A DNA stretch of 64,000 nucleotides, taken from IMG/VR virus record IMGVR_UViG_3300021400_001610, positions 18,490 to 82,489 of that record; one strand, 5' to 3'. Positions 1 through 64,000 of this stretch are shown in pieces. The notes beneath the pieces were generated by a model that saw only the letters and a list, made by a program, of their open reading frames with translations, did no database searches and was not told where the DNA came from. Position 1 is the first letter of the stretch. Every line of letters begins with the position of its first letter. Both the position numbers and the translations under genes were made by a program. The DNA comes from a virus (Duplodnaviria > Caudoviricetes).

Positions 1-177
1 ATAGAATGTGTCTTTGATTTCAAATTCTTTTCCACTTCCTTTTCTTTCCTCGAAAGCTTCGAAATCATTTAAGATACAATCGAAAGCATAAGGGCATCCA
101 TGACCATTAGACGTGGCACATTTCTTACAAACAGAACTATTTTTTGTGACCTCGATTAAATAATCATATAAATACAT
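1..177 (-). CDS. small Cys-containing hypothetical protein (runs off window start)
   Basis: Manually translated MYLYDYLIEVTKNSSVCKKCATSNGHGCPYAFDC...; RBS GAAAGGGG upstream of ATG at 177. Confidence 0.5.
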   Translation of the reverse strand, partial: MYLYDYLIEVTKNSSVCKKCATSNGHGCPYAFDCILNDFEAFEERKGSGKEFEIKDTFY

Positions 178-200
178 TTTCTTTTCCCCTTTCTTATAAT

Positions 201-380
201 TTAATTACAAATTGCTCTCCACGGTTTATCATCATGATTAATTTCCCAATGACAAGGGGCGGGTCCACTTAATATACAGTAATTTTCAAAATCTCTTAAA
301 GGACAAGTGGCACATGTTCCTTGTTCTTTGCATACTTCTTTAATTATTTCAAGTGCTTTCAAAATTTTTTCTTTTTCCAT
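201..380 (-). CDS. 59-aa Cys-rich hypothetical protein
   Basis: Manually translated MEKEKILKALEIIKEVCKEQGTCATCPLRDFENYC...; RBS GGGAG upstream; below ORF-track cutoff. Confidence 0.6.
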   Translation of the reverse strand: MEKEKILKALEIIKEVCKEQGTCATCPLRDFENYCILSGPAPCHWEINHDDKPWRAICN

Positions 381-423
381 TTCTTTCTCCCTTCTTATTT
401 TTGTCTGTGTTATACTATGAATA

Positions 424-514
424 TGGTGGAGATGATGAGGAGTCGAACCTCACGCACCAATAGGTACTTATTTCCCTGTAAGAGGGGTTGCCGTTATTCT
501 TACTTTCCATCCCC
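424..514 (-). ncRNA. tRNA-like / tmRNA-TLD-like 91-nt RNA with Ala identity elements
   Basis: Acceptor stem GGGGAUG/CAUCUCC with G3.U70, discriminator A, encoded CCA, T-arm UGAGG-UUCGACU-CCUCA; own promoter TTGACA(556-551)-17-TATTAT; no canonical D/anticodon arms. Confidence 0.65.
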
Positions 515-686
515 TTGTTGTATCTATATAATACCATAGTATTATACGATTGTCAACTCCTTTTTATAAAGTTTTAATTTTCTGACAATTATATCGGCCC
601 GGGCGGGCGCCCGCATCGTCTAATAACGATATACGATATGCTCCGATGAAAAGATGGGAGCACCGACTTGGATGCTCCCGATTGGG

Positions 687-1046
687 TTACTCACCCTTTT
701 CACGCATTTCCTTTTTCTTCCTACGGATTTCTGCGTCACGTTCCATTTTCTTTTTCTTTTTCTCGGCGTTGGCTTTTGCCTTTTCTGCCTTTTCTTTCAG
801 TTTCATTTCGTATTCTTCTGCCATCGAGTAACCGTCATAGGGTTCTGTACCCTTGTTTGCTCCTGTGGGAACTTTTACGGTGATGACGATGAAATCCTCA
901 TTGCCCTCGCAACCAACAACGGGAATTGCGATTTCGTTGGACTTAACACGGAGAACTTCTTCATCAGACAGTTTAAACTGTTCCATAATGGACTGAAGAT
1001 AAGTTTCTCTCAACATTTCTCTTTCTACTTTTCTTGATACTGCCAT
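687..1046 (-). CDS. hypothetical protein with C-terminal Lys/Glu coiled coil
   Basis: 119-aa ORF, RBS AAAGGAG, own promoter, terminator hairpin 656-680. Confidence 0.8.
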   Translation of the reverse strand: MAVSRKVEREMLRETYLQSIMEQFKLSDEEVLRVKSNEIAIPVVGCEGNEDFIVITVKVPTGANKGTEPYDGYSMAEEYEMKLKEKAEKAKANAEKKKKKMERDAEIRRKKKEMREKGE

Positions 1047-1371
1047 TGTTAACTCCTTTCGTTCTTTCCTTTATCTTGACTAAAGTATATCACATAATTG
1101 GGGACTTGTCAAGACGAATTTGGGATTTTATGAAATTTTTTTACGAAGAAAATTTGCTTTCTTTCCTTATTTTCTATATATATTATATCATAAAATTTTA
1201 AATTTGTCAATAGATTTTAAGAAATTCAGAAAATTAAAATTATTTTGAATTTTCTGAAAATTCGGCGGCGCCCGGGCGAGTTGGAAATATCATCCAACTC
1301 GACCTGTCCTGTCGATCCATTCACATATTGCCCATACAACGAATGAAAGAATGAGAAGTATAATAGTCATT

Positions 1372-1653
1372 TTATTTCTTTCCTCTCTTTGTCTTTTTTA
1401 CTAAACTTTTATCGTATACTTTGTCAACGTTCCAATGGTCATAATAATCATTGTAGAATTGTTCCTCACCTTTTAGATATGGTTTGTCACACTCTCCGAT
1501 GTTGTAACCATATTCGTCTGCGATTGGTTTAACGTAAGAATCATAATTCTTTGCTGTAATTCCTTTTACCTTTGCGTCTACTTGGGAAGTAGAAACGGCG
1601 AAGATTGCGAAGATAATGATTGCTAATATAATTGTAAAGATTTTCCGTGCCAT
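1372..1653 (-). CDS. small secreted/membrane protein
   Basis: Start moved to MARKIF at 1653 after RBS GAAGGGAG; N-terminal hydrophobic signal-like segment. Confidence 0.7.
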   Translation of the reverse strand: MARKIFTIILAIIIFAIFAVSTSQVDAKVKGITAKNYDSYVKPIADEYGYNIGECDKPYLKGEEQFYNDYYDHWNVDKVYDKSLVKKTKRGKK

Positions 1654-1714
1654 TGTCTCATCTCCCTTCTGTAAGTATATGATACTACAAAAGGATTGAC
1701 TTGTCAACCCCTTT

Positions 1715-1936
1715 TTAATCTTTTCTTAAAATTTTTAATTGATATTCGTTTAACCAATATTTACTATACTCTTCAAAATCTAAAGTATCAGAACGTAAAT
1801 CTCTTGCAATTGCATCTATTAATACAAACTCTAAAGAAGAAATATTTAACGATGTTAAATAGTAAGGGGTGAGACAAAAATCTTTGGAAAAAATTGCGAG
1901 TGTTTCATCTTTTTTTGTTAATTGATAAATAATCAT
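1715..1936 (-). CDS. hypothetical protein
   Basis: 73-aa ORF with RBS AAAGGAG and own promoter. Confidence 0.6.
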   Translation of the reverse strand: MIIYQLTKKDETLAIFSKDFCLTPYYLTSLNISSLEFVLIDAIARDLRSDTLDFEEYSKYWLNEYQLKILRKD

Positions 1937-2061
1937 TGTTTTTCTCCTTTCTCTATCATGTTTATTATACTTTAAAAATAAAGTTCTGTCAACCCCTTTT
2001 AATAAGTTAATTTTTTAACGATCGGCCCGGGCGCGGAGCACGGGAGCATGCTCCCGAACTC

Positions 2062-2727
2062 TTACGCAAAACATTTTTTTCTCATGGGTTTATGTTGACG
2101 CATACAGTGGACAAAGATTTCTTTTTCAATCAATACATCTTCAAGTCCTGTGTGAGATTCGATGAAATCATTATCCCCTGTGATGTATCTATAAAGAATT
2201 TCTGCGGTTTTTCTGACCCTACCATTTTTTGTAAGGTATCCGTTGGTATAACACCATTCCTTATAGTGAACTTGTTTACAAATGGTATCATTTGCCATTT
2301 TCATTGTGTCCCATAATTCAATACCATAGGGGAGGAAAAATCTGTATTTTGATTTTGTGATATAACGCTGTGTTTTAGATGTTGACTTGTAATCGAATCT
2401 TGCGTTGTGTGCGATTGCGACCTTTACATTATATTTCTTACATACATCTGCAAAGATTTTTCTTGCTTCGTAAAGGCTGACAACCTCACGCTCGCCATTT
2501 TTAATCTGCTCGTAGTATTTCGGAATTTTGTCTGCGTAGTATGCTGATTTCATTAATTCTCTCATTCCGAAGAATACTTCACGAATTACGAATGAATACT
2601 TTTCGTATACATTACCCATTTTGTCAATGATGGCGAACCCTAAATCATATACGATGGGGTCATCGAGTCCGTTGGCTGTCTCTGTATCGAATACTACATA
2701 ATACTTTTTACGTCTGTCAATCTTCAT
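2062..2727 (-). CDS. DEDDh 3'-5' exonuclease (DnaQ-like)
   Basis: ExoI VVFDTET, ExoII AHNARFD, ExoIII HTGLED; start moved to MKIDRRKK. Confidence 0.9.
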   Translation of the reverse strand: MKIDRRKKYYVVFDTETANGLDDPIVYDLGFAIIDKMGNVYEKYSFVIREVFFGMRELMKSAYYADKIPKYYEQIKNGEREVVSLYEARKIFADVCKKYNVKVAIAHNARFDYKSTSKTQRYITKSKYRFFLPYGIELWDTMKMANDTICKQVHYKEWCYTNGYLTKNGRVRKTAEILYRYITGDNDFIESHTGLEDVLIEKEIFVHCMRQHKPMRKKCFA

Positions 2728-2880
2728 TTTGTTTTCTCCTTCCGTTTTCTTTCCTTTGAACAATTATATATTACCATATAGGACGCAAGAAGTCAATACC
2801 TTTTTTTAAATTTTTTAAAGACGAAATATTCTGACAATGGGAGCACGGCGCCCGGGCGAAGACGAACAGATGTTCGTCTT

Positions 2881-3000
2881 CTATTTAGTCTTCAAAATGA
2901 AATACATTATTATTAGACCTATGATTGTGCCTACCCCTACTGCCGAAAAAGCTTGTAATGTAGTTAGAGTAGAATCGTGGATGAAATATAGAATAAACAT
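2881..3000 (-). CDS. 39-aa single-TM membrane peptide
   Basis: MFILYFIHDS...GVGTIIGLIIMYFILKTK after RBS AAAGGAG. Confidence 0.55.
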   Translation of the reverse strand: MFILYFIHDSTLTTLQAFSAVGVGTIIGLIIMYFILKTK

Positions 3001-3058
3001 TTTTTCTCCTTTTTTCTTTATTATACTACAAAAGGGTTGACTTGTCAACTCTTTTTTA

Positions 3059-3241
3059 TTATTTTTCTTCTTCATACCATACTTTATCAATCACTAAATT
3101 GTCTATCAACTTTTCGGGATTGTCTAAAATGTAATTCATTACCGATTCTTTATTGCTGGAATCTGTGACTATTTCAAAATCTTCTTTTTCTCCATCACAA
3201 GTTAAGTCAAACTTAATTGTAAATTCGATGTGCTGTATCAT
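3059..3241 (-). CDS. acidic hypothetical protein
   Basis: 60-aa ORF, RBS GAAGGGAG, own promoter. Confidence 0.65.
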   Translation of the reverse strand: MIQHIEFTIKFDLTCDGEKEDFEIVTDSSNKESVMNYILDNPEKLIDNLVIDKVWYEEEK

Positions 3242-3300
3242 TTTTCTATCTCCCTTCTGTGATTATATGTTATCACATTTGATGTCGTTTGTCAAGTCTT

Positions 3301-3465
3301 TTAGCACATTTTATCTTTACCAGTTTCTGTATCTGTAACACAAACTTCTCCATCTACATCTCCATCGGTTAAAGAAATAAACTTTTCTGCGGCTTCTTCA
3401 TAAGAATCAGCGTCAACATACCCACTAATGATAAAACTGCCTGATACAAAGTAAATTTTACTCAT
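3301..3465 (-). CDS. acidic 54-aa hypothetical protein
   Basis: True start MSKIYF at 3465 after RBS GAAGGGAG; the upstream extension in the ORF track crosses promoter and terminator. Confidence 0.65.
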   Translation of the reverse strand: MSKIYFVSGSFIISGYVDADSYEEAAEKFISLTDGDVDGEVCVTDTETGKDKMC

Positions 3466-3604
3466 TTTCTTTTCTCCCTTCTTTATCTTATCTATATTAT
3501 AGCAAATGGATCGACTTTTGTCAACCCTTAAATTAAAAAAAGAATATTCTGAAAATTTACGTCTTCGGCGCCCGGGCCGCGAACGTATGTTCGTGATCGA
3601 GTCT

Positions 3605-3635
3605 AAAAAAAAGAACGGACGTTTTGTCCGTTCTT
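3605..3635 (-). terminator. intrinsic terminator
   Basis: Stem AAGAACGGAC/GTCCGTTCTT plus U-run on minus strand, directly after the 3644 stop. Confidence 0.75.
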
Positions 3636-3643
3636 TTCTATCG

Positions 3644-3973
3644 TCAAGCGAGTGCGTAACCCTTGACCTTACCCTTACCCTTGACCTTGATTTCACTTAC
3701 TACGAGTCCATCAATCTGACGAAGCAACGCACTTGCTTTCTGCACCGAGATTTCAACCTTTTCGGCAACCTCTCCTGCGCTCTGCGGTTCGTGAGTGAGA
3801 ACTTCCTTAATCTTCGCCTTAATCGGCTCGTTAGCGATTGCGGTCTTGGAAGGGGAGTTCTTCCGCTTTGCGTTCTTCTCATCCATCTTGATGATTTCGC
3901 TCTTTGCCATTTCGATGACTTCTGCGTTTACGTTACCGTTGATGATTGCTTCGAACATTTCTCTCTTAGTCAT
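3644..3973 (-). CDS. winged-helix DNA-binding protein, MTKRE family paralogue 1
   Basis: MTKRE N-terminus, ISxQKASAL helix, KVKGKGK wing shared with 4745, 8204, 13356. Confidence 0.85.
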   Translation of the reverse strand: MTKREMFEAIINGNVNAEVIEMAKSEIIKMDEKNAKRKNSPSKTAIANEPIKAKIKEVLTHEPQSAGEVAEKVEISVQKASALLRQIDGLVVSEIKVKGKGKVKGYALA

Positions 3974-4162
3974 TTCGTACCTACTTTCTCGTGAAGGTCA
4001 CGACCCTTTTTAACTACTTGGGAGTTCCTGTCTCCCCTCTCTGTGATTATATATTACCATACTTTATTGAGTTTGTCAATACCTTTTTCAAAATTTTTTA
4101 TTAGTTATTTTTTTCACAAGGCGGCCCGGCAAAAGACGAACATATGTTCGTCATATTTTACC

Positions 4163-4333
4163 CTATACATTTTTGCTGTCATCCAAATTAAAATATTCTC
4201 TGATCCAAAATTCTTTTCCGCACTCGCAACAACGTGCTTTTGCTAAAACTCTAATATAGTCTCCGTAATAATCATATTTTTCTATATAGATTATTTCATA
4301 GTCTTCTGAATTACAATTTTTACATTTTGCCAT
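4163..4333 (-). CDS. 56-aa Zn-ribbon protein
   Basis: Manually translated MAKCKNCNSEDYE...RCCECGKEFW; two CxxC pairs; RBS AAAGGAG. Confidence 0.6.
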   Translation of the reverse strand: MAKCKNCNSEDYEIIYIEKYDYYGDYIRVLAKARCCECGKEFWIREYFNLDDSKNV

Positions 4334-4347
4334 TTTATTTTCTCCTT

Positions 4348-4494
4348 TTAATCTTCTGTCTGTAAATAAACACTATTAGCAATTTCAACTGTTTTAATTG
4401 GAATATAATTTTCTTCAAGTTTGTCATAGACAAATACATTCATATTCATATCATAACTATCTAAAAGTTCGTTAATAAGTTCTCTTACTGTCAT
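4348..4494 (-). CDS. 48-aa hypothetical protein (MTxRELIxEL family)
   Basis: Manually translated MTVRELINELLDSYD...; RBS and promoter; N-terminus similar to 10312-10464. Confidence 0.6.
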   Translation of the reverse strand: MTVRELINELLDSYDMNMNVFVYDKLEENYIPIKTVEIANSVYLQTED

Positions 4495-4744
4495 TTTTTC
4501 TCTCCTTTCTGTGATTTTATTCTATCACATTTTATCTTGTTTGTCAAGACCTTTTTTCAACTTTTTTATTTTGTTTTTTCTCTCCTTTCTTCTTGACAAT
4601 TATATTATAAACGAAAGTCAAGAAAAAGTCAAGAACTTTTTAGGATGTATATTGTATACATGAAGCGGGCGCCCGGGCCACCGTCGGAATATTCTGAAAA
4701 TTTACGGCGAAAAAAAAGAGGAGCAAGTGCTCCCCCCTTTTCTT

Positions 4745-5092
4745 CTATGCTACAGAGTAACCTTTCTGCTTACCCTTACCCTTTACCTTAACTTCTACTG
4801 CGGAAAGCTGACCATCTGTGACCAACTGTCTGCAAAGAGCACTTGCTTTCTGCGTGGAGATTTCCAACTCTCCTGCGATTACACTTGCCACAATCGGCTC
4901 ATTCTTACCGCCGAGGAACTCGACAATCTTTGCCTTAATCGGCTCATTGGCAATCGCTGTCTTTGACGGAGTGTGGGAACGCTTTGCATTTCTTGCGTCC
5001 ATCTTCTCGATTTCCGCCTTTGCGAAGTCTGCGATTTCGATTACATCAACGTTTGCGATTACTGCGTTCAGAAATTCTCTCTTAGTCATCAT
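4745..5092 (-). CDS. winged-helix DNA-binding protein, MTKRE family paralogue 2
   Basis: SKTAIANEPIKAKI, ISTQKASALCRQL, EVKVKGKGKQKGYSV. Confidence 0.85.
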   Translation of the reverse strand: MMTKREFLNAVIANVDVIEIADFAKAEIEKMDARNAKRSHTPSKTAIANEPIKAKIVEFLGGKNEPIVASVIAGELEISTQKASALCRQLVTDGQLSAVEVKVKGKGKQKGYSVA

Positions 5093-5209
5093 TTTGGTTT
5101 CCTTTCTGACCCTTTAGGTGGTTGTCATCCCTTTCCTTTATCTTGACTTTATTATATCACCTTTTCTTTGACTTGTCAAGACTTTTTTTTAGAACTTTTT
5201 TAATTTTTT

Positions 5210-5273
5210 TGGTGGTTTACCGTCACCACCGTTTTATGTTACGGCTTGGGGAGCATCATCTTTACTATCTCCC
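5210..5273 (-). ncRNA. candidate small structured RNA
   Basis: Own promoter (TTGACA 5313-5308, TAATAT); hairpins GGGAG/CUCCC, CCGU/ACGG and GGUGGU/ACCACC (the last two overlap); only a 6-codon ORF. Confidence 0.3.
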
Positions 5274-5460
5274 TTGTTGTATATATATTATCACTTATGA
5301 CCCTATTTGTCAACAACTTTTTGCTATGTATTTTGTATACATGATTTCTTTTACGCTTTAGTGCGGTGAAGCGGCGCCCGGGCCGAGCAAACGTATGTTC
5401 TTTTGTGGAGTAAAAAAATAGGGCAAGACGCGTCCGTCTCGCCCTCGTTCCTATCCACTT

Positions 5461-5592
5461 TCAGAACGTTGCGCCTAATTGCTGTCGCGCCCGCGGTGGA
5501 AGGCTATGGCGCGGTGAGTTGGTACCACTCACTATTCGGCTTACATTTCTGTCATCGCGCCTTGCCATCGGCGCTTCGGTATGAACTTTCAT
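5461..5592 (-). CDS. 43-aa GC-rich small ORF (or structured RNA)
   Basis: RBS AAAGGAG, promoter, MKVHTEAPMARRDD...; terminator hairpin ~5419-5446. Confidence 0.35.
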   Translation of the reverse strand: MKVHTEAPMARRDDRNVSRIVSGTNSPRHSLPPRARQQLGATF

Positions 5593-5636
5593 TTGAGTTA
5601 TCTCCTTTCTGTGATTATATATTATCATATTTGGTA

Positions 5637-5828
5637 TCATTTGTCAATAAGTTTTCTCGTATATATCAAATATTCTTCTGCTGTCATCTCTTTTATTGTG
5701 GCCTTATCATCACAACTATCAAACCAATAATCAATCATATAATTAATAGCGCGATTTTTGTTGATGAAACGCCCAACTATATCTCCATTTGTGTTAATTA
5801 CACAATATAATCTTTTTACTTTTTTCAT
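5637..5828 (-). CDS. hypothetical protein
   Basis: MKKVKRLYCVINTNGDIVGRF...; start could be the GTG at 5834. Confidence 0.6.
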   Translation of the reverse strand: MKKVKRLYCVINTNGDIVGRFINKNRAINYMIDYWFDSCDDKATIKEMTAEEYLIYTRKLIDK

Positions 5829-5900
5829 TTTCACTTGGATTTCCCCCTCTCTGTGATTATATATTATCATATTCGATGTGGTTTGTCAAGTGTTTTTTTA

Positions 5901-6110
5901 TTATTTTCTCATTGCGTCACAGTAATATTTATAAATTTCATCGAAAGTATATTGATAACCGCAATCACAATTGACTACATGATGCATAGCAACGTATTCA
6001 TTGCCTTTATGCGTAAAGAAATCAAAATCTTCTATAGTAGATTCGTAGTCATATCCGCCACACTTGGGACAACCATCAAATTCTTTATAATCTTTAAATT
6101 TAATTTTCAT
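5901..6110 (-). CDS. Zn-ribbon protein
   Basis: CPKC ... CDCG pairs; RBS AAAGGAG; architecture like 4163-4333. Confidence 0.7.
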   Translation of the reverse strand: MKIKFKDYKEFDGCPKCGGYDYESTIEDFDFFTHKGNEYVAMHHVVNCDCGYQYTFDEIYKYYCDAMRK

Positions 6111-6146
6111 CTTTTTATCTCCTTTTCTTTTTGTGATTATATATTA

Positions 6147-6323
6147 TCACATTTCTGCAAGTTTGTCAAGTGCTATTAATAATCTTTTCTTATTTTTATA
6201 AAGTCTATTGTTTGTGCAATACGTACAAGTGCCATGATTTCTGCAAGTATGATCGATTGCCTTTGAACCATAATACTTTTTTCTTTTCTCTTTTCTATGT
6301 TCAATCGCCTTGTCAAGTGCCAT
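6147..6323 (-). CDS. small basic Cys/His phage protein
   Basis: SKAIDHTCRNHGTCTYC motif; start moved to MALDKA after RBS GGGAGG. Confidence 0.7.
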   Translation of the reverse strand: MALDKAIEHRKEKRKKYYGSKAIDHTCRNHGTCTYCTNNRLYKNKKRLLIALDKLAEM

Positions 6324-6454
6324 CTTATTTACCTCCCTTGCAATTATATGATAACATATCACTTCTACTTTGTCAACCCTTTTTTAAATGTTTAAATATT
6401 CTGAAAATTGGCTTCGGCCCGGGCGAAAATGATGCCAAAAGGCATCATTTTTAT

Positions 6455-7090
6455 CTATTCAGGAAGGCAACTTGCTCCAATTCTATCACAACCCATTTCA
6501 ATATATTTTTCCATTTCTTCACGAGTACGAATACCGCCACTTGCCTTAATTTTCGTATCATTATGAATGTTTGCTTTCATAATTTCGATGTCTTTGAATG
6601 ATGCACCGCGAGTTCCAAACCCTGTGGAAGTCTTTACATAGTCTGCGGGAGTATTGTCTACAATCTTTGTGGCGATTGCGATTTCTTCATCAGTAAGATA
6701 ACAAGTTTCAATTATTACTTTCAGAATTACTCTATCATTCATTTTATTAATTCTGTCGTAAATAGTCTCGATTTCTTTTTTAATAAGATGATAGTTACCG
6801 TTTTTCATGTCTCCAATATTGATAACCATATCAATCTCATTTGCCCCATCGAAAACGGCGGATTCGGCTTCTTTAACCTTTGTCATTGTGTTACAATTTC
6901 CAAGAGGAAAACCCACAACTGTGCAAATTTTAAGTGTTGGGAAGAAGTTATAAACGAAGTCTACATAGTGAGAAGGAATACAGACAGAGGCACAACCCTT
7001 TTCTACTGCCTTTTCGCACAGATTCCAAATATCATTATTCGTTGCGGTTGCTTTCAGAAGTGTGTAGTCGATGTGTTCATAAATATTCAT
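6455..7090 (-). CDS. deoC: deoxyribose-phosphate aldolase
   Basis: DYTLLK, VGFPLG, GANEIDMVIN, KVIIET, Schiff-base VKTSTGF, KASGGIRT, RIGAS. Confidence 0.95.
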   Translation of the reverse strand: MNIYEHIDYTLLKATATNNDIWNLCEKAVEKGCASVCIPSHYVDFVYNFFPTLKICTVVGFPLGNCNTMTKVKEAESAVFDGANEIDMVINIGDMKNGNYHLIKKEIETIYDRINKMNDRVILKVIIETCYLTDEEIAIATKIVDNTPADYVKTSTGFGTRGASFKDIEIMKANIHNDTKIKASGGIRTREEMEKYIEMGCDRIGASCLPE

Positions 7091-7224
7091 TGTTGTTTCT
7101 CCTTTCCTTTATCTTGTCTATATTATAACAGAAGTATTTCAATTTGTCAACTATTAAATTGTATTAAAATTGTATTTGTCGGCGGCCCGGGCAAAACAAG
7201 TCGAAAAAAAATAGACCCGAAGGC

Positions 7225-7386
7225 CTATTCATAAGAAGAGATATCTATTAAATTTCCCTCATTATCAAAATTAAAACTAATACCACCGTAACTTGACATA
7301 CTGTCTATTTCTATAGAATTATTGTCTACATATACTATATTAGCCTTAATAGTTTCTAATATTCTTTTTAATTCTTCTTTTGTCAT
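7225..7386 (-). CDS. 53-aa hypothetical protein
   Basis: Manually translated MTKEELKRILETIKANIVYVDNNSIEID...; RBS and promoter present. Confidence 0.6.
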   Translation of the reverse strand: MTKEELKRILETIKANIVYVDNNSIEIDSMSSYGGISFNFDNEGNLIDISSYE

Positions 7387-7580
7387 TGTATTCACCTTTC
7401 CTTTCCTTTATCTTGTCTATATTATAGCAAACATCTTTTATTTTGTCAACCCCCAAATTAAAAGTTTTAATTTTCAGATAATTTTAGTGGCCCGGGCGCC
7501 ACGAACGTATGTTCGCAAATAAGTGAAGCGGTTCACTTTATGTAAACCGCTTCGTATAAGGAAAGGAGGAAGTTAGTTAA

Positions 7581-7838
7581 TTACATAATATGGATTTCAA
7601 ATTGTTCCAACATCGTCATTGCAACTAATCCAACGGTAATTCCTAACATGCAACCGTCTTTGATTTTGTCTGCAACGGGACGTTGAAGAACAAAACATCT
7701 TGTAAAGGAAAGAATGTTGGCGAACAGATAAACGAACTGTCCAATCAAGAAATCTGCCTTTACTACACACTGTGCAGTAATCAGAGTAATCAATACCAAG
7801 TAATTCAATTCTTTCCATACCATCTGAAATTTAGTCAT
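7581..7838 (-). CDS. small multi-TM membrane protein
   Basis: Three hydrophobic segments in 85 aa; terminator hairpin GAAGCGGTT/AACCGCTTC at 7525-7553. Confidence 0.7.
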   Translation of the reverse strand: MTKFQMVWKELNYLVLITLITAQCVVKADFLIGQFVYLFANILSFTRCFVLQRPVADKIKDGCMLGITVGLVAMTMLEQFEIHIM

Positions 7839-7885
7839 TCTCTTTGTTTCCTTCCTTGTTTCTTTCTGATACTATTATAACGCAT

Positions 7886-8026
7886 TTATGCGATGTTGTC
7901 AACCTTTTTTTGAAAATCTTTTAAAAGATTTTCGAGATGAACTTTCTGCATCTTCTCAAAAGCCTGTCTATTCGGAATCAGTGTTGTATATTTCTCTAAT
8001 TCGTTTACGATTTCCTTTTTAGTCAT
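7886..8026 (-). CDS. 46-aa hypothetical protein
   Basis: Manually translated MTKKEIVNELEKYTTLIPNRQAFEKM...; RBS GAGAGG. Confidence 0.55.
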   Translation of the reverse strand: MTKKEIVNELEKYTTLIPNRQAFEKMQKVHLENLLKDFQKKVDNIA

Positions 8027-8203
8027 TTCTTTTTCCTCTCTTTCTGTAATTATATGATAACACACTTTCCCATAAAAGTCAACCCCTTTTTCATATTCAT
8101 AATTTTCTGAAAATTAGTTGCGCCCGGGCGCCTGTCTGAATATTCTGACAATTAATTTCCAAAAAAAAGAAGGGCGATTTGCCCTTCCTTTATTTTCCAA
8201 AAA

Positions 8204-8548
8204 CTAACAGACGCTATATCCCTTCTGTTTGCCCTTGCCCTTAACCTTAACCTCAACGGCAGTCAGTGTACCACCTTCTACCATCTGCCGACAGAGTGCG
8301 GAAGCCTTCTGAACAGAGATTCCGACCTCTGCGCCGATTGCACTTGCCGTGATAGGCTCGTCACAATCCTTGAGGAAGTCTGCAATGGCAACCTTGATAG
8401 GCTCGTTTTCCTGTGCCTTCTTGGACACCGTTGCTCTACGCTTTTCGTTCTTTGCGTCCATCTTTACGATTTCGGATTCTGCGAACTTGATAACTTCGTC
8501 AGTGATGTTGCCTGCGATAACCATTTCCATCATTTCTCTCTTAGTCAT
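8204..8548 (-). CDS. winged-helix DNA-binding protein, MTKRE family paralogue 3
   Basis: Start moved to MTKREMM at 8548; VGISVQKASALCRQM, EVKVKGKGKQKGYSV. Confidence 0.85.
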   Translation of the reverse strand: MTKREMMEMVIAGNITDEVIKFAESEIVKMDAKNEKRRATVSKKAQENEPIKVAIADFLKDCDEPITASAIGAEVGISVQKASALCRQMVEGGTLTAVEVKVKGKGKQKGYSVC

Positions 8549-9105
8549 TTTGTACCTTCTTTCTTGCGTTGGTCGCAACCCTTTTTCATTAGTTTTAGGA
8601 AGTTCCTGTCTTCCTTTTTCCTTTTGTGTCTTTATTATATCAGATTTTCGGAAATCTGTCAAGACCTTTTTTAACTTTTTTTGAAAAACTTTTTATTTTG
8701 GGAGAAGTTTTTCTATTTCCCTTTTCTGTATCTTTATGATAACATATTTTCGGGATTTTGTCAAGGGGAAAATTTCTTTTTTGTTGAGAAAGACGCATCT
8801 TTTTTCCGCTCACGCTCAACATTCTCGGAATAGTTTTTCTTTCTTTCCCCTTGACAATTATATTATAAAGGAATTTTCTAAAAAAGTCAACCCTTTTTAT
8901 GAAAAAATTATAGAAAAATAATTCTGAATTTTGGGAACTTTCAGAAAATTCTGAAAATTTTCGGCGCCCGGTCGATCCGAATTATGGGAAATTATGGGAG
9001 TGGGCGATCGCCCGGGCGCACTGTGCGTCAGAATTTTCTGAAAATTTGCAGAAAAATAAAGGTCCCATTATGACTAATGGGACAATTTTCCAAGAATTTT
9101 GGGAA

Positions 9106-9237
9106 TTACATCAACACTGTGAAAATATTCCAAAACGATAACGGACAACCCTCTAAATTCTTTGAAAGAATTTCGATGTATGAAGCGGTGAACCAAACAC
9201 CAAAAGCGATTAACGGCGTACATAAAATCTTTTTCAT
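9106..9237 (-). CDS. 43-aa hydrophobic peptide
   Basis: Manually translated MKKILCTPLIAFGVWFTASYIEIL...; start overlaps the stop of the upstream ORF. Confidence 0.55.
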   Translation of the reverse strand: MKKILCTPLIAFGVWFTASYIEILSKNLEGCPLSFWNIFTVLM

Positions 9238-9470
9238 ACTAACTGCCACCCCCAAGATTCCTGTGCATCAAGAAAACCCTTGATAGTCCAAATTGCTTTC
9301 TTGATGTCTTCTCTTTCAATAATTTCGCCTGTGTAAATGTTTTCCAAACATTCCGCATCATCGGCGTCCATTGCCGTTGCAATTTCTTTGAGTACGTATT
9401 CGCCGAAAGCGAGCCACGCCCTATCATCCTGTGTGATTGTCATTACGATTTTCTTGTCAAACTGTGCCAT
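9234..9470 (-). CDS. acidic hypothetical protein
   Basis: Start moved to MAQFDKK after RBS AAGGAG. Confidence 0.7.
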   Translation of the reverse strand: MAQFDKKIVMTITQDDRAWLAFGEYVLKEIATAMDADDAECLENIYTGEIIEREDIKKAIWTIKGFLDAQESWGWQLV

Positions 9471-9675
9471 ATCTTTTCTCCTTTCTCTCTCTGTGATTAT
9501 AATATACCACATATCACCTACACTGTCAACCCCTTTTTATAAAAATACTTCGTTAATTAATTCACAAGGCGGCCCGGGCGCTACGAACATATGTTCTCTT
9601 AATAAGGCGAGAACGAACAACCTTTCGTTGTCCGTTCTCTTTATATGTAAGGAGGAAACAAATGTCATTTCGTTT

Positions 9676-10119
9676 TTAGTTAATACCTTTCAAAACTTCC
9701 ATAATCTGACTTTCATCAAAGGCTTCACCCTTCCAATTATTTCTATTCGGTGTTTCATCATCGAACAGAATACCGTTGGGGAAGTTTACTACTTCTTCTT
9801 TCGGTGTACCATATTTTACAATGTGGATTTCATCGAAGTGAACGCTTTTCAGATGTGCTTTGAGCCACTGAATTTTTGTTGTTGTGACCTTTTCATCGAA
9901 TTCGGCGGTGGAATTCTTTGCCAACCAACTTACGATTCCGATTGTATATCCTTTTCTCTGAAGATTGTTGAGAACCTTTGCGAGTGCCGACAGACGCAGG
10001 AGCGGAGCTGCCTGTGCATACGGTGTAGCGTCTTCAGCTTTCAGATAGTCGAGCCATCCATTAACACCGTAGAAGTTTGCGATTGTTCCGTCCATATCGA
10101 AGTAGATTGCCTTGGTCAT
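9676..10119 (-). CDS. HAD-superfamily phosphatase, 5'(3')-deoxyribonucleotidase-like
   Basis: Motif I YFDMDGT, motif IV ILFDD. Confidence 0.8.
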   Translation of the reverse strand: MTKAIYFDMDGTIANFYGVNGWLDYLKAEDATPYAQAAPLLRLSALAKVLNNLQRKGYTIGIVSWLAKNSTAEFDEKVTTTKIQWLKAHLKSVHFDEIHIVKYGTPKEEVVNFPNGILFDDETPNRNNWKGEAFDESQIMEVLKGIN

Positions 10120-10311
10120 TTTGTTTTCCTCTCTTTCCTTTTCTCTATATAGAGTATATCAAAAATTTCTCGATTTGTCAACTATTTTTACCGATTCGGA
10201 AAATGTTTTTTAATTCTAAATATTCTGAAAATTGGCGGGCGCCCGGGCAGAAAGAACGTGTGTTCGTCCATGGCGCCCCGGGCGAAAAAAAAATAAGCCT
10301 TTCGGCTTATT

Positions 10312-10464
10312 TTAAAAGTAAATTACTACTTCATTTTCATTCTGTCTACTTTCTACTACTGAATAAATATCATCGTCTTCTGCGTTTCTTACTCTTGCAT
10401 TTTCGTCAACTTCTCCATTAGCTACCATTGCATTCAGTTCTTCAATCAGTTCTCTAATTGTCAT
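10312..10464 (-). CDS. 50-aa acidic hypothetical protein (MTxRELIxEL family)
   Basis: Manually translated MTIRELIEELNAMVANGEVDENARV...; RBS GAGG and promoter. Confidence 0.6.
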   Translation of the reverse strand: MTIRELIEELNAMVANGEVDENARVRNAEDDDIYSVVESRQNENEVVIYF

Positions 10465-10559
10465 TGTATTTACCTCTTCTTTCCTTATCTTGTCTTTATT
10501 ATATCACAGCTTCGCCAGCTTGTCAACAACTTTTTTTCTCCGGTTCATCCGAAGGAGGC

Positions 10560-11033
10560 TTATGCCTCCTCCGCCATCATCTTCATCATCTGTTTTTCGT
10601 TGATGAAGCTTGCTTTTTCAAACTTAATCTGATAAGCGATTCCATTTACTGTCAGGTCGCCGTCTTCGGTGAACGGTACATTGTCCTTTTCCCATTCCTG
10701 TCCGTTCAGCTCGGTCATCAGCTTTTCGAAAATCTCGCCTTTGTTGTACTTGCTTTCGCTTGCCAGCTCATCGAAGAACTTTTCGGAGCAGAGAACCTTT
10801 GCTCCCATGCTCATCAGCAGAGCTTTCTGACCTTTGTTCGGCTTGAACCGAAGTGCGTACCCAGCTCCACGGCTCGCCTTGTCCAGCTTCAGCAGCTCCG
10901 GCAGAATCTCAGCTGTCACGAGGACGAACCAGATATTTCCAGCAGCTCTGAATCCGAAAATGTAGTTGTGGGTGTAGCTATGACGATTGTAAAATCCTAC
11001 CATTTTTGCTTTGAGTGCGACGTTGGTTGACAT
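10560..11033 (-). CDS. putative PD-(D/E)xK-fold nuclease-like protein A
   Basis: Start moved to MSTNVA after AAAGGAG; NKGEIFE...DGDL...YQIK motif; homologous to 12289-12828. Confidence 0.7.
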   Translation of the reverse strand: MSTNVALKAKMVGFYNRHSYTHNYIFGFRAAGNIWFVLVTAEILPELLKLDKASRGAGYALRFKPNKGQKALLMSMGAKVLCSEKFFDELASESKYNKGEIFEKLMTELNGQEWEKDNVPFTEDGDLTVNGIAYQIKFEKASFINEKQMMKMMAEEA

Positions 11034-11109
11034 AATATGCTCCTTTCCAATTCCTACCAATCTCCCCCTGTCATAGACAGTTTACTACAAATACAAATAT
11101 TCGTCAAAT

Positions 11110-11743
11110 TGCATAGATATACATTGACCGTTGAAATTTCAACGTTTTTAGAACTTTATACATGAATATTCATGCATTATACATTGTATACAAAGTGCAT
11201 ATGCAAAAAACAGTGCATAATATACATGTTTATGCATAAAATCAAACCCGAAAACGTTGAAATTTCAACGTTTTTATGTATGTTCTTAAAAAACAATGAA
11301 TATTCATGGATTTTACCGATTATACATAAAAATAAATTTTCATGCACGCCCGGGCGGAATTGAACCGAAATCGGTTCGATTCATAAATGAATCGAACCGA
11401 ATCCGACTCAGTTAGTTAGTTAGATTGAACTAACTCGGTCCGGCGGTCGCCCTGCGTGCAGTATACTGTATACTGTATACCGCATACTGTATACACGACT
11501 GAATAGTCTGACAATTCTGAAAAGAACGTATGTTCGTGCATAAATATACACTTGTTCGCACCCGCGAACATCCGTTTACTATTCCGATAATTAGTTTATG
11601 CGGAATAGTTCAAGGGTGTGAAGCGGAGAAAACGTTGGAATTTCAACGTTTTCAACTATTCCGATAATTAGTTTTCTCGGAATAGTAAACAAATGTTCGC
11701 GTTTCGGTATGTATATTCATGCATACGAATGCATATCTATGCA
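11110..11743. promoter_or_regulatory. ArgR(ARG)-box-like palindromes TGMAT-N4-ATKCA
   Basis: Cores at 11110, 11163, 11223, 11297, 11537, 11710, 11730; the last two are a tandem pair with 20-bp period. Confidence 0.45.
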
Positions 11744-11895
11744 CGAACAGAACATATGTTCGCGAACAGACCATAAACATATGTTTGTATACTGTATACA
11801 CGGATACTGTATACTGTATACTGTATACACGTCAGAATAGTCTGATAATTGTTAGTTAGACGGAACTAACTCGAGTGTACTGTATACTGTATACA
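11461..11895. repeat. GTATACT heptamer tandem blocks / TGTAT-N5-ATACA palindromes
   Basis: Blocks at 11461-11495, 11786-11829, 11876-11895; the first two continue into a shared GAATAGTCTGA(C/T)AATT. Confidence 0.9.
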
Positions 11896-11916
11896 CAATA
11901 CAATGTAAGTACAATC

Positions 11917-12142
11917 CTTTAGTCTGATAAAGTGGTAACGCGTTAATGCGTTAGTCCTTTATCCCTTTAACGTACTAAAGTATACCAATATGGTATACTT
12001 TAGTACGTTAAACTTCTAAACTTTAGTAGACTAAAGTCTACTGTATTGGTAGACTTTAATGCGTTAAACTTCTGAACTTTAGTGTGGTAAAGTGGACCAC
12101 AGACGTACACTTTATTACGTTAATCCTTTAGTGTAATAAAGT
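11917..12142. repeat. iteron-like array CTTTA-N7-TAA(AG) with perfect 22-bp inverted repeat
   Basis: Units at 11917, 11965, 11998, 12021, 12054, 12077, 12110, 12126; perfect IR 11966-11987 / 11991-12012. Confidence 0.9.
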
Positions 12143-12214
12143 CCCTTGCAAGTATCATGCCAAGAGATATATTTAAGAGTGATTGAAAAAGATATATGAA
12201 TTGCAATTTATGTA

Positions 12215-12243
12215 TTGACGTATCCGGCAATATAGCATATAAT
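12215..12243 (+). promoter_or_regulatory. sigmaA-type promoter
   Basis: TTGACG-17-TATAAT upstream of 12289. Confidence 0.8.
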
Positions 12244-12288
12244 CTATAGTATCAGATAACACATTTGAATTGTAAAGGAGACGAAACA

Positions 12289-12828
12289 ATGACTACTAAC
12301 AGAACTACAATGAATAATGAAATCAAAATGGCTATCCTTGAAAAACTGTTTGCAGTAGAAGCAACTCACACCTATGGATTCGCTATCCGTGACAATGGCA
12401 TGGTTAAGGCGGCAATAGTTGAAAATGCCGATGATGTAATTCCCTTTATAACAGTATGCGAACGTAACTCAAAGTCGCACGGTGGCGTATACGGTGTGCG
12501 GATGTGGAATTCTAATAAAGCATTTGAGATTATCAAAGAGTATGCACGTGAGATTATTACACTTTGCACAGTAGAAGAATTCGAACGGCAGTTCAAAGAA
12601 GCAAAGGAAAATGGTTTCAAAGGCAATCGCGGTGACTTCTTCGAACCTACTTTTGCAAAGGCTACTGGAGCAAAACTGAATACAGTAAGAAACGAAAAAT
12701 GCACAGACTGCGGAGATGTGAACCTGAATGGAGAAGAAATCCAATTAAAACTGTGGAATGCCACATTGACCACCGAACCACAAGTAAATACATTCTATGA
12801 AAGAATGATTGCAAACAAGGCTGAGTAA
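12289..12828 (+). CDS. putative PD-(D/E)xK-fold nuclease-like protein B
   Basis: Start MTTNRT after AAAGGAG; NRGDFFE...CGDV...IQLK motif; terminator AAGGCT/AGCCTT plus T-run follows. Confidence 0.7.
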   Translation: MTTNRTTMNNEIKMAILEKLFAVEATHTYGFAIRDNGMVKAAIVENADDVIPFITVCERNSKSHGGVYGVRMWNSNKAFEIIKEYAREIITLCTVEEFERQFKEAKENGFKGNRGDFFEPTFAKATGAKLNTVRNEKCTDCGDVNLNGEEIQLKLWNATLTTEPQVNTFYERMIANKAE

Positions 12829-13355
12829 GCCTTGTTTTTTTTATGCCGTGAGCCTTTATTCTTTGATTTCCGCGACTTTGATGCCTACATTGAGTATTTA
12901 TACCATTAACGATAGAAAAGTCGCTTATATCGGCGAATACGGCGGGAGCACGGTAGTCTGTTAAATAATTAACAATTATGCTCCCGATGCTCCGATGCTC
13001 CGTTAAAAAATTAACAAACATGCTCCTGTTTTCGGGAAGACGTACCTGTAAATAAATGGAAGCCCTTGAGTTAAATCCCTCTAACTTTTGGGAAAATCTC
13101 CCATGGTATTTTTTACCACCCTCCAATTCTGACAACGAAATTTTTCGTGAAAAATTTAACAAAGGGCAAAAGATTTTTCTCGCCGAAGACAGAATTTTCT
13201 GACAATTCAAAGGCGGGGCGTAGTTTTCGGAATTGCGCGAATTGTCTGACAATTCAGCTCCTGAGCGTGGAAAATAATCTCCACGAAATCAAAATTTCAT
13301 TTACAAAAAGATTCAAATAAAAAAGAGAGCCTCAACCTTCGGCTCTCTTCAATCC

Positions 13356-13712
13356 TTAAACGTAATATGCTCTTCGAATTCCTTTCCCCTTAATTTTAAC
13401 TTCAGTCGCCCGTATACGCCCTTCGCGCACCAAACTTGTACAAATCGCCGTAAAACGCTGTCTCGTAAGCTCCGGCGCCACCTCGACCATTATATCGGCA
13501 ATCGTAAACGGCTGACCGGGATTACTTTGTAGGAGTTCACAAATTCGATCTCCGTAGGCCCTATTCTCCTTATAGAGTTCAGTTTCCTTCGATCTCGCCA
13601 ACGTCGCCGCCGCCTGAGCATTTAACTTTTTCAATTCCTTTTTACATTCTTCAATTAACTCTTCACTAATTTCTCCATGAATTACAGCTTCAAGCCTTTC
13701 TTTCCGTGTCAT
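13356..13712 (-). CDS. winged-helix DNA-binding protein, MTKRE family paralogue 4 (divergent)
   Basis: MTRKERLEAVI, LTRQRFTAICTSLVREGRI, EVKIKGKG. Confidence 0.8.
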   Translation of the reverse strand: MTRKERLEAVIHGEISEELIEECKKELKKLNAQAAATLARSKETELYKENRAYGDRICELLQSNPGQPFTIADIMVEVAPELTRQRFTAICTSLVREGRIRATEVKIKGKGIRRAYYV

Positions 13713-13731
13713 TTATTTTCCTCCATTTAAG

Positions 13732-13995
13732 TTATTCATTGATATAAGAAGCCCGCCTTTTCGTGGCTCTTTTTCTACATTGTATACATTTTCTTTTTGC
13801 GTTGACTTTTTTCGAAGGACACCATGCTGGATGGTCGCATCCATAACACCTGCCCTTCGGTAATCTTCTATATAAAGCTCTCATGTTTGTGTTTTCTCGC
13901 TCCCACGCTTTTAATGCTTCACACTTATAAGCTAATATGCATATTTCATAGCACATAGGACTTGGTTCGACCCCTATCGTTGTGCATTTAATCAT
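13732..13995 (-). CDS. Cys-rich hypothetical protein
   Basis: 87-aa ORF with several CxxC; overlaps the upstream stop. Confidence 0.6.
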   Translation of the reverse strand: MIKCTTIGVEPSPMCYEICILAYKCEALKAWERENTNMRALYRRLPKGRCYGCDHPAWCPSKKVNAKRKCIQCRKRATKRRASYINE

Positions 13996-14239
13996 TTTTA
14001 TTATCCTTTTTATATACGCCCGCGTAACAATACCCTTCCATATCTACGAATGAATGATGGGCTTTACAAATACCTTGTATAGATGTAGTTCTTTCAAAGA
14101 ATTCACAATTTTTACATTTGACGATACTTTCATAAACTTCTATTAATTCATCTATGTCTGCGCGGCGCCAGTCATCTTCTTCTTTATGCTTCCAAAGTAT
14201 TTTTGACTCATCTACTTCAGTTCCAATTTGAATTATCAT
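13988..14239 (-). CDS. Cys-motif hypothetical protein
   Basis: VKCKNCEFF...C...C motif. Confidence 0.65.
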   Translation of the reverse strand: MIIQIGTEVDESKILWKHKEEDDWRRADIDELIEVYESIVKCKNCEFFERTTSIQGICKAHHSFVDMEGYCYAGVYKKDNKND

Positions 14240-14520
14240 ACTTCACCGTCCTTTCTACGCACGCCGTAGGAGCAATAATCTTCATCTTTACAGAACCCGC
14301 CGCCATTTACGTTCCTTATCGCACAATATCTTCCTTTCATAAAATCGCTGTCTATACGCAGATACTTACAATCTTTACATCTAATTACCTCTACAGCATC
14401 TATGGTAGGGGCGCTATCGATGTCATCTTTGTAGACCACTTCGACGTATTCCCAATCACCATTTTTCATTGGTTCGAAGCGCCCGCTTGATTCAAGAGAA
14501 TCTGCATCTATTAATCTCAT
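14236..14520 (-). CDS. MRLIDAD-type phage protein with Cys cluster
   Basis: MRLIDADSL ... APTIDAVEVIRCKDCKY ... YCSYG. Confidence 0.75.
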   Translation of the reverse strand: MRLIDADSLESSGRFEPMKNGDWEYVEVVYKDDIDSAPTIDAVEVIRCKDCKYLRIDSDFMKGRYCAIRNVNGGGFCKDEDYCSYGVRRKDGEV

Positions 14521-14526
14521 TATTCC

Positions 14527-14715
14527 TTACTTCCTGTATATATTAATAATAACTTCTGCTACATTATCTTTAGGTTCAAAATATTTAGCACATTGTTTTC
14601 CGTTTATATTTTTGATGCGATATTCGTTTTCTCCATCGGTTATTGTGAGGATTATTCGGTCTCCGTATATAAGTATCATATCTTCTAACTGCTTAATTAG
14701 TTTTTGTATATTCAT
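14527..14715 (-). CDS. hypothetical protein
   Basis: 62-aa ORF in a tightly packed operon. Confidence 0.6.
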   Translation of the reverse strand: MNIQKLIKQLEDMILIYGDRIILTITDGENEYRIKNINGKQCAKYFEPKDNVAEVIINIYRK

Positions 14716-14718
14716 ACT

Positions 14719-14955
14719 TCACCATCCTTTCATCTTCGCTCCGCAGTTTGGGCAATATTTAAAAGAATATGCTCCACGGTCATATCCGCATTGGTCACAC
14801 TTATATAACATTGACCCCGGAATATGATTTGGCATCCACTGCCCTATATTCGGCTCTAACGCCTTAATTATTTCATCAATTTCATCCACGCTATCCCATG
14901 GAAGATAATCAGTTAAATATCCTTTTACTTTTACCAATGCTTCTTCTTTTGTCAT
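14719..14955 (-). CDS. Zn-ribbon protein (CPNCGAKM type)
   Basis: CDQCG...YCPNCGAKM. Confidence 0.75.
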   Translation of the reverse strand: MTKEEALVKVKGYLTDYLPWDSVDEIDEIIKALEPNIGQWMPNHIPGSMLYKCDQCGYDRGAYSFKYCPNCGAKMKGW

Positions 14956-15152
14956 TCTATATCACCGCTTATCATTTCTGCGATTCGCTCTGCTTCAGCC
15001 ATTGATATACCCCATCCGTTATACTTCCTGTGGCAATCATCGCATCCATGACTTAGGTCATCCTCACCGATTTCTGATGCATATCTACAATTGGTGCAGT
15101 ACATATAATATAGTTCTTCATATATGAGTTTCGCTATCTCTTTCTTTGTCAT
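14952..15152 (-). CDS. Cys-rich hypothetical protein
   Basis: CTNC...CDDC; overlaps both neighbours by 4 bp. Confidence 0.7.
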   Translation of the reverse strand: MTKKEIAKLIYEELYYMYCTNCRYASEIGEDDLSHGCDDCHRKYNGWGISMAEAERIAEMISGDIE

Positions 15153-15715
15153 TCTTCCTCACCTCTCATATCTGCTCCGCAGTTGGGACAGAAATGTTTC
15201 GGCGCATCCCATTCGACATATCCGCATACAGAACAACTGCTAAACATCTCACCACCCGTTGACTTTTCCGTCCATTTTCCTGTTTTCGGCCGTGCGAAAT
15301 ACTTCTGCGCGAATCCGACTATCCACTCTGTAAATGAGATTTCAATCGGCTCTGACGGATATGTATGTTCTTTCCATAGCGTGTTTTCATCTACAATATG
15401 TTCTCCCCACGGAAGGTATCTTGAGTGCGACCACACGAAACCTAAACCTTCGTGCCAGTTCGCATAATAGAAATTGTCAAGCCTTCGACCTACCCAGTAA
15501 TCGTCTAATGACTCCACATAGTAGAATTTCAATTCATTTTCATCATCTGTCTTCGGATCTGCTATTTCCTTTGCCATTTCATTGACCAAATCTTCCATAT
15601 CGTCTCGGTCTATTTTAATTTGTACAATGCATTTAGTCTTCGACTCTGCAGGTGGAAGCGCCAGAATTGCGTTTATTACGTCTCGTCTATTAATAGTATC
15701 ATCGCTCTTGCTCAT
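15149..15715 (-). CDS. Zn-ribbon protein (CPNCGADM type)
   Basis: Start moved to MSKSDD after GGGAG; CSVCG...FCPNCGADM. Confidence 0.75.
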   Translation of the reverse strand: MSKSDDTINRRDVINAILALPPAESKTKCIVQIKIDRDDMEDLVNEMAKEIADPKTDDENELKFYYVESLDDYWVGRRLDNFYYANWHEGLGFVWSHSRYLPWGEHIVDENTLWKEHTYPSEPIEISFTEWIVGFAQKYFARPKTGKWTEKSTGGEMFSSCSVCGYVEWDAPKHFCPNCGADMRGEEE

Positions 15716-16178
15716 AGTAATCTTTCTCCCTTCTAATACATCCTGAACATGGAAAATCAGTATCATATGTTCCAACATGTCTACATCCGTCACAAGTTAA
15801 TACAAATGGCTGTGCAGATGGAAATGATATAATGTCAGCAATTACTTGATCATGGTCTACTGATTCACCAACCTCGCTCTTTTCGATTCTGTTTTTAATA
15901 ATTTCTATTGCATCTTGTTTACTAAAAGGAACTGATTTCTTATCTTTTAATTCTCTAATTTTTTCCTGCATTTTATGCAGCATATCATTCGTAGCCTCTT
16001 GACATTCTTTACAATATGCACTTTGCTCTTGCAATACTTTGATTGCTATATGCAATGCTTCTTGCATATCTTTTTCTATTCCACTATACCACGTATTTAG
16101 CTCACCTTCGCCATAGTCATTTATATTAAATAACATAAGCATTTTTGCTGCTTTTGCTGCTTTTTCTTCTCTTGTCAT
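15699..16178 (-). CDS. hypothetical protein with C-terminal Cys cluster
   Basis: 159-aa ORF, CDGC...CSGC. Confidence 0.7.
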   Translation of the reverse strand: MTREEKAAKAAKMLMLFNINDYGEGELNTWYSGIEKDMQEALHIAIKVLQEQSAYCKECQEATNDMLHKMQEKIRELKDKKSVPFSKQDAIEIIKNRIEKSEVGESVDHDQVIADIISFPSAQPFVLTCDGCRHVGTYDTDFPCSGCIRREKDYYEQER

Positions 16179-16181
16179 TTT

Positions 16182-16466
16182 TTACCTCATTTTTGTACCG
16201 CAATTAGGACAATAATTATATATATACAGCACTTTATGTTGTACTTTTCCACATATAGGACATTTAAGATTAATCCAATTATTCCATCCATCGCCGTCAT
16301 ATTCTTCAATCCATTGTTCCGTTTTAATTTCTTTTAATGGACAGTTCTTTCTTCTTTTTTGAAAAACTACTTTTTCTTCAGTTATTAAACAATATAAATC
16401 ATCATAATTTAAAAAACAACTATCACATGAATCTGGCATTGTTATACTATCAATATAAATTCCCAT
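16182..16466 (-). CDS. Zn-ribbon protein (CPNCG type)
   Basis: CDSC...C...CPL and CPICG...YCPNCGTKM; leftward promoter ~16497-16527. Confidence 0.75.
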   Translation of the reverse strand: MGIYIDSITMPDSCDSCFLNYDDLYCLITEEKVVFQKRRKNCPLKEIKTEQWIEEYDGDGWNNWINLKCPICGKVQHKVLYIYNYCPNCGTKMR

Positions 16467-16611
16467 TTACTTAACTCCTTTTCTTTTCTTCTAAAATAAT
16501 TATAACAGTTTTTTACGTTTACGTCAAATTTTTGTTTACGTACTCTGCGGCCGCGCCAAAATTTGACTTCTTCAGCATCCTGTGCTATACTTATATATAG
16601 GAGGACACGTG

Positions 16612-17919
16612 ATGAATAGGCTGAAGCTTGATTTTACTTTAGAGTCGGCAAAAGAACGAGTCGACTTTATTAATACATATATAAAACAATTTGATAACTT
16701 AACGGAGAAAGAAATTACGACTATTGAAGAATATTTGTTATGGGGTAAGGATGAAAATGGAATTGCCATTGGCGCCGGAACGGGATTAGAAACGAGATGG
16801 AGTAAACCAAAAGAAGCAGAATCGCTTGACGCAGTTTTAGAAAACCCAGCTTTAGCAAATAGTCAACTTTGTTCGTTGAATGATGCAGTTGTTTATAAGA
16901 AAAATAGAGACGTTTTTAATAGAAATGAAGCGAGAAAACAGGCTCCCTCGTTTATTTTACGGATTTTTGAAGATTTGTGGAGAGATATAGATGAAACGGA
17001 ATTGGAGATTAATTTCTACGAAGAAAGAACTGGAAAAAGAAAAAATCCACCAAGGGATGAACTTGTAAAACGCTTTACAAATGAAGAGGTTGAACTCATA
17101 CGTGCGCGCAGCAAAAAACTCAATCAATATAAGTATTTGAAGTTGAGACATAAGTTAAAAGAGTTAAGAGTTGAACAGTTTACAATTAGAGACTCTTATA
17201 GATCAACTTTTAATATCACTCAATCTATTTATAGTCCAAAAGAGAAGACTTTTGTTTTTGATTATGATGTAGAAGTTTTGCCGTTGGGAATTAAAGAAGG
17301 ACAGGTTGGATACTTAATTTTTGATACGAACTTTGACCCCGGCGCCCTAACCGAAAAACAGCTACGTATGATTAGTGATTTAATTTGGAAGAAAAAGAAA
17401 AATCAAAATGAAAGAATTTTTGACTTTAGAAATTTAGAGATGGTTTATCAACTTTACTTATTTAAAGAAGACTTAAATGATAGAGTTGAAAAAATTGATT
17501 ATGATCATTTGGTTGAGAACAATTTGAAAGGATTGATTGATACTTTAAAGTTTTATGAATCAATTGCTGACTTAACAGATATACAACGTGAGATACTGCG
17601 GCTGAAAGAACAAAAAAAGAAAAATACAGATATAGCCGCGTATATTAATGAAAAGTATGGAAAAAGCTATACTGCTAATTATATTAGCACTATTTTTAAA
17701 CAAAAAATTATTAGTAGAATTAATGAAGCAGTAAAACTTCATCAAGATACAATTGAAAATTGTTTCTTTGAAGAGAACTTTAAAGCATGCTGTGATTGCG
17801 GCAGAATTTTATTATTAGATAGCAGAAATTGGGTTAAAAAAGCTAGAAGCAAAGATGGCTTTCAAAATAGATGTAAGAGATGCGAGCACGAAATGAGAAG
17901 GAAAAAGAAGGGGAATTAG
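16612..17919 (+). CDS. putative transcription factor: sigma70-r4/LuxR-like HTH plus C-terminal Zn finger
   Basis: LTDIQREILRLK...DIAAYINEKYG HTH-like; CCDCG...RCKRC; promoter TTGACT(16563)-17-TATACT; start moved to MNRLK after GGAGG. Confidence 0.6.
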   Translation: MNRLKLDFTLESAKERVDFINTYIKQFDNLTEKEITTIEEYLLWGKDENGIAIGAGTGLETRWSKPKEAESLDAVLENPALANSQLCSLNDAVVYKKNRDVFNRNEARKQAPSFILRIFEDLWRDIDETELEINFYEERTGKRKNPPRDELVKRFTNEEVELIRARSKKLNQYKYLKLRHKLKELRVEQFTIRDSYRSTFNITQSIYSPKEKTFVFDYDVEVLPLGIKEGQVGYLIFDTNFDPGALTEKQLRMISDLIWKKKKNQNERIFDFRNLEMVYQLYLFKEDLNDRVEKIDYDHLVENNLKGLIDTLKFYESIADLTDIQREILRLKEQKKKNTDIAAYINEKYGKSYTANYISTIFKQKIISRINEAVKLHQDTIENCFFEENFKACCDCGRILLLDSRNWVKKARSKDGFQNRCKRCEHEMRRKKKGN

Positions 17920-18177
17920 ATGAAGAAAGGAAGAAGTAAACCAGAAAGACTTCTGGAAGAAATTATTAAATTAGACCATGTGCAGTTTCTTGGGATTTGC
18001 AAGATTTTAGATATAAAAATTTTTAAAGACGAAGAAAAAGGTAAAGATGCTGAACCAAAAACTTTTTATGAGCTATGGAGTGAGATGTGCGATGTGATTA
18101 ATGATATGAATCGCACTCGGCGCCGGAACTTAGCTAAATTGGTTTACGCAGCTACTAAAGAAGAAAAGGAGGAATAA
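17920..18177 (+). CDS. hypothetical protein
   Basis: 85-aa ORF tightly coupled to both neighbours. Confidence 0.7.
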   Translation: MKKGRSKPERLLEEIIKLDHVQFLGICKILDIKIFKDEEKGKDAEPKTFYELWSEMCDVINDMNRTRRRNLAKLVYAATKEEKEE

Positions 18178-18178
18178 A

Positions 18179-19168
18179 ATGGCTGTAAATCCACATTTTG
18201 ATATAGATTTTGAATCGAAGAAGTGTGTATGCTGCGGTCAGATGAAGGATTCTTTTTCTTTTTTAAGAACCAAGTCATTTATGTATCCGAGTGGATATGT
18301 AGATGTATGCGTTGATTGTCTTGGAGATAGATTGGAGAGGACTGAATATGATTGGAATGTGATGGATAAGATTTGTCAATATCTTGATATTCCTTTCGAG
18401 GCTCCTAAATTTGAAGAGCTACGATCTACTCATTCTGCGCCCGAGCTATTAAAAGCCTATAACTTAATATACTTTGGAGATGACTATGATGGAATTGATT
18501 GGAAGTCATATCAAGAAGCTTATAAGGAGCTGGAAGCCTCTGGCGCCCTCGACGAAGTAGCTGTACCGGGTATAGCTGAAGAACGTCGTCACCAGCTTCA
18601 AGAAAAATGGGGTATGAACTATGATGATGAGGCTTTAAACTATCTAGAAAACTTATATGATGGGCTTTTATTAACTCAGAATATCAACGGCGCACTTCAA
18701 GGTGACCAAGCCTTAAAGATTTGTAAAATTTCTTATGAAATTGATTGTCGAATCCGCGAAGGCGCTGATTTCGATAAACTTTTAGCTTCATATGATAAAT
18801 TGGTTAAAACTGGCGAATTTACTCCAAAGAATGTAAAAAATGCTAGTGATTTTGAATCAATGGGTGAACTTTGTCGCTGGCTTGAAAAGAAGGGGTTTGT
18901 TAATCAGTTCTATGATGGAGAAACCAGAGATGTGGTTGATGAGACTATAAAGAATATACAAAGTTGGAATCAACGCTTATATACGAATGAAAGTGGTATT
19001 GGTGATGAAATCAATCAACGTATACAATCTCTGAAGACTGCGGCCGAGCTAGAAACTTATTATGATGTAAATCCCGATGTGGATGATTATGATGAGTATG
19101 AAAATGAAGGCTTTGAAAAATTATTTAAAGATGAGGAGTTTGCAGTTGACCTCGAAGGAGGTGATTAA
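18179..19168 (+). CDS. putative terminase small subunit / packaging-associated Zn-finger protein
   Basis: CVCC...CVDC N-terminus, acidic tail, immediately upstream of TerL; function inferred from position. Confidence 0.5.
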   Translation: MAVNPHFDIDFESKKCVCCGQMKDSFSFLRTKSFMYPSGYVDVCVDCLGDRLERTEYDWNVMDKICQYLDIPFEAPKFEELRSTHSAPELLKAYNLIYFGDDYDGIDWKSYQEAYKELEASGALDEVAVPGIAEERRHQLQEKWGMNYDDEALNYLENLYDGLLLTQNINGALQGDQALKICKISYEIDCRIREGADFDKLLASYDKLVKTGEFTPKNVKNASDFESMGELCRWLEKKGFVNQFYDGETRDVVDETIKNIQSWNQRLYTNESGIGDEINQRIQSLKTAAELETYYDVNPDVDDYDEYENEGFEKLFKDEEFAVDLEGGD

Positions 19169-20986
19169 TTGCAAGAGAAAAAGAGAAAAATTATTCTATC
19201 TCATAAGCAAGAGTTAGTTAATAATAATACCGACTTCATTGAACGTGCAGAGCGCGACGGTATAGAATTAGAGAAAGGCGCGGTTATTACTAACGAGTAT
19301 TTAGAAAGAAATAAAAATGATTTGGGTAGGTGGGTTAATTATTTTACTGCTTATCCAGACATTTATTTAGATATAATACGACCTGCTGATTCAGAATTTT
19401 CATTGTTTTTTTACCAAAGGATGACGTTGCGGGCGCTAATGCGTTTTAAAGATGTCTTCATAACGGCGCCCCGTGCGTTTTCTAAATCCTTTATTACTAT
19501 TTTAGCCTTCTTTTTACAGTGTGTATTTATCCCTGGGAGGAAGGTATTTATTTGTGCTAATACTAAGCAACAGGCGGCGCAAATTACTAAAGAAAAGCTA
19601 TATGAAATATTTGATCATTGGCCGCTTCTTAAAAAAGAAGTAATAGGATATGAATTGAAAGATTATCCGGGAAACTATGGAAAGGACTATGTACAGTTAA
19701 GATTTAGAAATGGCTCGGTTCTCGATGTCGTACTTGCTGGAGATGCCGCCCGTGGCGGACGCCGCCATGGTGGTATGATAGATGAGATACGTGATGGTGA
19801 TGAAGAAGCTATTAACTCGGTAGTTATTCCTTTAGTAAATGTATCTCGTCGTTTGCCGAATAATACTGTAAATCCAAAAGAACCTAATCAGCAGATTGTT
19901 GCGACTACCAGTGCGGGAAGTAAAACTTCTTTCTCATATGAAAGATTAATTGACACTTTTGAAAATGCGATAATCGATCCACAACATGCTTTTATGTTTG
20001 GATGCGATTGGCGGCTGCCTGCCATGCATGGACTTATTGACAAACAATATATCAATAAATTAAAAATGAGTCCTTCCTATAATGCTGAATCTTTTGCTAC
20101 TGAATATTTAAGTTTATGGCAGGGTTCCAGTGAAGATGCATGGTTCTCCTATGAAAAACTTTCAAAATATAGGAAAATAAAGAATCCAGAAATGCACGCA
20201 ATTAATAGATCAGGATCTGAACAATTCTACTTAATATCAGTAGACGTGGGCAGAATTTCTGACCAGACTGCGGTGTGTGTATTTAGAGTTAATATATTAA
20301 AAGGAAAATTTTATTCTACTTTAGTTAATTTAATTGTTTTAGGTAGAACTCCACAAACTAAGCCTTTTACAATTCAAGCTGTGGATTTAAAAAAGATTAT
20401 TAGTCTTTATAATCCTCGTGAAGTTGTAATTGATACTAATGGTTTAGGTGTAGGCCTTGCTGATGAAATGATTAAACCTCATTATGATGAAATGGGAAAT
20501 CTGTTACCAGCATATGGTTTTATAAATGATGACACTTATAAAACTATTCAACCTAAAGATGCTCCTAAAATTCTTTATGGAATAAAAGCAAATGGACCTT
20601 TAAACTCTAAAATACATGGTAATTGTTATTCTCGATTAACTAGTGGACTTGTCCGCTTTTTAATAAAAGAGCAAGAAGCTAAAAGTGCTTTACTTGCAAC
20701 TAAAAAAGGTCAAAAAATGACCGTTGAACAACGTGTGATACGTTTAATGCCACACGAAATGACAACAAAATTATTTGAAGAAATGGCTAATCTTCGACTT
20801 AAGCGTACTGGCGCCAGCTTGGACATAGTACTCGAAAGAATTAATTCTCGTTTTCCTAAAGATAAATACTCTAGTTTTTCTTATGGACTTTGGAGAATCA
20901 AAGAACTTGAAGAGGAATACTATAAGACAAGTCATCGTCGGCGCGCAGGTAATCGACAATTAGTATTCTTCTCAGGAGGAAGATAA
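19169..20986 (+). CDS. terL: terminase large subunit
   Basis: Walker A APRAFSKS, RGGRRHGGMIDE Walker B, RNase H nuclease SVDVGR and KDKYSS. Confidence 0.92.
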   Translation: MQEKKRKIILSHKQELVNNNTDFIERAERDGIELEKGAVITNEYLERNKNDLGRWVNYFTAYPDIYLDIIRPADSEFSLFFYQRMTLRALMRFKDVFITAPRAFSKSFITILAFFLQCVFIPGRKVFICANTKQQAAQITKEKLYEIFDHWPLLKKEVIGYELKDYPGNYGKDYVQLRFRNGSVLDVVLAGDAARGGRRHGGMIDEIRDGDEEAINSVVIPLVNVSRRLPNNTVNPKEPNQQIVATTSAGSKTSFSYERLIDTFENAIIDPQHAFMFGCDWRLPAMHGLIDKQYINKLKMSPSYNAESFATEYLSLWQGSSEDAWFSYEKLSKYRKIKNPEMHAINRSGSEQFYLISVDVGRISDQTAVCVFRVNILKGKFYSTLVNLIVLGRTPQTKPFTIQAVDLKKIISLYNPREVVIDTNGLGVGLADEMIKPHYDEMGNLLPAYGFINDDTYKTIQPKDAPKILYGIKANGPLNSKIHGNCYSRLTSGLVRFLIKEQEAKSALLATKKGQKMTVEQRVIRLMPHEMTTKLFEEMANLRLKRTGASLDIVLERINSRFPKDKYSSFSYGLWRIKELEEEYYKTSHRRRAGNRQLVFFSGGR

Positions 20987-22455
20987 TGGATGAACAAAAA
21001 GTAACATTAGCAACTTTTACGAAAGCAATTAATGACATGGTTGCTAAGAATGAATCATCCTATAATTTATCACGCTGGGGAAGAAGCAGATATGAAAGAG
21101 TCAAGGATTATTCTTTAGAAGAAGTAGAAAATATTATTACTTCTGGTTCTATTGAAGCTCAGATAGCTTTATCTCGAAATTATTTTAACAAAGGCGGTTT
21201 TTATCAAAGATTACTTTTACATTATGCTACTTTATTGAAATATATAAGTTTACTAATTCCTAATCCAAGTTTTGGTAAAGATCTCTCCGAACAGTATATT
21301 TCTAAAAAGTATTATAATGCTGTTAGTTTTATTGATAATGCAAAACTTCCCAAGTTATTTACTCATATAGCTATTAAAGCATTGCGGGATGGCTGTTATT
21401 ATGGAGTACTTCAAGAGGTAACTAATAAGTCTATTTCTATATTGGATTTACCTATATTCTATTGTCGCTCACGTTTTAAAGATAAAGAAGGTAATGATAT
21501 AATTGAATTTAACGTTACTTATTTTGATACGATAACAGATAAAGATTTTCGTAAAAGAGCATTGGCGGCCTATCCAAAAGAAATATCTAATTGGTATAGA
21601 CGTTATAAGAATAGAAGAGTTAGTAATCCTTGGTGTTATGTTTCCTCAAGTGTTGGAATTTGTATGTCATTAATTGACGAAAGACCAATATTTTTACAAA
21701 TTATCGAAGCTGAATTAGAATATGATGATGCAAAAGATATTAATAAAGAACGTGACTTAGAAGAAATTAGAAAAATTCTTGTTCAACATATTCCTCATTT
21801 AACAGATGGCGGTTTATTATTTGAACCAGAAGAAGCTCTTGAAATGCATAAGGGCGCAGTTGATATGACTAAGAAAAATGAAAATCTTAGCGTTTTAACA
21901 ACCTATGCAGATGTGGATGCTATTGTTTCTAAGACTTCTAATGACAATGCGCTCAATTCAGTAGATAAAGCTTTAGCTAATATTTACGCTACTGCTGGTT
22001 CTAGTAGCCAATTATTTGGTACTGATTCTAATTTATCTTTAAGCACATCAATCACTAATGATATGGCTTTAATGATGGTATTGGCGCAGAAGCTTGAAAA
22101 TTTTATTACTTCAATTATAAATGAACGGTATGGTAACTCTAATGTTACTTTTACTTATAAAATTTTACCAATTTCATATTATAATCAAAAAGATTATGCA
22201 GAAACAACTTTGAAGTTAGCAAATTCTGGTTATAGTTTCTTACTACCGGCGCTAGCTATGGATATTTCTCAACGAGAATTAAGTAGTATAAAAGATTTGG
22301 AAAATGATGTTTTAAAATTACGAGAGAAGCTTCAGCCGTTAAGTACGTCTTATACGGAAACAGGAAACGTAGGACGTCCTCAAAAAGATGCACAAGATAA
22401 AAGTGCAAAAACAATTGCTAATGAGAAATCATTAGACAATGGAGGTTCTAATTAA
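20986..22455 (+). CDS. portal protein
   Basis: 489 aa, directly after TerL, helical composition; SPbeta-like gene order. Confidence 0.8.
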   Translation: MDEQKVTLATFTKAINDMVAKNESSYNLSRWGRSRYERVKDYSLEEVENIITSGSIEAQIALSRNYFNKGGFYQRLLLHYATLLKYISLLIPNPSFGKDLSEQYISKKYYNAVSFIDNAKLPKLFTHIAIKALRDGCYYGVLQEVTNKSISILDLPIFYCRSRFKDKEGNDIIEFNVTYFDTITDKDFRKRALAAYPKEISNWYRRYKNRRVSNPWCYVSSSVGICMSLIDERPIFLQIIEAELEYDDAKDINKERDLEEIRKILVQHIPHLTDGGLLFEPEEALEMHKGAVDMTKKNENLSVLTTYADVDAIVSKTSNDNALNSVDKALANIYATAGSSSQLFGTDSNLSLSTSITNDMALMMVLAQKLENFITSIINERYGNSNVTFTYKILPISYYNQKDYAETTLKLANSGYSFLLPALAMDISQRELSSIKDLENDVLKLREKLQPLSTSYTETGNVGRPQKDAQDKSAKTIANEKSLDNGGSN

Positions 22456-23852
22456 TGGATAAAGAAAAAGAAAAATTAACAACTTTTTCTCTTTCTGTTT
22501 ATGGTGAAATTGCTAATTATAATGAAGTCTTATCTAAAGGAAGATGTCGAATTTTTTATAAGGGCGCAAATCGAAATCGTACTTTTATAACTGAAGAGTT
22601 TGCTGCAAAATTGGTTGAAACTTTACCTTATACTCCTGTAAAAGGAATATTTGATAATGTAAAAGATGATTATACAGACCATGGCAGAGAAAGATACGAA
22701 GGGCGTATTTATGGTATTGTTCCAGAAAATCCTAATTTTGCTTGGGAAAAACATCTTGATGCAGATGGGATTGAGAGGGAATATGCCTGTACCGACGTCT
22801 TTCTTTTCACTGGACTTTATAAACAAGAAGCTTTTGATATAATTGGAAAATCTCAGTCTATGGAATTATATGTAGATTCTATTGAAGGAGAATGGCAGTA
22901 TATTAATGGGAAGAAATTCTTTGTTTTCACAGAGGGGCGCTTCTTGGGTTTACAAGCATTGGGAGAAGATTATGAACCATGTTTTGAAGGCGCTTCATTC
23001 TATACTTTAGTAGATTCTGTTAAAAATTTAATGGCTGATTTAGAAAATAACGATATATTTCAAAAGCAAAACTTGGGAGGAGAAAAGCATATGAATTTTA
23101 AACTTTCTGATAATCAGAAATACAATATGATTTGGACTCTTTTAAATCCTAGATTTAATGAAGAAAATGATTATGTTATGGACTATGCGGTTTGTGATGT
23201 ATACGATGCTTATGCAGTAGTTTTCAAATTTGAATCTGGTGACTATGAAAGAGCTTATTATACAAAGAATGATGAAACAGATTCCCTTACAATTGATAAG
23301 ATGGAAGGGTGCTACATCGTTGATGTAAATGAAGAGGAAAAGCGTGCGCTTGAAGTTCTTCATGTTATGAATAATAATACTTATGAAAAGATTGATGAAG
23401 TAGTGACTGGTTTACAGCAAGAAGTAGAAAGTTTTAACTCCAAAATTGAAGAGAACGATACTACAATTGCGACTTTACAACAGGATAAAGAGAAACTTGA
23501 ATCTGATCTACAGGAAACGCAAGAGAATTATACAGCTGCTTTAGAAAAGATTGAAGCTCTTAATTCTGAAAATGAAGGCTTAAACGAATTTAAGGCTGCG
23601 ATAGAATTAAAGGAAAAAGAAGCAGTAATTGAAAAATACACTACTCTGTTAGAGGAAGATACAATTGCTGATTTCAAAGAAAAGATCAATGAGTTTACTA
23701 AAGAAGAGCTAGATAAGGAAATGGCGTTTGCTTTAGTTCAGACTAAGTCTACTATTTTTACCAATAATGATGGTGGTTTCATTCCAAAGGATGAGCCTGG
23801 TCTCACTGGAATTGAAGCTATTTTAGAAAGACAAAAGAATAAAACGAAATAA
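22455..23852 (+). CDS. prohead protease/scaffold protein
   Basis: N-terminal domain with NRNRT, SQSME and LGLQALG...PCFEGA; acidic coiled-coil C-terminal half. Confidence 0.7.
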   Translation: MDKEKEKLTTFSLSVYGEIANYNEVLSKGRCRIFYKGANRNRTFITEEFAAKLVETLPYTPVKGIFDNVKDDYTDHGRERYEGRIYGIVPENPNFAWEKHLDADGIEREYACTDVFLFTGLYKQEAFDIIGKSQSMELYVDSIEGEWQYINGKKFFVFTEGRFLGLQALGEDYEPCFEGASFYTLVDSVKNLMADLENNDIFQKQNLGGEKHMNFKLSDNQKYNMIWTLLNPRFNEENDYVMDYAVCDVYDAYAVVFKFESGDYERAYYTKNDETDSLTIDKMEGCYIVDVNEEEKRALEVLHVMNNNTYEKIDEVVTGLQQEVESFNSKIEENDTTIATLQQDKEKLESDLQETQENYTAALEKIEALNSENEGLNEFKAAIELKEKEAVIEKYTTLLEEDTIADFKEKINEFTKEELDKEMAFALVQTKSTIFTNNDGGFIPKDEPGLTGIEAILERQKNKTK

Positions 23853-23869
23853 TAAACGGAGGATTTATT

Positions 23870-24439
23870 ATGGCTTTAACAAGATTTGTAATTGACGGTT
23901 ACGGTCAATTAGAATTAAATAATGTAGCCTTCCGTAGAGATGGTCGTGTTGAAGCACAGTGTGCTCTTGATGAAACTGATTTTGCTACAGTTCCGGCCGA
24001 AAATGGAATGTTACTAGCTGTAGATAGAGTTAACAGAGTAGTTAAATTTTTTGATAGCTCTGATGATACCTATCCAATTGCTCTGAATTATACTACTGAG
24101 CACATGTATGATGAAAGAGCCAATGCTTTAAAAGATTTCAAGCTTGAAAGAGGTACTTTCCTCCCAAGACTTGGATATTTAGCTGTTGGTGATTTATTTA
24201 CTACAAATTGTATTAGTTATGATAAGGGTTCTAGCACTGGTCAATTTGCTGATGATGACGCAGTAAAAACAGCTCTTGGTGCGATTAGTACAACTCCGCT
24301 GTATGGTGGTGCAAGCGCTAATGGTACAATTACTCTTGGTACTACGGCTCCTGCAAAGGGTCCAGTACTAAAGGTTGTTGAAAAAACTACTATGCCTGAT
24401 GGAACTCTTGGTGTAAAATTCCAAGTATTAACTGCGTAA
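23870..24439 (+). CDS. capsid decoration / minor head protein
   Basis: Between scaffold and major capsid gene; beta-rich, ENGMLL motif. Confidence 0.6.
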   Translation: MALTRFVIDGYGQLELNNVAFRRDGRVEAQCALDETDFATVPAENGMLLAVDRVNRVVKFFDSSDDTYPIALNYTTEHMYDERANALKDFKLERGTFLPRLGYLAVGDLFTTNCISYDKGSSTGQFADDDAVKTALGAISTTPLYGGASANGTITLGTTAPAKGPVLKVVEKTTMPDGTLGVKFQVLTA

Positions 24440-24455
24440 TTAAGGGGGTAATAAG

Positions 24456-25538
24456 ATGACTATTAAAGAAATGAAAGAATTAGCCCTTTACGCGGCTAAG
24501 GGCACTGCTCCTGCTAATTATTCTGTAGAGAATGTTGATGCAGCTCTCGTTGAAGGTTTAAGAGAATTAGCGGGTTCTGTTAATCAGTTTATGAAGAACA
24601 GATATGATATTTATGAAATTATTATTGAGGCTGCTGATGAGGTAGTTCCTCAGAAAGTTATTGATGCTGTTGGTATTTTTGCTGAAGTTAGACAGGTTGG
24701 TCAAGGTCAGAAGGCTTTATTTAAGACTAAACTTGGTAGAACTAGAGCAAGAAAGTTCCTTACACAAGTTGGTCTTTCTGGTGTATACGAAACTTTCAGA
24801 CTGGACAATGGTTCGTTTGAAGTTGGTGCGTATGCAATCGGTGGAGCTTGCACAATTGACTTCGAAAGAATGTTAGATGGTGCAGAAGATATGGCTGAAT
24901 TAGTTAGTCTTTTAACTGAAGCACAGACTGATGCTGTTTATCAGCAAGTTCAGAAGGCTCTTCGTGCGGCATTTACTAAAACTGGTGTACCGCAGAATAA
25001 CAGAGCAACTGGTGCTACATTTAATGCTAAGGAAATGATGAAGCTTATCTCTACAGTTAGAGCTTATGGTTCTGGCGCAGTAATTTTTGCACCGCCGGAA
25101 TTTATTGCTGAGATGGGTGCAGATGCTATTGTTCCTGTTGGAACTTATTCTAATGGTTCCGGTCAAAGCGCTACAGTTGCTGCTGCTACTGGTGGCGTTT
25201 ATCATCCACAAGATATTGATGCTATTCACAATACCGGTTATATTAATTTATTTAGAGGAACTCCGGTTATTCAAATTCCACAGTCATTTGTTGATGAAAA
25301 TAATACTACAACATGGATTGACCCGCAGCTTGCTTATGTATTACCGACTGGTGGTGAAAAAGTCGTTAAGGTTGTTCTTGAAGGAAATACTCAAATGTAT
25401 GACTTTGTTAATAGAGATCAATCTATGGAAATTCATACTTATAGAAAACTGGGTACTGCAATTCTTACATATCACAACTGGGGTATTTATAAGAATAGTG
25501 GAATCGCCCCGACTTATGCAGAACAATTTTACATTTAA
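24456..25538 (+). CDS. major capsid protein
   Basis: 360 aa, position, highly-expressed codon usage, strong terminator 25548-25575. Confidence 0.85.
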   Translation: MTIKEMKELALYAAKGTAPANYSVENVDAALVEGLRELAGSVNQFMKNRYDIYEIIIEAADEVVPQKVIDAVGIFAEVRQVGQGQKALFKTKLGRTRARKFLTQVGLSGVYETFRLDNGSFEVGAYAIGGACTIDFERMLDGAEDMAELVSLLTEAQTDAVYQQVQKALRAAFTKTGVPQNNRATGATFNAKEMMKLISTVRAYGSGAVIFAPPEFIAEMGADAIVPVGTYSNGSGQSATVAAATGGVYHPQDIDAIHNTGYINLFRGTPVIQIPQSFVDENNTTTWIDPQLAYVLPTGGEKVVKVVLEGNTQMYDFVNRDQSMEIHTYRKLGTAILTYHNWGIYKNSGIAPTYAEQFYI

Positions 25539-25547
25539 TTGATACTT

Positions 25548-25575
25548 GGGGAGGGGAGGATTCCCCTCCCTATTT
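25548..25575 (+). terminator. intrinsic terminator after capsid gene
   Basis: GGGAGGGGA/TCCCCTCCC stem followed by ATTTTT. Confidence 0.8.
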
Positions 25576-25606
25576 TTAAATTTAGGAGTAAAAAGGAGTA
25601 GTTAAG

Positions 25607-26092
25607 ATGGAAGAGAAAGTTAAGGTTAAGAATTTGATTTCTAGTAGAGTAAATATTGATATTCCAGAAATGAGACTTAGTAGAGTCTGGGAAAAGAAGG
25701 GTGCAGTTAAAGTCATTCCTTTCGATCAGTTAGAAGAAGCAATGTATAATCCTGGTGTTGAAGCCTTGTTTACAGAAGGTATTCTTGGAATTGATGATTT
25801 AGAAGTTAAGCAAAAATTAGGTTTAGAACCAGAAGATACTAATGAGCCTGTTAATATTATTATTTTAACTGATGCACAAAGAAAACGTTATTTAACTGTT
25901 ATGCCAACTTCTGAGTTTAAAACAGAAATTCAGAAATTACCTCTTGAACAGGTAAGAGAGCTTGCTCGTTATGCAATAGAAAATGAAATTGCTAATTTTG
26001 ATAAGTCTGAAATTATTAAGAAAATGATTGGTACAGATATCATAAGTACAATTCAACTTAATAAAGTAGACGAGGAAAAAGTAGAAAATTAA
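25607..26092 (+). CDS. head-associated hypothetical protein
   Basis: 161-aa ORF following the capsid gene. Confidence 0.7.
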   Translation: MEEKVKVKNLISSRVNIDIPEMRLSRVWEKKGAVKVIPFDQLEEAMYNPGVEALFTEGILGIDDLEVKQKLGLEPEDTNEPVNIIILTDAQRKRYLTVMPTSEFKTEIQKLPLEQVRELARYAIENEIANFDKSEIIKKMIGTDIISTIQLNKVDEEKVEN

Positions 26093-26104
26093 TAGGAGTT
26101 AGAG

Positions 26105-26533
26105 ATGGCTTCGGTTTATGATATATATGATGCCTTTCTCTCCAAAATGTTGGAAGATGAATGGTTAAATTGGGCAGATGAAGAAAGATATGAAGATTGG
26201 CGTTCTCTTTTAGATGCTGCGATTCCTTATTTTAAATTTCCAAGAGTTAGTTTGGAAATAGATGGAGATGAATTTGTAGACCCTGATTTTTCAAATGAAG
26301 AAATTCAAATTCTTGCAACTTATATGAAATGTGAATGGTTAAATAGAACTATTCTTACTTGGGAAAATGTTAAACCTTTATACGTAGAAAGAGACTTTTC
26401 TCAAGCTAACTTAATAGATAAGTTAAAACAGTTACTTGAAAGAGAGGAATATAAAGCATTGAAACTTGAACGAATTTATTATCGTTCTCGTAAAGGGAAG
26501 CCATTTACTTATAGTCAATTGGCGGGAGATTAA
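26105..26533 (+). CDS. putative head-tail adaptor
   Basis: Helical 142-aa protein at the adaptor position; inferred from synteny. Confidence 0.55.
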   Translation: MASVYDIYDAFLSKMLEDEWLNWADEERYEDWRSLLDAAIPYFKFPRVSLEIDGDEFVDPDFSNEEIQILATYMKCEWLNRTILTWENVKPLYVERDFSQANLIDKLKQLLEREEYKALKLERIYYRSRKGKPFTYSQLAGD

Positions 26534-26534
26534 G

Positions 26535-26825
26535 ATGAAGTATATTCCTGGTATGGATGAAGGATACGCCAATAGTTTAAAGAATAAGTTGTTTGGTCTA
26601 CTTTGTGAATATGAGAAAGATAGGGAGTGGGAAAAGTTTTTAGATTCAATTTTGATTGAATTGTATGGATTTGACCCAGAAGAAAGGACTATAAATTATT
26701 ATACTCTGGTTCATAAAATTTCCTCTTTGAGATATTTGAGATATGAATATTTTAGAAGTACAATTTTTGATTGTATGTCTTTGCTTTCTAAATTGACGGA
26801 GGAAGATGAAGATGGGGTACTATGA
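26535..26825 (+). CDS. hypothetical protein
   Basis: Start moved to MKYIPG after GGGAG. Confidence 0.65.
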   Translation: MKYIPGMDEGYANSLKNKLFGLLCEYEKDREWEKFLDSILIELYGFDPEERTINYYTLVHKISSLRYLRYEYFRSTIFDCMSLLSKLTEEDEDGVL

Positions 26826-27537
26826 GAATGTTTATTTGAAGAGACTAAATAGATATGGTATAGATTTTCAATCTCGCATGCAAGGCCAAAGAGAAGAGAA
26901 TTTTAGACGACAACTTATGAAATCAGTTTATTATGTGAATTTTGATTATGATGGAGAAGTTCGAGAAGGTGAATTGACGCCGATGCGGCAGAATGAAACA
27001 AAGACAATGCAGTATTTGTTGACTGATGTTCATTTAGATATTCCGAATGGAACCGTACTCTTTATTCCAGATAAAAATTATGAACTGCGACCTTGGCTTA
27101 TCTATTATTTAGAAGATATGAAAGCAAGTGGATATAATAGATATATTGTTTTAAAAATGACACATTTGCTTTCTTGGAAAGATAGAAGTGGTGAATTAAG
27201 AGAAACTTGGGCTTACTTTTACGGGCAAGAAGATAATATGTTGAAAGATGAATTAAAGTCTCGTAGTAGAAGTAGAGTTCTTTATACTGAGAATTTGAAG
27301 TTGAGTTTCTTTATTATGCCAGTAAATGAATTTTTAAGAAAAGATGATTATTTAGAAGTTGGAGAAGGTGGATTAAAAGAAGCTTATGTTGTAACAGGCT
27401 ATGATACTCAGTCAACTCCAGGAGTTGAATTTGTTTCTGTAGACCCGCAATATATTCGTGATTTGACGCCGCCGCCAGAACAAACAGAAGAGGATGAAAG
27501 TTTTGACTTCTTCTGGATTAATGGAGGTGTTGAATAA
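26806..27537 (+). CDS. putative head closure/stopper protein
   Basis: Beta-rich 243-aa protein at the connector position; synteny only. Confidence 0.5.
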   Translation: MKMGYYENVYLKRLNRYGIDFQSRMQGQREENFRRQLMKSVYYVNFDYDGEVREGELTPMRQNETKTMQYLLTDVHLDIPNGTVLFIPDKNYELRPWLIYYLEDMKASGYNRYIVLKMTHLLSWKDRSGELRETWAYFYGQEDNMLKDELKSRSRSRVLYTENLKLSFFIMPVNEFLRKDDYLEVGEGGLKEAYVVTGYDTQSTPGVEFVSVDPQYIRDLTPPPEQTEEDESFDFFWINGGVE

Positions 27538-28028
27538 TGAATGTAAGGAATTGCGCAGACATAGGTATAAATGCACAGTATATAATTAAAAGACTTTTAG
27601 CTAATCAGAATTTACTTAAATTACTATATTATACAGATAAAGATCCGTTGAATCATGAGGATTTAACTCAAGAACAAATACAAACAGAAGTGTTTGAAAA
27701 ACTTATTAAAATTGTACCTCGCGTTGGACCAAAAGAAACTGCTAATTCCGTCGTGGCTTTACGTATTGCGCGCGGGAGCGGTCTGGCGGCCAACAGCGAG
27801 TTTAAAAACGTTTATTTAAGTTTAGAAGTTTTCGTTCCTATGACTCAATGGATTATTAAAGATACTAATTTAAGACCTTTTGCTATTATGGGGGAGATTC
27901 AGAAATCTCTGAATAATAAGAAAATTGAGGGATTGGGAAAGCTGACTGGAGGAGATTTTGATTTGAACTTTTTAACTGAAGAAATTTCTTCTTATGAACA
28001 GACTTTCGTTTTGACTTCTTATGATTGA
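27537..28028 (+). CDS. putative tail terminator/completion protein
   Basis: 163 aa in the neck module before the tail tube; synteny only. Confidence 0.5.
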   Translation: MNVRNCADIGINAQYIIKRLLANQNLLKLLYYTDKDPLNHEDLTQEQIQTEVFEKLIKIVPRVGPKETANSVVALRIARGSGLAANSEFKNVYLSLEVFVPMTQWIIKDTNLRPFAIMGEIQKSLNNKKIEGLGKLTGGDFDLNFLTEEISSYEQTFVLTSYD

Positions 28029-28773
28029 TGATAAAGTTTTTCTTGGCTTTCCGATAGAGTTTAAAGACGTATGTAAGATTTATCCCCCTAAAGTAAATGA
28101 TGTAGTTAATAATGAAGATTTTAATATTTATCGTTCATTGTTTACTATGACACAGGAAGAATTAGATGAAGCTTACTTAAAGGACGAGAATGTTACTCAA
28201 GTTCCGACTCCTTTTCAATATTTGTTAATGAATTATTATCAAGATGAAGAAGTTAAGGATAAAATTATAGATGCTTTTAATTTATTTGTTCGTGAACCAG
28301 TAACAATTGTACCTGAAATTGAGTTATTACTAATTGGCAAAAGTGAAGATGAATTAGATCCTGATGTGGATTTAGAAAATCCTAGATTATTAACTGAAGA
28401 AAATTTTTTTGATTTTCAAAATCAAATACGTTTAGTAATGGGGCAAGATAAAGTCGAACCTCCAGAACCGGAAGATGAAAATTTAGATCCGCGCATTAAG
28501 CGTTGGAAAATGAAAGTTAAAGAATCTGAAAAGATAGTTCAAAAAAAGAAAGCTAAAGATTCACCGACTTTTGGAACTTTACTTGCTGCAATTTGTTGTA
28601 TGGGAATTGGTTTAAATCCACTTAATATAGGAGAGATAAGCTATGCGTGTGTGCATTGGTTAATTGCGATGTATCAGCAGAATGAAGAATATGATGTTGA
28701 TATAAGAGCATTACTCGCTGGCGCGGATAGTAAAAAAGTAAAACCAAAATATTGGATAAAAAATATTGAATAA
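28021..28773 (+). CDS. putative tail assembly chaperone-like protein
   Basis: 250 aa; C-terminal ALLAGA..KKVKPKYW; directly upstream of the tail tube. Confidence 0.45.
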   Translation: MIDDKVFLGFPIEFKDVCKIYPPKVNDVVNNEDFNIYRSLFTMTQEELDEAYLKDENVTQVPTPFQYLLMNYYQDEEVKDKIIDAFNLFVREPVTIVPEIELLLIGKSEDELDPDVDLENPRLLTEENFFDFQNQIRLVMGQDKVEPPEPEDENLDPRIKRWKMKVKESEKIVQKKKAKDSPTFGTLLAAICCMGIGLNPLNIGEISYACVHWLIAMYQQNEEYDVDIRALLAGADSKKVKPKYWIKNIE

Positions 28774-28799
28774 AAGAAAAATATAGGAGGCTATATAAT

Positions 28800-29786
28800 A
28801 TGGCAATTATTCTTGATAAATATGCTATTAAGGAAGTCGCTGACGTTATGTTCTACGAGCTAGACTCTAAGGGCGCGCCTTCCGCTCCGGTACTTTATCT
28901 TGATACCTTAAAGACTTCTACATTAGAGCAGAGTTCTGAAACTGTAGATGCTACTGGTGGTAAGGGTAATGTAAAGTTACTTTCTTGGGATACTAACAAG
29001 GAAATCACTTTAACTCTTGAAGATGCAGTATTCAGCGCTAAGTCTCTTCAGATCATGTTTGGTGGAGACATGCAGGTTAAGGCTAATGGTACTCAAGAGG
29101 TATTAAAGACAATTAAAGCTGCTGATATTAGTGTTGCTACTGATGCAACTGACTATTTAACATTTAGATTAAATAAGCAGGATTATTACATTAAGAAGAC
29201 TTTAGTAACCGCATTTAGCTATGCTACAGCTGATGGTACTAGTGTTGCTGATCCTGTACCTATTGCTTCTCCAAATTGGACAACTGGTAAGGGTGGAACT
29301 AATCAGGATATTGAGTATGCTACTTTTGATTTATTAGATTGTGTTACTACTCCTTCTACTACTGGTCAAACAGCTATTCAGGATGGTATGACAATTAATA
29401 TTGGCGCCGAATTTAGTTCTAATACTTATTATATCACTGGTGATACATATGCTAGAAATGTTGCTTCTGGTAAGGATGAGTTCTTACAGTTCATCATTCC
29501 GAAGGGCAAGGTATCTGCTGAAGATGTTAGCTTAACAATGGAAGCTGATGGTGATCCGGCTACATTCTCTATGACAGTTAATTGCTTAAAGAGTGAATCT
29601 GGTTCTATGCTTAAGCTGGTTAAGTACAATCTTGGTGGTACTTCTGGTAGTGCAAGTGGTAAGAATAAGGGTGTTGCTTCTGTTCTTGATGACTTCAATG
29701 AAGAGAGTGAACGCGCTGAGTGGGATAATCCGAAATCTGTTATTTCTGAGGGTAGTAAATCTCAGACAACAGTTATTCCGTCCTAA
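28800..29786 (+). CDS. major tail (tube) protein
   Basis: YAIKEVADVMF, ATGGKGN, Thr/Ser-rich, strong codon bias, terminator follows. Confidence 0.75.
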   Translation: MAIILDKYAIKEVADVMFYELDSKGAPSAPVLYLDTLKTSTLEQSSETVDATGGKGNVKLLSWDTNKEITLTLEDAVFSAKSLQIMFGGDMQVKANGTQEVLKTIKAADISVATDATDYLTFRLNKQDYYIKKTLVTAFSYATADGTSVADPVPIASPNWTTGKGGTNQDIEYATFDLLDCVTTPSTTGQTAIQDGMTINIGAEFSSNTYYITGDTYARNVASGKDEFLQFIIPKGKVSAEDVSLTMEADGDPATFSMTVNCLKSESGSMLKLVKYNLGGTSGSASGKNKGVASVLDDFNEESERAEWDNPKSVISEGSKSQTTVIPS

Positions 29787-29855
29787 ATTTAATACGTTTT
29801 TAATGGCGGGGAGGCGGTTGGCCTCTCCGCTTTATTTATACGGAGAGTATATAAA

Positions 29856-30656
29856 ATGGATAAAGAGTTTGGTATGCAAGAGCTGTACTTTGTACAGTTA
29901 AAATCTACTTATCCTATGGAGATAAAAGGAAAAGAGTTTGCTGCGGGTGAAGTTATCGCGGCATTTGACAAAATTCAAATTGCGAACTTTCGAGATATTC
30001 ACAAAGAAGCTGCCGCGCAAGGTGGTTATCAAAATCGAAAAGTAACAATTTGGAATAGGACTGAAGGAGTTGAACTAGTTTTTACACAGGGAATTTTTTC
30101 AAAGACCCAATTGAGTTTAATGAATAATATGCGTATTATTTCTTTAAAGGATAATCAAATAGTGCGTATAGCTCAACGTGATGAACTAGAAACAGATAGT
30201 GAAGGAAAAGTTACATTAACCCATGTGCCTATAAATTCATGGATTTTTGTTTATAATAGAGAAACGGGTGAGAAACTGACGGGTTTATCTTTGATAGATC
30301 AAAACATACTTCAAACTCCTTTAGTTTATAAGGAAGTTATAGTAGATTATGAATATGCTTATGATAATGGCGCGGATGTGAGTTTTGTTGGTGAAGATAT
30401 TTTTGATGGTTTTTTAAGTCTGGAAGGTAGAACCAGGATTAAAGACGATGAAACTGGAGAAACTCATACTGCAATTATTTACATTCCAAAATTAAAAATT
30501 ACGTCAGACTTCACACTCACTTTGGGACAAAACGCGCAACCTGTTGTTGGAAGATTTAAAGCTACGGCGCTAGCGACAGGTGAACGGAAACAATCAAAAG
30601 CCTTAGAGATATATTATTTGAATGATGATATTGATGAAGACAATGAATGGCGTTAA
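29856..30656 (+). CDS. second tail-tube-like protein (paralogue)
   Basis: FGMQELYFV, AQGGYQN and IPKLKITSDFTLTL align with motifs of 28800-29786. Confidence 0.6.
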   Translation: MDKEFGMQELYFVQLKSTYPMEIKGKEFAAGEVIAAFDKIQIANFRDIHKEAAAQGGYQNRKVTIWNRTEGVELVFTQGIFSKTQLSLMNNMRIISLKDNQIVRIAQRDELETDSEGKVTLTHVPINSWIFVYNRETGEKLTGLSLIDQNILQTPLVYKEVIVDYEYAYDNGADVSFVGEDIFDGFLSLEGRTRIKDDETGETHTAIIYIPKLKITSDFTLTLGQNAQPVVGRFKATALATGERKQSKALEIYYLNDDIDEDNEWR

Positions 30657-30703
30657 TTTTTAATTAACGTCATTTTTTTTATTGATTGAATAGGAGGTAA
30701 GAT

Positions 30704-33700
30704 ATGCCTGGTGAAACTGTTGATGTATTAGTCAGAGCGCGAATGGAAGCTAGTAGCGTAGAAGCTGGAGTCGGGCAGATACAAAAAGCTTTAAAAGGAT
30801 TAACTTTACCGAAAGGAATTTCTGATGATTTGGAAAAAAGTTTCAGTAAGTTAAATCCTTTATTAAAAGATTATCAAAAACAATTAAATAAGGGTTTTTC
30901 AAATAAGAAAGATTTACAAAATTTTAATACTTTAAAAGAGAAAATTAATGAAGTCTTTGGAGAGATTAGTTCTAAAATACAACAAGTTAATTCTAAAGAA
31001 ATTAAGTTAAAAACAGATGTTCAAGCTATTGAAAAAGCTGAAAGAGAAGTAACTAAGCTTTCTAATGATTTGCAAAAAGCTTTAGATGGTGTTATCACTA
31101 AAAATGTTAATACTTCTAATATTGATACTCAGTTTAATAAAATTTTAAATTCTTTTACTAGAGCAACTTCATTAAAACCAATGACGCAAACAGCTAAAAA
31201 TCTTTTCAATGCAAAAGATTTTGCTGGTTATAATGCAGAATTAGATAAAATACAAAATAAAATTAAAAGTTTAAGCGCGGGTTCTAAATTTAATTTTGCA
31301 AAGAGTCTTGGTTTTAAAGGCGCAGTAACTGATATAGACGGTATAAATCAAAAGATCACTGGATTTTTTAATAATATTCGTGCTAATGCAGGAAAAGTAC
31401 AAAGTATTGAAACTCTTAGGCAAAAACTTCGTGAAGCTAGTCAAGAAGCTTCTCAATTAAAATTGGATGCAGTTGCACGTGGTGCACAAGGTATAGCTAA
31501 TGCTGCTTCTGGGGTTCAAAATTTAGGTAGCAGTTTAAGAAATGCAGGAGATGGCGCCCAACAAGCTGCATCAGGCTTATTGTCTGCAAAAGAACAAGTA
31601 GAGCAATTAAAATATTCCACTCAATATTTCTTTAGTTTAAGAAATATGTTTAGTCTCTTAAGAAGAGGGATAGATGATGCTATTGAATCTGTTAGAGACT
31701 TAGATAAGGCAATGACAGAAACTGCTGTAGTTACTGATTTCTCTGTATCTGATATGTGGAATATGCTTCCGGAATATACAGCATTAGCTAATAAACTTGG
31801 AGCTACTACACAGGGTGCATACGAAACTATGACCCTTTATTTCCAGCAAGGTTTGGATAAACAACAAACTTTTGAAATAGGTGAAGAAACCATGAAGATG
31901 GCTCGTATTGCTGGTTTAGACTATGCTGATACGACTAATATGATGACTGCGGCTCTTCGTGGATTTAATATGGAGTTAAATAAAACTTCAGCAGAAAGGG
32001 TAAATGATGTATATTCAAAATTAGCTGCTATTACCGCATCTGATACTAGAGAACTTGGACAAGCTATGGAACGTACAGCTTCTATTGCCCATTCTGCTAA
32101 TATGGATTTTGGTAATACAACTGCATTCTTGGCTCAAATGATTGAAACGACTCGTGAAGCACCTGAAAATTTAGGTACTGCGATGAAAACAATTATTGCT
32201 AGATTTCAAGAATTAAAAGCTAATCCATATGAAATTTCTGAAGTTGATGGTGAAGAAGTCGATTTTAATAGAGTAGATAAAGCATTAAAATCTATTGGAG
32301 TTGACTTAATGGATAATAGAGATAAATTCCGTGATTTAGATGATGTATTTATGGATATAGCTTCTAAATGGGATGGTTTATCTCAGACACAGCAACGTTA
32401 CATTGCTACTACCGCAGCGGGTTCAAGACAACAGTCTCGTTTTCTCGCTATGGTGCAAAATTATGATAGATTAAAAGAATTAACTGAAGCTGCTGCGAAT
32501 AGTGAAGGCGCTTCTCAAATTCAGTTTAATAAAACTTTAGATTCATTTGAATCAAAAGTAAATAAATTAAAAAATGCTTGGCAACAGTTTACAATGAGTA
32601 TTGCCAATAATCAAATTATTAAAGGAGCTGTTGGAGGACTTACTAGCGTACTTGATACTGTTAATAATTTGATTAATACGCTTAGTGGTGGGAATGGAAT
32701 TGTAAAATCTTTTCTATCTTTATTTACAGCTTTTGCGGGTTTAAAGATTGGTGGTAGAGTTGTTAATTCTTTAGTCGGTGCATTAGGTGGTTTAGTTGAT
32801 CCTCAGACTAGTGTATTTGCTGGATTAAGAGGCGGTTTTACTGGAAATAGGCAAGCTGGAAATGCTGCGTTTGCTTCACAGATTAATCAACCAATTGTAA
32901 ATGCAATTAATCATTTAACTGCAATAATGTCGAAAACTGATGCAGCTAAACAGGGTATACAAAATAGCAGACAGCGTTCAGATTTAATTAACCAGAGAAG
33001 AAATAATATTTATGATATGATGCAAACCAGTCGTGGTGGTTTTAGTGTCAAGGATGTTAAAAAACAAATAAAAGGACTTAGTGGAGCTGAACAGCATGCT
33101 ATTTATAATAATAGTCCAGTTTTACAAAAGGCATTACAAAGAAGTTATACAGATGCCTATAAAAAATTAAATTTAACTCCAGAAGCTATGTCTATGCTTG
33201 AACAGCATCAAAAAACTATTAATCAGAAGATGCGCTCTGGTCAAATTTCAATACAAGAAGGATTAAGACATCTTTATAATCCATATCAAGTTGGTCAAGA
33301 ATTAGGTGGACAAACAGCAGAAGAAATACAAAAAGGTTTACTAAAGCATTTTCAACAAAGCAGTAAAGAAAATTTTACAATTAGTAGCAAAATAAGCAAA
33401 GCTGCCGATAAAAAGGGCTTAACTGGTCAAGCGCGTGCTGATTGGATCAATAAAGCTAAATTAAAAGTAGCTTCTCAAGCATTTGGTGATTCTACAACTG
33501 CTAATATAACTAAAACACAGTCAGCTGTACTTGGTTTGTCTAAATCTGCTAACGGTGCAGGACAATCTATTATGGGATTGGGTATGGCATTACAAGCTGC
33601 AGGATTCCAAACTGCCGGCGCGATGTTCATGAATATCGGTAACGGCATTATGGGTATTGGTATGGCTGCTGAAGGAGCTGCGTCTGGAGTAAGTAAACTT

Positions 33701-36700
33701 GGTGCAGCCGTTAAGGCTATTGGGTTAGGTTCAGTAGTTGGAATTGGAGCAGGTGTTGTAGCATTAGGTGCTTTAACAGCTGGCGTTGTGGCTTATATGA
33801 ATCACCAAAAGAAAATGGTGAAAGAAACTCAGAAAGCTGCGAGAGAAGTAACTAATTCTTATGAAGATATAAAAACAGAAACTCAATCTAATATTTCTAA
33901 ATTAACTGATTATAAGGATACTTTTACAGAACTTTCTAAAGGTGTAGACAGTGAAGGTAATAATGTAGATCTTGGAACAGAAGAATACGCTGATTATTTA
34001 AAAATTGCTAATGAAGTAGCAAAAATGCATCCAGAGCTAGTTAAAGGATATAATGCTTCTGGTAATGCAATATTAAAGAGCAACAAAGCTGTAGAAGAAG
34101 CTATTGAATTAGAAGAAAAAAGACAAAAAGTAGCAACTGATGAATATATTACTGAAGATTCTTTACAAAAATTAATAGAAGGAAGAAATTCTACTAAAAG
34201 ATGGAAAGTAGGACAAGAAATTTCACAAGGCGGACATTGGGAAAAAATTAAAGATGGTGAAGATACTACTGGAATGAGAACTTCCATGGGTTCTAAATGG
34301 GTAGTAGAACAAACTTCGACTTTAAAAAAACATGCTCAAGAAGTAGTTGATACAATTCAAAAAATTGATCCAAGCGGAGAATTATTAAAAAGTTTTGAAT
34401 CACAATATGGATTAATGGATGGTGCGTTATTAAACTTGGATGAAAGAGGTATACGTGCAATTCAGGAGCATGGGGCATCTATGCTAGACCAAACTAAAAC
34501 TCAATATAAAGATGCCGGTGAAGATGTCCAAACTTTAGTTGATGATTTAAATGATAATATTGCTCAAGTAGGTAAAGACACAGAGGGCATAGAGGCGGTT
34601 ACAGAGCCAATTTATAAAAATCTTTCTACTTATGCTAGTCAAAATAGAATATTTGAAAAAATTCCAGAAGAATTTCGTTTAGCCGCGGAGCAAGGCTTAA
34701 AAGATATTTCTAAATTACAATATGATGATAGTGGTGCGGAAATAACTGGAAAAGCAATGCAACAAAAAGTCCAAGATATGGCAAATAGTGTTGCTGATTT
34801 AAATGGACATGGACAAGAGTATCAAAAAATTATTGAGTCCATGGATAAGCAACAAGAAAAATTTGGTAATCATTTAGACTTAGCAAAATATGGAGAAGGA
34901 ATTAAAGAAAGCATCACTACTTTAACGAAATGGAAAAATGATGCTCTTGAAATTTATAAAAAAACTGGTGATGAGTCTCAAAAAATTATAGCAGAAAGTT
35001 TAGCAAATCAGATTGCCGCTTATGATAAATTTGGTACTGTGGCCGGGGAATCATTAAGTGAAGGTTTTAATCAATTAGGAGATAGAATAGAGAGCGCTGG
35101 AAAAGTTTATGAAAATTTTCAAGCTTCAACAGAAGGAATAAATGATTTTTATACTGGCGCAGATAATGTAAAGCAAGTTATAGATGACATAAAAGACGGT
35201 ATTGATGACGCCGGAAAAGGAAGCCAAACTTTTTGGAAAGGTGCAGAAGCAGTACTTGGTGAAGATTTTGTTAAAGAAGGCAGTTTTAATAAGGTTAATA
35301 AACAATTAAAGACTGTTAAAGATTGGTTTTATGATGCTGAAGGTGAAGCTAGAGATGCACAAGAAACTGTAGGCATGTTTTTTGACTATGTTGGCGAACA
35401 TCAAGAGGATGATTTATTAGGAGATTTTGGCAAGAAAAATAAAACTGTTGGTGATATAATGAAGGTTGCAGATGGAGAGTTTGATTTGTCTAATGCTGCA
35501 AATTTAACAGCTGAACAGTTTGATAATCTCGCAGCTTCTCTTGGTATGTCAGATACAACTTTAGCTTCTATGCTTAATAAAGCTAAACAGTTTTATAATA
35601 TTGATTTTAGTAATGCTGATGTTTTAAGGGCTAATTTAGCAACTTCTGAAGGAAGTTTAACTGGAAAAAATATTAATGAAAAAGATCAACAGCGTTTATA
35701 TACTCGTCGTTCTACTTTTGAAGCCGAAGCCGAGGCGGAAGGATATACACCTCCTGAATATAAAAAATTAGAAGAGAAAATGGCCAAAAATAATGTTAAA
35801 CTTTTAAGCGATGCAGAAGATATGAAGTTTGACGAATTGAAAAAAGCTTCTGTAGGATTGGGAGTTAAAAATGGCCAGGACTTTATTAAAAAATTCAGTG
35901 ATTTAGGGTATTCAAAAGAAGATATACAACAATTATATGATTTAGGAAAAGCTAAAGGAGATGACAGATTTAAAGATAATCGTTTGGATTTAAAAGGCCA
36001 AACTTTTGATGAAGCTTATAGTAAATATATAGATAGCTTACCAGAAGAAGACAAAAGCGCAGAAGAATCTATTGCTAGTAGCAATATGACCCTTGTATCT
36101 AATACTTCATCTATTTTGGCCGCCGTTGGTGGTATTTTAGCTAAAGATGTAGATAAAAATGAGAAAGTTAAGAAAAATCCTTGGAATGATGGGCAAACTT
36201 ACTATAAAGGAGAAGGATATAAAGCATTACGTGACGTTTATGGCGGCGCGGGAATGGATACCAAAGCTCAATATTTTGCTAATGGATTAGATATAGAAAC
36301 TGGTAAAGAGTTATCTACAGAAAAATATAAACAATATTATAATGAATTAGGGAATTTACATCAAGCTGCATTGCAAAAACAAGCAGAATTAGAAATTGCA
36401 GCAAATAATGCTTCCAGTTCTCAAGAACAAGAAAGACTTGCAAGACAAGCTGAATATTGGGGTAAAGCAGCAGAAGGGTATAAGAATTATATGAAGATGG
36501 GCGAAGAGGCTCATCAAAAATATTTAAGTGATAATAAAGAAGAAGAAGCATCTGACAATAATAAAACTAAAAATAAACAAAAAAATAATAATGATGAAGC
36601 TTTATCAGCAGAAGAAAAAGCACAAAGAGAAAAAGATGCAAGAAGTAAAGCATGGACAGAAAAGCCTCAAGAAAAAGCAACAGATACTTCTACTACATCA

Positions 36701-39700
36701 AAAGTAGATACTACAGATATACAGAGTAAATTTAATTCAATAGCCACCCGTGGTTTTTCTAGTTTAATTTCTGGATTAACTCCCGAATCTATAAAGACTC
36801 CCGAGGCTCAGAGTGCATTAAATTCAATTTATAAAACTGCTTTAGGTTCTACAATAGATAATCCAGCAACGTTAACTAAAGATTTGGCATCAGATTTTAA
36901 AACTTTAGGTATCAATGTTCAAGATGCTATTGATGCTGGATTAGTCGTTGATAAAAATAATATTTTAGGTAAGGCTAAAAAAACAGGAAAAGATGCTTCA
37001 GACGCTGCAGCTCAAGGTACAGAAAGTGGATTAGATTCTTCTGATACTGGAGAAGTAAAAGCAAAAGGTAAGTCTAAAGGTAAAAAAATTGCCGATGATG
37101 CCGCGAAGGGAACTTCAGATGGCGTGTCTGAAGGAGGAAAAACAAAACCTCAAAAACAGCAACCTAAAGAGACCCAACAAGTGGAAGAACCTTCTGTTCC
37201 AAAAGAATCAACCTATACAATTAAGGCTGAATATGGAGAAGTAAAAAAAGCTCAAAAAGCAGTTAATAAATTAAAAGAAAGTGCTGATGGAAAAACTTCT
37301 TTTAAAATTAATGTTTCTGGAACAGGTAAACTTAAAACTGCTGCAAAAGCTGTTAATAAATTATCTAAAGCTCAAAAAGATACTTCAGTTAGTTTATCAG
37401 CTAAAGTCACTGGAGTTAATAAAGCTGAAGAATTTAATAAAACCATTAAAAAAGCTAATAAATTAACTGATAAAACAGTTAAGTTAACTGCTAATACATC
37501 AGGATTATCTGATGCTAATAGTTTAATTAGTGCAGTTAGAACTTTTAATAATCTAAGCGATCATACGGTTACTTTAACAACTAAAAAAGTTACTAAAAAT
37601 GTAAATGAAAATGAGGCCCGTGGCGGTTTTATCACTAGCAATGGTACGGCTTATAGAGAAAAAGGCGGGTCTATATTTAAAAGAAAAGGAACGGATGTAG
37701 TTCCTGCTATGTTAACTCCTGGTGAATATGTTCAAAGACGTAGCGCTGTAAGATATTTCGGAGTAGATTTTATGAGAGAAATTAATCATAAAAATCTACT
37801 TGGAGCATTACAGTCATTTGGTTCTACCGCAAAAGGTTCTAGACGAGGTCGTGTAGGTCCAAATAATAATGGTGGGTTAACTCTTACTGGTGAAGAAGGA
37901 TTTGAAGTAGCTTGGCTGCCATCTGAAAATAAATCTATGATTCTTGGCGCTGACGGCCCACAAATGGTTGATTTGCCAAAAGATGCAGTAGTTTATTCGC
38001 ATGATCAATCAGAACAAATTTTAAAACGCAAATCAATTTCTGCTTCTTCTGCTAGTGATGGCTTTACTGGCAGTGATAAATATAGAAAACCATCTGGTGG
38101 TAATTCTAGTAGCGGTGGAGGCAACTCCAGCGGTGGTTCCAATGGTTCTCGTTCTGGAGGATCTGGAGGTGACGGCGGAAGACAAGCCAAAAAGAATCAA
38201 AAGAAACAAACAAAGATTCTTCAAAAAGCTGGTAAAATAAATGCTTGGTGGTGGAATATGACCAAAAGAGTCGAAGCCACACAACGTAAAATAGACCAGC
38301 TTAATAAAAAAATAGAAAAGGCCATAGATAAGGTTGGCACTACTTTAAGTTCAATTAGTGGAGAAGCTACTGAATATATCAAAAAGCTTAAACAACAAAT
38401 CGACTTAAATACCGAAATGCTTAATAAAGCTGACAAAAAACTTGGTATTTTAAGTGGAGAAAAAACATCTAAAAGAACTAAAGATGCTAAAAAAGCAGTA
38501 AAAGAAGATAAAAAAAGACTTAAAAAAGCTAGAAAAACAGACTCTAAACAAGATGATAAAAAAGCGAAGAAAAGACTTAAAAAAGACCAAAAAGAACTTA
38601 AAAAGTCTCAAAAAGGTGTTAATTGGGCAAGAATTTCTTACGATGTAGTTAAAAAGAAGGGCAAAAAGAAAACTAAAAAATCTAAGAAAAAGAGAATTAA
38701 TCTTTCTCCTTATATTTATTTAGATCCAGATACTGGCGCCTACAATGTTGATTATGATAAAATCAATAAAGAAATTGGATTAGATCATAGAAATAAAAAG
38801 GGCAAGAAGGTTCAAGGTAACAAATCTAAAGCCAAAGCTACAATGGAAGCTGCGGAAAAAAGGATAGAAAAGTATCAAGATAGACGTAATACAGCGGAAG
38901 ATAATATTGATAAGGCTCAAGATGCATTAGATGAACTTGGTCAGAAGTTATATGAAACATTCTTCGCTTGGGAAAACGAGCTTACAAAAATTTGGAATGT
39001 AACTCAAAAAATTGCCGACGCTGAATCAAAGCGCGGCAGAGCCGAAAGTTTTTCTGAATTACTTGATGCTCAAGTAGCTGATGGAACCATCTCTTCAAAG
39101 AATAATTTATTAGGTAAAGATTACTTTAATAAAATTAATACTGCTTTTACTAAGGGGATTAATGAACAAATCAGTTCAATTAATTTAACAAGAGAAAGTA
39201 TTGATTTAAAGAAGACTAATTTACAAGACTTATTAAATGGAGAAACTGAGAAAAAAACTTTACAAAATATTAAAGATATAATTGATTATAGTTCTGCTTA
39301 TAGTGAATGGGATGATTTAGCAGCAAGTACTCAAAAAACAATAAAACAAACAGATAAAAAAATAAAAAAAGCAGAAGAAGACAAAAAAGATGCAAAAAAA
39401 GCTATTAAAAAAGACAATAAAATAATAAACAGTAAAAAATCCACTAAAAAAGAAAAGAAAACAGCAAGACAAGATAAAAAAGAAGCAAAGCAAGATAAAA
39501 AAGAAGCCACAGCAACAATTAATGCTTATACAGAATTAAGAGATTCGCTTAGCGACACTTTGGCTACAGCAAATCAAGAAATGCAAAATATTCTTGATGC
39601 AGGATATGAAGAATTAGATGCTGGTAAACTTGCAGCATATGAAGCTGAAAAATCTGCTTTAGAAGACCAACTTAAAATTGTTGAAGCTGCAAATAAATAT

Positions 39701-41377
39701 ATGCATCCAGAGACAAAGGATGATGGAACTATTAGTATTAATTTTGATACTGATTTATTTGAGCAAGATAAACAAAAAGGTCTTTTAAATTCAACAACTG
39801 CTGAAAAAATTCAAGAGTATGTAAAGAAAATTGTTGATGAAACTCAAGACTTACATGATACTTACAAAGATTTAACCGAAAAGATAACTGAGTTGCACAG
39901 TACGCTGGCAGATTTACAAGATGCTTGGGTTGGTTATTCTGAAGACTTAATGTCTTACTTAGAAGATGCCCAAGAAGTCGATATTGAGAAATATAAATCA
40001 TTAAGTGATTCTATTCGTGATGCGTTGGAAAAACTATTAGATCAAGTTAAGAAAAACTTGGAAGAGCGCAGAAGACAGGAAGATAACGCAAAAACTGAAC
40101 GTGATATTTCTCAAAAGCAACAACGCCTAGCTGCATTACGTGCAGATACTTCTGGTGGACATCAAGTTGAAATTGCACAGCTAGAAAAAGAAATTGCTGA
40201 TGCTCAGACAGACTACGGACGTAATCTTGAAGACCAGTTACTTGATAGATTAAATGACCAGGCCGATGCTGCGGCAGAACAACGTGAGCGTATTATTGAA
40301 CTTGAAGAAGCGATTAATAGTGCAGTAAATAATGCTGAGACCGTTAATAAATGGATGGAGAATCCTGGTCAATTTAAAGAAGAGATTAGAGCTGCCGTAT
40401 ATAAAGCTAAAGACTATCAAAACTTAACTAAGGCTCAACAAGAACAAGTAGATAGACAAACAGATCAATTACTTGTTGGTTTAGAAACAAATCCTAAGAA
40501 AACCGAAGAAGTCAAAAATGCTATCAATCAAATGACTGCATTAGTTGAATTTCTTGAAGGATCATTAAGTGATGTTGGAGATAATGTTGAGGCTAATAAA
40601 AATAATACTGATAGTATTGATGATAAAGTCGCAACAGTAATCGAAGGATTGAGAGGAAATATCGATGCTGTAACAAAGGCGGTAAAAGGTGTAGACCAAA
40701 CATTAAAAGATAACGAAACAGCAGAGGTAGGTAGACAGACTAGAGCAGAAGAAGCGGCCAAAGCAACTAATGATGCTAGTAATCAAAGTACTTACAAATT
40801 AGCAATAGCTAATGCACAAAGTAATGGTACAATTACCGCAAATCAATTTAACAAAGCAATTAGTGCGGGCGCCAATATTAATAAAAGCGCTGATCAAGTA
40901 GTACAAGATTTAAAAACATCTCAATTAACTTGGAAAGAAATTTTAACAGCAGCCCATAACGCTGGTTGGGGTCCTAAAAAAATAAAAGACTTAAATCGAA
41001 ATGCCTCAAAAGACAGTGCTTTTAGAAAAGCTTGGGAATCAATTTTTCCAAATAAAAAATGGAATGAATATGCTACTGGTGGTCTTGCTAGTTATACAGG
41101 TCCAGCTTGGCTCGATGGTACTCCATCTAAACCAGAGCTCGTTCTTAACTCAGCCGATACTAAAAATTTCATTGCACTTCGCGACGTATTAAGTAAAGCC
41201 ATGGGTAACATAGATAATTCAAGCGAAACTTTAACAAATACGTCATATGAAATTAATATAAACGTAGATCACATCAACAACGACTATGACGTAGACAAAA
41301 TTGCAGCTAGAATTAAAAAAGACATTGTTAAAGACGCAGGATATAGAAACGTAACCCAAGTTAGAAATTTACGGTAA
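30704..41377 (+). CDS. tail tape measure protein (3557 aa)
   Basis: TP901-type core (LDKAMTETAVV, VNDVYSKLAAITAS, LAQMIETTREAPENLGTAMKTI), helical Ala/Gly repeats, three A(R/T/K)GG-type motifs. Confidence 0.92.
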   Translation: MPGETVDVLVRARMEASSVEAGVGQIQKALKGLTLPKGISDDLEKSFSKLNPLLKDYQKQLNKGFSNKKDLQNFNTLKEKINEVFGEISSKIQQVNSKEIKLKTDVQAIEKAEREVTKLSNDLQKALDGVITKNVNTSNIDTQFNKILNSFTRATSLKPMTQTAKNLFNAKDFAGYNAELDKIQNKIKSLSAGSKFNFAKSLGFKGAVTDIDGINQKITGFFNNIRANAGKVQSIETLRQKLREASQEASQLKLDAVARGAQGIANAASGVQNLGSSLRNAGDGAQQAASGLLSAKEQVEQLKYSTQYFFSLRNMFSLLRRGIDDAIESVRDLDKAMTETAVVTDFSVSDMWNMLPEYTALANKLGATTQGAYETMTLYFQQGLDKQQTFEIGEETMKMARIAGLDYADTTNMMTAALRGFNMELNKTSAERVNDVYSKLAAITASDTRELGQAMERTASIAHSANMDFGNTTAFLAQMIETTREAPENLGTAMKTIIARFQELKANPYEISEVDGEEVDFNRVDKALKSIGVDLMDNRDKFRDLDDVFMDIASKWDGLSQTQQRYIATTAAGSRQQSRFLAMVQNYDRLKELTEAAANSEGASQIQFNKTLDSFESKVNKLKNAWQQFTMSIANNQIIKGAVGGLTSVLDTVNNLINTLSGGNGIVKSFLSLFTAFAGLKIGGRVVNSLVGALGGLVDPQTSVFAGLRGGFTGNRQAGNAAFASQINQPIVNAINHLTAIMSKTDAAKQGIQNSRQRSDLINQRRNNIYDMMQTSRGGFSVKDVKKQIKGLSGAEQHAIYNNSPVLQKALQRSYTDAYKKLNLTPEAMSMLEQHQKTINQKMRSGQISIQEGLRHLYNPYQVGQELGGQTAEEIQKGLLKHFQQSSKENFTISSKISKAADKKGLTGQARADWINKAKLKVASQAFGDSTTANITKTQSAVLGLSKSANGAGQSIMGLGMALQAAGFQTAGAMFMNIGNGIMGIGMAAEGAASGVSKLGAAVKAIGLGSVVGIGAGVVALGALTAGVVAYMNHQKKMVKETQKAAREVTNSYEDIKTETQSNISKLTDYKDTFTELSKGVDSEGNNVDLGTEEYADYLKIANEVAKMHPELVKGYNASGNAILKSNKAVEEAIELEEKRQKVATDEYITEDSLQKLIEGRNSTKRWKVGQEISQGGHWEKIKDGEDTTGMRTSMGSKWVVEQTSTLKKHAQEVVDTIQKIDPSGELLKSFESQYGLMDGALLNLDERGIRAIQEHGASMLDQTKTQYKDAGEDVQTLVDDLNDNIAQVGKDTEGIEAVTEPIYKNLSTYASQNRIFEKIPEEFRLAAEQGLKDISKLQYDDSGAEITGKAMQQKVQDMANSVADLNGHGQEYQKIIESMDKQQEKFGNHLDLAKYGEGIKESITTLTKWKNDALEIYKKTGDESQKIIAESLANQIAAYDKFGTVAGESLSEGFNQLGDRIESAGKVYENFQASTEGINDFYTGADNVKQVIDDIKDGIDDAGKGSQTFWKGAEAVLGEDFVKEGSFNKVNKQLKTVKDWFYDAEGEARDAQETVGMFFDYVGEHQEDDLLGDFGKKNKTVGDIMKVADGEFDLSNAANLTAEQFDNLAASLGMSDTTLASMLNKAKQFYNIDFSNADVLRANLATSEGSLTGKNINEKDQQRLYTRRSTFEAEAEAEGYTPPEYKKLEEKMAKNNVKLLSDAEDMKFDELKKASVGLGVKNGQDFIKKFSDLGYSKEDIQQLYDLGKAKGDDRFKDNRLDLKGQTFDEAYSKYIDSLPEEDKSAEESIASSNMTLVSNTSSILAAVGGILAKDVDKNEKVKKNPWNDGQTYYKGEGYKALRDVYGGAGMDTKAQYFANGLDIETGKELSTEKYKQYYNELGNLHQAALQKQAELEIAANNASSSQEQERLARQAEYWGKAAEGYKNYMKMGEEAHQKYLSDNKEEEASDNNKTKNKQKNNNDEALSAEEKAQREKDARSKAWTEKPQEKATDTSTTSKVDTTDIQSKFNSIATRGFSSLISGLTPESIKTPEAQSALNSIYKTALGSTIDNPATLTKDLASDFKTLGINVQDAIDAGLVVDKNNILGKAKKTGKDASDAAAQGTESGLDSSDTGEVKAKGKSKGKKIADDAAKGTSDGVSEGGKTKPQKQQPKETQQVEEPSVPKESTYTIKAEYGEVKKAQKAVNKLKESADGKTSFKINVSGTGKLKTAAKAVNKLSKAQKDTSVSLSAKVTGVNKAEEFNKTIKKANKLTDKTVKLTANTSGLSDANSLISAVRTFNNLSDHTVTLTTKKVTKNVNENEARGGFITSNGTAYREKGGSIFKRKGTDVVPAMLTPGEYVQRRSAVRYFGVDFMREINHKNLLGALQSFGSTAKGSRRGRVGPNNNGGLTLTGEEGFEVAWLPSENKSMILGADGPQMVDLPKDAVVYSHDQSEQILKRKSISASSASDGFTGSDKYRKPSGGNSSSGGGNSSGGSNGSRSGGSGGDGGRQAKKNQKKQTKILQKAGKINAWWWNMTKRVEATQRKIDQLNKKIEKAIDKVGTTLSSISGEATEYIKKLKQQIDLNTEMLNKADKKLGILSGEKTSKRTKDAKKAVKEDKKRLKKARKTDSKQDDKKAKKRLKKDQKELKKSQKGVNWARISYDVVKKKGKKKTKKSKKKRINLSPYIYLDPDTGAYNVDYDKINKEIGLDHRNKKGKKVQGNKSKAKATMEAAEKRIEKYQDRRNTAEDNIDKAQDALDELGQKLYETFFAWENELTKIWNVTQKIADAESKRGRAESFSELLDAQVADGTISSKNNLLGKDYFNKINTAFTKGINEQISSINLTRESIDLKKTNLQDLLNGETEKKTLQNIKDIIDYSSAYSEWDDLAASTQKTIKQTDKKIKKAEEDKKDAKKAIKKDNKIINSKKSTKKEKKTARQDKKEAKQDKKEATATINAYTELRDSLSDTLATANQEMQNILDAGYEELDAGKLAAYEAEKSALEDQLKIVEAANKYMHPETKDDGTISINFDTDLFEQDKQKGLLNSTTAEKIQEYVKKIVDETQDLHDTYKDLTEKITELHSTLADLQDAWVGYSEDLMSYLEDAQEVDIEKYKSLSDSIRDALEKLLDQVKKNLEERRRQEDNAKTERDISQKQQRLAALRADTSGGHQVEIAQLEKEIADAQTDYGRNLEDQLLDRLNDQADAAAEQRERIIELEEAINSAVNNAETVNKWMENPGQFKEEIRAAVYKAKDYQNLTKAQQEQVDRQTDQLLVGLETNPKKTEEVKNAINQMTALVEFLEGSLSDVGDNVEANKNNTDSIDDKVATVIEGLRGNIDAVTKAVKGVDQTLKDNETAEVGRQTRAEEAAKATNDASNQSTYKLAIANAQSNGTITANQFNKAISAGANINKSADQVVQDLKTSQLTWKEILTAAHNAGWGPKKIKDLNRNASKDSAFRKAWESIFPNKKWNEYATGGLASYTGPAWLDGTPSKPELVLNSADTKNFIALRDVLSKAMGNIDNSSETLTNTSYEININVDHINNDYDVDKIAARIKKDIVKDAGYRNVTQVRNLR

Positions 41378-41380
41378 ATA

Positions 41381-41419
41381 AAAAAAGGAGGTCATATAAA
41401 TGACCTCCTTTATTTTTTT
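41381..41419. terminator. bidirectional terminator between convergent modules
   Basis: AAGGAGGTCAT-ATAA-ATGACCTCCTT with A-run left and T-run right. Confidence 0.9.
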
Positions 41420-41804
41420 ACTCCATAAACGGCATCAGTGCGCCAAGCTGATCGGGTGTACATTCAAAATCTTCACCCAAATCTTCAATTGTCAGATTGC
41501 AGTTATCAACCTCAACTTCTAAATTTTGAAGATCAGTCAATGCCTTATCGCACTCATCAATTAAGTCTTCTTGAATCATAATTTGGCTTCCATCTTCATT
41601 GAAAACGATTTCTCCATTTTCATCCTTGCGAGAATACTTCTCAACAATTTCTTGGAATTTTTCATTATAGAAATCACTTTCCTTCTCTAGCGATTTTCTA
41701 ATCTTATTTAATTTATAAGCACCTTTTAGTGGAAGATTTACGCTACTAAAGAAACCAATATTATTTCTAAAATCCATTACCTGATTCATTGTAATTTTAA
41801 CCAT
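41418..41804 (-). CDS. acidic hypothetical phage protein
   Basis: 128-aa ORF, RBS GGAGG. Confidence 0.75.
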   Translation of the reverse strand: MVKITMNQVMDFRNNIGFFSSVNLPLKGAYKLNKIRKSLEKESDFYNEKFQEIVEKYSRKDENGEIVFNEDGSQIMIQEDLIDECDKALTDLQNLEVEVDNCNLTIEDLGEDFECTPDQLGALMPFME

Positions 41805-41814
41805 TTAACTCCTC

Positions 41815-42543
41815 CTATTCCCAGTTAAAAATTTCTACTTTCTTTCTATGTTTATCATTTATATATTTACCAATACCAATAGCATCAGCTATATCATCTG
41901 AAACTGTTATATCAAACCACTCTTTAACTTTCATCTGCATAGAACGCTTTCTGTCGACTCGTGAGCGCCCTTTGACTTCACAATGCGAGCGCCAAGTCGC
42001 GGGCGGAACGATTACATATTCGGTATTTTGTTCAACACAAGTAGCCATTAGTATACCTTGTAATCGCGCAAGGGTTTGATATGTTGTAACTCCAACAGTT
42101 TTATTATTCAGTTGTTGAAGTTGTATTCCTTCAATTCCTATTATATCTGGATTCCAATTTTGAATTAATTGAATTAACCAATTCTTAATTTCGATATCGC
42201 GTTCAATTTCGTCATCGGCGCCCGCGCTAAAGACGTCTGCATAAATAAGTTTTCCATCGTCAAAAATAGAATATCCAGTTATATGAGTAGCTTGATCTAA
42301 GCCAATTGAGCGCTGTACCTTTTTACTTTTTGGTATTATTTCTTTTGTAAAATTATATTGATTCTGTTGGCAAATTGGACATATAAACTTATCTCTAACT
42401 TTTCTATAAGGTAAATAAATTTTATGCCCCTCATTACATTCAAAAGTTAATTCTGTATCTAAATTCTTATACTCATCTGAAAGTAATGTCCAATTATGTT
42501 CTATCGCCGCCTTTCTTATGTCTTCAATTTTTATCTTTGCCAA
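41815..42543 (-). CDS. RuvC-like Holliday junction resolvase with N-terminal Zn ribbon
   Basis: IGLDQAT, IGIEG, DIADAIGIG; CNEGH...CPIC. Confidence 0.8.
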   Translation of the reverse strand: MAKIKIEDIRKAAIEHNWTLLSDEYKNLDTELTFECNEGHKIYLPYRKVRDKFICPICQQNQYNFTKEIIPKSKKVQRSIGLDQATHITGYSIFDDGKLIYADVFSAGADDEIERDIEIKNWLIQLIQNWNPDIIGIEGIQLQQLNNKTVGVTTYQTLARLQGILMATCVEQNTEYVIVPPATWRSHCEVKGRSRVDRKRSMQMKVKEWFDITVSDDIADAIGIGKYINDKHRKKVEIFNWE

Positions 42544-43515
42544 TTAAATTCCACTGGAACCAAAACCGCCATTACGGTCTTCGCCAATTTCTCCTACAGA
42601 TTCCACTTCGACAAATTCTGCCTTAGGAACTTGAACTAATCGCATCTGAGCAAAACGCTGCCCTTCTACAATTGTATAAGCATTACCATGAAGAATTGAT
42701 TTAATGTGGATCTCTCCATTATCATCAAATTCATAATCTATATCTTTAAAAGGCGGTTCAATATTTTCAACAATAACCCCAATTTCATCACGATATCCTG
42801 CATCAATAAGTCCAGGAGTATTAGCAATACGAAGTTTTGTTTTTACCGACTGGCCGCTACGTGGTTGGATAAGAATTGCATATCCTTCTGGAATAGCCAT
42901 TTTAATACCAGTGCCGATAATTTTTGTTTCTCCAGGTTCTAGAATGATTTCTTCTTTTGCATAGATATCAAGACCAGCATCAGTTTTATGAGCATAAGTC
43001 GGAACTTTTACTCCTTCTTCTAACTCACATGGTATATGAATTACTTTACTATTTGTATTAATAATTTCTTGAATTTTATTTGCGGAAAGCATATAAATTT
43101 CTTTTAAGAAATCTTTTTTCTTTTCGCTTAAAAAGTCAATTTCATCAATAGCTTCAGAAGCTTTATTAAATTCCTCTTTTACACTATCTTCGTTATAGTC
43201 TTTATCTAAAGCTAGAATACGAAGTTCTTTTTCGGCGGCAGGATCATTTAGGGTCTCATTGAACAAACCTAACACTTGTGGTTTTAATGTTTCAAACTCT
43301 TCATCAGTTAAAGCCATAAGCGACTCAAACATTTCAAGTCCGCCAATTAAGTCAATTGCATCTTGATTATCTTCATAGAACTGTAAAATCTCTTCTTCGC
43401 TTAGTTTGTTTTCAAAAGCGTCTTCCTCTACAATTTCTACTCCAGTTTTTTCTTCGTTTTCAGCGCCGGCGCTTTCAATAACAGTCATATTTTCTTTTTC
43501 ATTATTCAAAGTCAT
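42544..43515 (-). CDS. dut: trimeric dUTPase with long N-terminal extension
   Basis: AGLDI, PRSG, GLIDAGYRDEI, AQM, RNGGFGSSG; start moved to MTLNNE after GGAGGA. Confidence 0.9.
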   Translation of the reverse strand: MTLNNEKENMTVIESAGAENEEKTGVEIVEEDAFENKLSEEEILQFYEDNQDAIDLIGGLEMFESLMALTDEEFETLKPQVLGLFNETLNDPAAEKELRILALDKDYNEDSVKEEFNKASEAIDEIDFLSEKKKDFLKEIYMLSANKIQEIINTNSKVIHIPCELEEGVKVPTYAHKTDAGLDIYAKEEIILEPGETKIIGTGIKMAIPEGYAILIQPRSGQSVKTKLRIANTPGLIDAGYRDEIGVIVENIEPPFKDIDYEFDDNGEIHIKSILHGNAYTIVEGQRFAQMRLVQVPKAEFVEVESVGEIGEDRNGGFGSSGI

Positions 43516-43723
43516 CCCAAATTCCTCCAAGGATTCTTGTTACTTTAATTAAATATTGCTCTCCGATGATTTCTCCTTTAGCTTTTTTCGTTTTATATGT
43601 ATATCCACTGGCGCCAACAGTATGACCATGTTCTTCAGCATCTTCTCTAAAGTTTTGAATTGCTTTGATAGCTTCTTCTTCGGTATCTACTACGTATTCT
43701 TCTGTTCTTTTAATTAATCTCAT
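43502..43723 (-). CDS. hypothetical protein
   Basis: 73-aa ORF in operon. Confidence 0.7.
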   Translation of the reverse strand: MRLIKRTEEYVVDTEEEAIKAIQNFREDAEEHGHTVGASGYTYKTKKAKGEIIGEQYLIKVTRILGGIWDDFE

Positions 43724-43995
43724 TTATTTTCTCCTTCTACATTTGTCGAAATACTAATTGAATGATCTGTTGTTGTTGTAGTGTATTCATCACCATAAGT
43801 ACGAAGTGGTGTAGTGCTATATGTCCAAGAAGGTTTATTTAAACCCCACCAACTAGGAGAAGTATAAATAAAGGTTTTATGCCCTTTTCCTTCGTGGTAT
43901 CCATATTGATACATTTCATCAAGTAATTCTTTTAATTCTCTTTCGGTAAATTCAATTTTACCTTTTTCATTTTTTGTAAAAGTTTTCGTTATCAT
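43720..43995 (-). CDS. hypothetical protein
   Basis: 91-aa ORF, Thr-rich C-terminus. Confidence 0.65.
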   Translation of the reverse strand: MITKTFTKNEKGKIEFTERELKELLDEMYQYGYHEGKGHKTFIYTSPSWWGLNKPSWTYSTTPLRTYGDEYTTTTTDHSISISTNVEGENK

Positions 43996-44847
43996 TTATT
44001 TATTCTCCTCTAAAGTAAAAAATAATAATTCATAAGCATAAGGAAGTTTTTCTTTAAAGTTATTCACAAGCCACCGCCATTCAGATAATTTATGATTATG
44101 ACGATGATGAATTAAATTTAAAATATTTTCATAACTCATTGTAATTGTACGTGTTTGAAGCCACGATTCCGGAAGCCAACGTATGAGTTCTTTCCAATAT
44201 CTTTTATCTCCAGTTTCATTGTATAATTGCCTTAATTGTTCTAGATCAGTTAAAAATTCATTAATTCTAACATCTAAATGAATTGGGTCAATTAACTGTA
44301 TTCTATCATCATAGTCATCAGTTTCAAAACAATCTAATGTAATTGGAGTCGAAGCTAATTTATGCATTGTCGATGTTGAATTAGCTACGGTTCCAACCTT
44401 ATATGTATCAAATTCTTTCCAAAAATACAATGGCGCAGTTAAATCAAATGATACAATTATTTGACGAAGAAACTTGCGATGTTCGCTTCCTGCTTTTATT
44501 AATTTTTGTGCTAATTCTAAATCATTAGGACCAAGCAAAGCAATATCTTGTTGATATAAAGAACGATCGCCATAACGTAGAGTAGAATTGGTAGAATAAA
44601 ACCAATCCATATATTTTTGTGCTAAATCATAGAAATCATTATCTTTTAATGGCTCTTTACCAAACTCTTTTCTATGTTCATTTTCATAACTCGCCCAAGC
44701 ATAAGCAACGTCCCATTTATTATCTTCAAAATAATTATCATCAATTAAATCGAAGAAACTATCGCTTCTATCCCAGCTATTTAAAGGATTTCTCATTCCT
44801 CTAAAAGCGCCTTTAAAGTTAAATACTTCTAAGTTTTCTAATTTCAT
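43996..44847 (-). CDS. ThyX-like (flavin-dependent thymidylate synthase-like) protein, atypical
   Basis: HRKFLRQI.VSFDLTAPLY.WKEFDTYK...NSTSTMH and ELIRWLPES...R..H.L.EW blocks resemble Thy1 fold; RHR motif replaced. Confidence 0.65.
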   Translation of the reverse strand: MKLENLEVFNFKGAFRGMRNPLNSWDRSDSFFDLIDDNYFEDNKWDVAYAWASYENEHRKEFGKEPLKDNDFYDLAQKYMDWFYSTNSTLRYGDRSLYQQDIALLGPNDLELAQKLIKAGSEHRKFLRQIIVSFDLTAPLYFWKEFDTYKVGTVANSTSTMHKLASTPITLDCFETDDYDDRIQLIDPIHLDVRINEFLTDLEQLRQLYNETGDKRYWKELIRWLPESWLQTRTITMSYENILNLIHHRHNHKLSEWRWLVNNFKEKLPYAYELLFFTLEENK

Positions 44848-44941
44848 ATAATTAACTCCTTTTTTATCTCTATATATATTATATCAAAAAAAATTTTTTT
44901 TGTCAAAATTTAAAAGCCAGATTTTTCAATCTGGCTTTATC

Positions 44942-47119
44942 TTATTCTTCCTTATTTTCTTTCTCTTTTCTTCTAGAAAGAATTGCGATAATGATATTGA
45001 TTAAGAGGATGACAATCATCACAATTGTCCATTTATCTACAAGTACCATTGGTAAGGTTATATCTTCTGTAAGTAAGAATATAATTCCCGAAATAATACT
45101 TACGATAATTGTTAAAATTCTTTTAATTGCTTTATTATTATATTCTTTATCATCATTTGCTTCTCTTATTTTATTAATGGCTAAACTTATAATAAGTATT
45201 ATAGCTATAAAAAAAGTAAGTAACATCGCAATTAAATTAATTAATGCCCACTCTCCCATTGGCGCGAAGGCTTTATTCATAAGAGGAGTATTTGTATTTT
45301 TAATATCAGTTGTTGTAGGATTATTTTCTGTTGGTGTATTATCTGTGAAAATAATTGTTGTTTCTGATGTTCTTGGCGCCGGCGCTGAAGGAGTATTTGT
45401 CTTCGTAGGAACTGGTAGTAGACCAAGAAGAGAAACATGCTTTAGATATTCTCTTTTAACTGGGTCAGGTAAGTTTACCCAAGTTTCTACATCAGGTACG
45501 TCTATAAAAATTGGACTAATGTGTTCAATTGGTGTATATGTTTCATATGAAGGATTATAAATTTCCGGAACCTCTACGTATTCTGGTTCTTCTACTACTC
45601 TTTTCTCAATTATATTCTCTGTCTCATCTAATTCTTCAAGATAATTAGGATTATAAATAATAGGTTCAAATCCTAATAGTTCAAGAGTGGGTTCTGTTGG
45701 TGCAGTAGGTTCTGGTAAAGGAATGTTAGCAGTTACTTGTGAATTATAGTAATAAGTAACATAGATTTCATTACTATCACTAGCATACTTCTTTCCATTT
45801 TTATATGAAAATGTATAGCTATTTCCTTTATCATGGATTTCTTGATAGTCAGCCTCATCTTTAAATGGAGGATACTCAAATTGACCAAAAGTTTGATACC
45901 AATAATGACTTAAATAATTATTGCCCTGATAATTATAAAATGCTCCATAATTTTCATCTTCATACAATGGTTTACTGTTATTTGCATAAGCTAAACTTTT
46001 TACAGTAATCGTATCATTAGCATCAAAAGTAATTGTTTCTTCATAGCTTTGACCATTATACAAATAATGAGTTAAATATAAAGTATATGTCTCGCCACTT
46101 TTTTCTTCTGATTCCTGTACATTAACCGTAGATGTATATTCTTTTTCTTTTAATGCATTATTTTCTCTACGAACATCATTACGATATACAGCTTTCTTTA
46201 AAAGATTTTCAAACTGTTCTGAATTGTCTGTATAGGTTCCAGTTTCGGGATCATATGTAGGTCCAGACTTTAATGGAAGCATATTATATTCTTCAATAGA
46301 CATTCCTACATTATTAATTATCTGCTCATTTTTTATATCTGTTTGATTTGCTGCAGAAGTATAATTAGCATAATCTTCATCATATTTAGCTTTATCAGCT
46401 TTATACTGGGCCACGTCTTCAAGATACTTAGATTCTCTTTTAGCATTTTCTGCGTCAATTCTTTCTTTCTCAGTTTTATTAGCTACTTCAGTATCAGCTA
46501 CCTTCTGGTCTTCTTCTGCATTATGCTGACGAATTTGTTCGTTTTCTGCCTTAATACCTTCAATTCTTTCTTTTTCTGCGGCGACAGCCTCTTCATATTC
46601 CTTTTCGGCAACCGCTACATCAGCATCATATTGAGCTTTTCTACTGGCATTTTCAACTTCCGCAGCTTCTCTATCTTTTTTATTTTGTTTTACTTTAGCA
46701 TCCTCTGATGCATTGTGAGAACTAGCACTTGCAGCGCCCGCGGCATTTTGTTCATCAATTTTAGCATTTTCAGAATCTACTCTTGCTTGTTCTGCTTCAT
46801 TGGCCGCCACCGCATCGTCGTGAGCTTTTTGACTTGCTTCTTGTTTTGCTTGACCTTCAGCATTTTTTTGATTGATGTCTTTAACAGCTTGATTATATTC
46901 CTTATCAACTGCCGCGTTATATTTATCTACATCTTTATTATATTCTTTTGCTTCTTTATTATATTCTTTAGCTTTGTCATTATCTTTATAAGTTTCTACT
47001 TTCGGTTTATCTGGTTTTGCGGGAGGATTATCTAAATCAGTATCCGCAAAAGCAAATCCGGTTGTAGAAAAAATTAATGTAAAACTAAGAAGAATACTCA
47101 GGATTTTCTTCTTCATCAA
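44942..47119 (-). CDS. membrane-anchored surface protein (adhesin-like)
   Basis: Signal peptide, Ala/Glu/Lys coiled-coil repeats, PEPTAPTEPT Pro-rich region, C-terminal hydrophobic helices; terminator ~44914-44938. Confidence 0.8.
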   Translation of the reverse strand: MMKKKILSILLSFTLIFSTTGFAFADTDLDNPPAKPDKPKVETYKDNDKAKEYNKEAKEYNKDVDKYNAAVDKEYNQAVKDINQKNAEGQAKQEASQKAHDDAVAANEAEQARVDSENAKIDEQNAAGAASASSHNASEDAKVKQNKKDREAAEVENASRKAQYDADVAVAEKEYEEAVAAEKERIEGIKAENEQIRQHNAEEDQKVADTEVANKTEKERIDAENAKRESKYLEDVAQYKADKAKYDEDYANYTSAANQTDIKNEQIINNVGMSIEEYNMLPLKSGPTYDPETGTYTDNSEQFENLLKKAVYRNDVRRENNALKEKEYTSTVNVQESEEKSGETYTLYLTHYLYNGQSYEETITFDANDTITVKSLAYANNSKPLYEDENYGAFYNYQGNNYLSHYWYQTFGQFEYPPFKDEADYQEIHDKGNSYTFSYKNGKKYASDSNEIYVTYYYNSQVTANIPLPEPTAPTEPTLELLGFEPIIYNPNYLEELDETENIIEKRVVEEPEYVEVPEIYNPSYETYTPIEHISPIFIDVPDVETWVNLPDPVKREYLKHVSLLGLLPVPTKTNTPSAPAPRTSETTIIFTDNTPTENNPTTTDIKNTNTPLMNKAFAPMGEWALINLIAMLLTFFIAIILIISLAINKIREANDDKEYNNKAIKRILTIIVSIISGIIFLLTEDITLPMVLVDKWTIVMIVILLINIIIAILSRRKEKENKEE

Positions 47120-47342
47120 TCTTCCTCCCCTCTTCTAAACCTGCTACATATCCATTAGTATATTGAATATGTAGTTCTTTTTTAATATTATCGAATATGT
47201 TTGGAAAACAGCTTCCAATAACATACTCGAAAGGTATTTCTGTTTCTTCATTTGGTGAGATATTATCCAAAGCATCCACCATTTTTCTTAATATACCATA
47301 TTTAACTGTAATCTTATTGGTTAGCTGTTTTTCCTCACTCAT
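47085..47342 (-). CDS. hypothetical protein
   Basis: 85-aa ORF, RBS AAAGGAG. Confidence 0.7.
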   Translation of the reverse strand: MSEEKQLTNKITVKYGILRKMVDALDNISPNEETEIPFEYVIGSCFPNIFDNIKKELHIQYTNGYVAGLEEGRKIDEEENPEYSS

Positions 47343-47354
47343 ATAATTTCTCCT

Positions 47355-49556
47355 TTATAATTTTAATTTTTTACTATGCTTATATCTTTCTTCTACTTCT
47401 TTTTGCTTTCCATAATTAAAAGCAGTTTTGTAATCTCCGGTTAAGTATCCAGTAACTCTTCTGAGCCTTTGAATAGCTTTGCCGCCACATTCGGGACATT
47501 CGTTTCCAATTTCACCAGTCCAACCGCAATTTAAACATAAGTCATTGGGTACGTTTAAAGCGAAATATGGAATATCTTTGTCCATAGCAAAGTTGACAAT
47601 TTGTTCTAATGCTTCTAAGTTATGTAATACAGCGCCTTCTAATTCAACATAGGTGATGCATCCCGCACTTGAATAACCTGTTAATTGAGATTCGATACTA
47701 ATTTTTTCAAAAATAGAAACATCTTTCCATACAGGTACGTGCATTGAGTTAGTGAAATACTCGTGATCACTTATATTAGGAATTTCACCAAAGTCTTCTT
47801 TAAATTTTTTCATTGCTGTATAACATAAGTTTTCAGCAGGAGTATAATACACTCCAAAATTTAATTTATATTTTTGTTTAAATTCAGCGCATCTATCTTT
47901 AAATAATTGTTCAATTCGTTTTGCTAATTCCATTCCTCTTTCTTCAGTATGGTCACAACCAATAAGAATTTGAAGAGTCTCTGCTAATCCAATTTGCCCA
48001 AGGGAAAGTGTACCATGTTTGAGCGCGGAACGAATCCCTTCTTCAGGTTTATAACCAATCATTGTTCCGTTTTCATACATGAATTTAGCGGCCGAGGCAT
48101 CCTGTGAACAAATATATTCATACCGTTCAATTAACATATCTTTTGCTTCATGGATTTTCTCATCAAGCAAAATCATAAAGTCTTCTACATTACCAGCTTG
48201 CATTGCTAAAGTTGGCATTATAACTGTTACAGGACAGATGTTTCCTCGTCCGTCTTTTGTTTGGGGATTTACGCCAGGATCAGCATTAATATCAGCTCCA
48301 TTTGCCGTGCGACATCCCATGGTACTGAAATAAGTCTTTGGATCGTTTTTATCATAGCCAATGTTACCTGTCCAATCTACATTCGCATAATTTGGATATA
48401 GACGGCGCGCAGTTGATTCAAGTGCTAATTTAAATAAGTCATAATTTGGGTCACCAGGCTCTCTATTTACTCCTTTCATACATTGGAAAATGCCACATGG
48501 AAAGATAGGAGTTTTATGTAATTTACCAACACCCTTGATCGAGCCTTCAAGAAGTGCTTTAATAATCATGCGACCTTCTGGTAAGGTACATGTTCCGTAA
48601 TTAATTGAGGTAAAAGGTAATTGATTTCCACTTCTGCTTTGTAATGTATTAAGGTTGTGATACATACCTTCGACAGCTTGCTGAGTTTCTTTTACTGTCA
48701 TGTCCATAGCATAAGTGTAAGCAGGCCCATCATTAATTTTTTTATAATAATCTAATGGATACTCTTCTGGTTTAAAAGTTTTTTCATTTTCGTGATAATC
48801 TATATTTTCTATATATTTCAATCCATCTTTATAATGTTTATAAAAACTTTTCCTTACATAAGGAACCATCGTCCAATCAAGATGTGTAGCACTTACTCCA
48901 CCAAATTGCATAAGCGATTGAAGCTGAAAGATAACTGCAACCAATTGAAAAGCAGTATTTACACTATTTGCGGGCCGCACATCTGTTTGTCTTGTATTAA
49001 AACCTTCAGCAAGTAACTTATCAAAAGGAACTGATAAGCAGTTATGCATACCAACTGCATAATTATCTAAGTCGTGAATATAAATCTCATTATTTAAGTG
49101 ATTCATTCTTGACTTTTCACTCATCAAATTATCAAGAGCATATTGTTTAAAAATAACCGATTCAGCCTCACCTTTCCGACCGCCGAATGAGTGTTCATCT
49201 ACATTGGCATTTTGATTCTCAATATTTGTTGCTTCTAATTTAGAAGACATCAAATCCATCATTTGAGAATTCCATTTTCTTACGCGCTCGCGCTCTTGAC
49301 GATAACGAATATATGATCTAGCTACATCTTTTCTTTTTGTAGCCATAAGACCATTTTCTACTAAGTCTTGAATCTGTTCAACTGTTAAAATTTCATCAGT
49401 TTTATCTCTGATAAAATTAGCTATATTATTAGCTTTCTCTAGTGCATAATCTGAAATTTCTCCATCTATTTCTTCGAAGGCTTTTAATATAGCATTAACA
49501 ATTTTATTTCTATTAAATTCAACTACTCTTCCATCTCTTTTTTTAATATATTGCAT
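47355..49556 (-). CDS. nrdD: anaerobic ribonucleoside-triphosphate reductase (class III)
   Basis: N-terminal ATP cone (KKRDGRVVEFN), MGCRT finger loop, CLNC..CPEC, glycyl-radical RRVTGYL. Confidence 0.95.
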   Translation of the reverse strand: MQYIKKRDGRVVEFNRNKIVNAILKAFEEIDGEISDYALEKANNIANFIRDKTDEILTVEQIQDLVENGLMATKRKDVARSYIRYRQERERVRKWNSQMMDLMSSKLEATNIENQNANVDEHSFGGRKGEAESVIFKQYALDNLMSEKSRMNHLNNEIYIHDLDNYAVGMHNCLSVPFDKLLAEGFNTRQTDVRPANSVNTAFQLVAVIFQLQSLMQFGGVSATHLDWTMVPYVRKSFYKHYKDGLKYIENIDYHENEKTFKPEEYPLDYYKKINDGPAYTYAMDMTVKETQQAVEGMYHNLNTLQSRSGNQLPFTSINYGTCTLPEGRMIIKALLEGSIKGVGKLHKTPIFPCGIFQCMKGVNREPGDPNYDLFKLALESTARRLYPNYANVDWTGNIGYDKNDPKTYFSTMGCRTANGADINADPGVNPQTKDGRGNICPVTVIMPTLAMQAGNVEDFMILLDEKIHEAKDMLIERYEYICSQDASAAKFMYENGTMIGYKPEEGIRSALKHGTLSLGQIGLAETLQILIGCDHTEERGMELAKRIEQLFKDRCAEFKQKYKLNFGVYYTPAENLCYTAMKKFKEDFGEIPNISDHEYFTNSMHVPVWKDVSIFEKISIESQLTGYSSAGCITYVELEGAVLHNLEALEQIVNFAMDKDIPYFALNVPNDLCLNCGWTGEIGNECPECGGKAIQRLRRVTGYLTGDYKTAFNYGKQKEVEERYKHSKKLKL

Positions 49557-49597
49557 GTATTCCTCCTAAGCAAATTTATATATTAAGGATTGTTAAT

Positions 49598-49786
49598 TTA
49601 TTTTATTAAACCACAATAAATACATTTATTATTCTTATATACATGCGGACAAATTGTTTGAAGATGTTCATTATCTTCCATATATTTTTGTACCTCAGGT
49701 TGAATAATAAAAATAGAAGGGTCTAATAGAGATTGGATTTGTTGATTATTAAAATTAATTTTATCTCTAATTTCTTCACCTGTCAT
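49598..49786 (-). CDS. small Cys/His protein
   Basis: CPH...CIYC; 62 aa. Confidence 0.65.
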   Translation of the reverse strand: MTGEEIRDKINFNNQQIQSLLDPSIFIIQPEVQKYMEDNEHLQTICPHVYKNNKCIYCGLIK

Positions 49787-50892
49787 TATCTTACCTCCTC
49801 CCCACGATATTCGTAGAAGTCTTTGAATAATTCGTAGTTGTTTTCTCTTACAAATTGAAAAATAGATTGAATTGATTCTTTAGTTAATAACGGTTCATTA
49901 ATTTGATATTGTTTAATCGCCGCCTTAGCATAACTATACAAAGTTTCGTAGGGTTCTGTATATTTAAAATATTTATTTCCTGCACTAACGACTAAGTGCT
50001 GATTATAACGAAGAATTAATTTCATAACCATCTTCCAATTATTATTAATGAAAAAGGATTCATTAAATATAAGTGGAAAAATAAGGTGTTGAGTACGTAA
50101 GTTTATTATATTATGAAATATACGTTGTATTCCACCATTAATTAATTCTTCTTCTGTAAAAAGATTATTTATATTAATTGAAGTTTGTTTTAATGTACTA
50201 AATTCTTTTTTTATTTCAACTAATTCTGGTATATAACTTTCATCTATTAAACCATTATGTTGTAATGAGTAATAAGAACCCATAGGATTGATACATAACC
50301 ATTTAAATAAATCCTTTTTATTATTAACTTGAATTGGAAACTTTGCACCGATCCGGCGCCCAGTTTGGGATGGAATCCATTCAGATAAATTATCTTTTAT
50401 AAAATCAATAGCATCCTCAACGTTATTTAAATTATAATCGTGAAAAATAATTCCATGTATACCGTGTCCGCGCCGTAGTTGTTTTTCGTAGTCTTTCCAA
50501 ATCGTTTTACCATCAAGAGAAAGTCGTATATGTTCTGCTCGTCTCATTGTGCTAATTGGAATTTGGTATTTTTTACTTTTTGGAAAAGGTGCATTTGCAT
50601 ATAATTGAATATCTGGTTTCATTAATTCTATTTCTATAGGTAATGGTTTATATTTTTGCCCATCGAAGGCGCGGCCGCCATATTCAATATTCTTATAAGT
50701 TAAATTTAACGGCTTTGAATTATAAAAATCTTGTCTTATAATAAAATGACTATAATGATATGGAGAGAAAGTTGGAGCTAATCCAACAATCTCTCTTTTA
50801 TGTTTGTAATAGGAGGATAGTTTCATTAATTCTAAATTATAGAAAGGAATTGGATAATAGCGAAGGTCTGCATCATATAAGCCATAACTCAT
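49786..50892 (-). CDS. radical-SAM-associated-like protein lacking the CxxxCxxC motif
   Basis: GLYDAD, NLELMKLSSYYK and GG...LPIEIE..KPD..LY N-terminal signature; no Cys triad. Confidence 0.5.
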   Translation of the reverse strand: MSYGLYDADLRYYPIPFYNLELMKLSSYYKHKREIVGLAPTFSPYHYSHFIIRQDFYNSKPLNLTYKNIEYGGRAFDGQKYKPLPIEIELMKPDIQLYANAPFPKSKKYQIPISTMRRAEHIRLSLDGKTIWKDYEKQLRRGHGIHGIIFHDYNLNNVEDAIDFIKDNLSEWIPSQTGRRIGAKFPIQVNNKKDLFKWLCINPMGSYYSLQHNGLIDESYIPELVEIKKEFSTLKQTSININNLFTEEELINGGIQRIFHNIINLRTQHLIFPLIFNESFFINNNWKMVMKLILRYNQHLVVSAGNKYFKYTEPYETLYSYAKAAIKQYQINEPLLTKESIQSIFQFVRENNYELFKDFYEYRGEEVR

Positions 50893-53800
50893 ATTTCCAT
50901 ACGCTCCAATTCTGTTTTAATATATCCATTATCTTCAATTGATGTAATTAATTCAACTAAATGATGTGGAGTATTTTTATATTTTTTTGCAATAAAATTA
51001 TCTTCACGTCTAATTCCAGTTACTATAATTTTATTTCCTCTTGAAAACCATGATTTCTCAATTACTTTTTTTGTTCCATCGGGTCTTTTTTCTGATAATT
51101 GTTTATCATAATGTGTAAAAGCATCACCAAATATTTTTACATTAACTACTCCAGTTGTGGTTAACAAAGTTACGGTTTTCTTTGCTTTATCTTTATCTAA
51201 TACTGTTCCTGCAATTCTATGAATTTTAAACAAAGGAATTTTCTTTCCTGTATCTTTCGCTCTAAATTCATAATTAACTTCCGGCTGTTCTGGTAACTTG
51301 GTATAATCACTTAAGCCATATAATCCAGTTTTTAAATTCTTTAATTCATGGTCATGTACATAACATGAAATTGAATCCATTTCCCACTGACTGATATTAC
51401 CAAGACAATATTTATCCCACATATCATGCCATAACCTATTATTAACTGCTTCTAATAATTCTTCATTATGTTCCTTGATAAATGGTCTAATAATATCCAT
51501 TTGTTTTTTATAAATTTTATCCCAATCAGTTTGTTTAATTATAAAAACATAATCATTTGATGTAGATAATAAATCCATATCAAAGTTTTCTGAATAGAAT
51601 GATAATGCTATATTATCTAAACCATATGAATTATCTATTTTATTCTTTTTTAAATATTTATTAAAGTTATAAACTCTACATTGAAAATCATATTCTTTTG
51701 GAATTAAATTAAAATCAATTAACATTTTCATATTCTGTAATGTGATACGTTTTTTCTTATCAGCAATTACATCGATATAATCTTTCATTGCTTGAACACG
51801 ATCGTTCCCTTTGCAAATATTATCGAAGGCGCCCGCCTTAATCAAATTAATCATTTGAGGCTTATTAATCTTAACTTTATTCAAAAAATCTTCAATAGAA
51901 TCATATGGTCTATTATCTATTATTTGATGAATTAAATCTACTCCAACTTTAGTAATACCGCTGAGTCCATAGATAATACTATTTCTATTTATGTCAGGCG
52001 CGAATGTAAACTTCGATTTATTAATATCAGTTGCAATAATATTAACTCCCTCAGTTTTCATTTTTCCAATTGCTGTAGCAATTTTTCCATAATTGATTTT
52101 GGAGGTTTTCCGCGCCTTGGCACTATCATTACTATCGGTTTCTTCTGGTTCGACGTTAGCGCCATCTTCAAAAATTCCCATTGATACGTCATCAAAGGTT
52201 TGTTCATTATTGTTTCTATCTGTATCTTCTTCATTAAAAATTTCTTCTCGTTCATTGCCGCCACTATCGCTAATTAAACAAGCGCAATTCCATAAAATAA
52301 TTGGATAACGATATGCTAAATTTAATTCTTGTAATCCAATAATTGAATATGCTAATGTATGAGATAGATTAAATCCATAACCCTTACTCATCGCAATAAG
52401 TACATTCCATACATACTTACAAAGCTGTTCATTACAGCCGCGCTCTTTAATCTTTTCAAAATATTCTTCAGTTAACTTCTCATATTCCGCTGGGTTCTTT
52501 TTTGCAATTGATTTTCTTAATTTATCTGCCCATGTTAGATTAAAACCACCTAACTCCGGAAGCTGAACTAATTGCATAAATTGTTCTTGAGCGATACATA
52601 AGCCGTAAGAAATACCTAATATTGGTTGAAGGATTTCTTTGGCTTCGGCGCCAAGTCCGTATTTTTGTAATTCATAATCCCAATCAGATGGATGTGCTTT
52701 AAACCTTGCCAATTTATTAACTGGCATTTCTCCACCTTTTTCCGTAGCCATAAGACGAATCGCTGAATTTAAAATTGCTAAGTCATCTACTGAAGTTGGT
52801 TTCATTGCTGCAATACCACTTATTCCAGACTGTTTTTCCATTTGGAATAAGCTCATTACTTCGTGATTCCAACACATTTTCCACATTTCGGGATTAGTTC
52901 TTTCTAAATTATATACACCTACAATTTTCTCATAAGTTTCTTTTAATGTCGATTCTTCTTTCTCATAACCATATTCACAAATTAAATCAATACAATTATG
53001 AATTTTATCTAATGCTTCTACTGAAAGAATATCATATTTGATTAATCCAGTATCTTCTGCATCATGTAAATCGAATTGTGTAATAATTTCACCACTTGGC
53101 GCCCGCATAAGTGCCGTTGAATTTGTAAATGGTTCGTCAACGAAAATAACTCCACCTGCATGAATACCCATTCCATTGATAAGTCCTTCAATTCCTTGGG
53201 CAACGTTCCAAAGCTCTGGATAATTTTCTTCCATTTCAATTCGGAACTGTTTTGATGCACTAATTCCGTTATCTGGATCGCCATAAAAAGTTTGATGTAA
53301 TGTTCTTAACTGTCCTCTATCAGCTTCAATAAATGAAGATAAATATTGCGCCGTATCTACATCAATACCTAATCCTCTTGCTGCTGTGAGAATTGCAGAT
53401 TTAGATTTTTCAGTTTTAAGAGTTAATACATTTGCAACCCTGTCTTCACCATATACTTCTCTAAATCTATTCAATACTTCTGCGCGCCGGCCGCCTTCGA
53501 TGTCAATATCTACATCAAGTACTGATACACGTTCAGGATTAAGAAATCTCCATCTTTTTGTTGGGCTGTTTTCTCGAAGTGGATTTATTTGTGTAATTCC
53601 TAAAAGATACAACAAAATAAATCCTACACCAGATCCACGACCAGCTCCTACCAATGTTCCAGCATCCCAGCATACATCAATTATATTTTGAAGATTTAAG
53701 AAATATGCACTCCATCTACTTCCATTTACTTCGGAAGAAACCCAGGTGTCTTCAAGACAGGCATTAATTTCGTCATAAGTTTCTTGATTATTTAAGGTTT

Positions 53801-54881
53801 CATCATTTTTAATTCTATCAACTATTGCATAAACCAATAAATTATCTTCAAAATATTCTGACTTTAAAAAAGTTTTTATATAAGGAATTTTATTTTTATA
53901 AAATTCTATTTCATTATTATGAGCATGATGATTTTTCCAATTCAATCTTGGAATATTCAATGATTTCATTAATGTAAAATCTTTACATTTATTTTTAATT
54001 TCAATTATATTCTGATATGCTTTTTGAAGAACCTCTTCTCCAAGTTCTTCTTCCATATAACCCCTAATTTCTTCATCGCTCATTTGATAAGTTGTTGCAT
54101 AAAAATCATCAACCTCTCTATCTCCCTGCTGAGCGTTAAGAAAAGCTTTATGAATTGGCCTATCTTCTTTTTTCAAATAATGAGAATCGGTTGTAATTAT
54201 ATATTTAATTCCTAACTCATCACTCAATTTAACCAACTCATTATTCACATAAATCTGGTCTTTATTCTTCGATGGTTGCATTTCAAAATAAAAATCATCT
54301 CCGCCAAAAATCTTTTGCATTTGGTTAATCCAAACTTTAATTTTATCCATCGAAGGCGCGCCAGTATCACGTAACCTCATAAGTTGAGTTGGAAGACATC
54401 CTCCAAGACAAGCCGTACTTCCAATTACATGACCAGGATTTGCTCCAATAATATCAATTAAATCTTGATAATACGTTGGTACTCTACGCATCCTGCGCGC
54501 GATCCAGCTTCTCATCCACGCACGAGTTGATATTTCACGAATTTGTTGATGACCAATTTCATCTTTTGCAATTAAAATGAAATGATAATATCTATCAAAA
54601 TCTTTATTAAAATTTTGATTCGTTAATCCATTTCTAACTAAATAAATTTCATTACCAAAAAGAACCCTAAAGTTAGGGTTATCTTTTTTAATTTTATTGT
54701 AATATTTTTCTGCTCTAACCGCACTAGCTATTGTATCATGTTCGGTAATTGCTACTACTTCATGACCAAGTTCAATTGCATAATCAATTAATGATTCTAC
54801 AGTATTAATACTATCGCGCAAACGAAAGTTACTGAAATCAGTATGATTATGCAGAGAACCAGGGTATCTTAATTTCTCCAT
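50889..54881 (-). CDS. dnaE: DNA polymerase III alpha subunit (DnaE-type, PHP domain)
   Basis: SLHNHTDFS PHP, TTDSHY, GRGSG, RFLNPER..LDVDID, GIHAGG, KYDILSV, YGFNLSH, C-terminal OB fold. Confidence 0.95.
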   Translation of the reverse strand: MEKLRYPGSLHNHTDFSNFRLRDSINTVESLIDYAIELGHEVVAITEHDTIASAVRAEKYYNKIKKDNPNFRVLFGNEIYLVRNGLTNQNFNKDFDRYYHFILIAKDEIGHQQIREISTRAWMRSWIARRMRRVPTYYQDLIDIIGANPGHVIGSTACLGGCLPTQLMRLRDTGAPSMDKIKVWINQMQKIFGGDDFYFEMQPSKNKDQIYVNNELVKLSDELGIKYIITTDSHYLKKEDRPIHKAFLNAQQGDREVDDFYATTYQMSDEEIRGYMEEELGEEVLQKAYQNIIEIKNKCKDFTLMKSLNIPRLNWKNHHAHNNEIEFYKNKIPYIKTFLKSEYFEDNLLVYAIVDRIKNDETLNNQETYDEINACLEDTWVSSEVNGSRWSAYFLNLQNIIDVCWDAGTLVGAGRGSGVGFILLYLLGITQINPLRENSPTKRWRFLNPERVSVLDVDIDIEGGRRAEVLNRFREVYGEDRVANVLTLKTEKSKSAILTAARGLGIDVDTAQYLSSFIEADRGQLRTLHQTFYGDPDNGISASKQFRIEMEENYPELWNVAQGIEGLINGMGIHAGGVIFVDEPFTNSTALMRAPSGEIITQFDLHDAEDTGLIKYDILSVEALDKIHNCIDLICEYGYEKEESTLKETYEKIVGVYNLERTNPEMWKMCWNHEVMSLFQMEKQSGISGIAAMKPTSVDDLAILNSAIRLMATEKGGEMPVNKLARFKAHPSDWDYELQKYGLGAEAKEILQPILGISYGLCIAQEQFMQLVQLPELGGFNLTWADKLRKSIAKKNPAEYEKLTEEYFEKIKERGCNEQLCKYVWNVLIAMSKGYGFNLSHTLAYSIIGLQELNLAYRYPIILWNCACLISDSGGNEREEIFNEEDTDRNNNEQTFDDVSMGIFEDGANVEPEETDSNDSAKARKTSKINYGKIATAIGKMKTEGVNIIATDINKSKFTFAPDINRNSIIYGLSGITKVGVDLIHQIIDNRPYDSIEDFLNKVKINKPQMINLIKAGAFDNICKGNDRVQAMKDYIDVIADKKKRITLQNMKMLIDFNLIPKEYDFQCRVYNFNKYLKKNKIDNSYGLDNIALSFYSENFDMDLLSTSNDYVFIIKQTDWDKIYKKQMDIIRPFIKEHNEELLEAVNNRLWHDMWDKYCLGNISQWEMDSISCYVHDHELKNLKTGLYGLSDYTKLPEQPEVNYEFRAKDTGKKIPLFKIHRIAGTVLDKDKAKKTVTLLTTTGVVNVKIFGDAFTHYDKQLSEKRPDGTKKVIEKSWFSRGNKIIVTGIRREDNFIAKKYKNTPHHLVELITSIEDNGYIKTELERMEI

Positions 54882-54950
54882 TCACATTTACCTCTTTCTT
54901 TTTTATTCTATATATAGTATATCAAAATTTTATTAATTTGTCAAATAATA

Positions 54951-55286
54951 TTAGTCATAATATTCTTTTAAAAGATAATTTGTTTTAAAACAAATCTTCT
55001 CATAATTTTTAGAACATTCTGCAGAACCAGCGTTATTATAACATAAATATTTGCATCCTACACAAGTTTTTAATTGTAAGCATCTTACTTCTACATATGA
55101 ACCTCGTCCAACATTTACTACTCTTTTTCCATCTAAAATATACCAAGAACGACCTAATATTTTATCTATAAATGAATCTTTTAATTTTATTAATTCGTGT
55201 CTTCCTACAATAATAATTTTATTATTATTTACATCTTTTATTTCTTGAGAGGCAGAATTAAATTCATAAGTTTTATATTTTTCCAT
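54951..55286 (-). CDS. hypothetical protein with C-terminal Cys cluster
   Basis: CVGCKY...C...C; start moved to MEKYK just after the upstream stop. Confidence 0.6.
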   Translation of the reverse strand: MEKYKTYEFNSASQEIKDVNNNKIIIVGRHELIKLKDSFIDKILGRSWYILDGKRVVNVGRGSYVEVRCLQLKTCVGCKYLCYNNAGSAECSKNYEKICFKTNYLLKEYYD

Positions 55287-55288
55287 TT

Positions 55289-55480
55289 TTAATACCATAT
55301 TTCTTCCCATCCACATTTCAGACATTTATAACGATATTTAGGAGGATTGCATGCTAAGACATAACGTATATTTTTATAAATCGAACCTTCACATACTGGA
55401 CATTCAAGATTTGTTTTGCACCACTCGGATAAATCTAGTGGTGATTTGTAATATTCTTCTATATATTCTTCCCACTTCAT
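55289..55480 (-). CDS. Zn-ribbon protein
   Basis: CPVC...ACNPPKYRYKCLKCG. Confidence 0.7.
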   Translation of the reverse strand: MKWEEYIEEYYKSPLDLSEWCKTNLECPVCEGSIYKNIRYVLACNPPKYRYKCLKCGWEEIWY

Positions 55481-55947
55481 TAGAATCCTAAACTCCCATC
55501 TTCAATTTGATAGTTAGTGATAAAAATTTGAGGTGTATATCTTCCTCCCCATTCATTTAAGTTTGCTCTACCAACTACTTCTAACTTAATAGAATCATAC
55601 TGTGCCAATTCACTAATAAAATCTTTTGCATGGAATTTCATATATGCAATTCCAAACTTTTCTATTTTAACCGTATCTTGATTCTTACCCATAATACGAA
55701 TATCATTTTTTGTAATATTAATATCCTTAATATGAATCAATGGTTCATTATTATGCTGACCCCACAAATCTTCATGTTTTGCAATGTCTATAATTAAATC
55801 AGCAATATCAGAATCTGCGGCAATACGCTCAAAATTAACTTCATACCACGTCTCACCGAAATCAATATTTGCTAATTCTTTATTTGCATATTCATGGAAA
55901 GCTGAAAGGTTCTTGTCTAAAATACCAATACCACATGCGTTATCATG
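55480..55947 (-). CDS. recJ: RecJ-like exonuclease, exon 2
   Basis: Begins HDNACG, completing the DHHA1 AG|HxxAxG motif; 156 codons including stop, in frame with exon 1. Confidence 0.85.
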   Translation of the reverse strand, partial: HDNACGIGILDKNLSAFHEYANKELANIDFGETWYEVNFERIAADSDIADLIIDIAKHEDLWGQHNNEPLIHIKDINITKNDIRIMGKNQDTVKIEKFGIAYMKFHAKDFISELAQYDSIKLEVVGRANLNEWGGRYTPQIFITNYQIEDGSLGF

Positions 55948-56876
55948 CATCTTAATCTTTTGTTTCCAAAAGGATAGACTATTTTTTACTACCTTATTAG
56001 GTAGAACACCCATTTCAAATTGCGTATCAATAGCAATCTTACGTCTCCGATTGAGACTAGTCGTTACAGGTTTCACTAAACTCATTTTCTAATTGGATAA
56101 TCTAAATCATCTTTGTGATGATTTTGACCTATATTAATCATTGTTACTGCACTTCTATTCCAACCTACTTTTTGACCGATTTCTTTTTGAGATAAAGTTG
56201 TATTTTTGAGCATATCTATTACTTGCTCTGCTCGCCAATTATTAATTTCTTTTTCAGTTGGACGTAAAGGGTATGTTAAATTTTCATTATACCAAGCAGT
56301 TCCGTCAATAATATGACGAACCATATCTTGAGTGATATTATATTTTTTTACAATAGTACGTCTCTGAATTCTCCAATCAAGTAAATCTTTTTGAATTAAG
56401 ATAGCTTGTTGTTCAGTTATTTTTGCACCATTATGATTATGTGGAGGTTCTTCTCCTCCAGGTAAAACATTATATCCATTTGGTACCAAACAATTATAAT
56501 AAGAAATATATTCTTTTTCTTTTTCGTTATAATCTTCAAACCATCCCAACACTTCAAAACTAAAATTTTGTACTCCATATTTTTCGATGGCTTGGTTAAT
56601 TAAACTTCTATAACGATAATATCTACTTATATGTTGTTCAAATCGTTCTTCTGGATTAATGCTTTGTCCTATATATATTTTATGATTAATTTTATTTTCA
56701 ATTTTATAAATGGCTTTTTCTTTATATTTTTTCATTTTATCTCCCCTTATAAGAAATAAAATGAGCTTAGTGTTTCCCACGAGGTTCCCACCGACTTTAC
56801 TCGCTGAGGGTTTCTCGTTAGCCGCATATGCGACCCCGTTGATAAACGGAAAAGGTGTTACAGGCCATTAAATTCG
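55948..56876 (-). mobile_element. group I intron (IA-like) in recJ
   Basis: 5' exon ends in U (GGT), intron ends in G; P4 ACGAG/CTCGT, P3 ACGGGGT/AACCTGT, P7 GACTA/TAGTC with CCTGTAACGACTA and AAAATAGTC; internal homing endonuclease ORF. Confidence 0.85.
56082..56735 (-). CDS. GIY-YIG homing endonuclease (intron-encoded)
   Basis: AIYKIENKINHKIYIGQS...RFEQH...E...YN; C-terminal HTH repeats; start moved to MKKYK after GGGGAG. Confidence 0.9.
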   Translation of the reverse strand: MKKYKEKAIYKIENKINHKIYIGQSINPEERFEQHISRYYRYRSLINQAIEKYGVQNFSFEVLGWFEDYNEKEKEYISYYNCLVPNGYNVLPGGEEPPHNHNGAKITEQQAILIQKDLLDWRIQRRTIVKKYNITQDMVRHIIDGTAWYNENLTYPLRPTEKEINNWRAEQVIDMLKNTTLSQKEIGQKVGWNRSAVTMINIGQNHHKDDLDYPIRK

Positions 56877-58157
56877 ACCAGCCGTAAAAGTAAAATATCC
56901 ACTTTCATCCATAAAGTTTTTAAATGAAGTCAGCTCTGAATCATTTAATCCTCTACTTGAGCCTTTAATCTCTCCCTCATCATTCAACCGTGCTACAATA
57001 GTTGGTTTCTGATATTTGGCCGCCAGCTTCATAGCAGTAAGTCCGTTTAACTCTGGAGGAAAATTTTCATTATCAAGTCTTACAAATAGAATTTTATTTT
57101 CTAATAAGTCATATTTATGAATTTTAATTTCCAATTCTTCAACAGCTTTATCTAAAATACGATTCTGCTTTGCCCTTGCATTTGTACACTCCCGTGCCGA
57201 TTCGATAGCAACTTCTTCAAACGTACCTTTAGCCCCGCGCTTATGAGACTCGACCATCTTATGTCCATCAATAAAGGCTTCAAAACATCGTTGCTTTTCT
57301 TCCATCGTACCAGTTCTAATCATTGCATTAATTAGAGGGGTTATATAAAATGCAACTGTAATGGGAGTTACTTTCCCTCCCATTGAGAACGATTGCTTTT
57401 CACATAATGCTTGGAAGAAATAGTTTTTTATATTGAAAAAACCGGTATGAACAATATATCTATTCTCAAGCTCTAACATAGACATCATATCAGATACAAT
57501 ACCCAATGCTGCCAAGTCAATAAATTCTCCTGCATAATTTGTTTTATACATACTGTCACAATATCTACAAAATTGCCAGGTGACGCCAGCGCCGCATAGG
57601 TCTTTGTTATTATAATTCGGTGATAGCTGATTATTAATTATAACACTATGGTTCGAAAACTTGGTATCTGGTTCTACAATATGATGGTCTAAAATCAAAC
57701 ACTCGATACCTTCGGCGCCGAGCTGTTCAATATATTCATAGTCATTACTACCAGCATCAGGTAGTATTACATATTTGATTATCATATCATTTTCTATTAA
57801 ATTAAAAATTTTATCAACAGTATCAGACAGTCCATGTCCTTTCCCCTCATGTAGAATAGGAATAATACCAATATCTTTATTAAATTTACGTAGATACTGT
57901 ATGAAGATTGCGGCCGAGGTAAAGCCGTCTACGTCGGAATCGACCACGATACATAAATTACAGTTTTTTGAATTAATAATTTTATCAAAAAGTTTATAGC
58001 CTTCTTCAATATTATATAATTTAATTGGACTTTCTAAAGCAGATGCATCCGGAACATTGAGAAAATATTCAAGCTCTTTTTCTGTAAGCCCACGCTCCAT
58101 AAGCAGTTCATTTGTATAGTTATTTCTAATATCTTTATTTACCAATTTTGTCTTCAT
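56877..58157 (-). CDS. recJ: RecJ-like ssDNA exonuclease (DHH family), exon 1
   Basis: DSDVDG, LDHH, DLAALGIVSD, GSSRG; ends FTFTAG before the intron; spliced product 582 aa. Confidence 0.9.
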
Positions 58158-58320
58158 ATAATCGCTCCTCTATAATAAAAGTTGTTTTAAGCATATAGGC
58201 TTGTAGTTTAGCATCTGTTAAGTACTGAATACCTTTGACTGCAACTAAATCAGTTAAATTATCCAAATCTTTTATAAGGTTTTCTAATAAGTCTTTTTGT
58301 TCATTCATTGATAATATCAT
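58135..58320 (-). CDS. hypothetical protein
   Basis: 61-aa ORF overlapping both neighbours. Confidence 0.55.
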   Translation of the reverse strand: MILSMNEQKDLLENLIKDLDNLTDLVAVKGIQYLTDAKLQAYMLKTTFIIEERLYEDKIGK

Positions 58321-59369
58321 CTTATTTTTACCCTTCTTTTATAAAGTTTCCAAAATATGTCTGCCCCTTTATCGGTTGGACTATCTTTCATATCTAATAA
58401 GTTTTCTCTATCATATATAAATGAAAAATCTGCATAATTCTGATATTTTTTTCCTATTGAATATAGCTTATTAAAATACTCATCACTACCTGATTTTTCT
58501 TCTTTATCAAAGCAAATAACAATTTCACCCGGATGCGATGCTCGCATTAATATTTTTAAAGCATGTTTATTAAATTGACTTCCACATACTGCAACTGAGC
58601 AATTGGCGAAATCAAATCCTTCAAATTGAAGTACTGATTTTTCCGCTTCAAATAAGAAACAAACTCCGGTTCTTCGTATATTTTCTTTTGTTTTATTTAA
58701 TCCATACAAGTTAAGTGAAAGTGGATGACTATACCATTTTCCTTCTATTTGCACCGGCATATATTTACCCACATTCTCTACTTCCCATTCGTTAAGTGCG
58801 CGCCCTCGTATACCAATAAGTTTTCCATCTACGTTATAATGGGGAATTATAATTTTATTTTGAGGAATAGAATATCGAATATCAAATTTATCCATCGCAG
58901 ACTTACTAATCCCGTCTTTTAACCACTCTTGTGGATAAAACTTAGTAAAACAATCTATAATTCCTTTTGGATAAGTTGGCAACTCGATACGCTCGGGCGC
59001 CGAATAAGTAGAACGTATACTCTTATACTTCTTCGGCGCGAAGCCGTCTAACTGTCTGTAATTACTACAGTCAAGTATTACTTTATATACATCTTCATAC
59101 CAATCATAGTCTAGCTGCCTGGTTTCGTAATAGGTTTTTAAAAATTGAAAAATACCCATTGAACCACATTCTGTATAGCACTGAAAGATATGACTATTCT
59201 CATAATAATATAATTTCATAGATGCTTCACTTGCATCTTCATTATGACATATAGTTTTAAAAATTACATATCCTGGTTTCTGTACGTAATCATCAGAACC
59301 TAGAGTTTCCATCAGTTGAATAACTTTTTGAGTATCTAATTGTTCTATAATACTTTTATAATCAATCAA
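58317..59369 (-). CDS. DNA primase (DnaG-like)
   Basis: CH..C..C zinc-binding domain, IIIPHYN..G..IGIRGR, TOPRIM FEAEKS and ICFD. Confidence 0.85.
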   Translation of the reverse strand: MIDYKSIIEQLDTQKVIQLMETLGSDDYVQKPGYVIFKTICHNEDASEASMKLYYYENSHIFQCYTECGSMGIFQFLKTYYETRQLDYDWYEDVYKVILDCSNYRQLDGFAPKKYKSIRSTYSAPERIELPTYPKGIIDCFTKFYPQEWLKDGISKSAMDKFDIRYSIPQNKIIIPHYNVDGKLIGIRGRALNEWEVENVGKYMPVQIEGKWYSHPLSLNLYGLNKTKENIRRTGVCFLFEAEKSVLQFEGFDFANCSVAVCGSQFNKHALKILMRASHPGEIVICFDKEEKSGSDEYFNKLYSIGKKYQNYADFSFIYDRENLLDMKDSPTDKGADIFWKLYKRRVKIR

Positions 59370-60936
59370 CTACTTCACCGCGATTTAACCTTTCTACTAT
59401 TACTTTTAAATGTTCATATTCACTATCATCCCAACTTTTAATTTCATAATCATCTCTTGTATTAAAATTTTCTATTGGTTCAATTCTTGAATCAGTAATA
59501 AATAAATCACGTTTTCTTAGAGTACCTAAATTCATATCAGACCAAATACGAACTTGTGTCCATTCGCCACTACGGACTTTAAATATATCAGTTACTAAAT
59601 TCGGCTTATTTTCTGGATGATTTTCATATAAAGGTTCTAACAATTCTAATTCTTCTTTAGTCGGTCTAGCCATAATCGCGCCATTATCAGCTTTATTAAT
59701 TGTACTACGGCCGCCCGCCAACGAACCTTCATTTCGTATATCTTTATTATCATCACCTTTAGCATTTAATTGAGTTGATGTAAACATCGCCACATCTAAT
59801 TCAACTGCTAAATCTTTTAATGCTGTAGCAAACATAAGTAATACTTCATCATTTCTTAAAGCAAATCCCTTAAACTCATTTAATAAAGAAGGTCCAATAA
59901 AAATATAATCATAAAATACATAACCAATATCATGTACAATACAATTTTCTCTTACAATTGTTTTAACCGTTTCAATTGTTGGATTTGGCATTTTAACCAA
60001 TATTAAATTTTCACTATATTTCTCCATTAAATGAATTGCCTGAGTGATAATCGCTCTTTCTCTTTGTGAAAAATCTGCATATTTAAAACGGCTTCTACTT
60101 ATATCAGTTAAATAAGCAAGAATCATTAACCTTACTTCTTTAAATCTTTGTTCTGTAACAATGAATAAAACCTTTTCACTATTTCCTTTTTGTTCCCATT
60201 GACAAGTTATATTATTATATCTAAAAGGATAAGCTAAATAACAAGCATCGGCTACTGCATTAGATGTTTTACCTACTCCACTCGCCGCACTTCGTATTGT
60301 TAATGTACCTTTTTTTGCTCCGTCTATAACTTGATTATAAATTGCGCCTTGAACTGGCATACCAATTTCATATGCTGCGCCAAGCTCATTAACTAAATCC
60401 TCCATTCCAGCTGCGGCAGATTCAATTTCTATTTCATCACTTGTTTCATATTTTGATTCTACTCCAAGTAATTTTTTTCTTACTGCATCTGTTATTTTTT
60501 TGGGAGTTAAAAAGTTAAATTGTTCATTAATTTCTTCACATTTTGGATTTGTTAAATCTTCACAATAAAATTCATCTGTATCAAAACCTTGCTTTTTCAA
60601 ATCTTTTAAAAGGTTTAACATTTTAAAACGATTATAATAAAAATCAAAGTTATCTACTTCAGATAATTCTATTATATCTTGAAGATATTCAATACCATTT
60701 TTATCTTTAAAAGCTTTCGCAGATACTTGATCTGGTTCTATAAAATTCTCTATATCAATTGGTTGAATTTTTGTGGCGCCGTTTCGATATAAACCATTGA
60801 TCGCCATAAAAATTGACCGTTCAAAACGAGTTGGAAAATCAGTTAGAACAAAAGAATATTTATCAATTTCACTTAATAATTGAGGCTTCTTCATTAAACA
60901 GCCGAGAATTTGTTGAATATCTCTTTTGTCTATCAC
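59362..60936 (-). CDS. DnaB-like replicative helicase
   Basis: Walker A AASGVGKT, VFYDYI, TSTQLN, KVRSG. Confidence 0.9.
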   Translation of the reverse strand: MIDKRDIQQILGCLMKKPQLLSEIDKYSFVLTDFPTRFERSIFMAINGLYRNGATKIQPIDIENFIEPDQVSAKAFKDKNGIEYLQDIIELSEVDNFDFYYNRFKMLNLLKDLKKQGFDTDEFYCEDLTNPKCEEINEQFNFLTPKKITDAVRKKLLGVESKYETSDEIEIESAAAGMEDLVNELGAAYEIGMPVQGAIYNQVIDGAKKGTLTIRSAASGVGKTSNAVADACYLAYPFRYNNITCQWEQKGNSEKVLFIVTEQRFKEVRLMILAYLTDISRSRFKYADFSQRERAIITQAIHLMEKYSENLILVKMPNPTIETVKTIVRENCIVHDIGYVFYDYIFIGPSLLNEFKGFALRNDEVLLMFATALKDLAVELDVAMFTSTQLNAKGDDNKDIRNEGSLAGGRSTINKADNGAIMARPTKEELELLEPLYENHPENKPNLVTDIFKVRSGEWTQVRIWSDMNLGTLRKRDLFITDSRIEPIENFNTRDDYEIKSWDDSEYEHLKVIVERLNRGEVVD

Positions 60937-61484
60937 TCTTCATCCTCCAAATCATCTAATACACTAAAATCGACTTTATATTTTTCTTTTTTAGGATTTT
61001 GTTTTTTAATTTTAACTTTAGTTCTTTCTGCTGCTTCGCGCATCTGACGTTCAATTTCTGCAACAGTACCAGCACTTTGTTGTTCTCTTTTTGCCCAATA
61101 ATTACATGATTCTGTATATATAAAAGGTACAATTCCTATACCTCCATGACCTTTATCCCAATCATTATGTTTTATATCATAAAAATATTTTAAAGCAAAA
61201 AAAATACCTTTATTAGTCATTTTTTCTTTAAGAAATTTTTTTCTTTGCGCTTCACACATATGATAGTCATAAGGTACTTTTAAATCACGAGAAATAAAAT
61301 CATATATATAATCGTGGTATTCTTCGTCTGTTGCGGGGACAGCATGCTTCCAATCTTCATAACACTTTCTATGATAGAAATAATTACGAGAAGCCATTAT
61401 CCATTCTTTGCCTTCTAAATCTATATTACGATCTATATCTCCGCCGCAGACTCTACAATGTACAATCGCCAATTTCTTCGCCAT
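60933..61484 (-). CDS. Zn-binding replication-associated protein
   Basis: CRVC...HRKC; sits just upstream of the helicase; a loader role is only an inference. Confidence 0.6.
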   Translation of the reverse strand: MAKKLAIVHCRVCGGDIDRNIDLEGKEWIMASRNYFYHRKCYEDWKHAVPATDEEYHDYIYDFISRDLKVPYDYHMCEAQRKKFLKEKMTNKGIFFALKYFYDIKHNDWDKGHGGIGIVPFIYTESCNYWAKREQQSAGTVAEIERQMREAAERTKVKIKKQNPKKEKYKVDFSVLDDLEDEE

Positions 61485-61583
61485 ATAAAACTCCTTTCTT
61501 ATTCTTTATTATATTATAACATAAATTAAGGAATTTGTCAAATTTAAAAAGCGTATCTAAAAGATACGCTTTAACTTATATAT

Positions 61584-62552
61584 TTAACTATTCATTTCCC
61601 TCATGTCCAACAGAACCAGATAGAATAAATCTTTTTGGTCTTCAGTAATCTCTGAAAGTTTAATCTTTCTACCAAATACCATTTCAACCTTTTTCAAAAT
61701 TCTGTCAGCATTTGATTCATCCGCACCAACTAAGGTTGTCCACAGCTGTGCTGCTTCTTCTCTAATCTCATCAAAATTAAGCTCTTCCTCAACCTTAGAT
61801 TCAATTTTATCAACGACTGTTGCGCCATCTTCATCGCGCTGCTTATCAATAGCTTCGTTAATAGCTTTAACCAGTTCGTCGTAACCAAGCTTAATTTTAG
61901 GAACTAAGTATGGAAAACGACTACCTGCCATTACGGTAGGAGTTTGTCGAGTATATAACCATCTTTGACTGTTTCCATTCTCATCCCATTCAGTAGCGAT
62001 ATAACCAATAATATCTACAATTTGATTAACTACTTCATAACATCTCTTTGGCATACTCGGCGCCAAAATTTCAATTTCGCTATCATCAGCTAACTTTTCT
62101 TTTCTTGTCTCAATATGGCTGATAAGCACAAGACCATATCCAAGCATTGTAATTTTTCTTAAACAATTCTCAAATTCCTTTTTAGTAAGAGTCCATCCTT
62201 GACCCCAAGGAATATCACGAATTGATTGAACACCATTTTGAGCGCATACAAACTGTTCACACATTTCATATGCAATTGTAGTAGTATCAATTGTAATTGT
62301 ATCATACATTTCGCGAGCTTCGGGTTTTTCTAATTGCTTTAATACTTGACGAAATTCTGTCCACTTATTAATATCAACAGCTTTAATTCCATCAATAGCG
62401 TTATAACCTTTTTCAAAAGCAATTAGTAGATTTTTAGGAAAACGAGAAGCCATAGTAGTCTTACCAGTCTTTGGCTTCCCGTAAAGTAAGATATATTTTC
62501 CTTTTAAATCTCTTGAAATAACCGTAGGCTCAATATTTAAAATATCAATCAT
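61584..62552 (-). CDS. Sak4-like AAA ATPase / single-strand annealing protein
   Basis: LLYGKPKTGKTT, LIAFEKG, ITIDT, LISH; adjacent to an SSB-like gene. Confidence 0.75.
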   Translation of the reverse strand: MIDILNIEPTVISRDLKGKYILLYGKPKTGKTTMASRFPKNLLIAFEKGYNAIDGIKAVDINKWTEFRQVLKQLEKPEAREMYDTITIDTTTIAYEMCEQFVCAQNGVQSIRDIPWGQGWTLTKKEFENCLRKITMLGYGLVLISHIETRKEKLADDSEIEILAPSMPKRCYEVVNQIVDIIGYIATEWDENGNSQRWLYTRQTPTVMAGSRFPYLVPKIKLGYDELVKAINEAIDKQRDEDGATVVDKIESKVEEELNFDEIREEAAQLWTTLVGADESNADRILKKVEMVFGRKIKLSEITEDQKDLFYLVLLDMREMNS

Positions 62553-62568
62553 ATGAGCCTACCTCCAA

Positions 62569-63486
62569 TTAAAATCCCAGGTCTGCAAAACCATTATTAG
62601 ATGTCTGCGGTGGCGTCTGCTTAGAAGCAGCTCTAGACATATCCTTGCTCTTCTGATTTTCAAGTCTAAGCTTTCTATCAGCAAGAGCGTTCTGAATTTC
62701 TGCATTATCAAATGCAAAATCGCCTTCCAGAGGTTCCTGCGAACCACCAGTAATAATCAAATCACTTCTATTAATGGTTCTGGTCTTCTCAATCGGCTCA
62801 CCAAAATCAACTTCCTCAATAATTGTTTCAGTTGTTGCGGAAAAATCAAGACGACCATTTGCCTTTACAGTATCACCAACATTCCAATATGTAGAAACCG
62901 CATCAATGACTCCGGCGCTCTGTGCGTACATCGGAACTACATCTACCTTACCACCATACTGTGGAATAATAGCATCAATCTTATATCTTCCTGTCGGCTC
63001 GCCATTTCTATCAATTTCTTCTGCCTTATTTGCAACTACAAACTCAGCTGTATAAGTTGCTTCAGGCTTACAATCTCCCTTATTAATTCTTGTAACAAAA
63101 GAAGAATTAATTCTTGGGAAAGAGATAAGTCTACCATCCTGGCTGTAGTATTCATTCATACGAACACTACCACTAGTAATTCTGACTCTATCAGCGCCGT
63201 CTTCACCATTCTCAGATGCGGCAATACTGACATATTCATCCATTACCTTTTTAATAGATTCATAAGCCGGATTCGGGGTACCCTTGTTAGTCAGCTTAGA
63301 TGCGAACATATGAACAGGAATTGCGAGTTCCTTTTCCTCTCCGCTAATCTTCTGCGTAACTTTAACAATAATATGACCACCAATTGAATCCATAGTCTGT
63401 CCATTTTTATTAAAATGACCAGGCTTAATATCAATTTCAGCAAGAATACCTTCTACTTTACATCTATTTTCGGCTTGTCTTAACAT
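62569..63486 (-). CDS. putative ssDNA-binding protein
   Basis: Two beta-rich OB-like halves, C-terminal GFADLGF tail, biased codons. Confidence 0.65.
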   Translation of the reverse strand: MLRQAENRCKVEGILAEIDIKPGHFNKNGQTMDSIGGHIIVKVTQKISGEEKELAIPVHMFASKLTNKGTPNPAYESIKKVMDEYVSIAASENGEDGADRVRITSGSVRMNEYYSQDGRLISFPRINSSFVTRINKGDCKPEATYTAEFVVANKAEEIDRNGEPTGRYKIDAIIPQYGGKVDVVPMYAQSAGVIDAVSTYWNVGDTVKANGRLDFSATTETIIEEVDFGEPIEKTRTINRSDLIITGGSQEPLEGDFAFDNAEIQNALADRKLRLENQKSKDMSRAASKQTPPQTSNNGFADLGF

Positions 63487-63581
63487 TTATTTTTTTCTCC
63501 TGTTTATCTGTTTCTGTTCGTTTGGTTCGTTAAATAAAATAATAAATCTTGGAGGGTATAAACCCTCCGATCTATTAAAAA

Positions 63582-63830
63582 TTACTCATCATCGCTCGGA
63601 ACGAAAACCTTTCCTTCATCGGTCAGAACTACATAAGTAACTGGCTTCTCTGCGCCTTCTACTTCAACCTTTTCTCTAACTGCCAGACCCTTCTTTGTCA
63701 GGTCAGTAACATTTGCACCAACGGATCTCTCTGTTCTATCAAGAGCAGTTGCCAGCTCAGGAACGGAAACCTTACCACCATTGTTCTTTACATACTCAAA
63801 TACTTCGTTAGACTTTTCTGTCAGCTTCAT
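63582..63830 (-). CDS. MarR-like winged-helix DNA-binding protein
   Basis: VSVPELATALDRTERSVGANVTDLTKKGLA, LTDEG. Confidence 0.8.
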   Translation of the reverse strand: MKLTEKSNEVFEYVKNNGGKVSVPELATALDRTERSVGANVTDLTKKGLAVREKVEVEGAEKPVTYVVLTDEGKVFVPSDDE

Positions 63831-64000
63831 AATCTTTTTTCTCCTTTTAAATAAATAATTTAGTTTAGTTTATTTTATTTTTGAAAGTTTTTCTTTTCTC
63901 TCAACTTTCTATATATATTATATATTAAATTTTATTAAAACTCAAATTTTGATAGCTCTTTTTTCTTAAAAAATTGTCATTCCAATAACGCTTGTACTGT

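Follow-up and report, generated by a model that had tools for sequence, protein, structure and literature searches.

LexA-type boxes behind terminators and off promoters in a phage early region: predicted docking sites for host LexA

Why should a phage carry a long series of what look like host LexA operators, and carry them away from its promoters? The question is raised by the early region of a large uncultured phage from gut or rumen, apparently virulent, of Bacillota and distantly akin to SPbeta and Geobacillus virus E3. Its 82-kb record is about 70% complete, and the 64,000-nucleotide stretch of it analysed here is called the window. The boxes are housed in an early-gene cassette array on the minus strand (576..11360) with about 25 consensus sigma-A promoters (TTGACA-17-TATAAT), each of which leads into one to three tiny genes. 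Junctions between cassettes follow a common order: terminator, LexA box at some of them, GCCCGGGC core (the GC core), CodY-like box at some of them, A-rich tract and promoter.

The initial annotation had described eight exact GAAC-N4-GTTC cores with RNRY spacers and usually CG flanks, together with three AAAC variants, and all of this is borne out. The cores start at 2864, 3581, 4138, 7503, 9585, 10254, 11524 and 11750 (range 2864-11761), with spacers AGAT, GTAT, ATAT, GTAT, ATAT, GTGT, GTAT and ATAT in that order, a preceding C in five of the eight and a following G in seven; the AAAC variants lie at 5389, 11687 and 11775. Exact cores number nine in the window against 0.55 ± 0.74 expected, a count reached in none of 100 shuffles. 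The ninth, at 12583 (GAACGGCAGTTC), is a coding coincidence, lying inside a coding frame (FERQF) with a non-RNRY spacer and recurring in the relative G005. The boxes have the form of the Firmicute LexA (DinR) operator, or Cheo box: CGAAC-N4-GTTCG, palindromic over 14 bp, the RNRY spacer being rich in A and T. As reference we used the consensus CGAACATATGTTCG, the published B. subtilis LexA operator (Table 1 in PMC8270828, citing Au et al. 2005). Extending the scan to the whole 82-kb record gives 8 sites with at most one mismatch (0.03 expected) and 19 with at most three (3.5 expected). Sixteen of the 19 fall within record positions 17876-30263, a 12.4-kb early-gene region that makes up 15% of the record, and four more sites lie directly left of the window, inside the record. 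The match at 8739 (ATAACATATTTTCG), in a promoter spacer, is unlikely to be a LexA site, with two of its three mismatches in the core half-sites.

Two of the array boxes belong to extended palindromes. That at 4137..4150, the only perfect 14-bp match to CGAACATATGTTCG, forms, together with GAC/GTC flanks and the UUUU after it, a terminator-like hairpin for the gene at 4163-4333(-) (-16.0 kcal/mol, z -3.3); that at 2863..2876 (CGAACAGATGTTCG, one mismatch) lies in a palindrome with a 10-bp stem (RNA hairpin -15.8 kcal/mol, z -3.1), 6 nt past the stop of a 39-aa gene (2881-3000(-)) and adjoining the GC core at 2850. The box at 3580..3593 (CGAACGTATGTTCG, one mismatch) begins 12 nt past the T8 run of the terminator at 3607-3640(-), and its centre, at about -97, precedes the -35 of the 3465(-) cassette promoter by 62 nt, in keeping with the promoter-distal placement at -90 to -105 first described for it. 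The same sequence, CGAACGTATGTTCG, recurs at 7502..7515 (one mismatch) between a hairpin and the GC core at 7490, while the box at 9584..9597 (CGAACATATGTTCT, one mismatch) is 12 nt past a hairpin and adjoins the GC core at 9572. The variant at 5388..5401 (CAAACGTATGTTCT, three mismatches) starts 11 nt past a T7 terminator run and adjoins the GC core at 5376; the box at 10253..10266 (AGAACGTGTGTTCG, three mismatches) comes past a T9 terminator, is flanked by two GC cores, and is retained in the closest relative, L074, although a 10-bp indel adjoins it. Next comes a gene-free hub (11061..12260), possibly an origin or control region, in which many families of palindromes and repeats accompany four or five LexA-type boxes; the four-box cluster noticed earlier at 11.5-11.8 kb is real. 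Here the box at 11523..11536 (AGAACGTATGTTCG, two mismatches) adjoins a TGTATAC run and a CodY-like box and is identical in L074, and the variant at 11686..11699 (TAAACAAATGTTCG, three mismatches) has TAAACGTATGTTCG as its L074 counterpart. The pair at 11749..11787 (AGAACATATGTTCG, one mismatch, and TAAACATATGTTTG, three) has a TGTATAC run and a CodY-like box after it, a motif order repeated at record 17870-17960, left of the window; at the site of this pair there are three exact tandem boxes in L074.

The same arrays occur in about 24 related viral contigs, at 4-20 boxes per locus. The logo of 212 boxes from 25 loci reads C-GAAC-RTAY-GTTC-G and matches the consensus at all 14 positions; a C precedes in 77%, a G follows in 85% and the spacer is R-T-A-Y, and the agreement at these positions, which were not searched for, upholds the original assignment of the motif to the Firmicute LexA operator. 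Spacers that are asymmetric are found either way round (ATAC 26, GTAT 15), which is what binding by a symmetric dimer predicts. In a footprinting comparison with L074 (76-86% identical) boxes survive indels and diverged flanks, and orthologous junctions retain their own box type. All nine clustered boxes of G005 share one spacer, ATTT, which could reflect recent copying or a different binder, and in the cultured relatives E3, KKP_3916, VRE9_4, Phass-1 and Sundance box numbers are no more than chance. In two MAGs that include related phage contigs, boxes of the form GAAC-N4-GTTT or GAAC-N4-ATTC precede lexA, which is only suggestive that host LexA may bind the phage boxes. The slots next to LexA-type boxes are filled by CodY boxes (AATTTTCWGAAAATT; 17 matches against 2.3 expected) and, in the relatives L014 and L072, by Rex-like TTGTTAA-N4-TTAACAA boxes. 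Because adjoining slots carry these other canonical host-repressor sites, chance mimicry by phage proteins is unlikely.

What, then, would LexA do at such sites? Classical repression calls for overlap with, or close flanking of, the -35/-10 elements, and the boxes have neither. They lie on the promoter-distal side of the GCCCGGGC core, and with TTGAC-N17-19-TANAWT as the promoter pattern none overlaps a consensus promoter in this phage or in 24 related loci; among 107 box-promoter pairs no box centre falls inside a promoter or up to 45 nt downstream of the -35 start, so that the reported absence of overlap stands. Box centres lie a median of 73.5 nt upstream of the -35 (10th-90th percentile 54-111 nt; never zero), and helical phasing at 10.5 bp, which would support looping, is not significant (p about 0.26). 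The upstream terminator is a different matter. Of 53 dereplicated boxes, 39 (74%) start 11-15 nt past the T-run of an upstream terminator hairpin, across intervening sequences that are unrelated; at box-less junctions, taken as control, only 3 of 28 cores fall in this range and 6 of 28 abut the T-run (Fisher p = 7e-8). The boxes had been said to sit directly after terminators, and they do, although in this phage itself the offset (11-12 nt) is found in only 3 or 4 of 8 cassette boxes, the sharp 11-15 nt peak being contributed mostly by relatives. A fixed short distance from U-tract to site, whatever the sequence between, is what we propose that a roadblock should show. The initial annotation had preferred a LexA sink, looping or a roadblock to simple repression; the terminator offset favours the roadblock among these, because box position follows that of the terminator upstream and is only loosely related to the promoter; no helical phasing that would support looping was found. 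Protein roadblocks to transcription are known for CodY and CcpA in Bacillus and for EcoRI-Q111 in E. coli. A DNA-bound protein stops RNA polymerase a fixed distance upstream, about 14 bp before the protein in E. coli work, and the 11-15 nt T-run offset is about equal to it. Known roadblocks, however, lie inside transcription units and not systematically behind intrinsic terminators, and LexA is not known to act as a roadblock in Bacillota. The 11-nt minimum could also merely reflect the downstream DNA that a terminator needs, plus tight packing.

The same evidence bears on whether the palindromes are operators at all, and for whose protein. As nucleic-acid structures, either terminator hairpins or sites of cassette-shuffling recombination, they would be exemplified by the two extended palindromes, one of them followed by UUUU; folding of the remaining boxes is nevertheless weak (-2.8 to -6.7 kcal/mol, z not significant), most boxes come after a separate, complete terminator, and in place of the compensatory changes that a hairpin predicts, CGAAC, GTTCG and the loop-equivalent spacer are strictly conserved, which makes this reading highly improbable. 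A phage protein might instead bind the boxes, their likeness to LexA operators being mimicry or coincidence. The only phage DNA-binding candidates are four early winged-helix paralogues (3644-3973, 4745-5092, 8204-8548 and 13356-13712, all on the minus strand), whose winged helix is modelled confidently by AlphaFold2 (pLDDT 87); SPbeta, with repeated intergenic operators under a phage master repressor (PMC10516654), is a precedent, G005 uses one spacer variant throughout, and about 30% of the genome is missing. The paralogues, however, are equally present in box-poor relatives: each of the five relatives has 2-4 copies, even G003 and G001 with only 2-4 scattered boxes. The fold of the paralogues is of a generic MarR/ArsR/PadR type (E of 0.027 or worse), with LexA absent among the matches listed. 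LexA_DNA_bind (PF01726) gives no hit with E of 1 or better in the record and stays below the 23.7-bit cut-off in five relatives, four of them complete (best 15.2 and 11.8 bits). S24 (PF00717) is found neither in the record nor in the four complete relatives, and HTH_3/XRE (PF01381) is not found in the record, the scope of that search; a phage-encoded repressor that would account for the sites, named at the outset as what would refute the first interpretation, was not found in these searches. The logo, moreover, equals a host-type consensus at every position, and the adjoining CodY and Rex consensus boxes point to host factors as the targets. We consider a phage binder quite unlikely.

If host LexA is the ligand, the boxes might act in trans as decoys, at least 16 consensus-grade sites per replicating genome copy drawing LexA from the host chromosome and the adjoining CodY and Rex boxes likewise trapping their repressors, with promoters avoided to spare phage expression. 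SOS, amino-acid and redox regulons would then be derepressed without any phage protein. Zero promoter overlap in more than 100 cases agrees with such a sink, as do the tandem or abutting hub boxes with no promoter or terminator close by, the adjacency of several host-repressor motifs, the wide variation in box number among relatives (from 2 to 16 in a record, and as many as 20 in one 11-kb locus), and the 8 sites with at most one mismatch, nearer to consensus than the SPbeta boxes with 3-5 (PMC8270828). A decoy, on the other hand, has no need of a fixed terminator distance, the retention of particular box types at orthologous junctions resembles cis regulation, and a single incoming genome offers too few sites for early LexA titration. 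The early region also has genes for DeoC, for a 5'-nucleotidase and for an exonuclease-like protein; if these serve host-DNA breakdown, as in T5, host derepression would gain the phage little. The sink, the chief rival of the reading that we favour below, is possible, if on the doubtful side. Acting in cis, LexA at about -60 to -110 might modulate the next early promoter, through interference or cooperation with a binder of the GC core, the CodY box or an UP element, and early genes would answer to the SOS state as phi29 early promoters do to Spo0A. Each junction has its own mix of LexA, CodY or Rex-like and other palindromes, as promoter-specific control predicts; some boxes of G003 and L023 are placed between GC core and promoter, at 22-33 nt from the -35; and phi29 and Nf provide a precedent (PMC2731898). 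Such an upstream operator is nonetheless unlikely: the distance to the -35 is broad and unphased, the box tracks the upstream terminator, and LexA action from such positions in Bacillota is not known.

Comparison with known systems sets the arrangement apart. SPbeta resembles this phage: both are large siphophages of Bacillota whose terminases are related (YonF-like), and both have a Pol III alpha-type polymerase and several intergenic GAAC-N4-GTTC boxes. LexA binds three SPbeta promoter regions in vitro (Kd 3.9-12 nM), and the SOS (LexA/DinR) boxes of SPbeta are described by Lazarevic 1999 and Au 2005, with their role given as unclear in a review (PMC8270828). SPbeta is temperate, with its own repressor and recombinase, and its roughly ten boxes are scattered near or over promoters, whereas the present phage has at least 16 in 12 kb, off promoters and terminator-tied, and recombinase, S24 and XRE repressor were not found in its record (about 70% complete). 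The SPBRE repeats of SPbeta, too, are short conserved intergenic docking sites in a related lineage, as is predicted here, but their binder, the master repressor MrpR, is phage-encoded and recombinase-like (PMC10516654), while the motif here is the host operator consensus; a Phage_integrase-fold gene was found in neither the record nor the four complete relatives. The tectivirus GIL01 likewise lacks a dedicated repressor and reads the SOS state, as predicted here, through host LexA boxes, some in tandem: LexA with gp7 represses P1 and P3, and gp6, a truncated LexA homologue, activates P3 (PMC6182141, PMC4551915). GIL01, however, is a temperate linear plasmid prophage that encodes the LexA co-factor and homologue and has repressing boxes within promoters. 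A phage-encoded LexA-family system of the gp6 type was not found in the present record. SOS-inducible lysogeny would involve an integrase or recombinase, partition functions or a cleavable CI/XRE repressor, and searches for PF00589, PF00239 and PF02195, including ParB, found none in the record or in the four complete relatives (115-140 kb). The virulent Bacillus phages phi29 and Nf have, close to early promoters and origins, operators for a global regulator of the host that let development follow host physiology, as is predicted here (PMC2731898); their regulator is Spo0A, and their few sites overlap promoters and origins and repress directly, with no arrays behind terminators.

The explanation towards which we lean, without calling it probable, is that host LexA docks at the boxes as a removable roadblock or insulator behind terminators. 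We infer that the boxes are genuine high-affinity docking sites of host LexA, the binding itself being predicted and the roadblock effect hypothesised. The boxes would fill a dedicated slot at the cassette 3' end, typically 11-15 bp past the T-run and just ahead of the GCCCGGGC junction with which the following cassette opens. As long as the cell is undamaged, bound LexA would halt read-through RNA polymerase at or near the U-tract, backing up termination and insulating strong early promoter units from their neighbours. The roadblock would not be the whole story, because no terminator precedes four or five hub boxes or three boxes left of the window, and the gain from blocking read-through is doubtful because every cassette has its own strong promoter; the array has a hub on either side, and box clusters in these two hubs may likewise gate their functions. 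LexA cleavage, brought on by damage to the host's DNA or possibly by the phage itself attacking that DNA, would remove the blocks, with more read-through and altered cassette expression. Lying off promoters and usually 11-15 bases past a terminator, the boxes therefore look like docking sites, for insulation or for soaking up LexA, rather than classical operators.

About 25 cassettes, all on the minus strand, stand in a row at window positions 576-11360; each comprises one to three tiny genes behind a consensus TTGACA-17-TATAAT promoter and has a strong ribosome-binding site. Read 5' to 3' in the direction of transcription, their junctions follow a single order: the terminator of the previous cassette, a LexA-type (SOS) box, a GC core, a CodY-type box, an A-rich tract and the −35 element, with the LexA-type box present in about half of them and the CodY-type box often. 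The window contains nine copies of the palindrome GAAC-N4-GTTC, where 0.55 are expected; the exact boxes listed in the initial annotation account for eight, and the three AAAC variants it described lie at 5388, 11686 and 11774. The ninth occurrence (12583, spacer GGCA) was set aside as a coding-sequence coincidence, which recurs in the homologous gene of a relative. The boxes were scored against the Bacillus subtilis LexA consensus CGAACATATGTTCG (PMC8270828, Table 1, citing Au et al. 2005). By this measure, the record contains 8 sites that differ from the consensus at no more than one position (0.03 expected), and 19 sites when up to three mismatches are allowed (3.5 expected), 16 of these 19 within record positions 17876-30263, and the match at window 4137-4150 is perfect. 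A scan of the rest of the record, proposed earlier, shows that the array runs on leftward beyond the window, where a second hub carries two abutting boxes and two more. Counts, consensus matches and variants together bear out the original observation of the boxes as a whole.

The GC core, GCCCGGGC(GCC), is present in 17 copies, all between record positions 18141 and 29844 and at cassette junctions of the early region; 15 lie inside the window (597-11355) and the others to its left, at record 18141-18235. GCCCGGGC is often part of a 14-bp palindrome, GGCGCCCGGGCGCC, and at several junctions, 1270, 2025 and 2850 among them, a hairpin lacking a T-run directly abuts it. Allowing up to two mismatches, the window has 17 matches to the CodY consensus AATTTTCWGAAAATT where 2.3 are expected, and 15 of the 17 fall in the early region (576-13254). 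Perfect matches stand at 1248, 8101 and 9032, and the majority of all matches fall between GC core and −35.

We next consider where the boxes lie relative to the elements around them. No box overlaps its consensus promoter in any of 107 box-promoter pairs, which agrees with the initial annotation. The position of the box is tightly tied to the upstream terminator. Among 53 dereplicated boxes that follow a hairpin of −8 kcal/mol or stronger and a run of at least four T, 39 begin 11-15 nt past the T-run (mode 11), and the intervening sequences are unrelated. At box-less junctions, in contrast, the GC core takes up this offset in just 3 of 28 cases and abuts the T-run in 6 of 28 (Fisher p = 7e-8 for the 11-15 nt offset at box versus box-less junctions). 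In the studied phage itself, the offsets are 12 nt for box 3581, 11 nt for box 5389 and 12 nt after the hairpin for box 9585; the remaining boxes have a 19-nt offset or form the hairpin themselves.

Searching IMG/VR for the GC core together with the box retrieved about 24 contigs of low GC content, each with 4-20 boxes. These contigs come from rumen and goat-gut samples. The boxes are confined to one 8-12 kb region in three complete genomes (13 of 13 in G002, 15 of 16 in G004, nine clustered in G005), and a fourth, G003, has just four, scattered. The logo of 212 boxes reads C(77%)-GAAC-[A/G]-T-A-[T/C]-GTTC-G(85%), in which the flank and spacer positions, lying outside the search pattern, match the LexA consensus; the asymmetric spacers face either way with respect to the junction. 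Boxes 10254 and 11524 are conserved in the closest relative of the studied phage, L074 (76-86% identity), despite a 10-bp indel and diverged flanks, and the tandem box number at 11750 is not the same there. Cultured relatives carry 1-3 boxes per genome, which are chance numbers. Elsewhere among the relatives, GTTAGTC-N5-GACTAAC, AATTGTCAGACAATT or Rex-like TTGTTAA-N4-TTAACAA palindromes fill the slots next to the GC core.

Several further features were seen in these relatives. An additional GAAC half-site precedes some 30 of the 212 boxes by 5, 6 or 9 nt, within the terminator-box spacer (L014, L072, L066, L024, L080 and other related loci; an example is ACGAACAAAACGAACATACGTTCG). All nine clustered boxes of G005 (48.5-60.9 kb) share the spacer ATTT/AAAT (GAACATTTGTTC), where an ATAT/GTAT mix is found elsewhere, and this single spacer may result from a recent copying event or from adaptation to another LexA. 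The motif CCTCTTCAT lies directly upstream of LexA boxes in L014 and L072 and also inside the −35/−10 spacers of several early promoters; it is the only repeated motif that overlaps promoters and does not occur in the early region of the studied record.

The hub at 11061-12260 contains four or five boxes amid many other repeats and is gene-free, in agreement with the cluster first noted there. A promoter scan of the hub gave 12 weak matches, compared with 7.3 ± 2.6 in shuffled sequence, none overlapping a box, and the sole convincing promoter is at 12215. Just upstream of this strong plus-strand promoter (12215-12243), the only one in the hub, a 56-bp unit based on CTTTA-N7-TAAAG palindromes stands in three tandem copies at 11965-12132; the copies resemble iterons, and an origin may lie here. 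A composite of two LexA-type boxes, a TGTATAC heptamer run and a CodY-like AGAATAGTCTGAYAATT stands in identical order at both ends of the cassette array, at 11745-11850 and at positions 17870-17960 of the virus record (L001). L014 too has a LexA/TGTATAC/CodY-like composite, beside GGAGCTGC repeats that resemble those at L001 17700-17830.

The virus record, from IMG/VR, is 82,489 bp, linear and estimated to be about 70% complete; the window spans its bases 18490-82489. It encodes terminase, portal, a 3557-aa tape-measure protein, a Pol III alpha-type polymerase, a DnaB-like helicase and NrdD. Its terminase shares 42% identity with the counterpart in Geobacillus virus E3 and also resembles those of Enterococcus, Alicyclobacillus, Brevibacillus and SPbeta-type (YonF-like) phages, which measure 120-165 kb. 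Searches of this roughly 70% of the genome found no tyrosine or serine recombinase, ParB, S24 peptidase or XRE-type HTH, and the phage thus looks virulent; all of these searches but the one for XRE were likewise negative in four complete relatives (115-140 kb, 100% by CheckV, direct terminal repeats in three of four). Judging by promoters, ribosome-binding sites and NrdD, the host is probably an anaerobic member of the Bacillota. Cultured phages yielded no megablast match to 2800-12000. A terminase scan of species genomes for the host hit MAG contigs only, with inconsistent labels (Methanobrevibacter, unnamed 'Bacterium', Bacillales, Faecalibacillus, Clostridium); these MAGs contained no canonical CGAAC-RNRY-GTTCG sites, and a DeoC look-up in Atlas returned mixed taxa. 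At the left end of the record (L001 355-1013) are tRNA genes Lys-UUU, Ile-UAU and Gln-UUG, followed by RNA-repair-type genes for an RNA ligase, a kinase/HD protein and two metallophosphoesterases. Early cassette genes on the minus strand encode a phrog_20187 protein (2062-2727) whose N-terminus reads as exonuclease-like, a DeoC-family aldolase (6455-7090) and an NT5C-like 5'-deoxyribonucleotidase (9676-10119), a set reminiscent of the pre-early functions with which phage T5 breaks down host DNA.

What, then, binds the boxes? The repressor search suggested in the initial annotation found no LexA homologue in the roughly 70% complete record, with no match to LexA_DNA_bind, Peptidase_S24 or HTH_3; the LexA_DNA_bind match in G003 is a weak, 15-bit one to an 84-aa generic winged helix beside a GyrA-like gene. 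The only candidate DNA-binding proteins of the early region are four paralogues of 109-118 aa on the minus strand (3644-3973, 4745-5092, 8204-8548, 13356-13712), and a Pfam scan of ten further small early proteins returned nothing relevant. An AlphaFold2 model of a paralogue (pLDDT 87) has three N-terminal helices and then a C-terminal generic MarR/ArsR/PadR-type winged helix, which ends in a KVKGKGK wing; a fold search gave weak matches, with no LexA among those listed. Paralogues occur in 2-4 copies in all five relatives examined, two nearly box-free ones included, and therefore do not track the boxes. Given the generic fold and a copy number that does not follow box number, we rejected them as binder, and a phage-encoded protein on the box is quite unlikely. 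A purely structural role is highly improbable: strong RNA hairpins form from two boxes only, 2864 (−15.8 kcal/mol) and 4138 (−16.0 kcal/mol), and the rest are weak, so a hairpin or terminator fits just those two and structure alone cannot account for the motif. Because three different host-repressor consensus motifs fill interchangeable slots, host factors appear to be the likeliest targets, and the boxes are probably bound by host LexA.

The role of such binding had been proposed to be a sink, looping or a roadblock. A protein bound 11-15 bp past a U-tract lies approximately where, going by roadblock work in E. coli, it would halt an RNA polymerase still on that tract. Our tentative preference is therefore for LexA acting behind terminators as a cleavable roadblock or insulator. 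The earlier interpretation is thus upheld in part and sharpened toward the roadblock by the terminator geometry. Looping gains no support, as helical phasing between box and −35 is not significant (R = 0.14 at 10.5 bp, p ~0.26); a 9.5-bp peak (p ~0.001) is distrusted, its p value being uncorrected for the ten periods tried. It is unlikely that the box serves as an upstream operator of the next promoter, its centre lying a median of 73.5 nt upstream of the −35 (10th-90th percentile 54-111 nt). A LexA sink, for which consensus-grade sites, box clusters in the hubs and avoidance of promoters speak, is a less probable role than the roadblock, and the two are not mutually exclusive. A joint scheme, speculative as a whole, would have a clade of large virulent gut/rumen phages wire its host-takeover region without regulators of its own. 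Fixed junction slots would hold consensus operators of host stress-sensing repressors, LexA with CodY and Rex beside it; LexA would be a cleavable roadblock 11-15 bp behind each terminator, and host damage, nutrient and redox sensors would gate early-gene read-through and timing. As genomes multiply, the boxes would also drain LexA, CodY and Rex from the host chromosome.

LexA boxes on phages have mostly been described as switches located on the promoters of temperate elements, among them GIL01, CTX-type phages and SPbeta. SPbeta, a distant relative of the studied phage, has about ten SOS boxes weaker than those here, some bound by LexA in vitro, with unknown role (PMC8270828). GIL01 uses LexA boxes on promoters with gp7 and the LexA homologue gp6 (PMC6182141), Spo0A boxes repress early promoters and replication in phi29 and Nf (PMC2731898), and MrpR, a phage repressor, binds the SPBRE repeats (PMC10516654). 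Consensus-box arrays behind terminators in a recombinase-free phage are seen in none of these cases. The literature on LexA-box arrays, decoys and CodY plus LexA sites in lytic phages, as far as our partial coverage goes, does not describe the arrangement. Host-repressor operators on phage DNA are already known, and the arrays behind terminators are what appears to be new here.

An apparently virulent, recombinase-free clade of 115-140 kb phages thus keeps 9-16 consensus-grade LexA sites per genome (four in G003), none on a promoter, at a fixed distance behind terminators and beside CodY- and Rex-type sites. The signature of terminator, about 11 nt, CGAACATATGTTCG and GCCCGGGC can serve to find such phages and also hints at their hosts. 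Direct testing is possible in Bacillus subtilis, because the sites fit its LexA consensus and the promoters are consensus sigma-A. If LexA docks on the boxes, a virus would be using a host repressor in a new way, either as a decoy or as an insulator that can be removed, and a phage could thereby read or rewrite the physiological state of its host with no protein of its own needed.

Follow-up and report, generated by a model that had tools for sequence, protein, structure and literature searches.

The iss region of phage T5 is an untranslated region of more than 1 kb within or at the edge of the pre-early block, with DnaA boxes and a partner repeat region some kb away, and its function is unproven even in T5 (Davison, 10.1101/866236). 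It is the closest described object to the locus reported here, a palindrome hub in the genome of an uncultured rumen or gut phage. The two resemble each other in size (more than 1 kb, non-coding), in their nested families of repeats and palindromes, in an order of elements that is kept among relatives, in their position at the edge of an early block, in their sites for host DNA-binding proteins (predicted in the hub) and in having a partner region some kb away. They differ in that the host boxes of the hub are of the LexA type whereas those of T5 are DnaA boxes, paired and in inverted repeats, and in that the hub phage lacks homology to A1/A2 and would have a Gram-positive-type anaerobe as its host. 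Furthermore, the terminal repeat and two-step DNA entry are known for T5 only, and the ordinary early promoters of the hub phage share parts with the hub.

Other systems invite comparison. The REP/BIME elements of enterobacteria, whose units are often found after genes and some of which bind architectural proteins, are likewise extragenic mosaics of stock palindromic units in varying order and orientation, and two units of the hub can be found again between the genes of candidate hosts, namely a 20-mer palindrome here named Tpal and the CTATTCCG site. However, hub units are present in 5-10 copies per genome against hundreds for REP, they are common to phages and many genera with no RAYT transposase seen, and most hub families are phage-specific. 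LexA-controlled phage switches, such as the dinBoxes of Bacillus thuringiensis phage GIL01 and tum of coliphage 186, share with the present case a phage genome that carries host-type SOS boxes but lacks a lexA gene (none is encoded in the phage record), but they use one to three boxes on a repressed promoter, whereas here the boxes are many, none is on a promoter and four are in the hub. REP/BIME mosaics and LexA-controlled switches thus each match one aspect of the hub. Iteron-type origins, exemplified by lambda ori and the lactococcal phage ori or 'per' fragments, also combine non-coding direct and inverted repeats with an adjoining AT-rich block and active promoters, yet they have one iteron family and a nearby cognate initiator where the hub has about ten families and no recognised initiator. 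The reading that we favour, with a probability of roughly 0.4, is that the hub is a selected multi-protein landing and boundary platform, an enlarged inter-cassette control spacer that would insulate, and control in a state-dependent manner, a host-takeover gene array and two divergent genes.

The window analysed, 64 kb in length, runs from base 18490 to base 82489 of a linear viral record that measures 82.5 kb and has an estimated completeness of 70%. Two paralogous genes of divergent orientation enclose the intergenic region of the hub, which is 1252 bp long (11037-12288). An initial annotation had described about 840 bp of gene-free DNA at 11061-11900; the absence of genes holds, the longest ORF being 63 aa, without a family match and within a module missing from the relative L001, but the limits were drawn too narrowly. 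This stretch has 23 perfect inverted repeats (stem ≥7, loop ≤16) against 1.5 ± 1.1 in dinucleotide shuffles (maximum 4), a 15-fold density, and these cover 307 of its 840 bases (37%). It is also the densest 840-bp stretch of the window, in which the best-placed interval of that size has 25 such repeats and the median is 2. No cultured phage record matched the hub at near identity. About ten palindrome families make up the hub, and the region reads from left to right as follows.

10560..11036, minus strand: P0001, the left flanking gene, 158 aa, a paralogue of P0002 (BLASTP)
11079..11107, minus strand: likely P0001 promoter, TTGACG-17-TAAACT (consensus scan, 9/12)
11110..11347: AT-rich module, 26% G+C, variable among relatives
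11127..11146: Tpal copy 1, one mismatch
11251..11274: Tpal copy 2, a perfect 24-mer around the core AACGTTGAAATTTCAACGTT
11348..11355: GCCCGGGC GC core, the last of 17 marking early cassettes
11371..11400, minus strand: 14-bp perfect inverted repeat, terminator-like
11414..11435 (copy 1) and 11851-11870 (copy 2): AGTTAGTT-N6-AACTAACT palindrome (GTTAGTT-N6-AACTAAC)
11459..11495, 11786-11829 and 11875-11895: GTATACT heptad arrays, 16 matches against 0.02 expected
11497..11517, second copy 11831-11851: CodY-like box GACTGAATAGTCTGACAATTC
11523..11762: large imperfect palindrome centred on Tpal copy 3, arms of about 110 nt, about 75% alike
11523-36, 11565-79, 11685-99 and 11749-62: four LexA-type boxes within the large palindrome
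11578..11609 (copy 1) and 11655-11686 (copy 2): ACTATTCCG-N14-CGGAATAGT site (CTATTCCG-N14-CGGAATAG)
11628..11653: Tpal copy 3, centre of the large palindrome
11917..12142: CTTTA-N6-TAAAG array with a period of 56 bp that includes one perfect inverted repeat of 22 bp
12215..12243, plus strand: P0002 promoter, TTGACG-17-TATAAT (consensus scan, 11/12)
12289..12828, plus strand: P0002, the right flanking gene, 179 aa (structure model, pLDDT 93)

All coordinates of the initial annotation that were checked proved correct. The 24-mer at 11251-11274 is perfect and its variants, with one mismatch in the 20-mer core, are at 11127-11146 and 11631-11650; the 14-bp inverted repeat, the GTTAGTT-N6-AACTAAC pair and the paired CTATTCCG-N14-CGGAATAG sites were all found where they had been placed, the GTATACT units resolve into the three heptad arrays, and the GC core at 11348 is indeed the last of its kind. 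The AT-rich module holds the first two Tpal copies together with TATACAT, TGCATA and ATGAATATTCAT repeats, and a ribosome-binding site, GGAAAGGAG, precedes the ATG of P0001 at 11036. The CodY-like boxes belong to a 47-bp direct repeat (11470-11516 and 11804-11850), and the four LexA-type boxes are placed symmetrically about Tpal copy 3. The CTTTA-N6-TAAAG array lies beyond position 11900, where the annotated hub had ended, but within the same intergenic region; it contains the three or more direct repeats of one unit that characterize iterons and is the hub component most widely conserved among relatives. In a consensus scan for sigma-70-type promoters the only strong sites of the region were the two that face outward, with none good inside, in line with the earlier view that the hub is something other than a promoter.

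Three homologous hubs were recovered: from L151, which is a strain, from L001, and from L369 and L370, which resemble L001. The flanking protein is 99% identical to that of the window in L151 and 89% in L001. The flanking genes have only 61-69% identity to L001 at four-fold degenerate sites, while four hub blocks (11387-11436, 11487-11536, 11587-11636 and 11887-11986) are 90-96% identical, and the order of elements is kept in L001, L151, L369 and L370. Judged by this excess of identity over silent sites, the hub is under purifying selection, and the conservation that had been proposed as a check on the initial annotation is present. Within the GTTAGTT and CTATTCCG palindromes of L001 the arms are conserved and the spacers are changed, for which reason these units look, at the sequence level, like binding sites for dimeric proteins. 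The 14-bp inverted repeat is 100% conserved in L001, the only other viral contig that bears it.

The hub is at the same time plastic. Its AT-rich module (11110-11347) is absent from L001 and present in L004 and L151, the LexA-type boxes number about six in L001 compared to four in the window, L369 has four tandem copies of the CodY-like box, and L151 has a 31-bp insertion in the CTTTA-N6-TAAAG array. In the window the 14-bp inverted repeat occupies the terminator position of the P0001 cassette. The P0001 homologue in L001 has an ordinary cassette made up of a hairpin, a GC core, about 150 bp and then the gene, and the AT-rich left module of the window therefore looks like an insertion into this slot. 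Such gain, loss and multiplication of modules among close relatives also fits a weak or redundant function, or mobile repeats, and to that extent speaks against a platform. A metagenome scan for further hub homologues yielded two usable loci, too few for covariation statistics.

The stems could alternatively belong to one or more structured non-coding RNAs whose minus-strand transcription would cross the hub and stop at the 14-bp hairpin, an outcome that the initial annotation had named as one that would refute it. Folding is far more stable than in shuffled sequences for either strand (z -12.8 and -14.2), early transcription uses the minus strand, a terminator-like hairpin with a short T-rich tail is found at 11400-11371, Tpal copies carry T runs, and L001 has an upstream gene in the same direction whose transcription could continue into the hub. 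A consensus scan for terminators flags 11400-11371 (minus), 11250-11275 (plus) and 11129-11144 (plus), all with AT-rich stems. However, Rfam 15 returned only hairpin-like miRNA matches of 20-31 bits against cut-offs of 60-195, a tRNA search of the hub found none, no good promoter lies inside, both neighbouring genes in the window point away from the hub, and self-complementarity is lacking in the 14-bp spacers of the CTATTCCG site. Moreover, the better-folding strand flips from minus in the window (by 13 kcal) to plus in L001 (by 15 kcal), which is what palindromes in DNA give and which argues against one selected RNA. We therefore regard a transcript as the source of the stems as very improbable.

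The LexA-type boxes are among the units that match host-type operators. The 14-bp pattern CGAAC-N4-GTTY, a Firmicute SOS box of the Cheo/DinR type, occurs 11 times in the window against 0.57 expected, and the four hub occurrences replace the loose LexA unit of the initial annotation. Boxes of this type are dense in early regions across the whole phage clade. Candidate hosts were inferred only from shared Tpal; upstream of lexA, three Tpal-bearing Clostridia genomes carry CGAACA(TCC/CTT)GTTTAC, and in one of these, the candidate host G002, all 15 nt of the box agree with the hub box at 11565-11579. Four of five candidate host genomes lack the perfect palindromic box CGAACRNRYGTTCG and the fifth has it once, while the phage window has four of them in addition to near-perfect ones. 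None of the hub boxes overlaps a promoter, so that simple repression does not account for them, and they are 400-700 bp away from the two flanking promoters.

Two other host-type labels of the initial annotation were compared with consensus sequences. Against the CodY box consensus, the 15-bp palindrome AATTTTCWGAAAATT, the hub units match at just 12-13 of 15 positions, and sites with three or fewer mismatches number 49 across this AT-rich genome. The ARG label does not fit, as the units read TGAATATTCA and lack the 4-bp centre of the ArgR/AhrC ARG-box core, TGAAT-W4-ATTCA.

Numerous boxes away from promoters might suggest a decoy, in which host LexA and perhaps CodY-type regulators are titrated as phage DNA multiplies, so that host SOS or metabolic genes are switched on. 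The rarity of CGAACRNRYGTTCG in the candidate hosts (missing in four, single in the fifth) next to its four perfect and further near-perfect copies in the phage window, and the rise of the hub box number to about six in L001, would suit such a sponge. On the other hand, the hub holds only four of about 14 boxes, most of its units are not host-type boxes, titration depends on copy numbers and affinities, and we know of no case of a phage DNA sponge. Titration is accordingly a very unlikely purpose of the hub in our estimation. The landing platform of the initial annotation finds support in the selection, the dimer-type sites and the matches to host-type operators, whereas its sponge variant draws on LexA-box counts only.

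Several parts of the hub are also those of the early region to its left. The GC core, LexA boxes, CodY-like boxes and hairpin terminator recur at each of the 17 early cassettes as they do in the hub, and all 17 GC cores lie between window positions -348 and 11348. A second hub, left of the window and 11.7 kb away (window -620 to -200, genome 17.87-18.29 kb), contains two LexA boxes, GTATAC heptads, CodY-like boxes, GC cores, two CTATTCCG-type palindromes and one GTTTAGTTAGATTG unit. The two hubs thereby bracket an 11.7-kb array of strong-promoter cassettes with all 17 GC cores, including a 5'-deoxyribonucleotidase-type gene.

On the platform reading, early gene cassettes are separated by short control spacers and the hub would be one such spacer, much enlarged: a cis-acting assembly of stock palindromic binding sites maintained by selection. 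Entering phage DNA may be loaded with host LexA at the predicted boxes, which are closer to the palindromic consensus than the sites found in five candidate host genomes, and other dimeric proteins of host or phage, for instance the small winged-helix paralogues of the phage, could load at the remaining palindromes. The resulting nucleoprotein complex would insulate the 11.7-kb host-takeover array and set its expression, and that of the two divergent flanking genes, by the state of the host with regard to SOS and nutrition. Tpal and the 14-bp hairpins would halt stray transcription in both directions, although both flanking genes are transcribed outward and the terminators inside the hub are thus left with no obvious transcript to stop. 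As a protein-loaded boundary or control centre of this kind, the hub would mean that a large, virulent-looking phage of uncultured anaerobes ties its first genes to the SOS and nutritional state of its host, and it would provide a second, independent example of the unexplained T5 iss-type region.

The bracketing of the array raises the question of a closer parallel to T5, in which an 11.7-kb segment that enters first or is terminally repeated would have the hubs at its ends, and these would serve DNA entry, end formation or packaging. Consistent with this are the two hubs of common families on either side of strong-promoter cassettes, the 5'-deoxyribonucleotidase-type gene in the array, as the T5 pre-early region has dmp, and the expected size of the full genome, which is about 118 kb given a record that is 70% complete, relatives being 115-136 kb. 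Several metagenome contigs also break inside or beside the hub, but breaks are expected at any repeat. The hub has no DnaA-box pairs, the phage has no homology to T5 proteins A1 or A2, and the terminase genes are 7 kb away. Among the more than 100 related IMG/VR contigs, the complete ones (115-136 kb) close as circles, so that the ends of the genome are unreadable from the assemblies; their candidate terminal repeats turned out to be assembly overlaps of only 107-127 bp. An entry or end-forming boundary is in sum improbable.

The genes of the window are those of a large tailed phage and encode the large terminase, a 3557-aa protein, Pol III alpha, a DnaB-type helicase, a primase and an anaerobic ribonucleotide reductase. 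Next to the hub, P0001 and P0002 share 23% identity (E 5e-8, BLASTP) and are transcribed away from each other and from the hub. Homologues of P0001 are found in L001, L002, L035 and L040, and P0002 is inverted relative to its homologues in the more distant relatives L035-L041. Neither protein had a sequence match in Pfam, PHROG or PDB, and neither Foldseek nor VIA-align (best Z 2.9) found a fold like that of the confident model of a flanking protein (pLDDT 93). A PD-(D/E)xK reading of these proteins was considered and thus went unconfirmed. With no known fold, the flanking proteins are of no help in assigning a function to the hub.

With a DnaB-like helicase, primase and Pol III alpha of its own, the phage needs an origin of replication, and the hub could be that origin if a phage initiator bound the CTTTA-N6-TAAAG array, the 26% G+C module melted, and the promoters and palindromes aided opening of the DNA and loading of the DnaB-type helicase. 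The only non-coding tandem or iteron-like arrays in the 64 kb are in the hub region, the AT-rich block adjoins them between divergent promoters, and the CTTTA-N6-TAAAG array is the part kept by the largest range of relatives. Bacterial copies of Tpal include some at the centre of a DnaA-box cluster, and the L026 copy immediately precedes a DUF5906 primase-helicase-like gene. Nevertheless, there is no DnaA box (≤1 mismatch) from window position 1 to 16244, no initiator gene was recognised and the flanking genes are without known family or fold, about ten unrelated motif families are far above what known iteron origins contain, the AT-rich module is missing in L001, and the replication genes are 45 kb away. 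GC skew, which the initial annotation had proposed as a check, follows gene direction only. We consider an origin unlikely, if by no means far-fetched; the iteron-like array and AT-rich module by themselves fit an origin as well as they fit a platform, which counts against the latter.

Unlike most hub families, Tpal reaches far beyond this phage clade. The AACGTTGAAATTTCAACGTT core family has three matches against none in 100 shuffles. The exact 20-mer was found in 32 other viral stretches, always intergenic and usually amid phage-specific operator-like repeats, and in 106 bacterial stretches, mostly of Anaerovoracaceae and other Clostridia, with 1-10 copies per bacterial genome (some with 8-10, symmetric variants included) against 0 for a control pattern. 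In at least 23 bacterial loci Tpal directly follows the 3' end of a tRNA gene; next come a T run and then, in the manner of integrated elements, short direct repeats of which TGACGTAAA is an example. Seven species have it, without a T run, at the centre of a cluster of DnaA boxes that lies upstream of an alaX-like gene; that neighbour led us to reject the cluster as a dnaA-dnaN oriC. Comparison by eye with the respective consensus sequences led us to reject Tpal as a parS, dif, Fnr/Crp or cre site. Cultured phages and plasmids returned noise only for a 32-nt Tpal query, which confines Tpal to uncultured Clostridia and their phages, and a literature search for the core found no paper. As far as these searches went, exact palindromes common to phages, tRNA-adjacent islands and a DnaA-box cluster are undescribed.

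This distribution bears on whether the hub is selfish or near-neutral and of little use to the phage, a permissive spacer in which mobile REP/BIME- or MITE-like palindromes that circulate among Clostridia and their phages would have accumulated as a mosaic. The unrelated contexts of the exact Tpal in 32 phage and 106 bacterial stretches, its 8-10 copies in some genomes and its position behind tRNA genes, adjoining repeats that resemble integrase arm sites, all point that way, as do the G002 loci that combine Tpal, the CTATTCCG site and a third repeat differently, the presence or absence and variable copy number of modules between close relatives, and the 47-bp direct repeat that flanks the large palindrome. 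Yet the hub blocks are far better conserved than silent sites, element order is kept, most families are specific to the phage clade (the 14-bp inverted repeat is found elsewhere in one relative only), and the LexA-type and CodY-like boxes are operator-like rather than REP-like. No transposase is linked and copy numbers are far below those of REP families. A collection of mobile repeats is improbable on this evidence.

Tpal links phages, tRNA-adjacent mobile DNA and a DnaA-box cluster within one bacterial family, and may for that reason serve as a marker of host range and as bait for a DNA- or RNA-binding factor. Sites of IHF, an architectural DNA-binding protein of proteobacteria, occur in such places. 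From the occurrence of Tpal beside tRNA-linked integration sites, in a DnaA-box cluster and in phage control regions, one may speculate that Tpal and the CTATTCCG-N14-CGGAATAG site are bound by an undescribed architectural protein of Anaerovoracaceae-type Clostridia with an IHF-like role, and that together with the better-than-host LexA boxes they form two hubs closing the host-takeover module, a Gram-positive counterpart of the T5 injection-stop or first-step-transfer boundary; as a whole this is a long shot. The profile of P0001/P0002 matched, among Tpal-neighbouring proteins of other phages, only one from L004, a relative, and no early protein of this phage is common to unrelated Tpal- or CTATTCCG-bearing phages; no candidate binder therefore emerged.

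The second widespread unit, aaCTATTCCG-N14-CGGAATAGtt, has an AT-rich spacer of fixed length that is not self-complementary. As the 16 specified bases of the CTATTCCG pattern give about 14 chance matches per spacer length by our estimate, membership of the family was restricted to the 17 sites that combine an AT-rich spacer with aa/tt flanks. Relatives have the site, and so do 40-kb phages of an unrelated family, whose copy is located between terS and terL, with a Tpal-like CGTTGAAATACCAACG at a distance of 20 nt and a tRNA gene downstream. The presence of that tRNA gene in the same spacer weakened a reading of the site as the pac site of these phages. In candidate host genomes the site is found in varied contexts, and G002 has Tpal, the CTATTCCG site and the third repeat in different combinations at several loci.

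In many Clostridia (bacterial loci L042-L147), the 20-mer palindrome Tpal, AACGTTGAAATTTCAACGTT, which is also carried by the palindrome-packed gene-free region termed hub 1, was found immediately 3′ of the terminal CCA of tRNA genes, at least nine different ones in all. Behind it come, in order, a T run, two to three TGACGTAAA-like words in direct repeat and a gene on the reverse strand. This arrangement resembles the border of elements that have integrated at tRNA genes and carry their own standard hairpin. Examples of Tpal after a tRNA gene are:

L042:400
L061:7005
L124:5573

Tpal also occupies the centre of a DnaA-box cluster (TTATCCACA, TTTTCCACA) in seven genomes of Anaerovoracaceae/Mogibacterium type, where the cluster has an uncharacterised 430-aa gene on one side and an alaX-like gene on the other and is located elsewhere than at dnaA-dnaN:

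L071:2800-3300, Tpal-centred DnaA-box cluster; also L107, L119, L122, L126, L072 and L062

Within the candidate host genome G002, a repeat of about 80 nt (...GTCGGCTTTGCCGATTTATGTTCAGCGG...) is present at three places (L262, L265 and L114): adjoining a CTATTCCG site, upstream of lexA, and adjoining Tpal and a tRNA. Its recurrence in these three contexts points to a family of mosaic elements in host intergenic DNA.

The CTATTCCG-N14 site, a spaced palindrome, recurs in a family of phages of about 40 kb, whose small and large terminase genes are separated by a 580-bp spacer containing this site together with a Tpal-like hairpin, a GC-rich segment and a tRNA gene; one member (L243) has a LAGLIDADG insertion in its large terminase:

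L253:703-1283, terminase-gene spacer; also L245, L243 and L248

LexA-type boxes occur at very high density throughout the early regions of the phage clade (relatives L164, L184, L186 and L214), L164 for example having 10 boxes in 6.5 kb, and the perfect palindromic form is nearly missing from five candidate host genomes.

A second and larger non-coding repeat-rich zone lies left of the window, at L269:16300-18290 (L269 being the phage record in genome coordinates). It contains repeats of GTAGGTAAGG and of CGTATAC, a stretch rich in GC (about 16590-16770) that could be a structured RNA, and repeats of GCAGCTCC, after which come the LexA, GTATAC, CodY-like and CTATTCCG families, as in hub 1. A plus-strand block, also left of the window, codes for an RNA-repair-like set:

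L269:1456-12501, plus strand, DUF2828/TROVE-like protein, kinase-plus-HD protein, two metallophosphatases and RNA ligase

Hub 1 is flanked by two paralogous genes:

10560-11036, minus strand, P0001
12289-12828, plus strand, P0002

Their family comprises more than 60 clusters, lacks a Pfam domain and has G142, D143, Q152 and K154 among its invariant residues. AlphaFold modelling gave a confident structure (pLDDT 93, pTM 0.87), and no solved fold was found to match it (best Z 2.9). When window 12289-13355 was compared with L035, L037, L040, L004 and L150, the orientation of P0002 and its promoter in this phage and its closest relatives proved to be the reverse of that in more distant relatives. 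A conserved non-coding segment (...CGCCGAT-N6-GCGACTTTT) is situated left of P0002 in L004 and L150, and right of it and inverted in the window (about 12900-12945), where another 525 bp without genes extend to the right of P0002.

A RecJ-like exonuclease is apparently split (window 55480-58157, minus strand), with a GIY-YIG homing-endonuclease gene between the pieces:

56868-58157, minus strand, DHH-domain gene (RecJ-like)
56082-56780, GIY-YIG homing-endonuclease gene
55480-56085, minus strand, RecJ-like C-terminal piece
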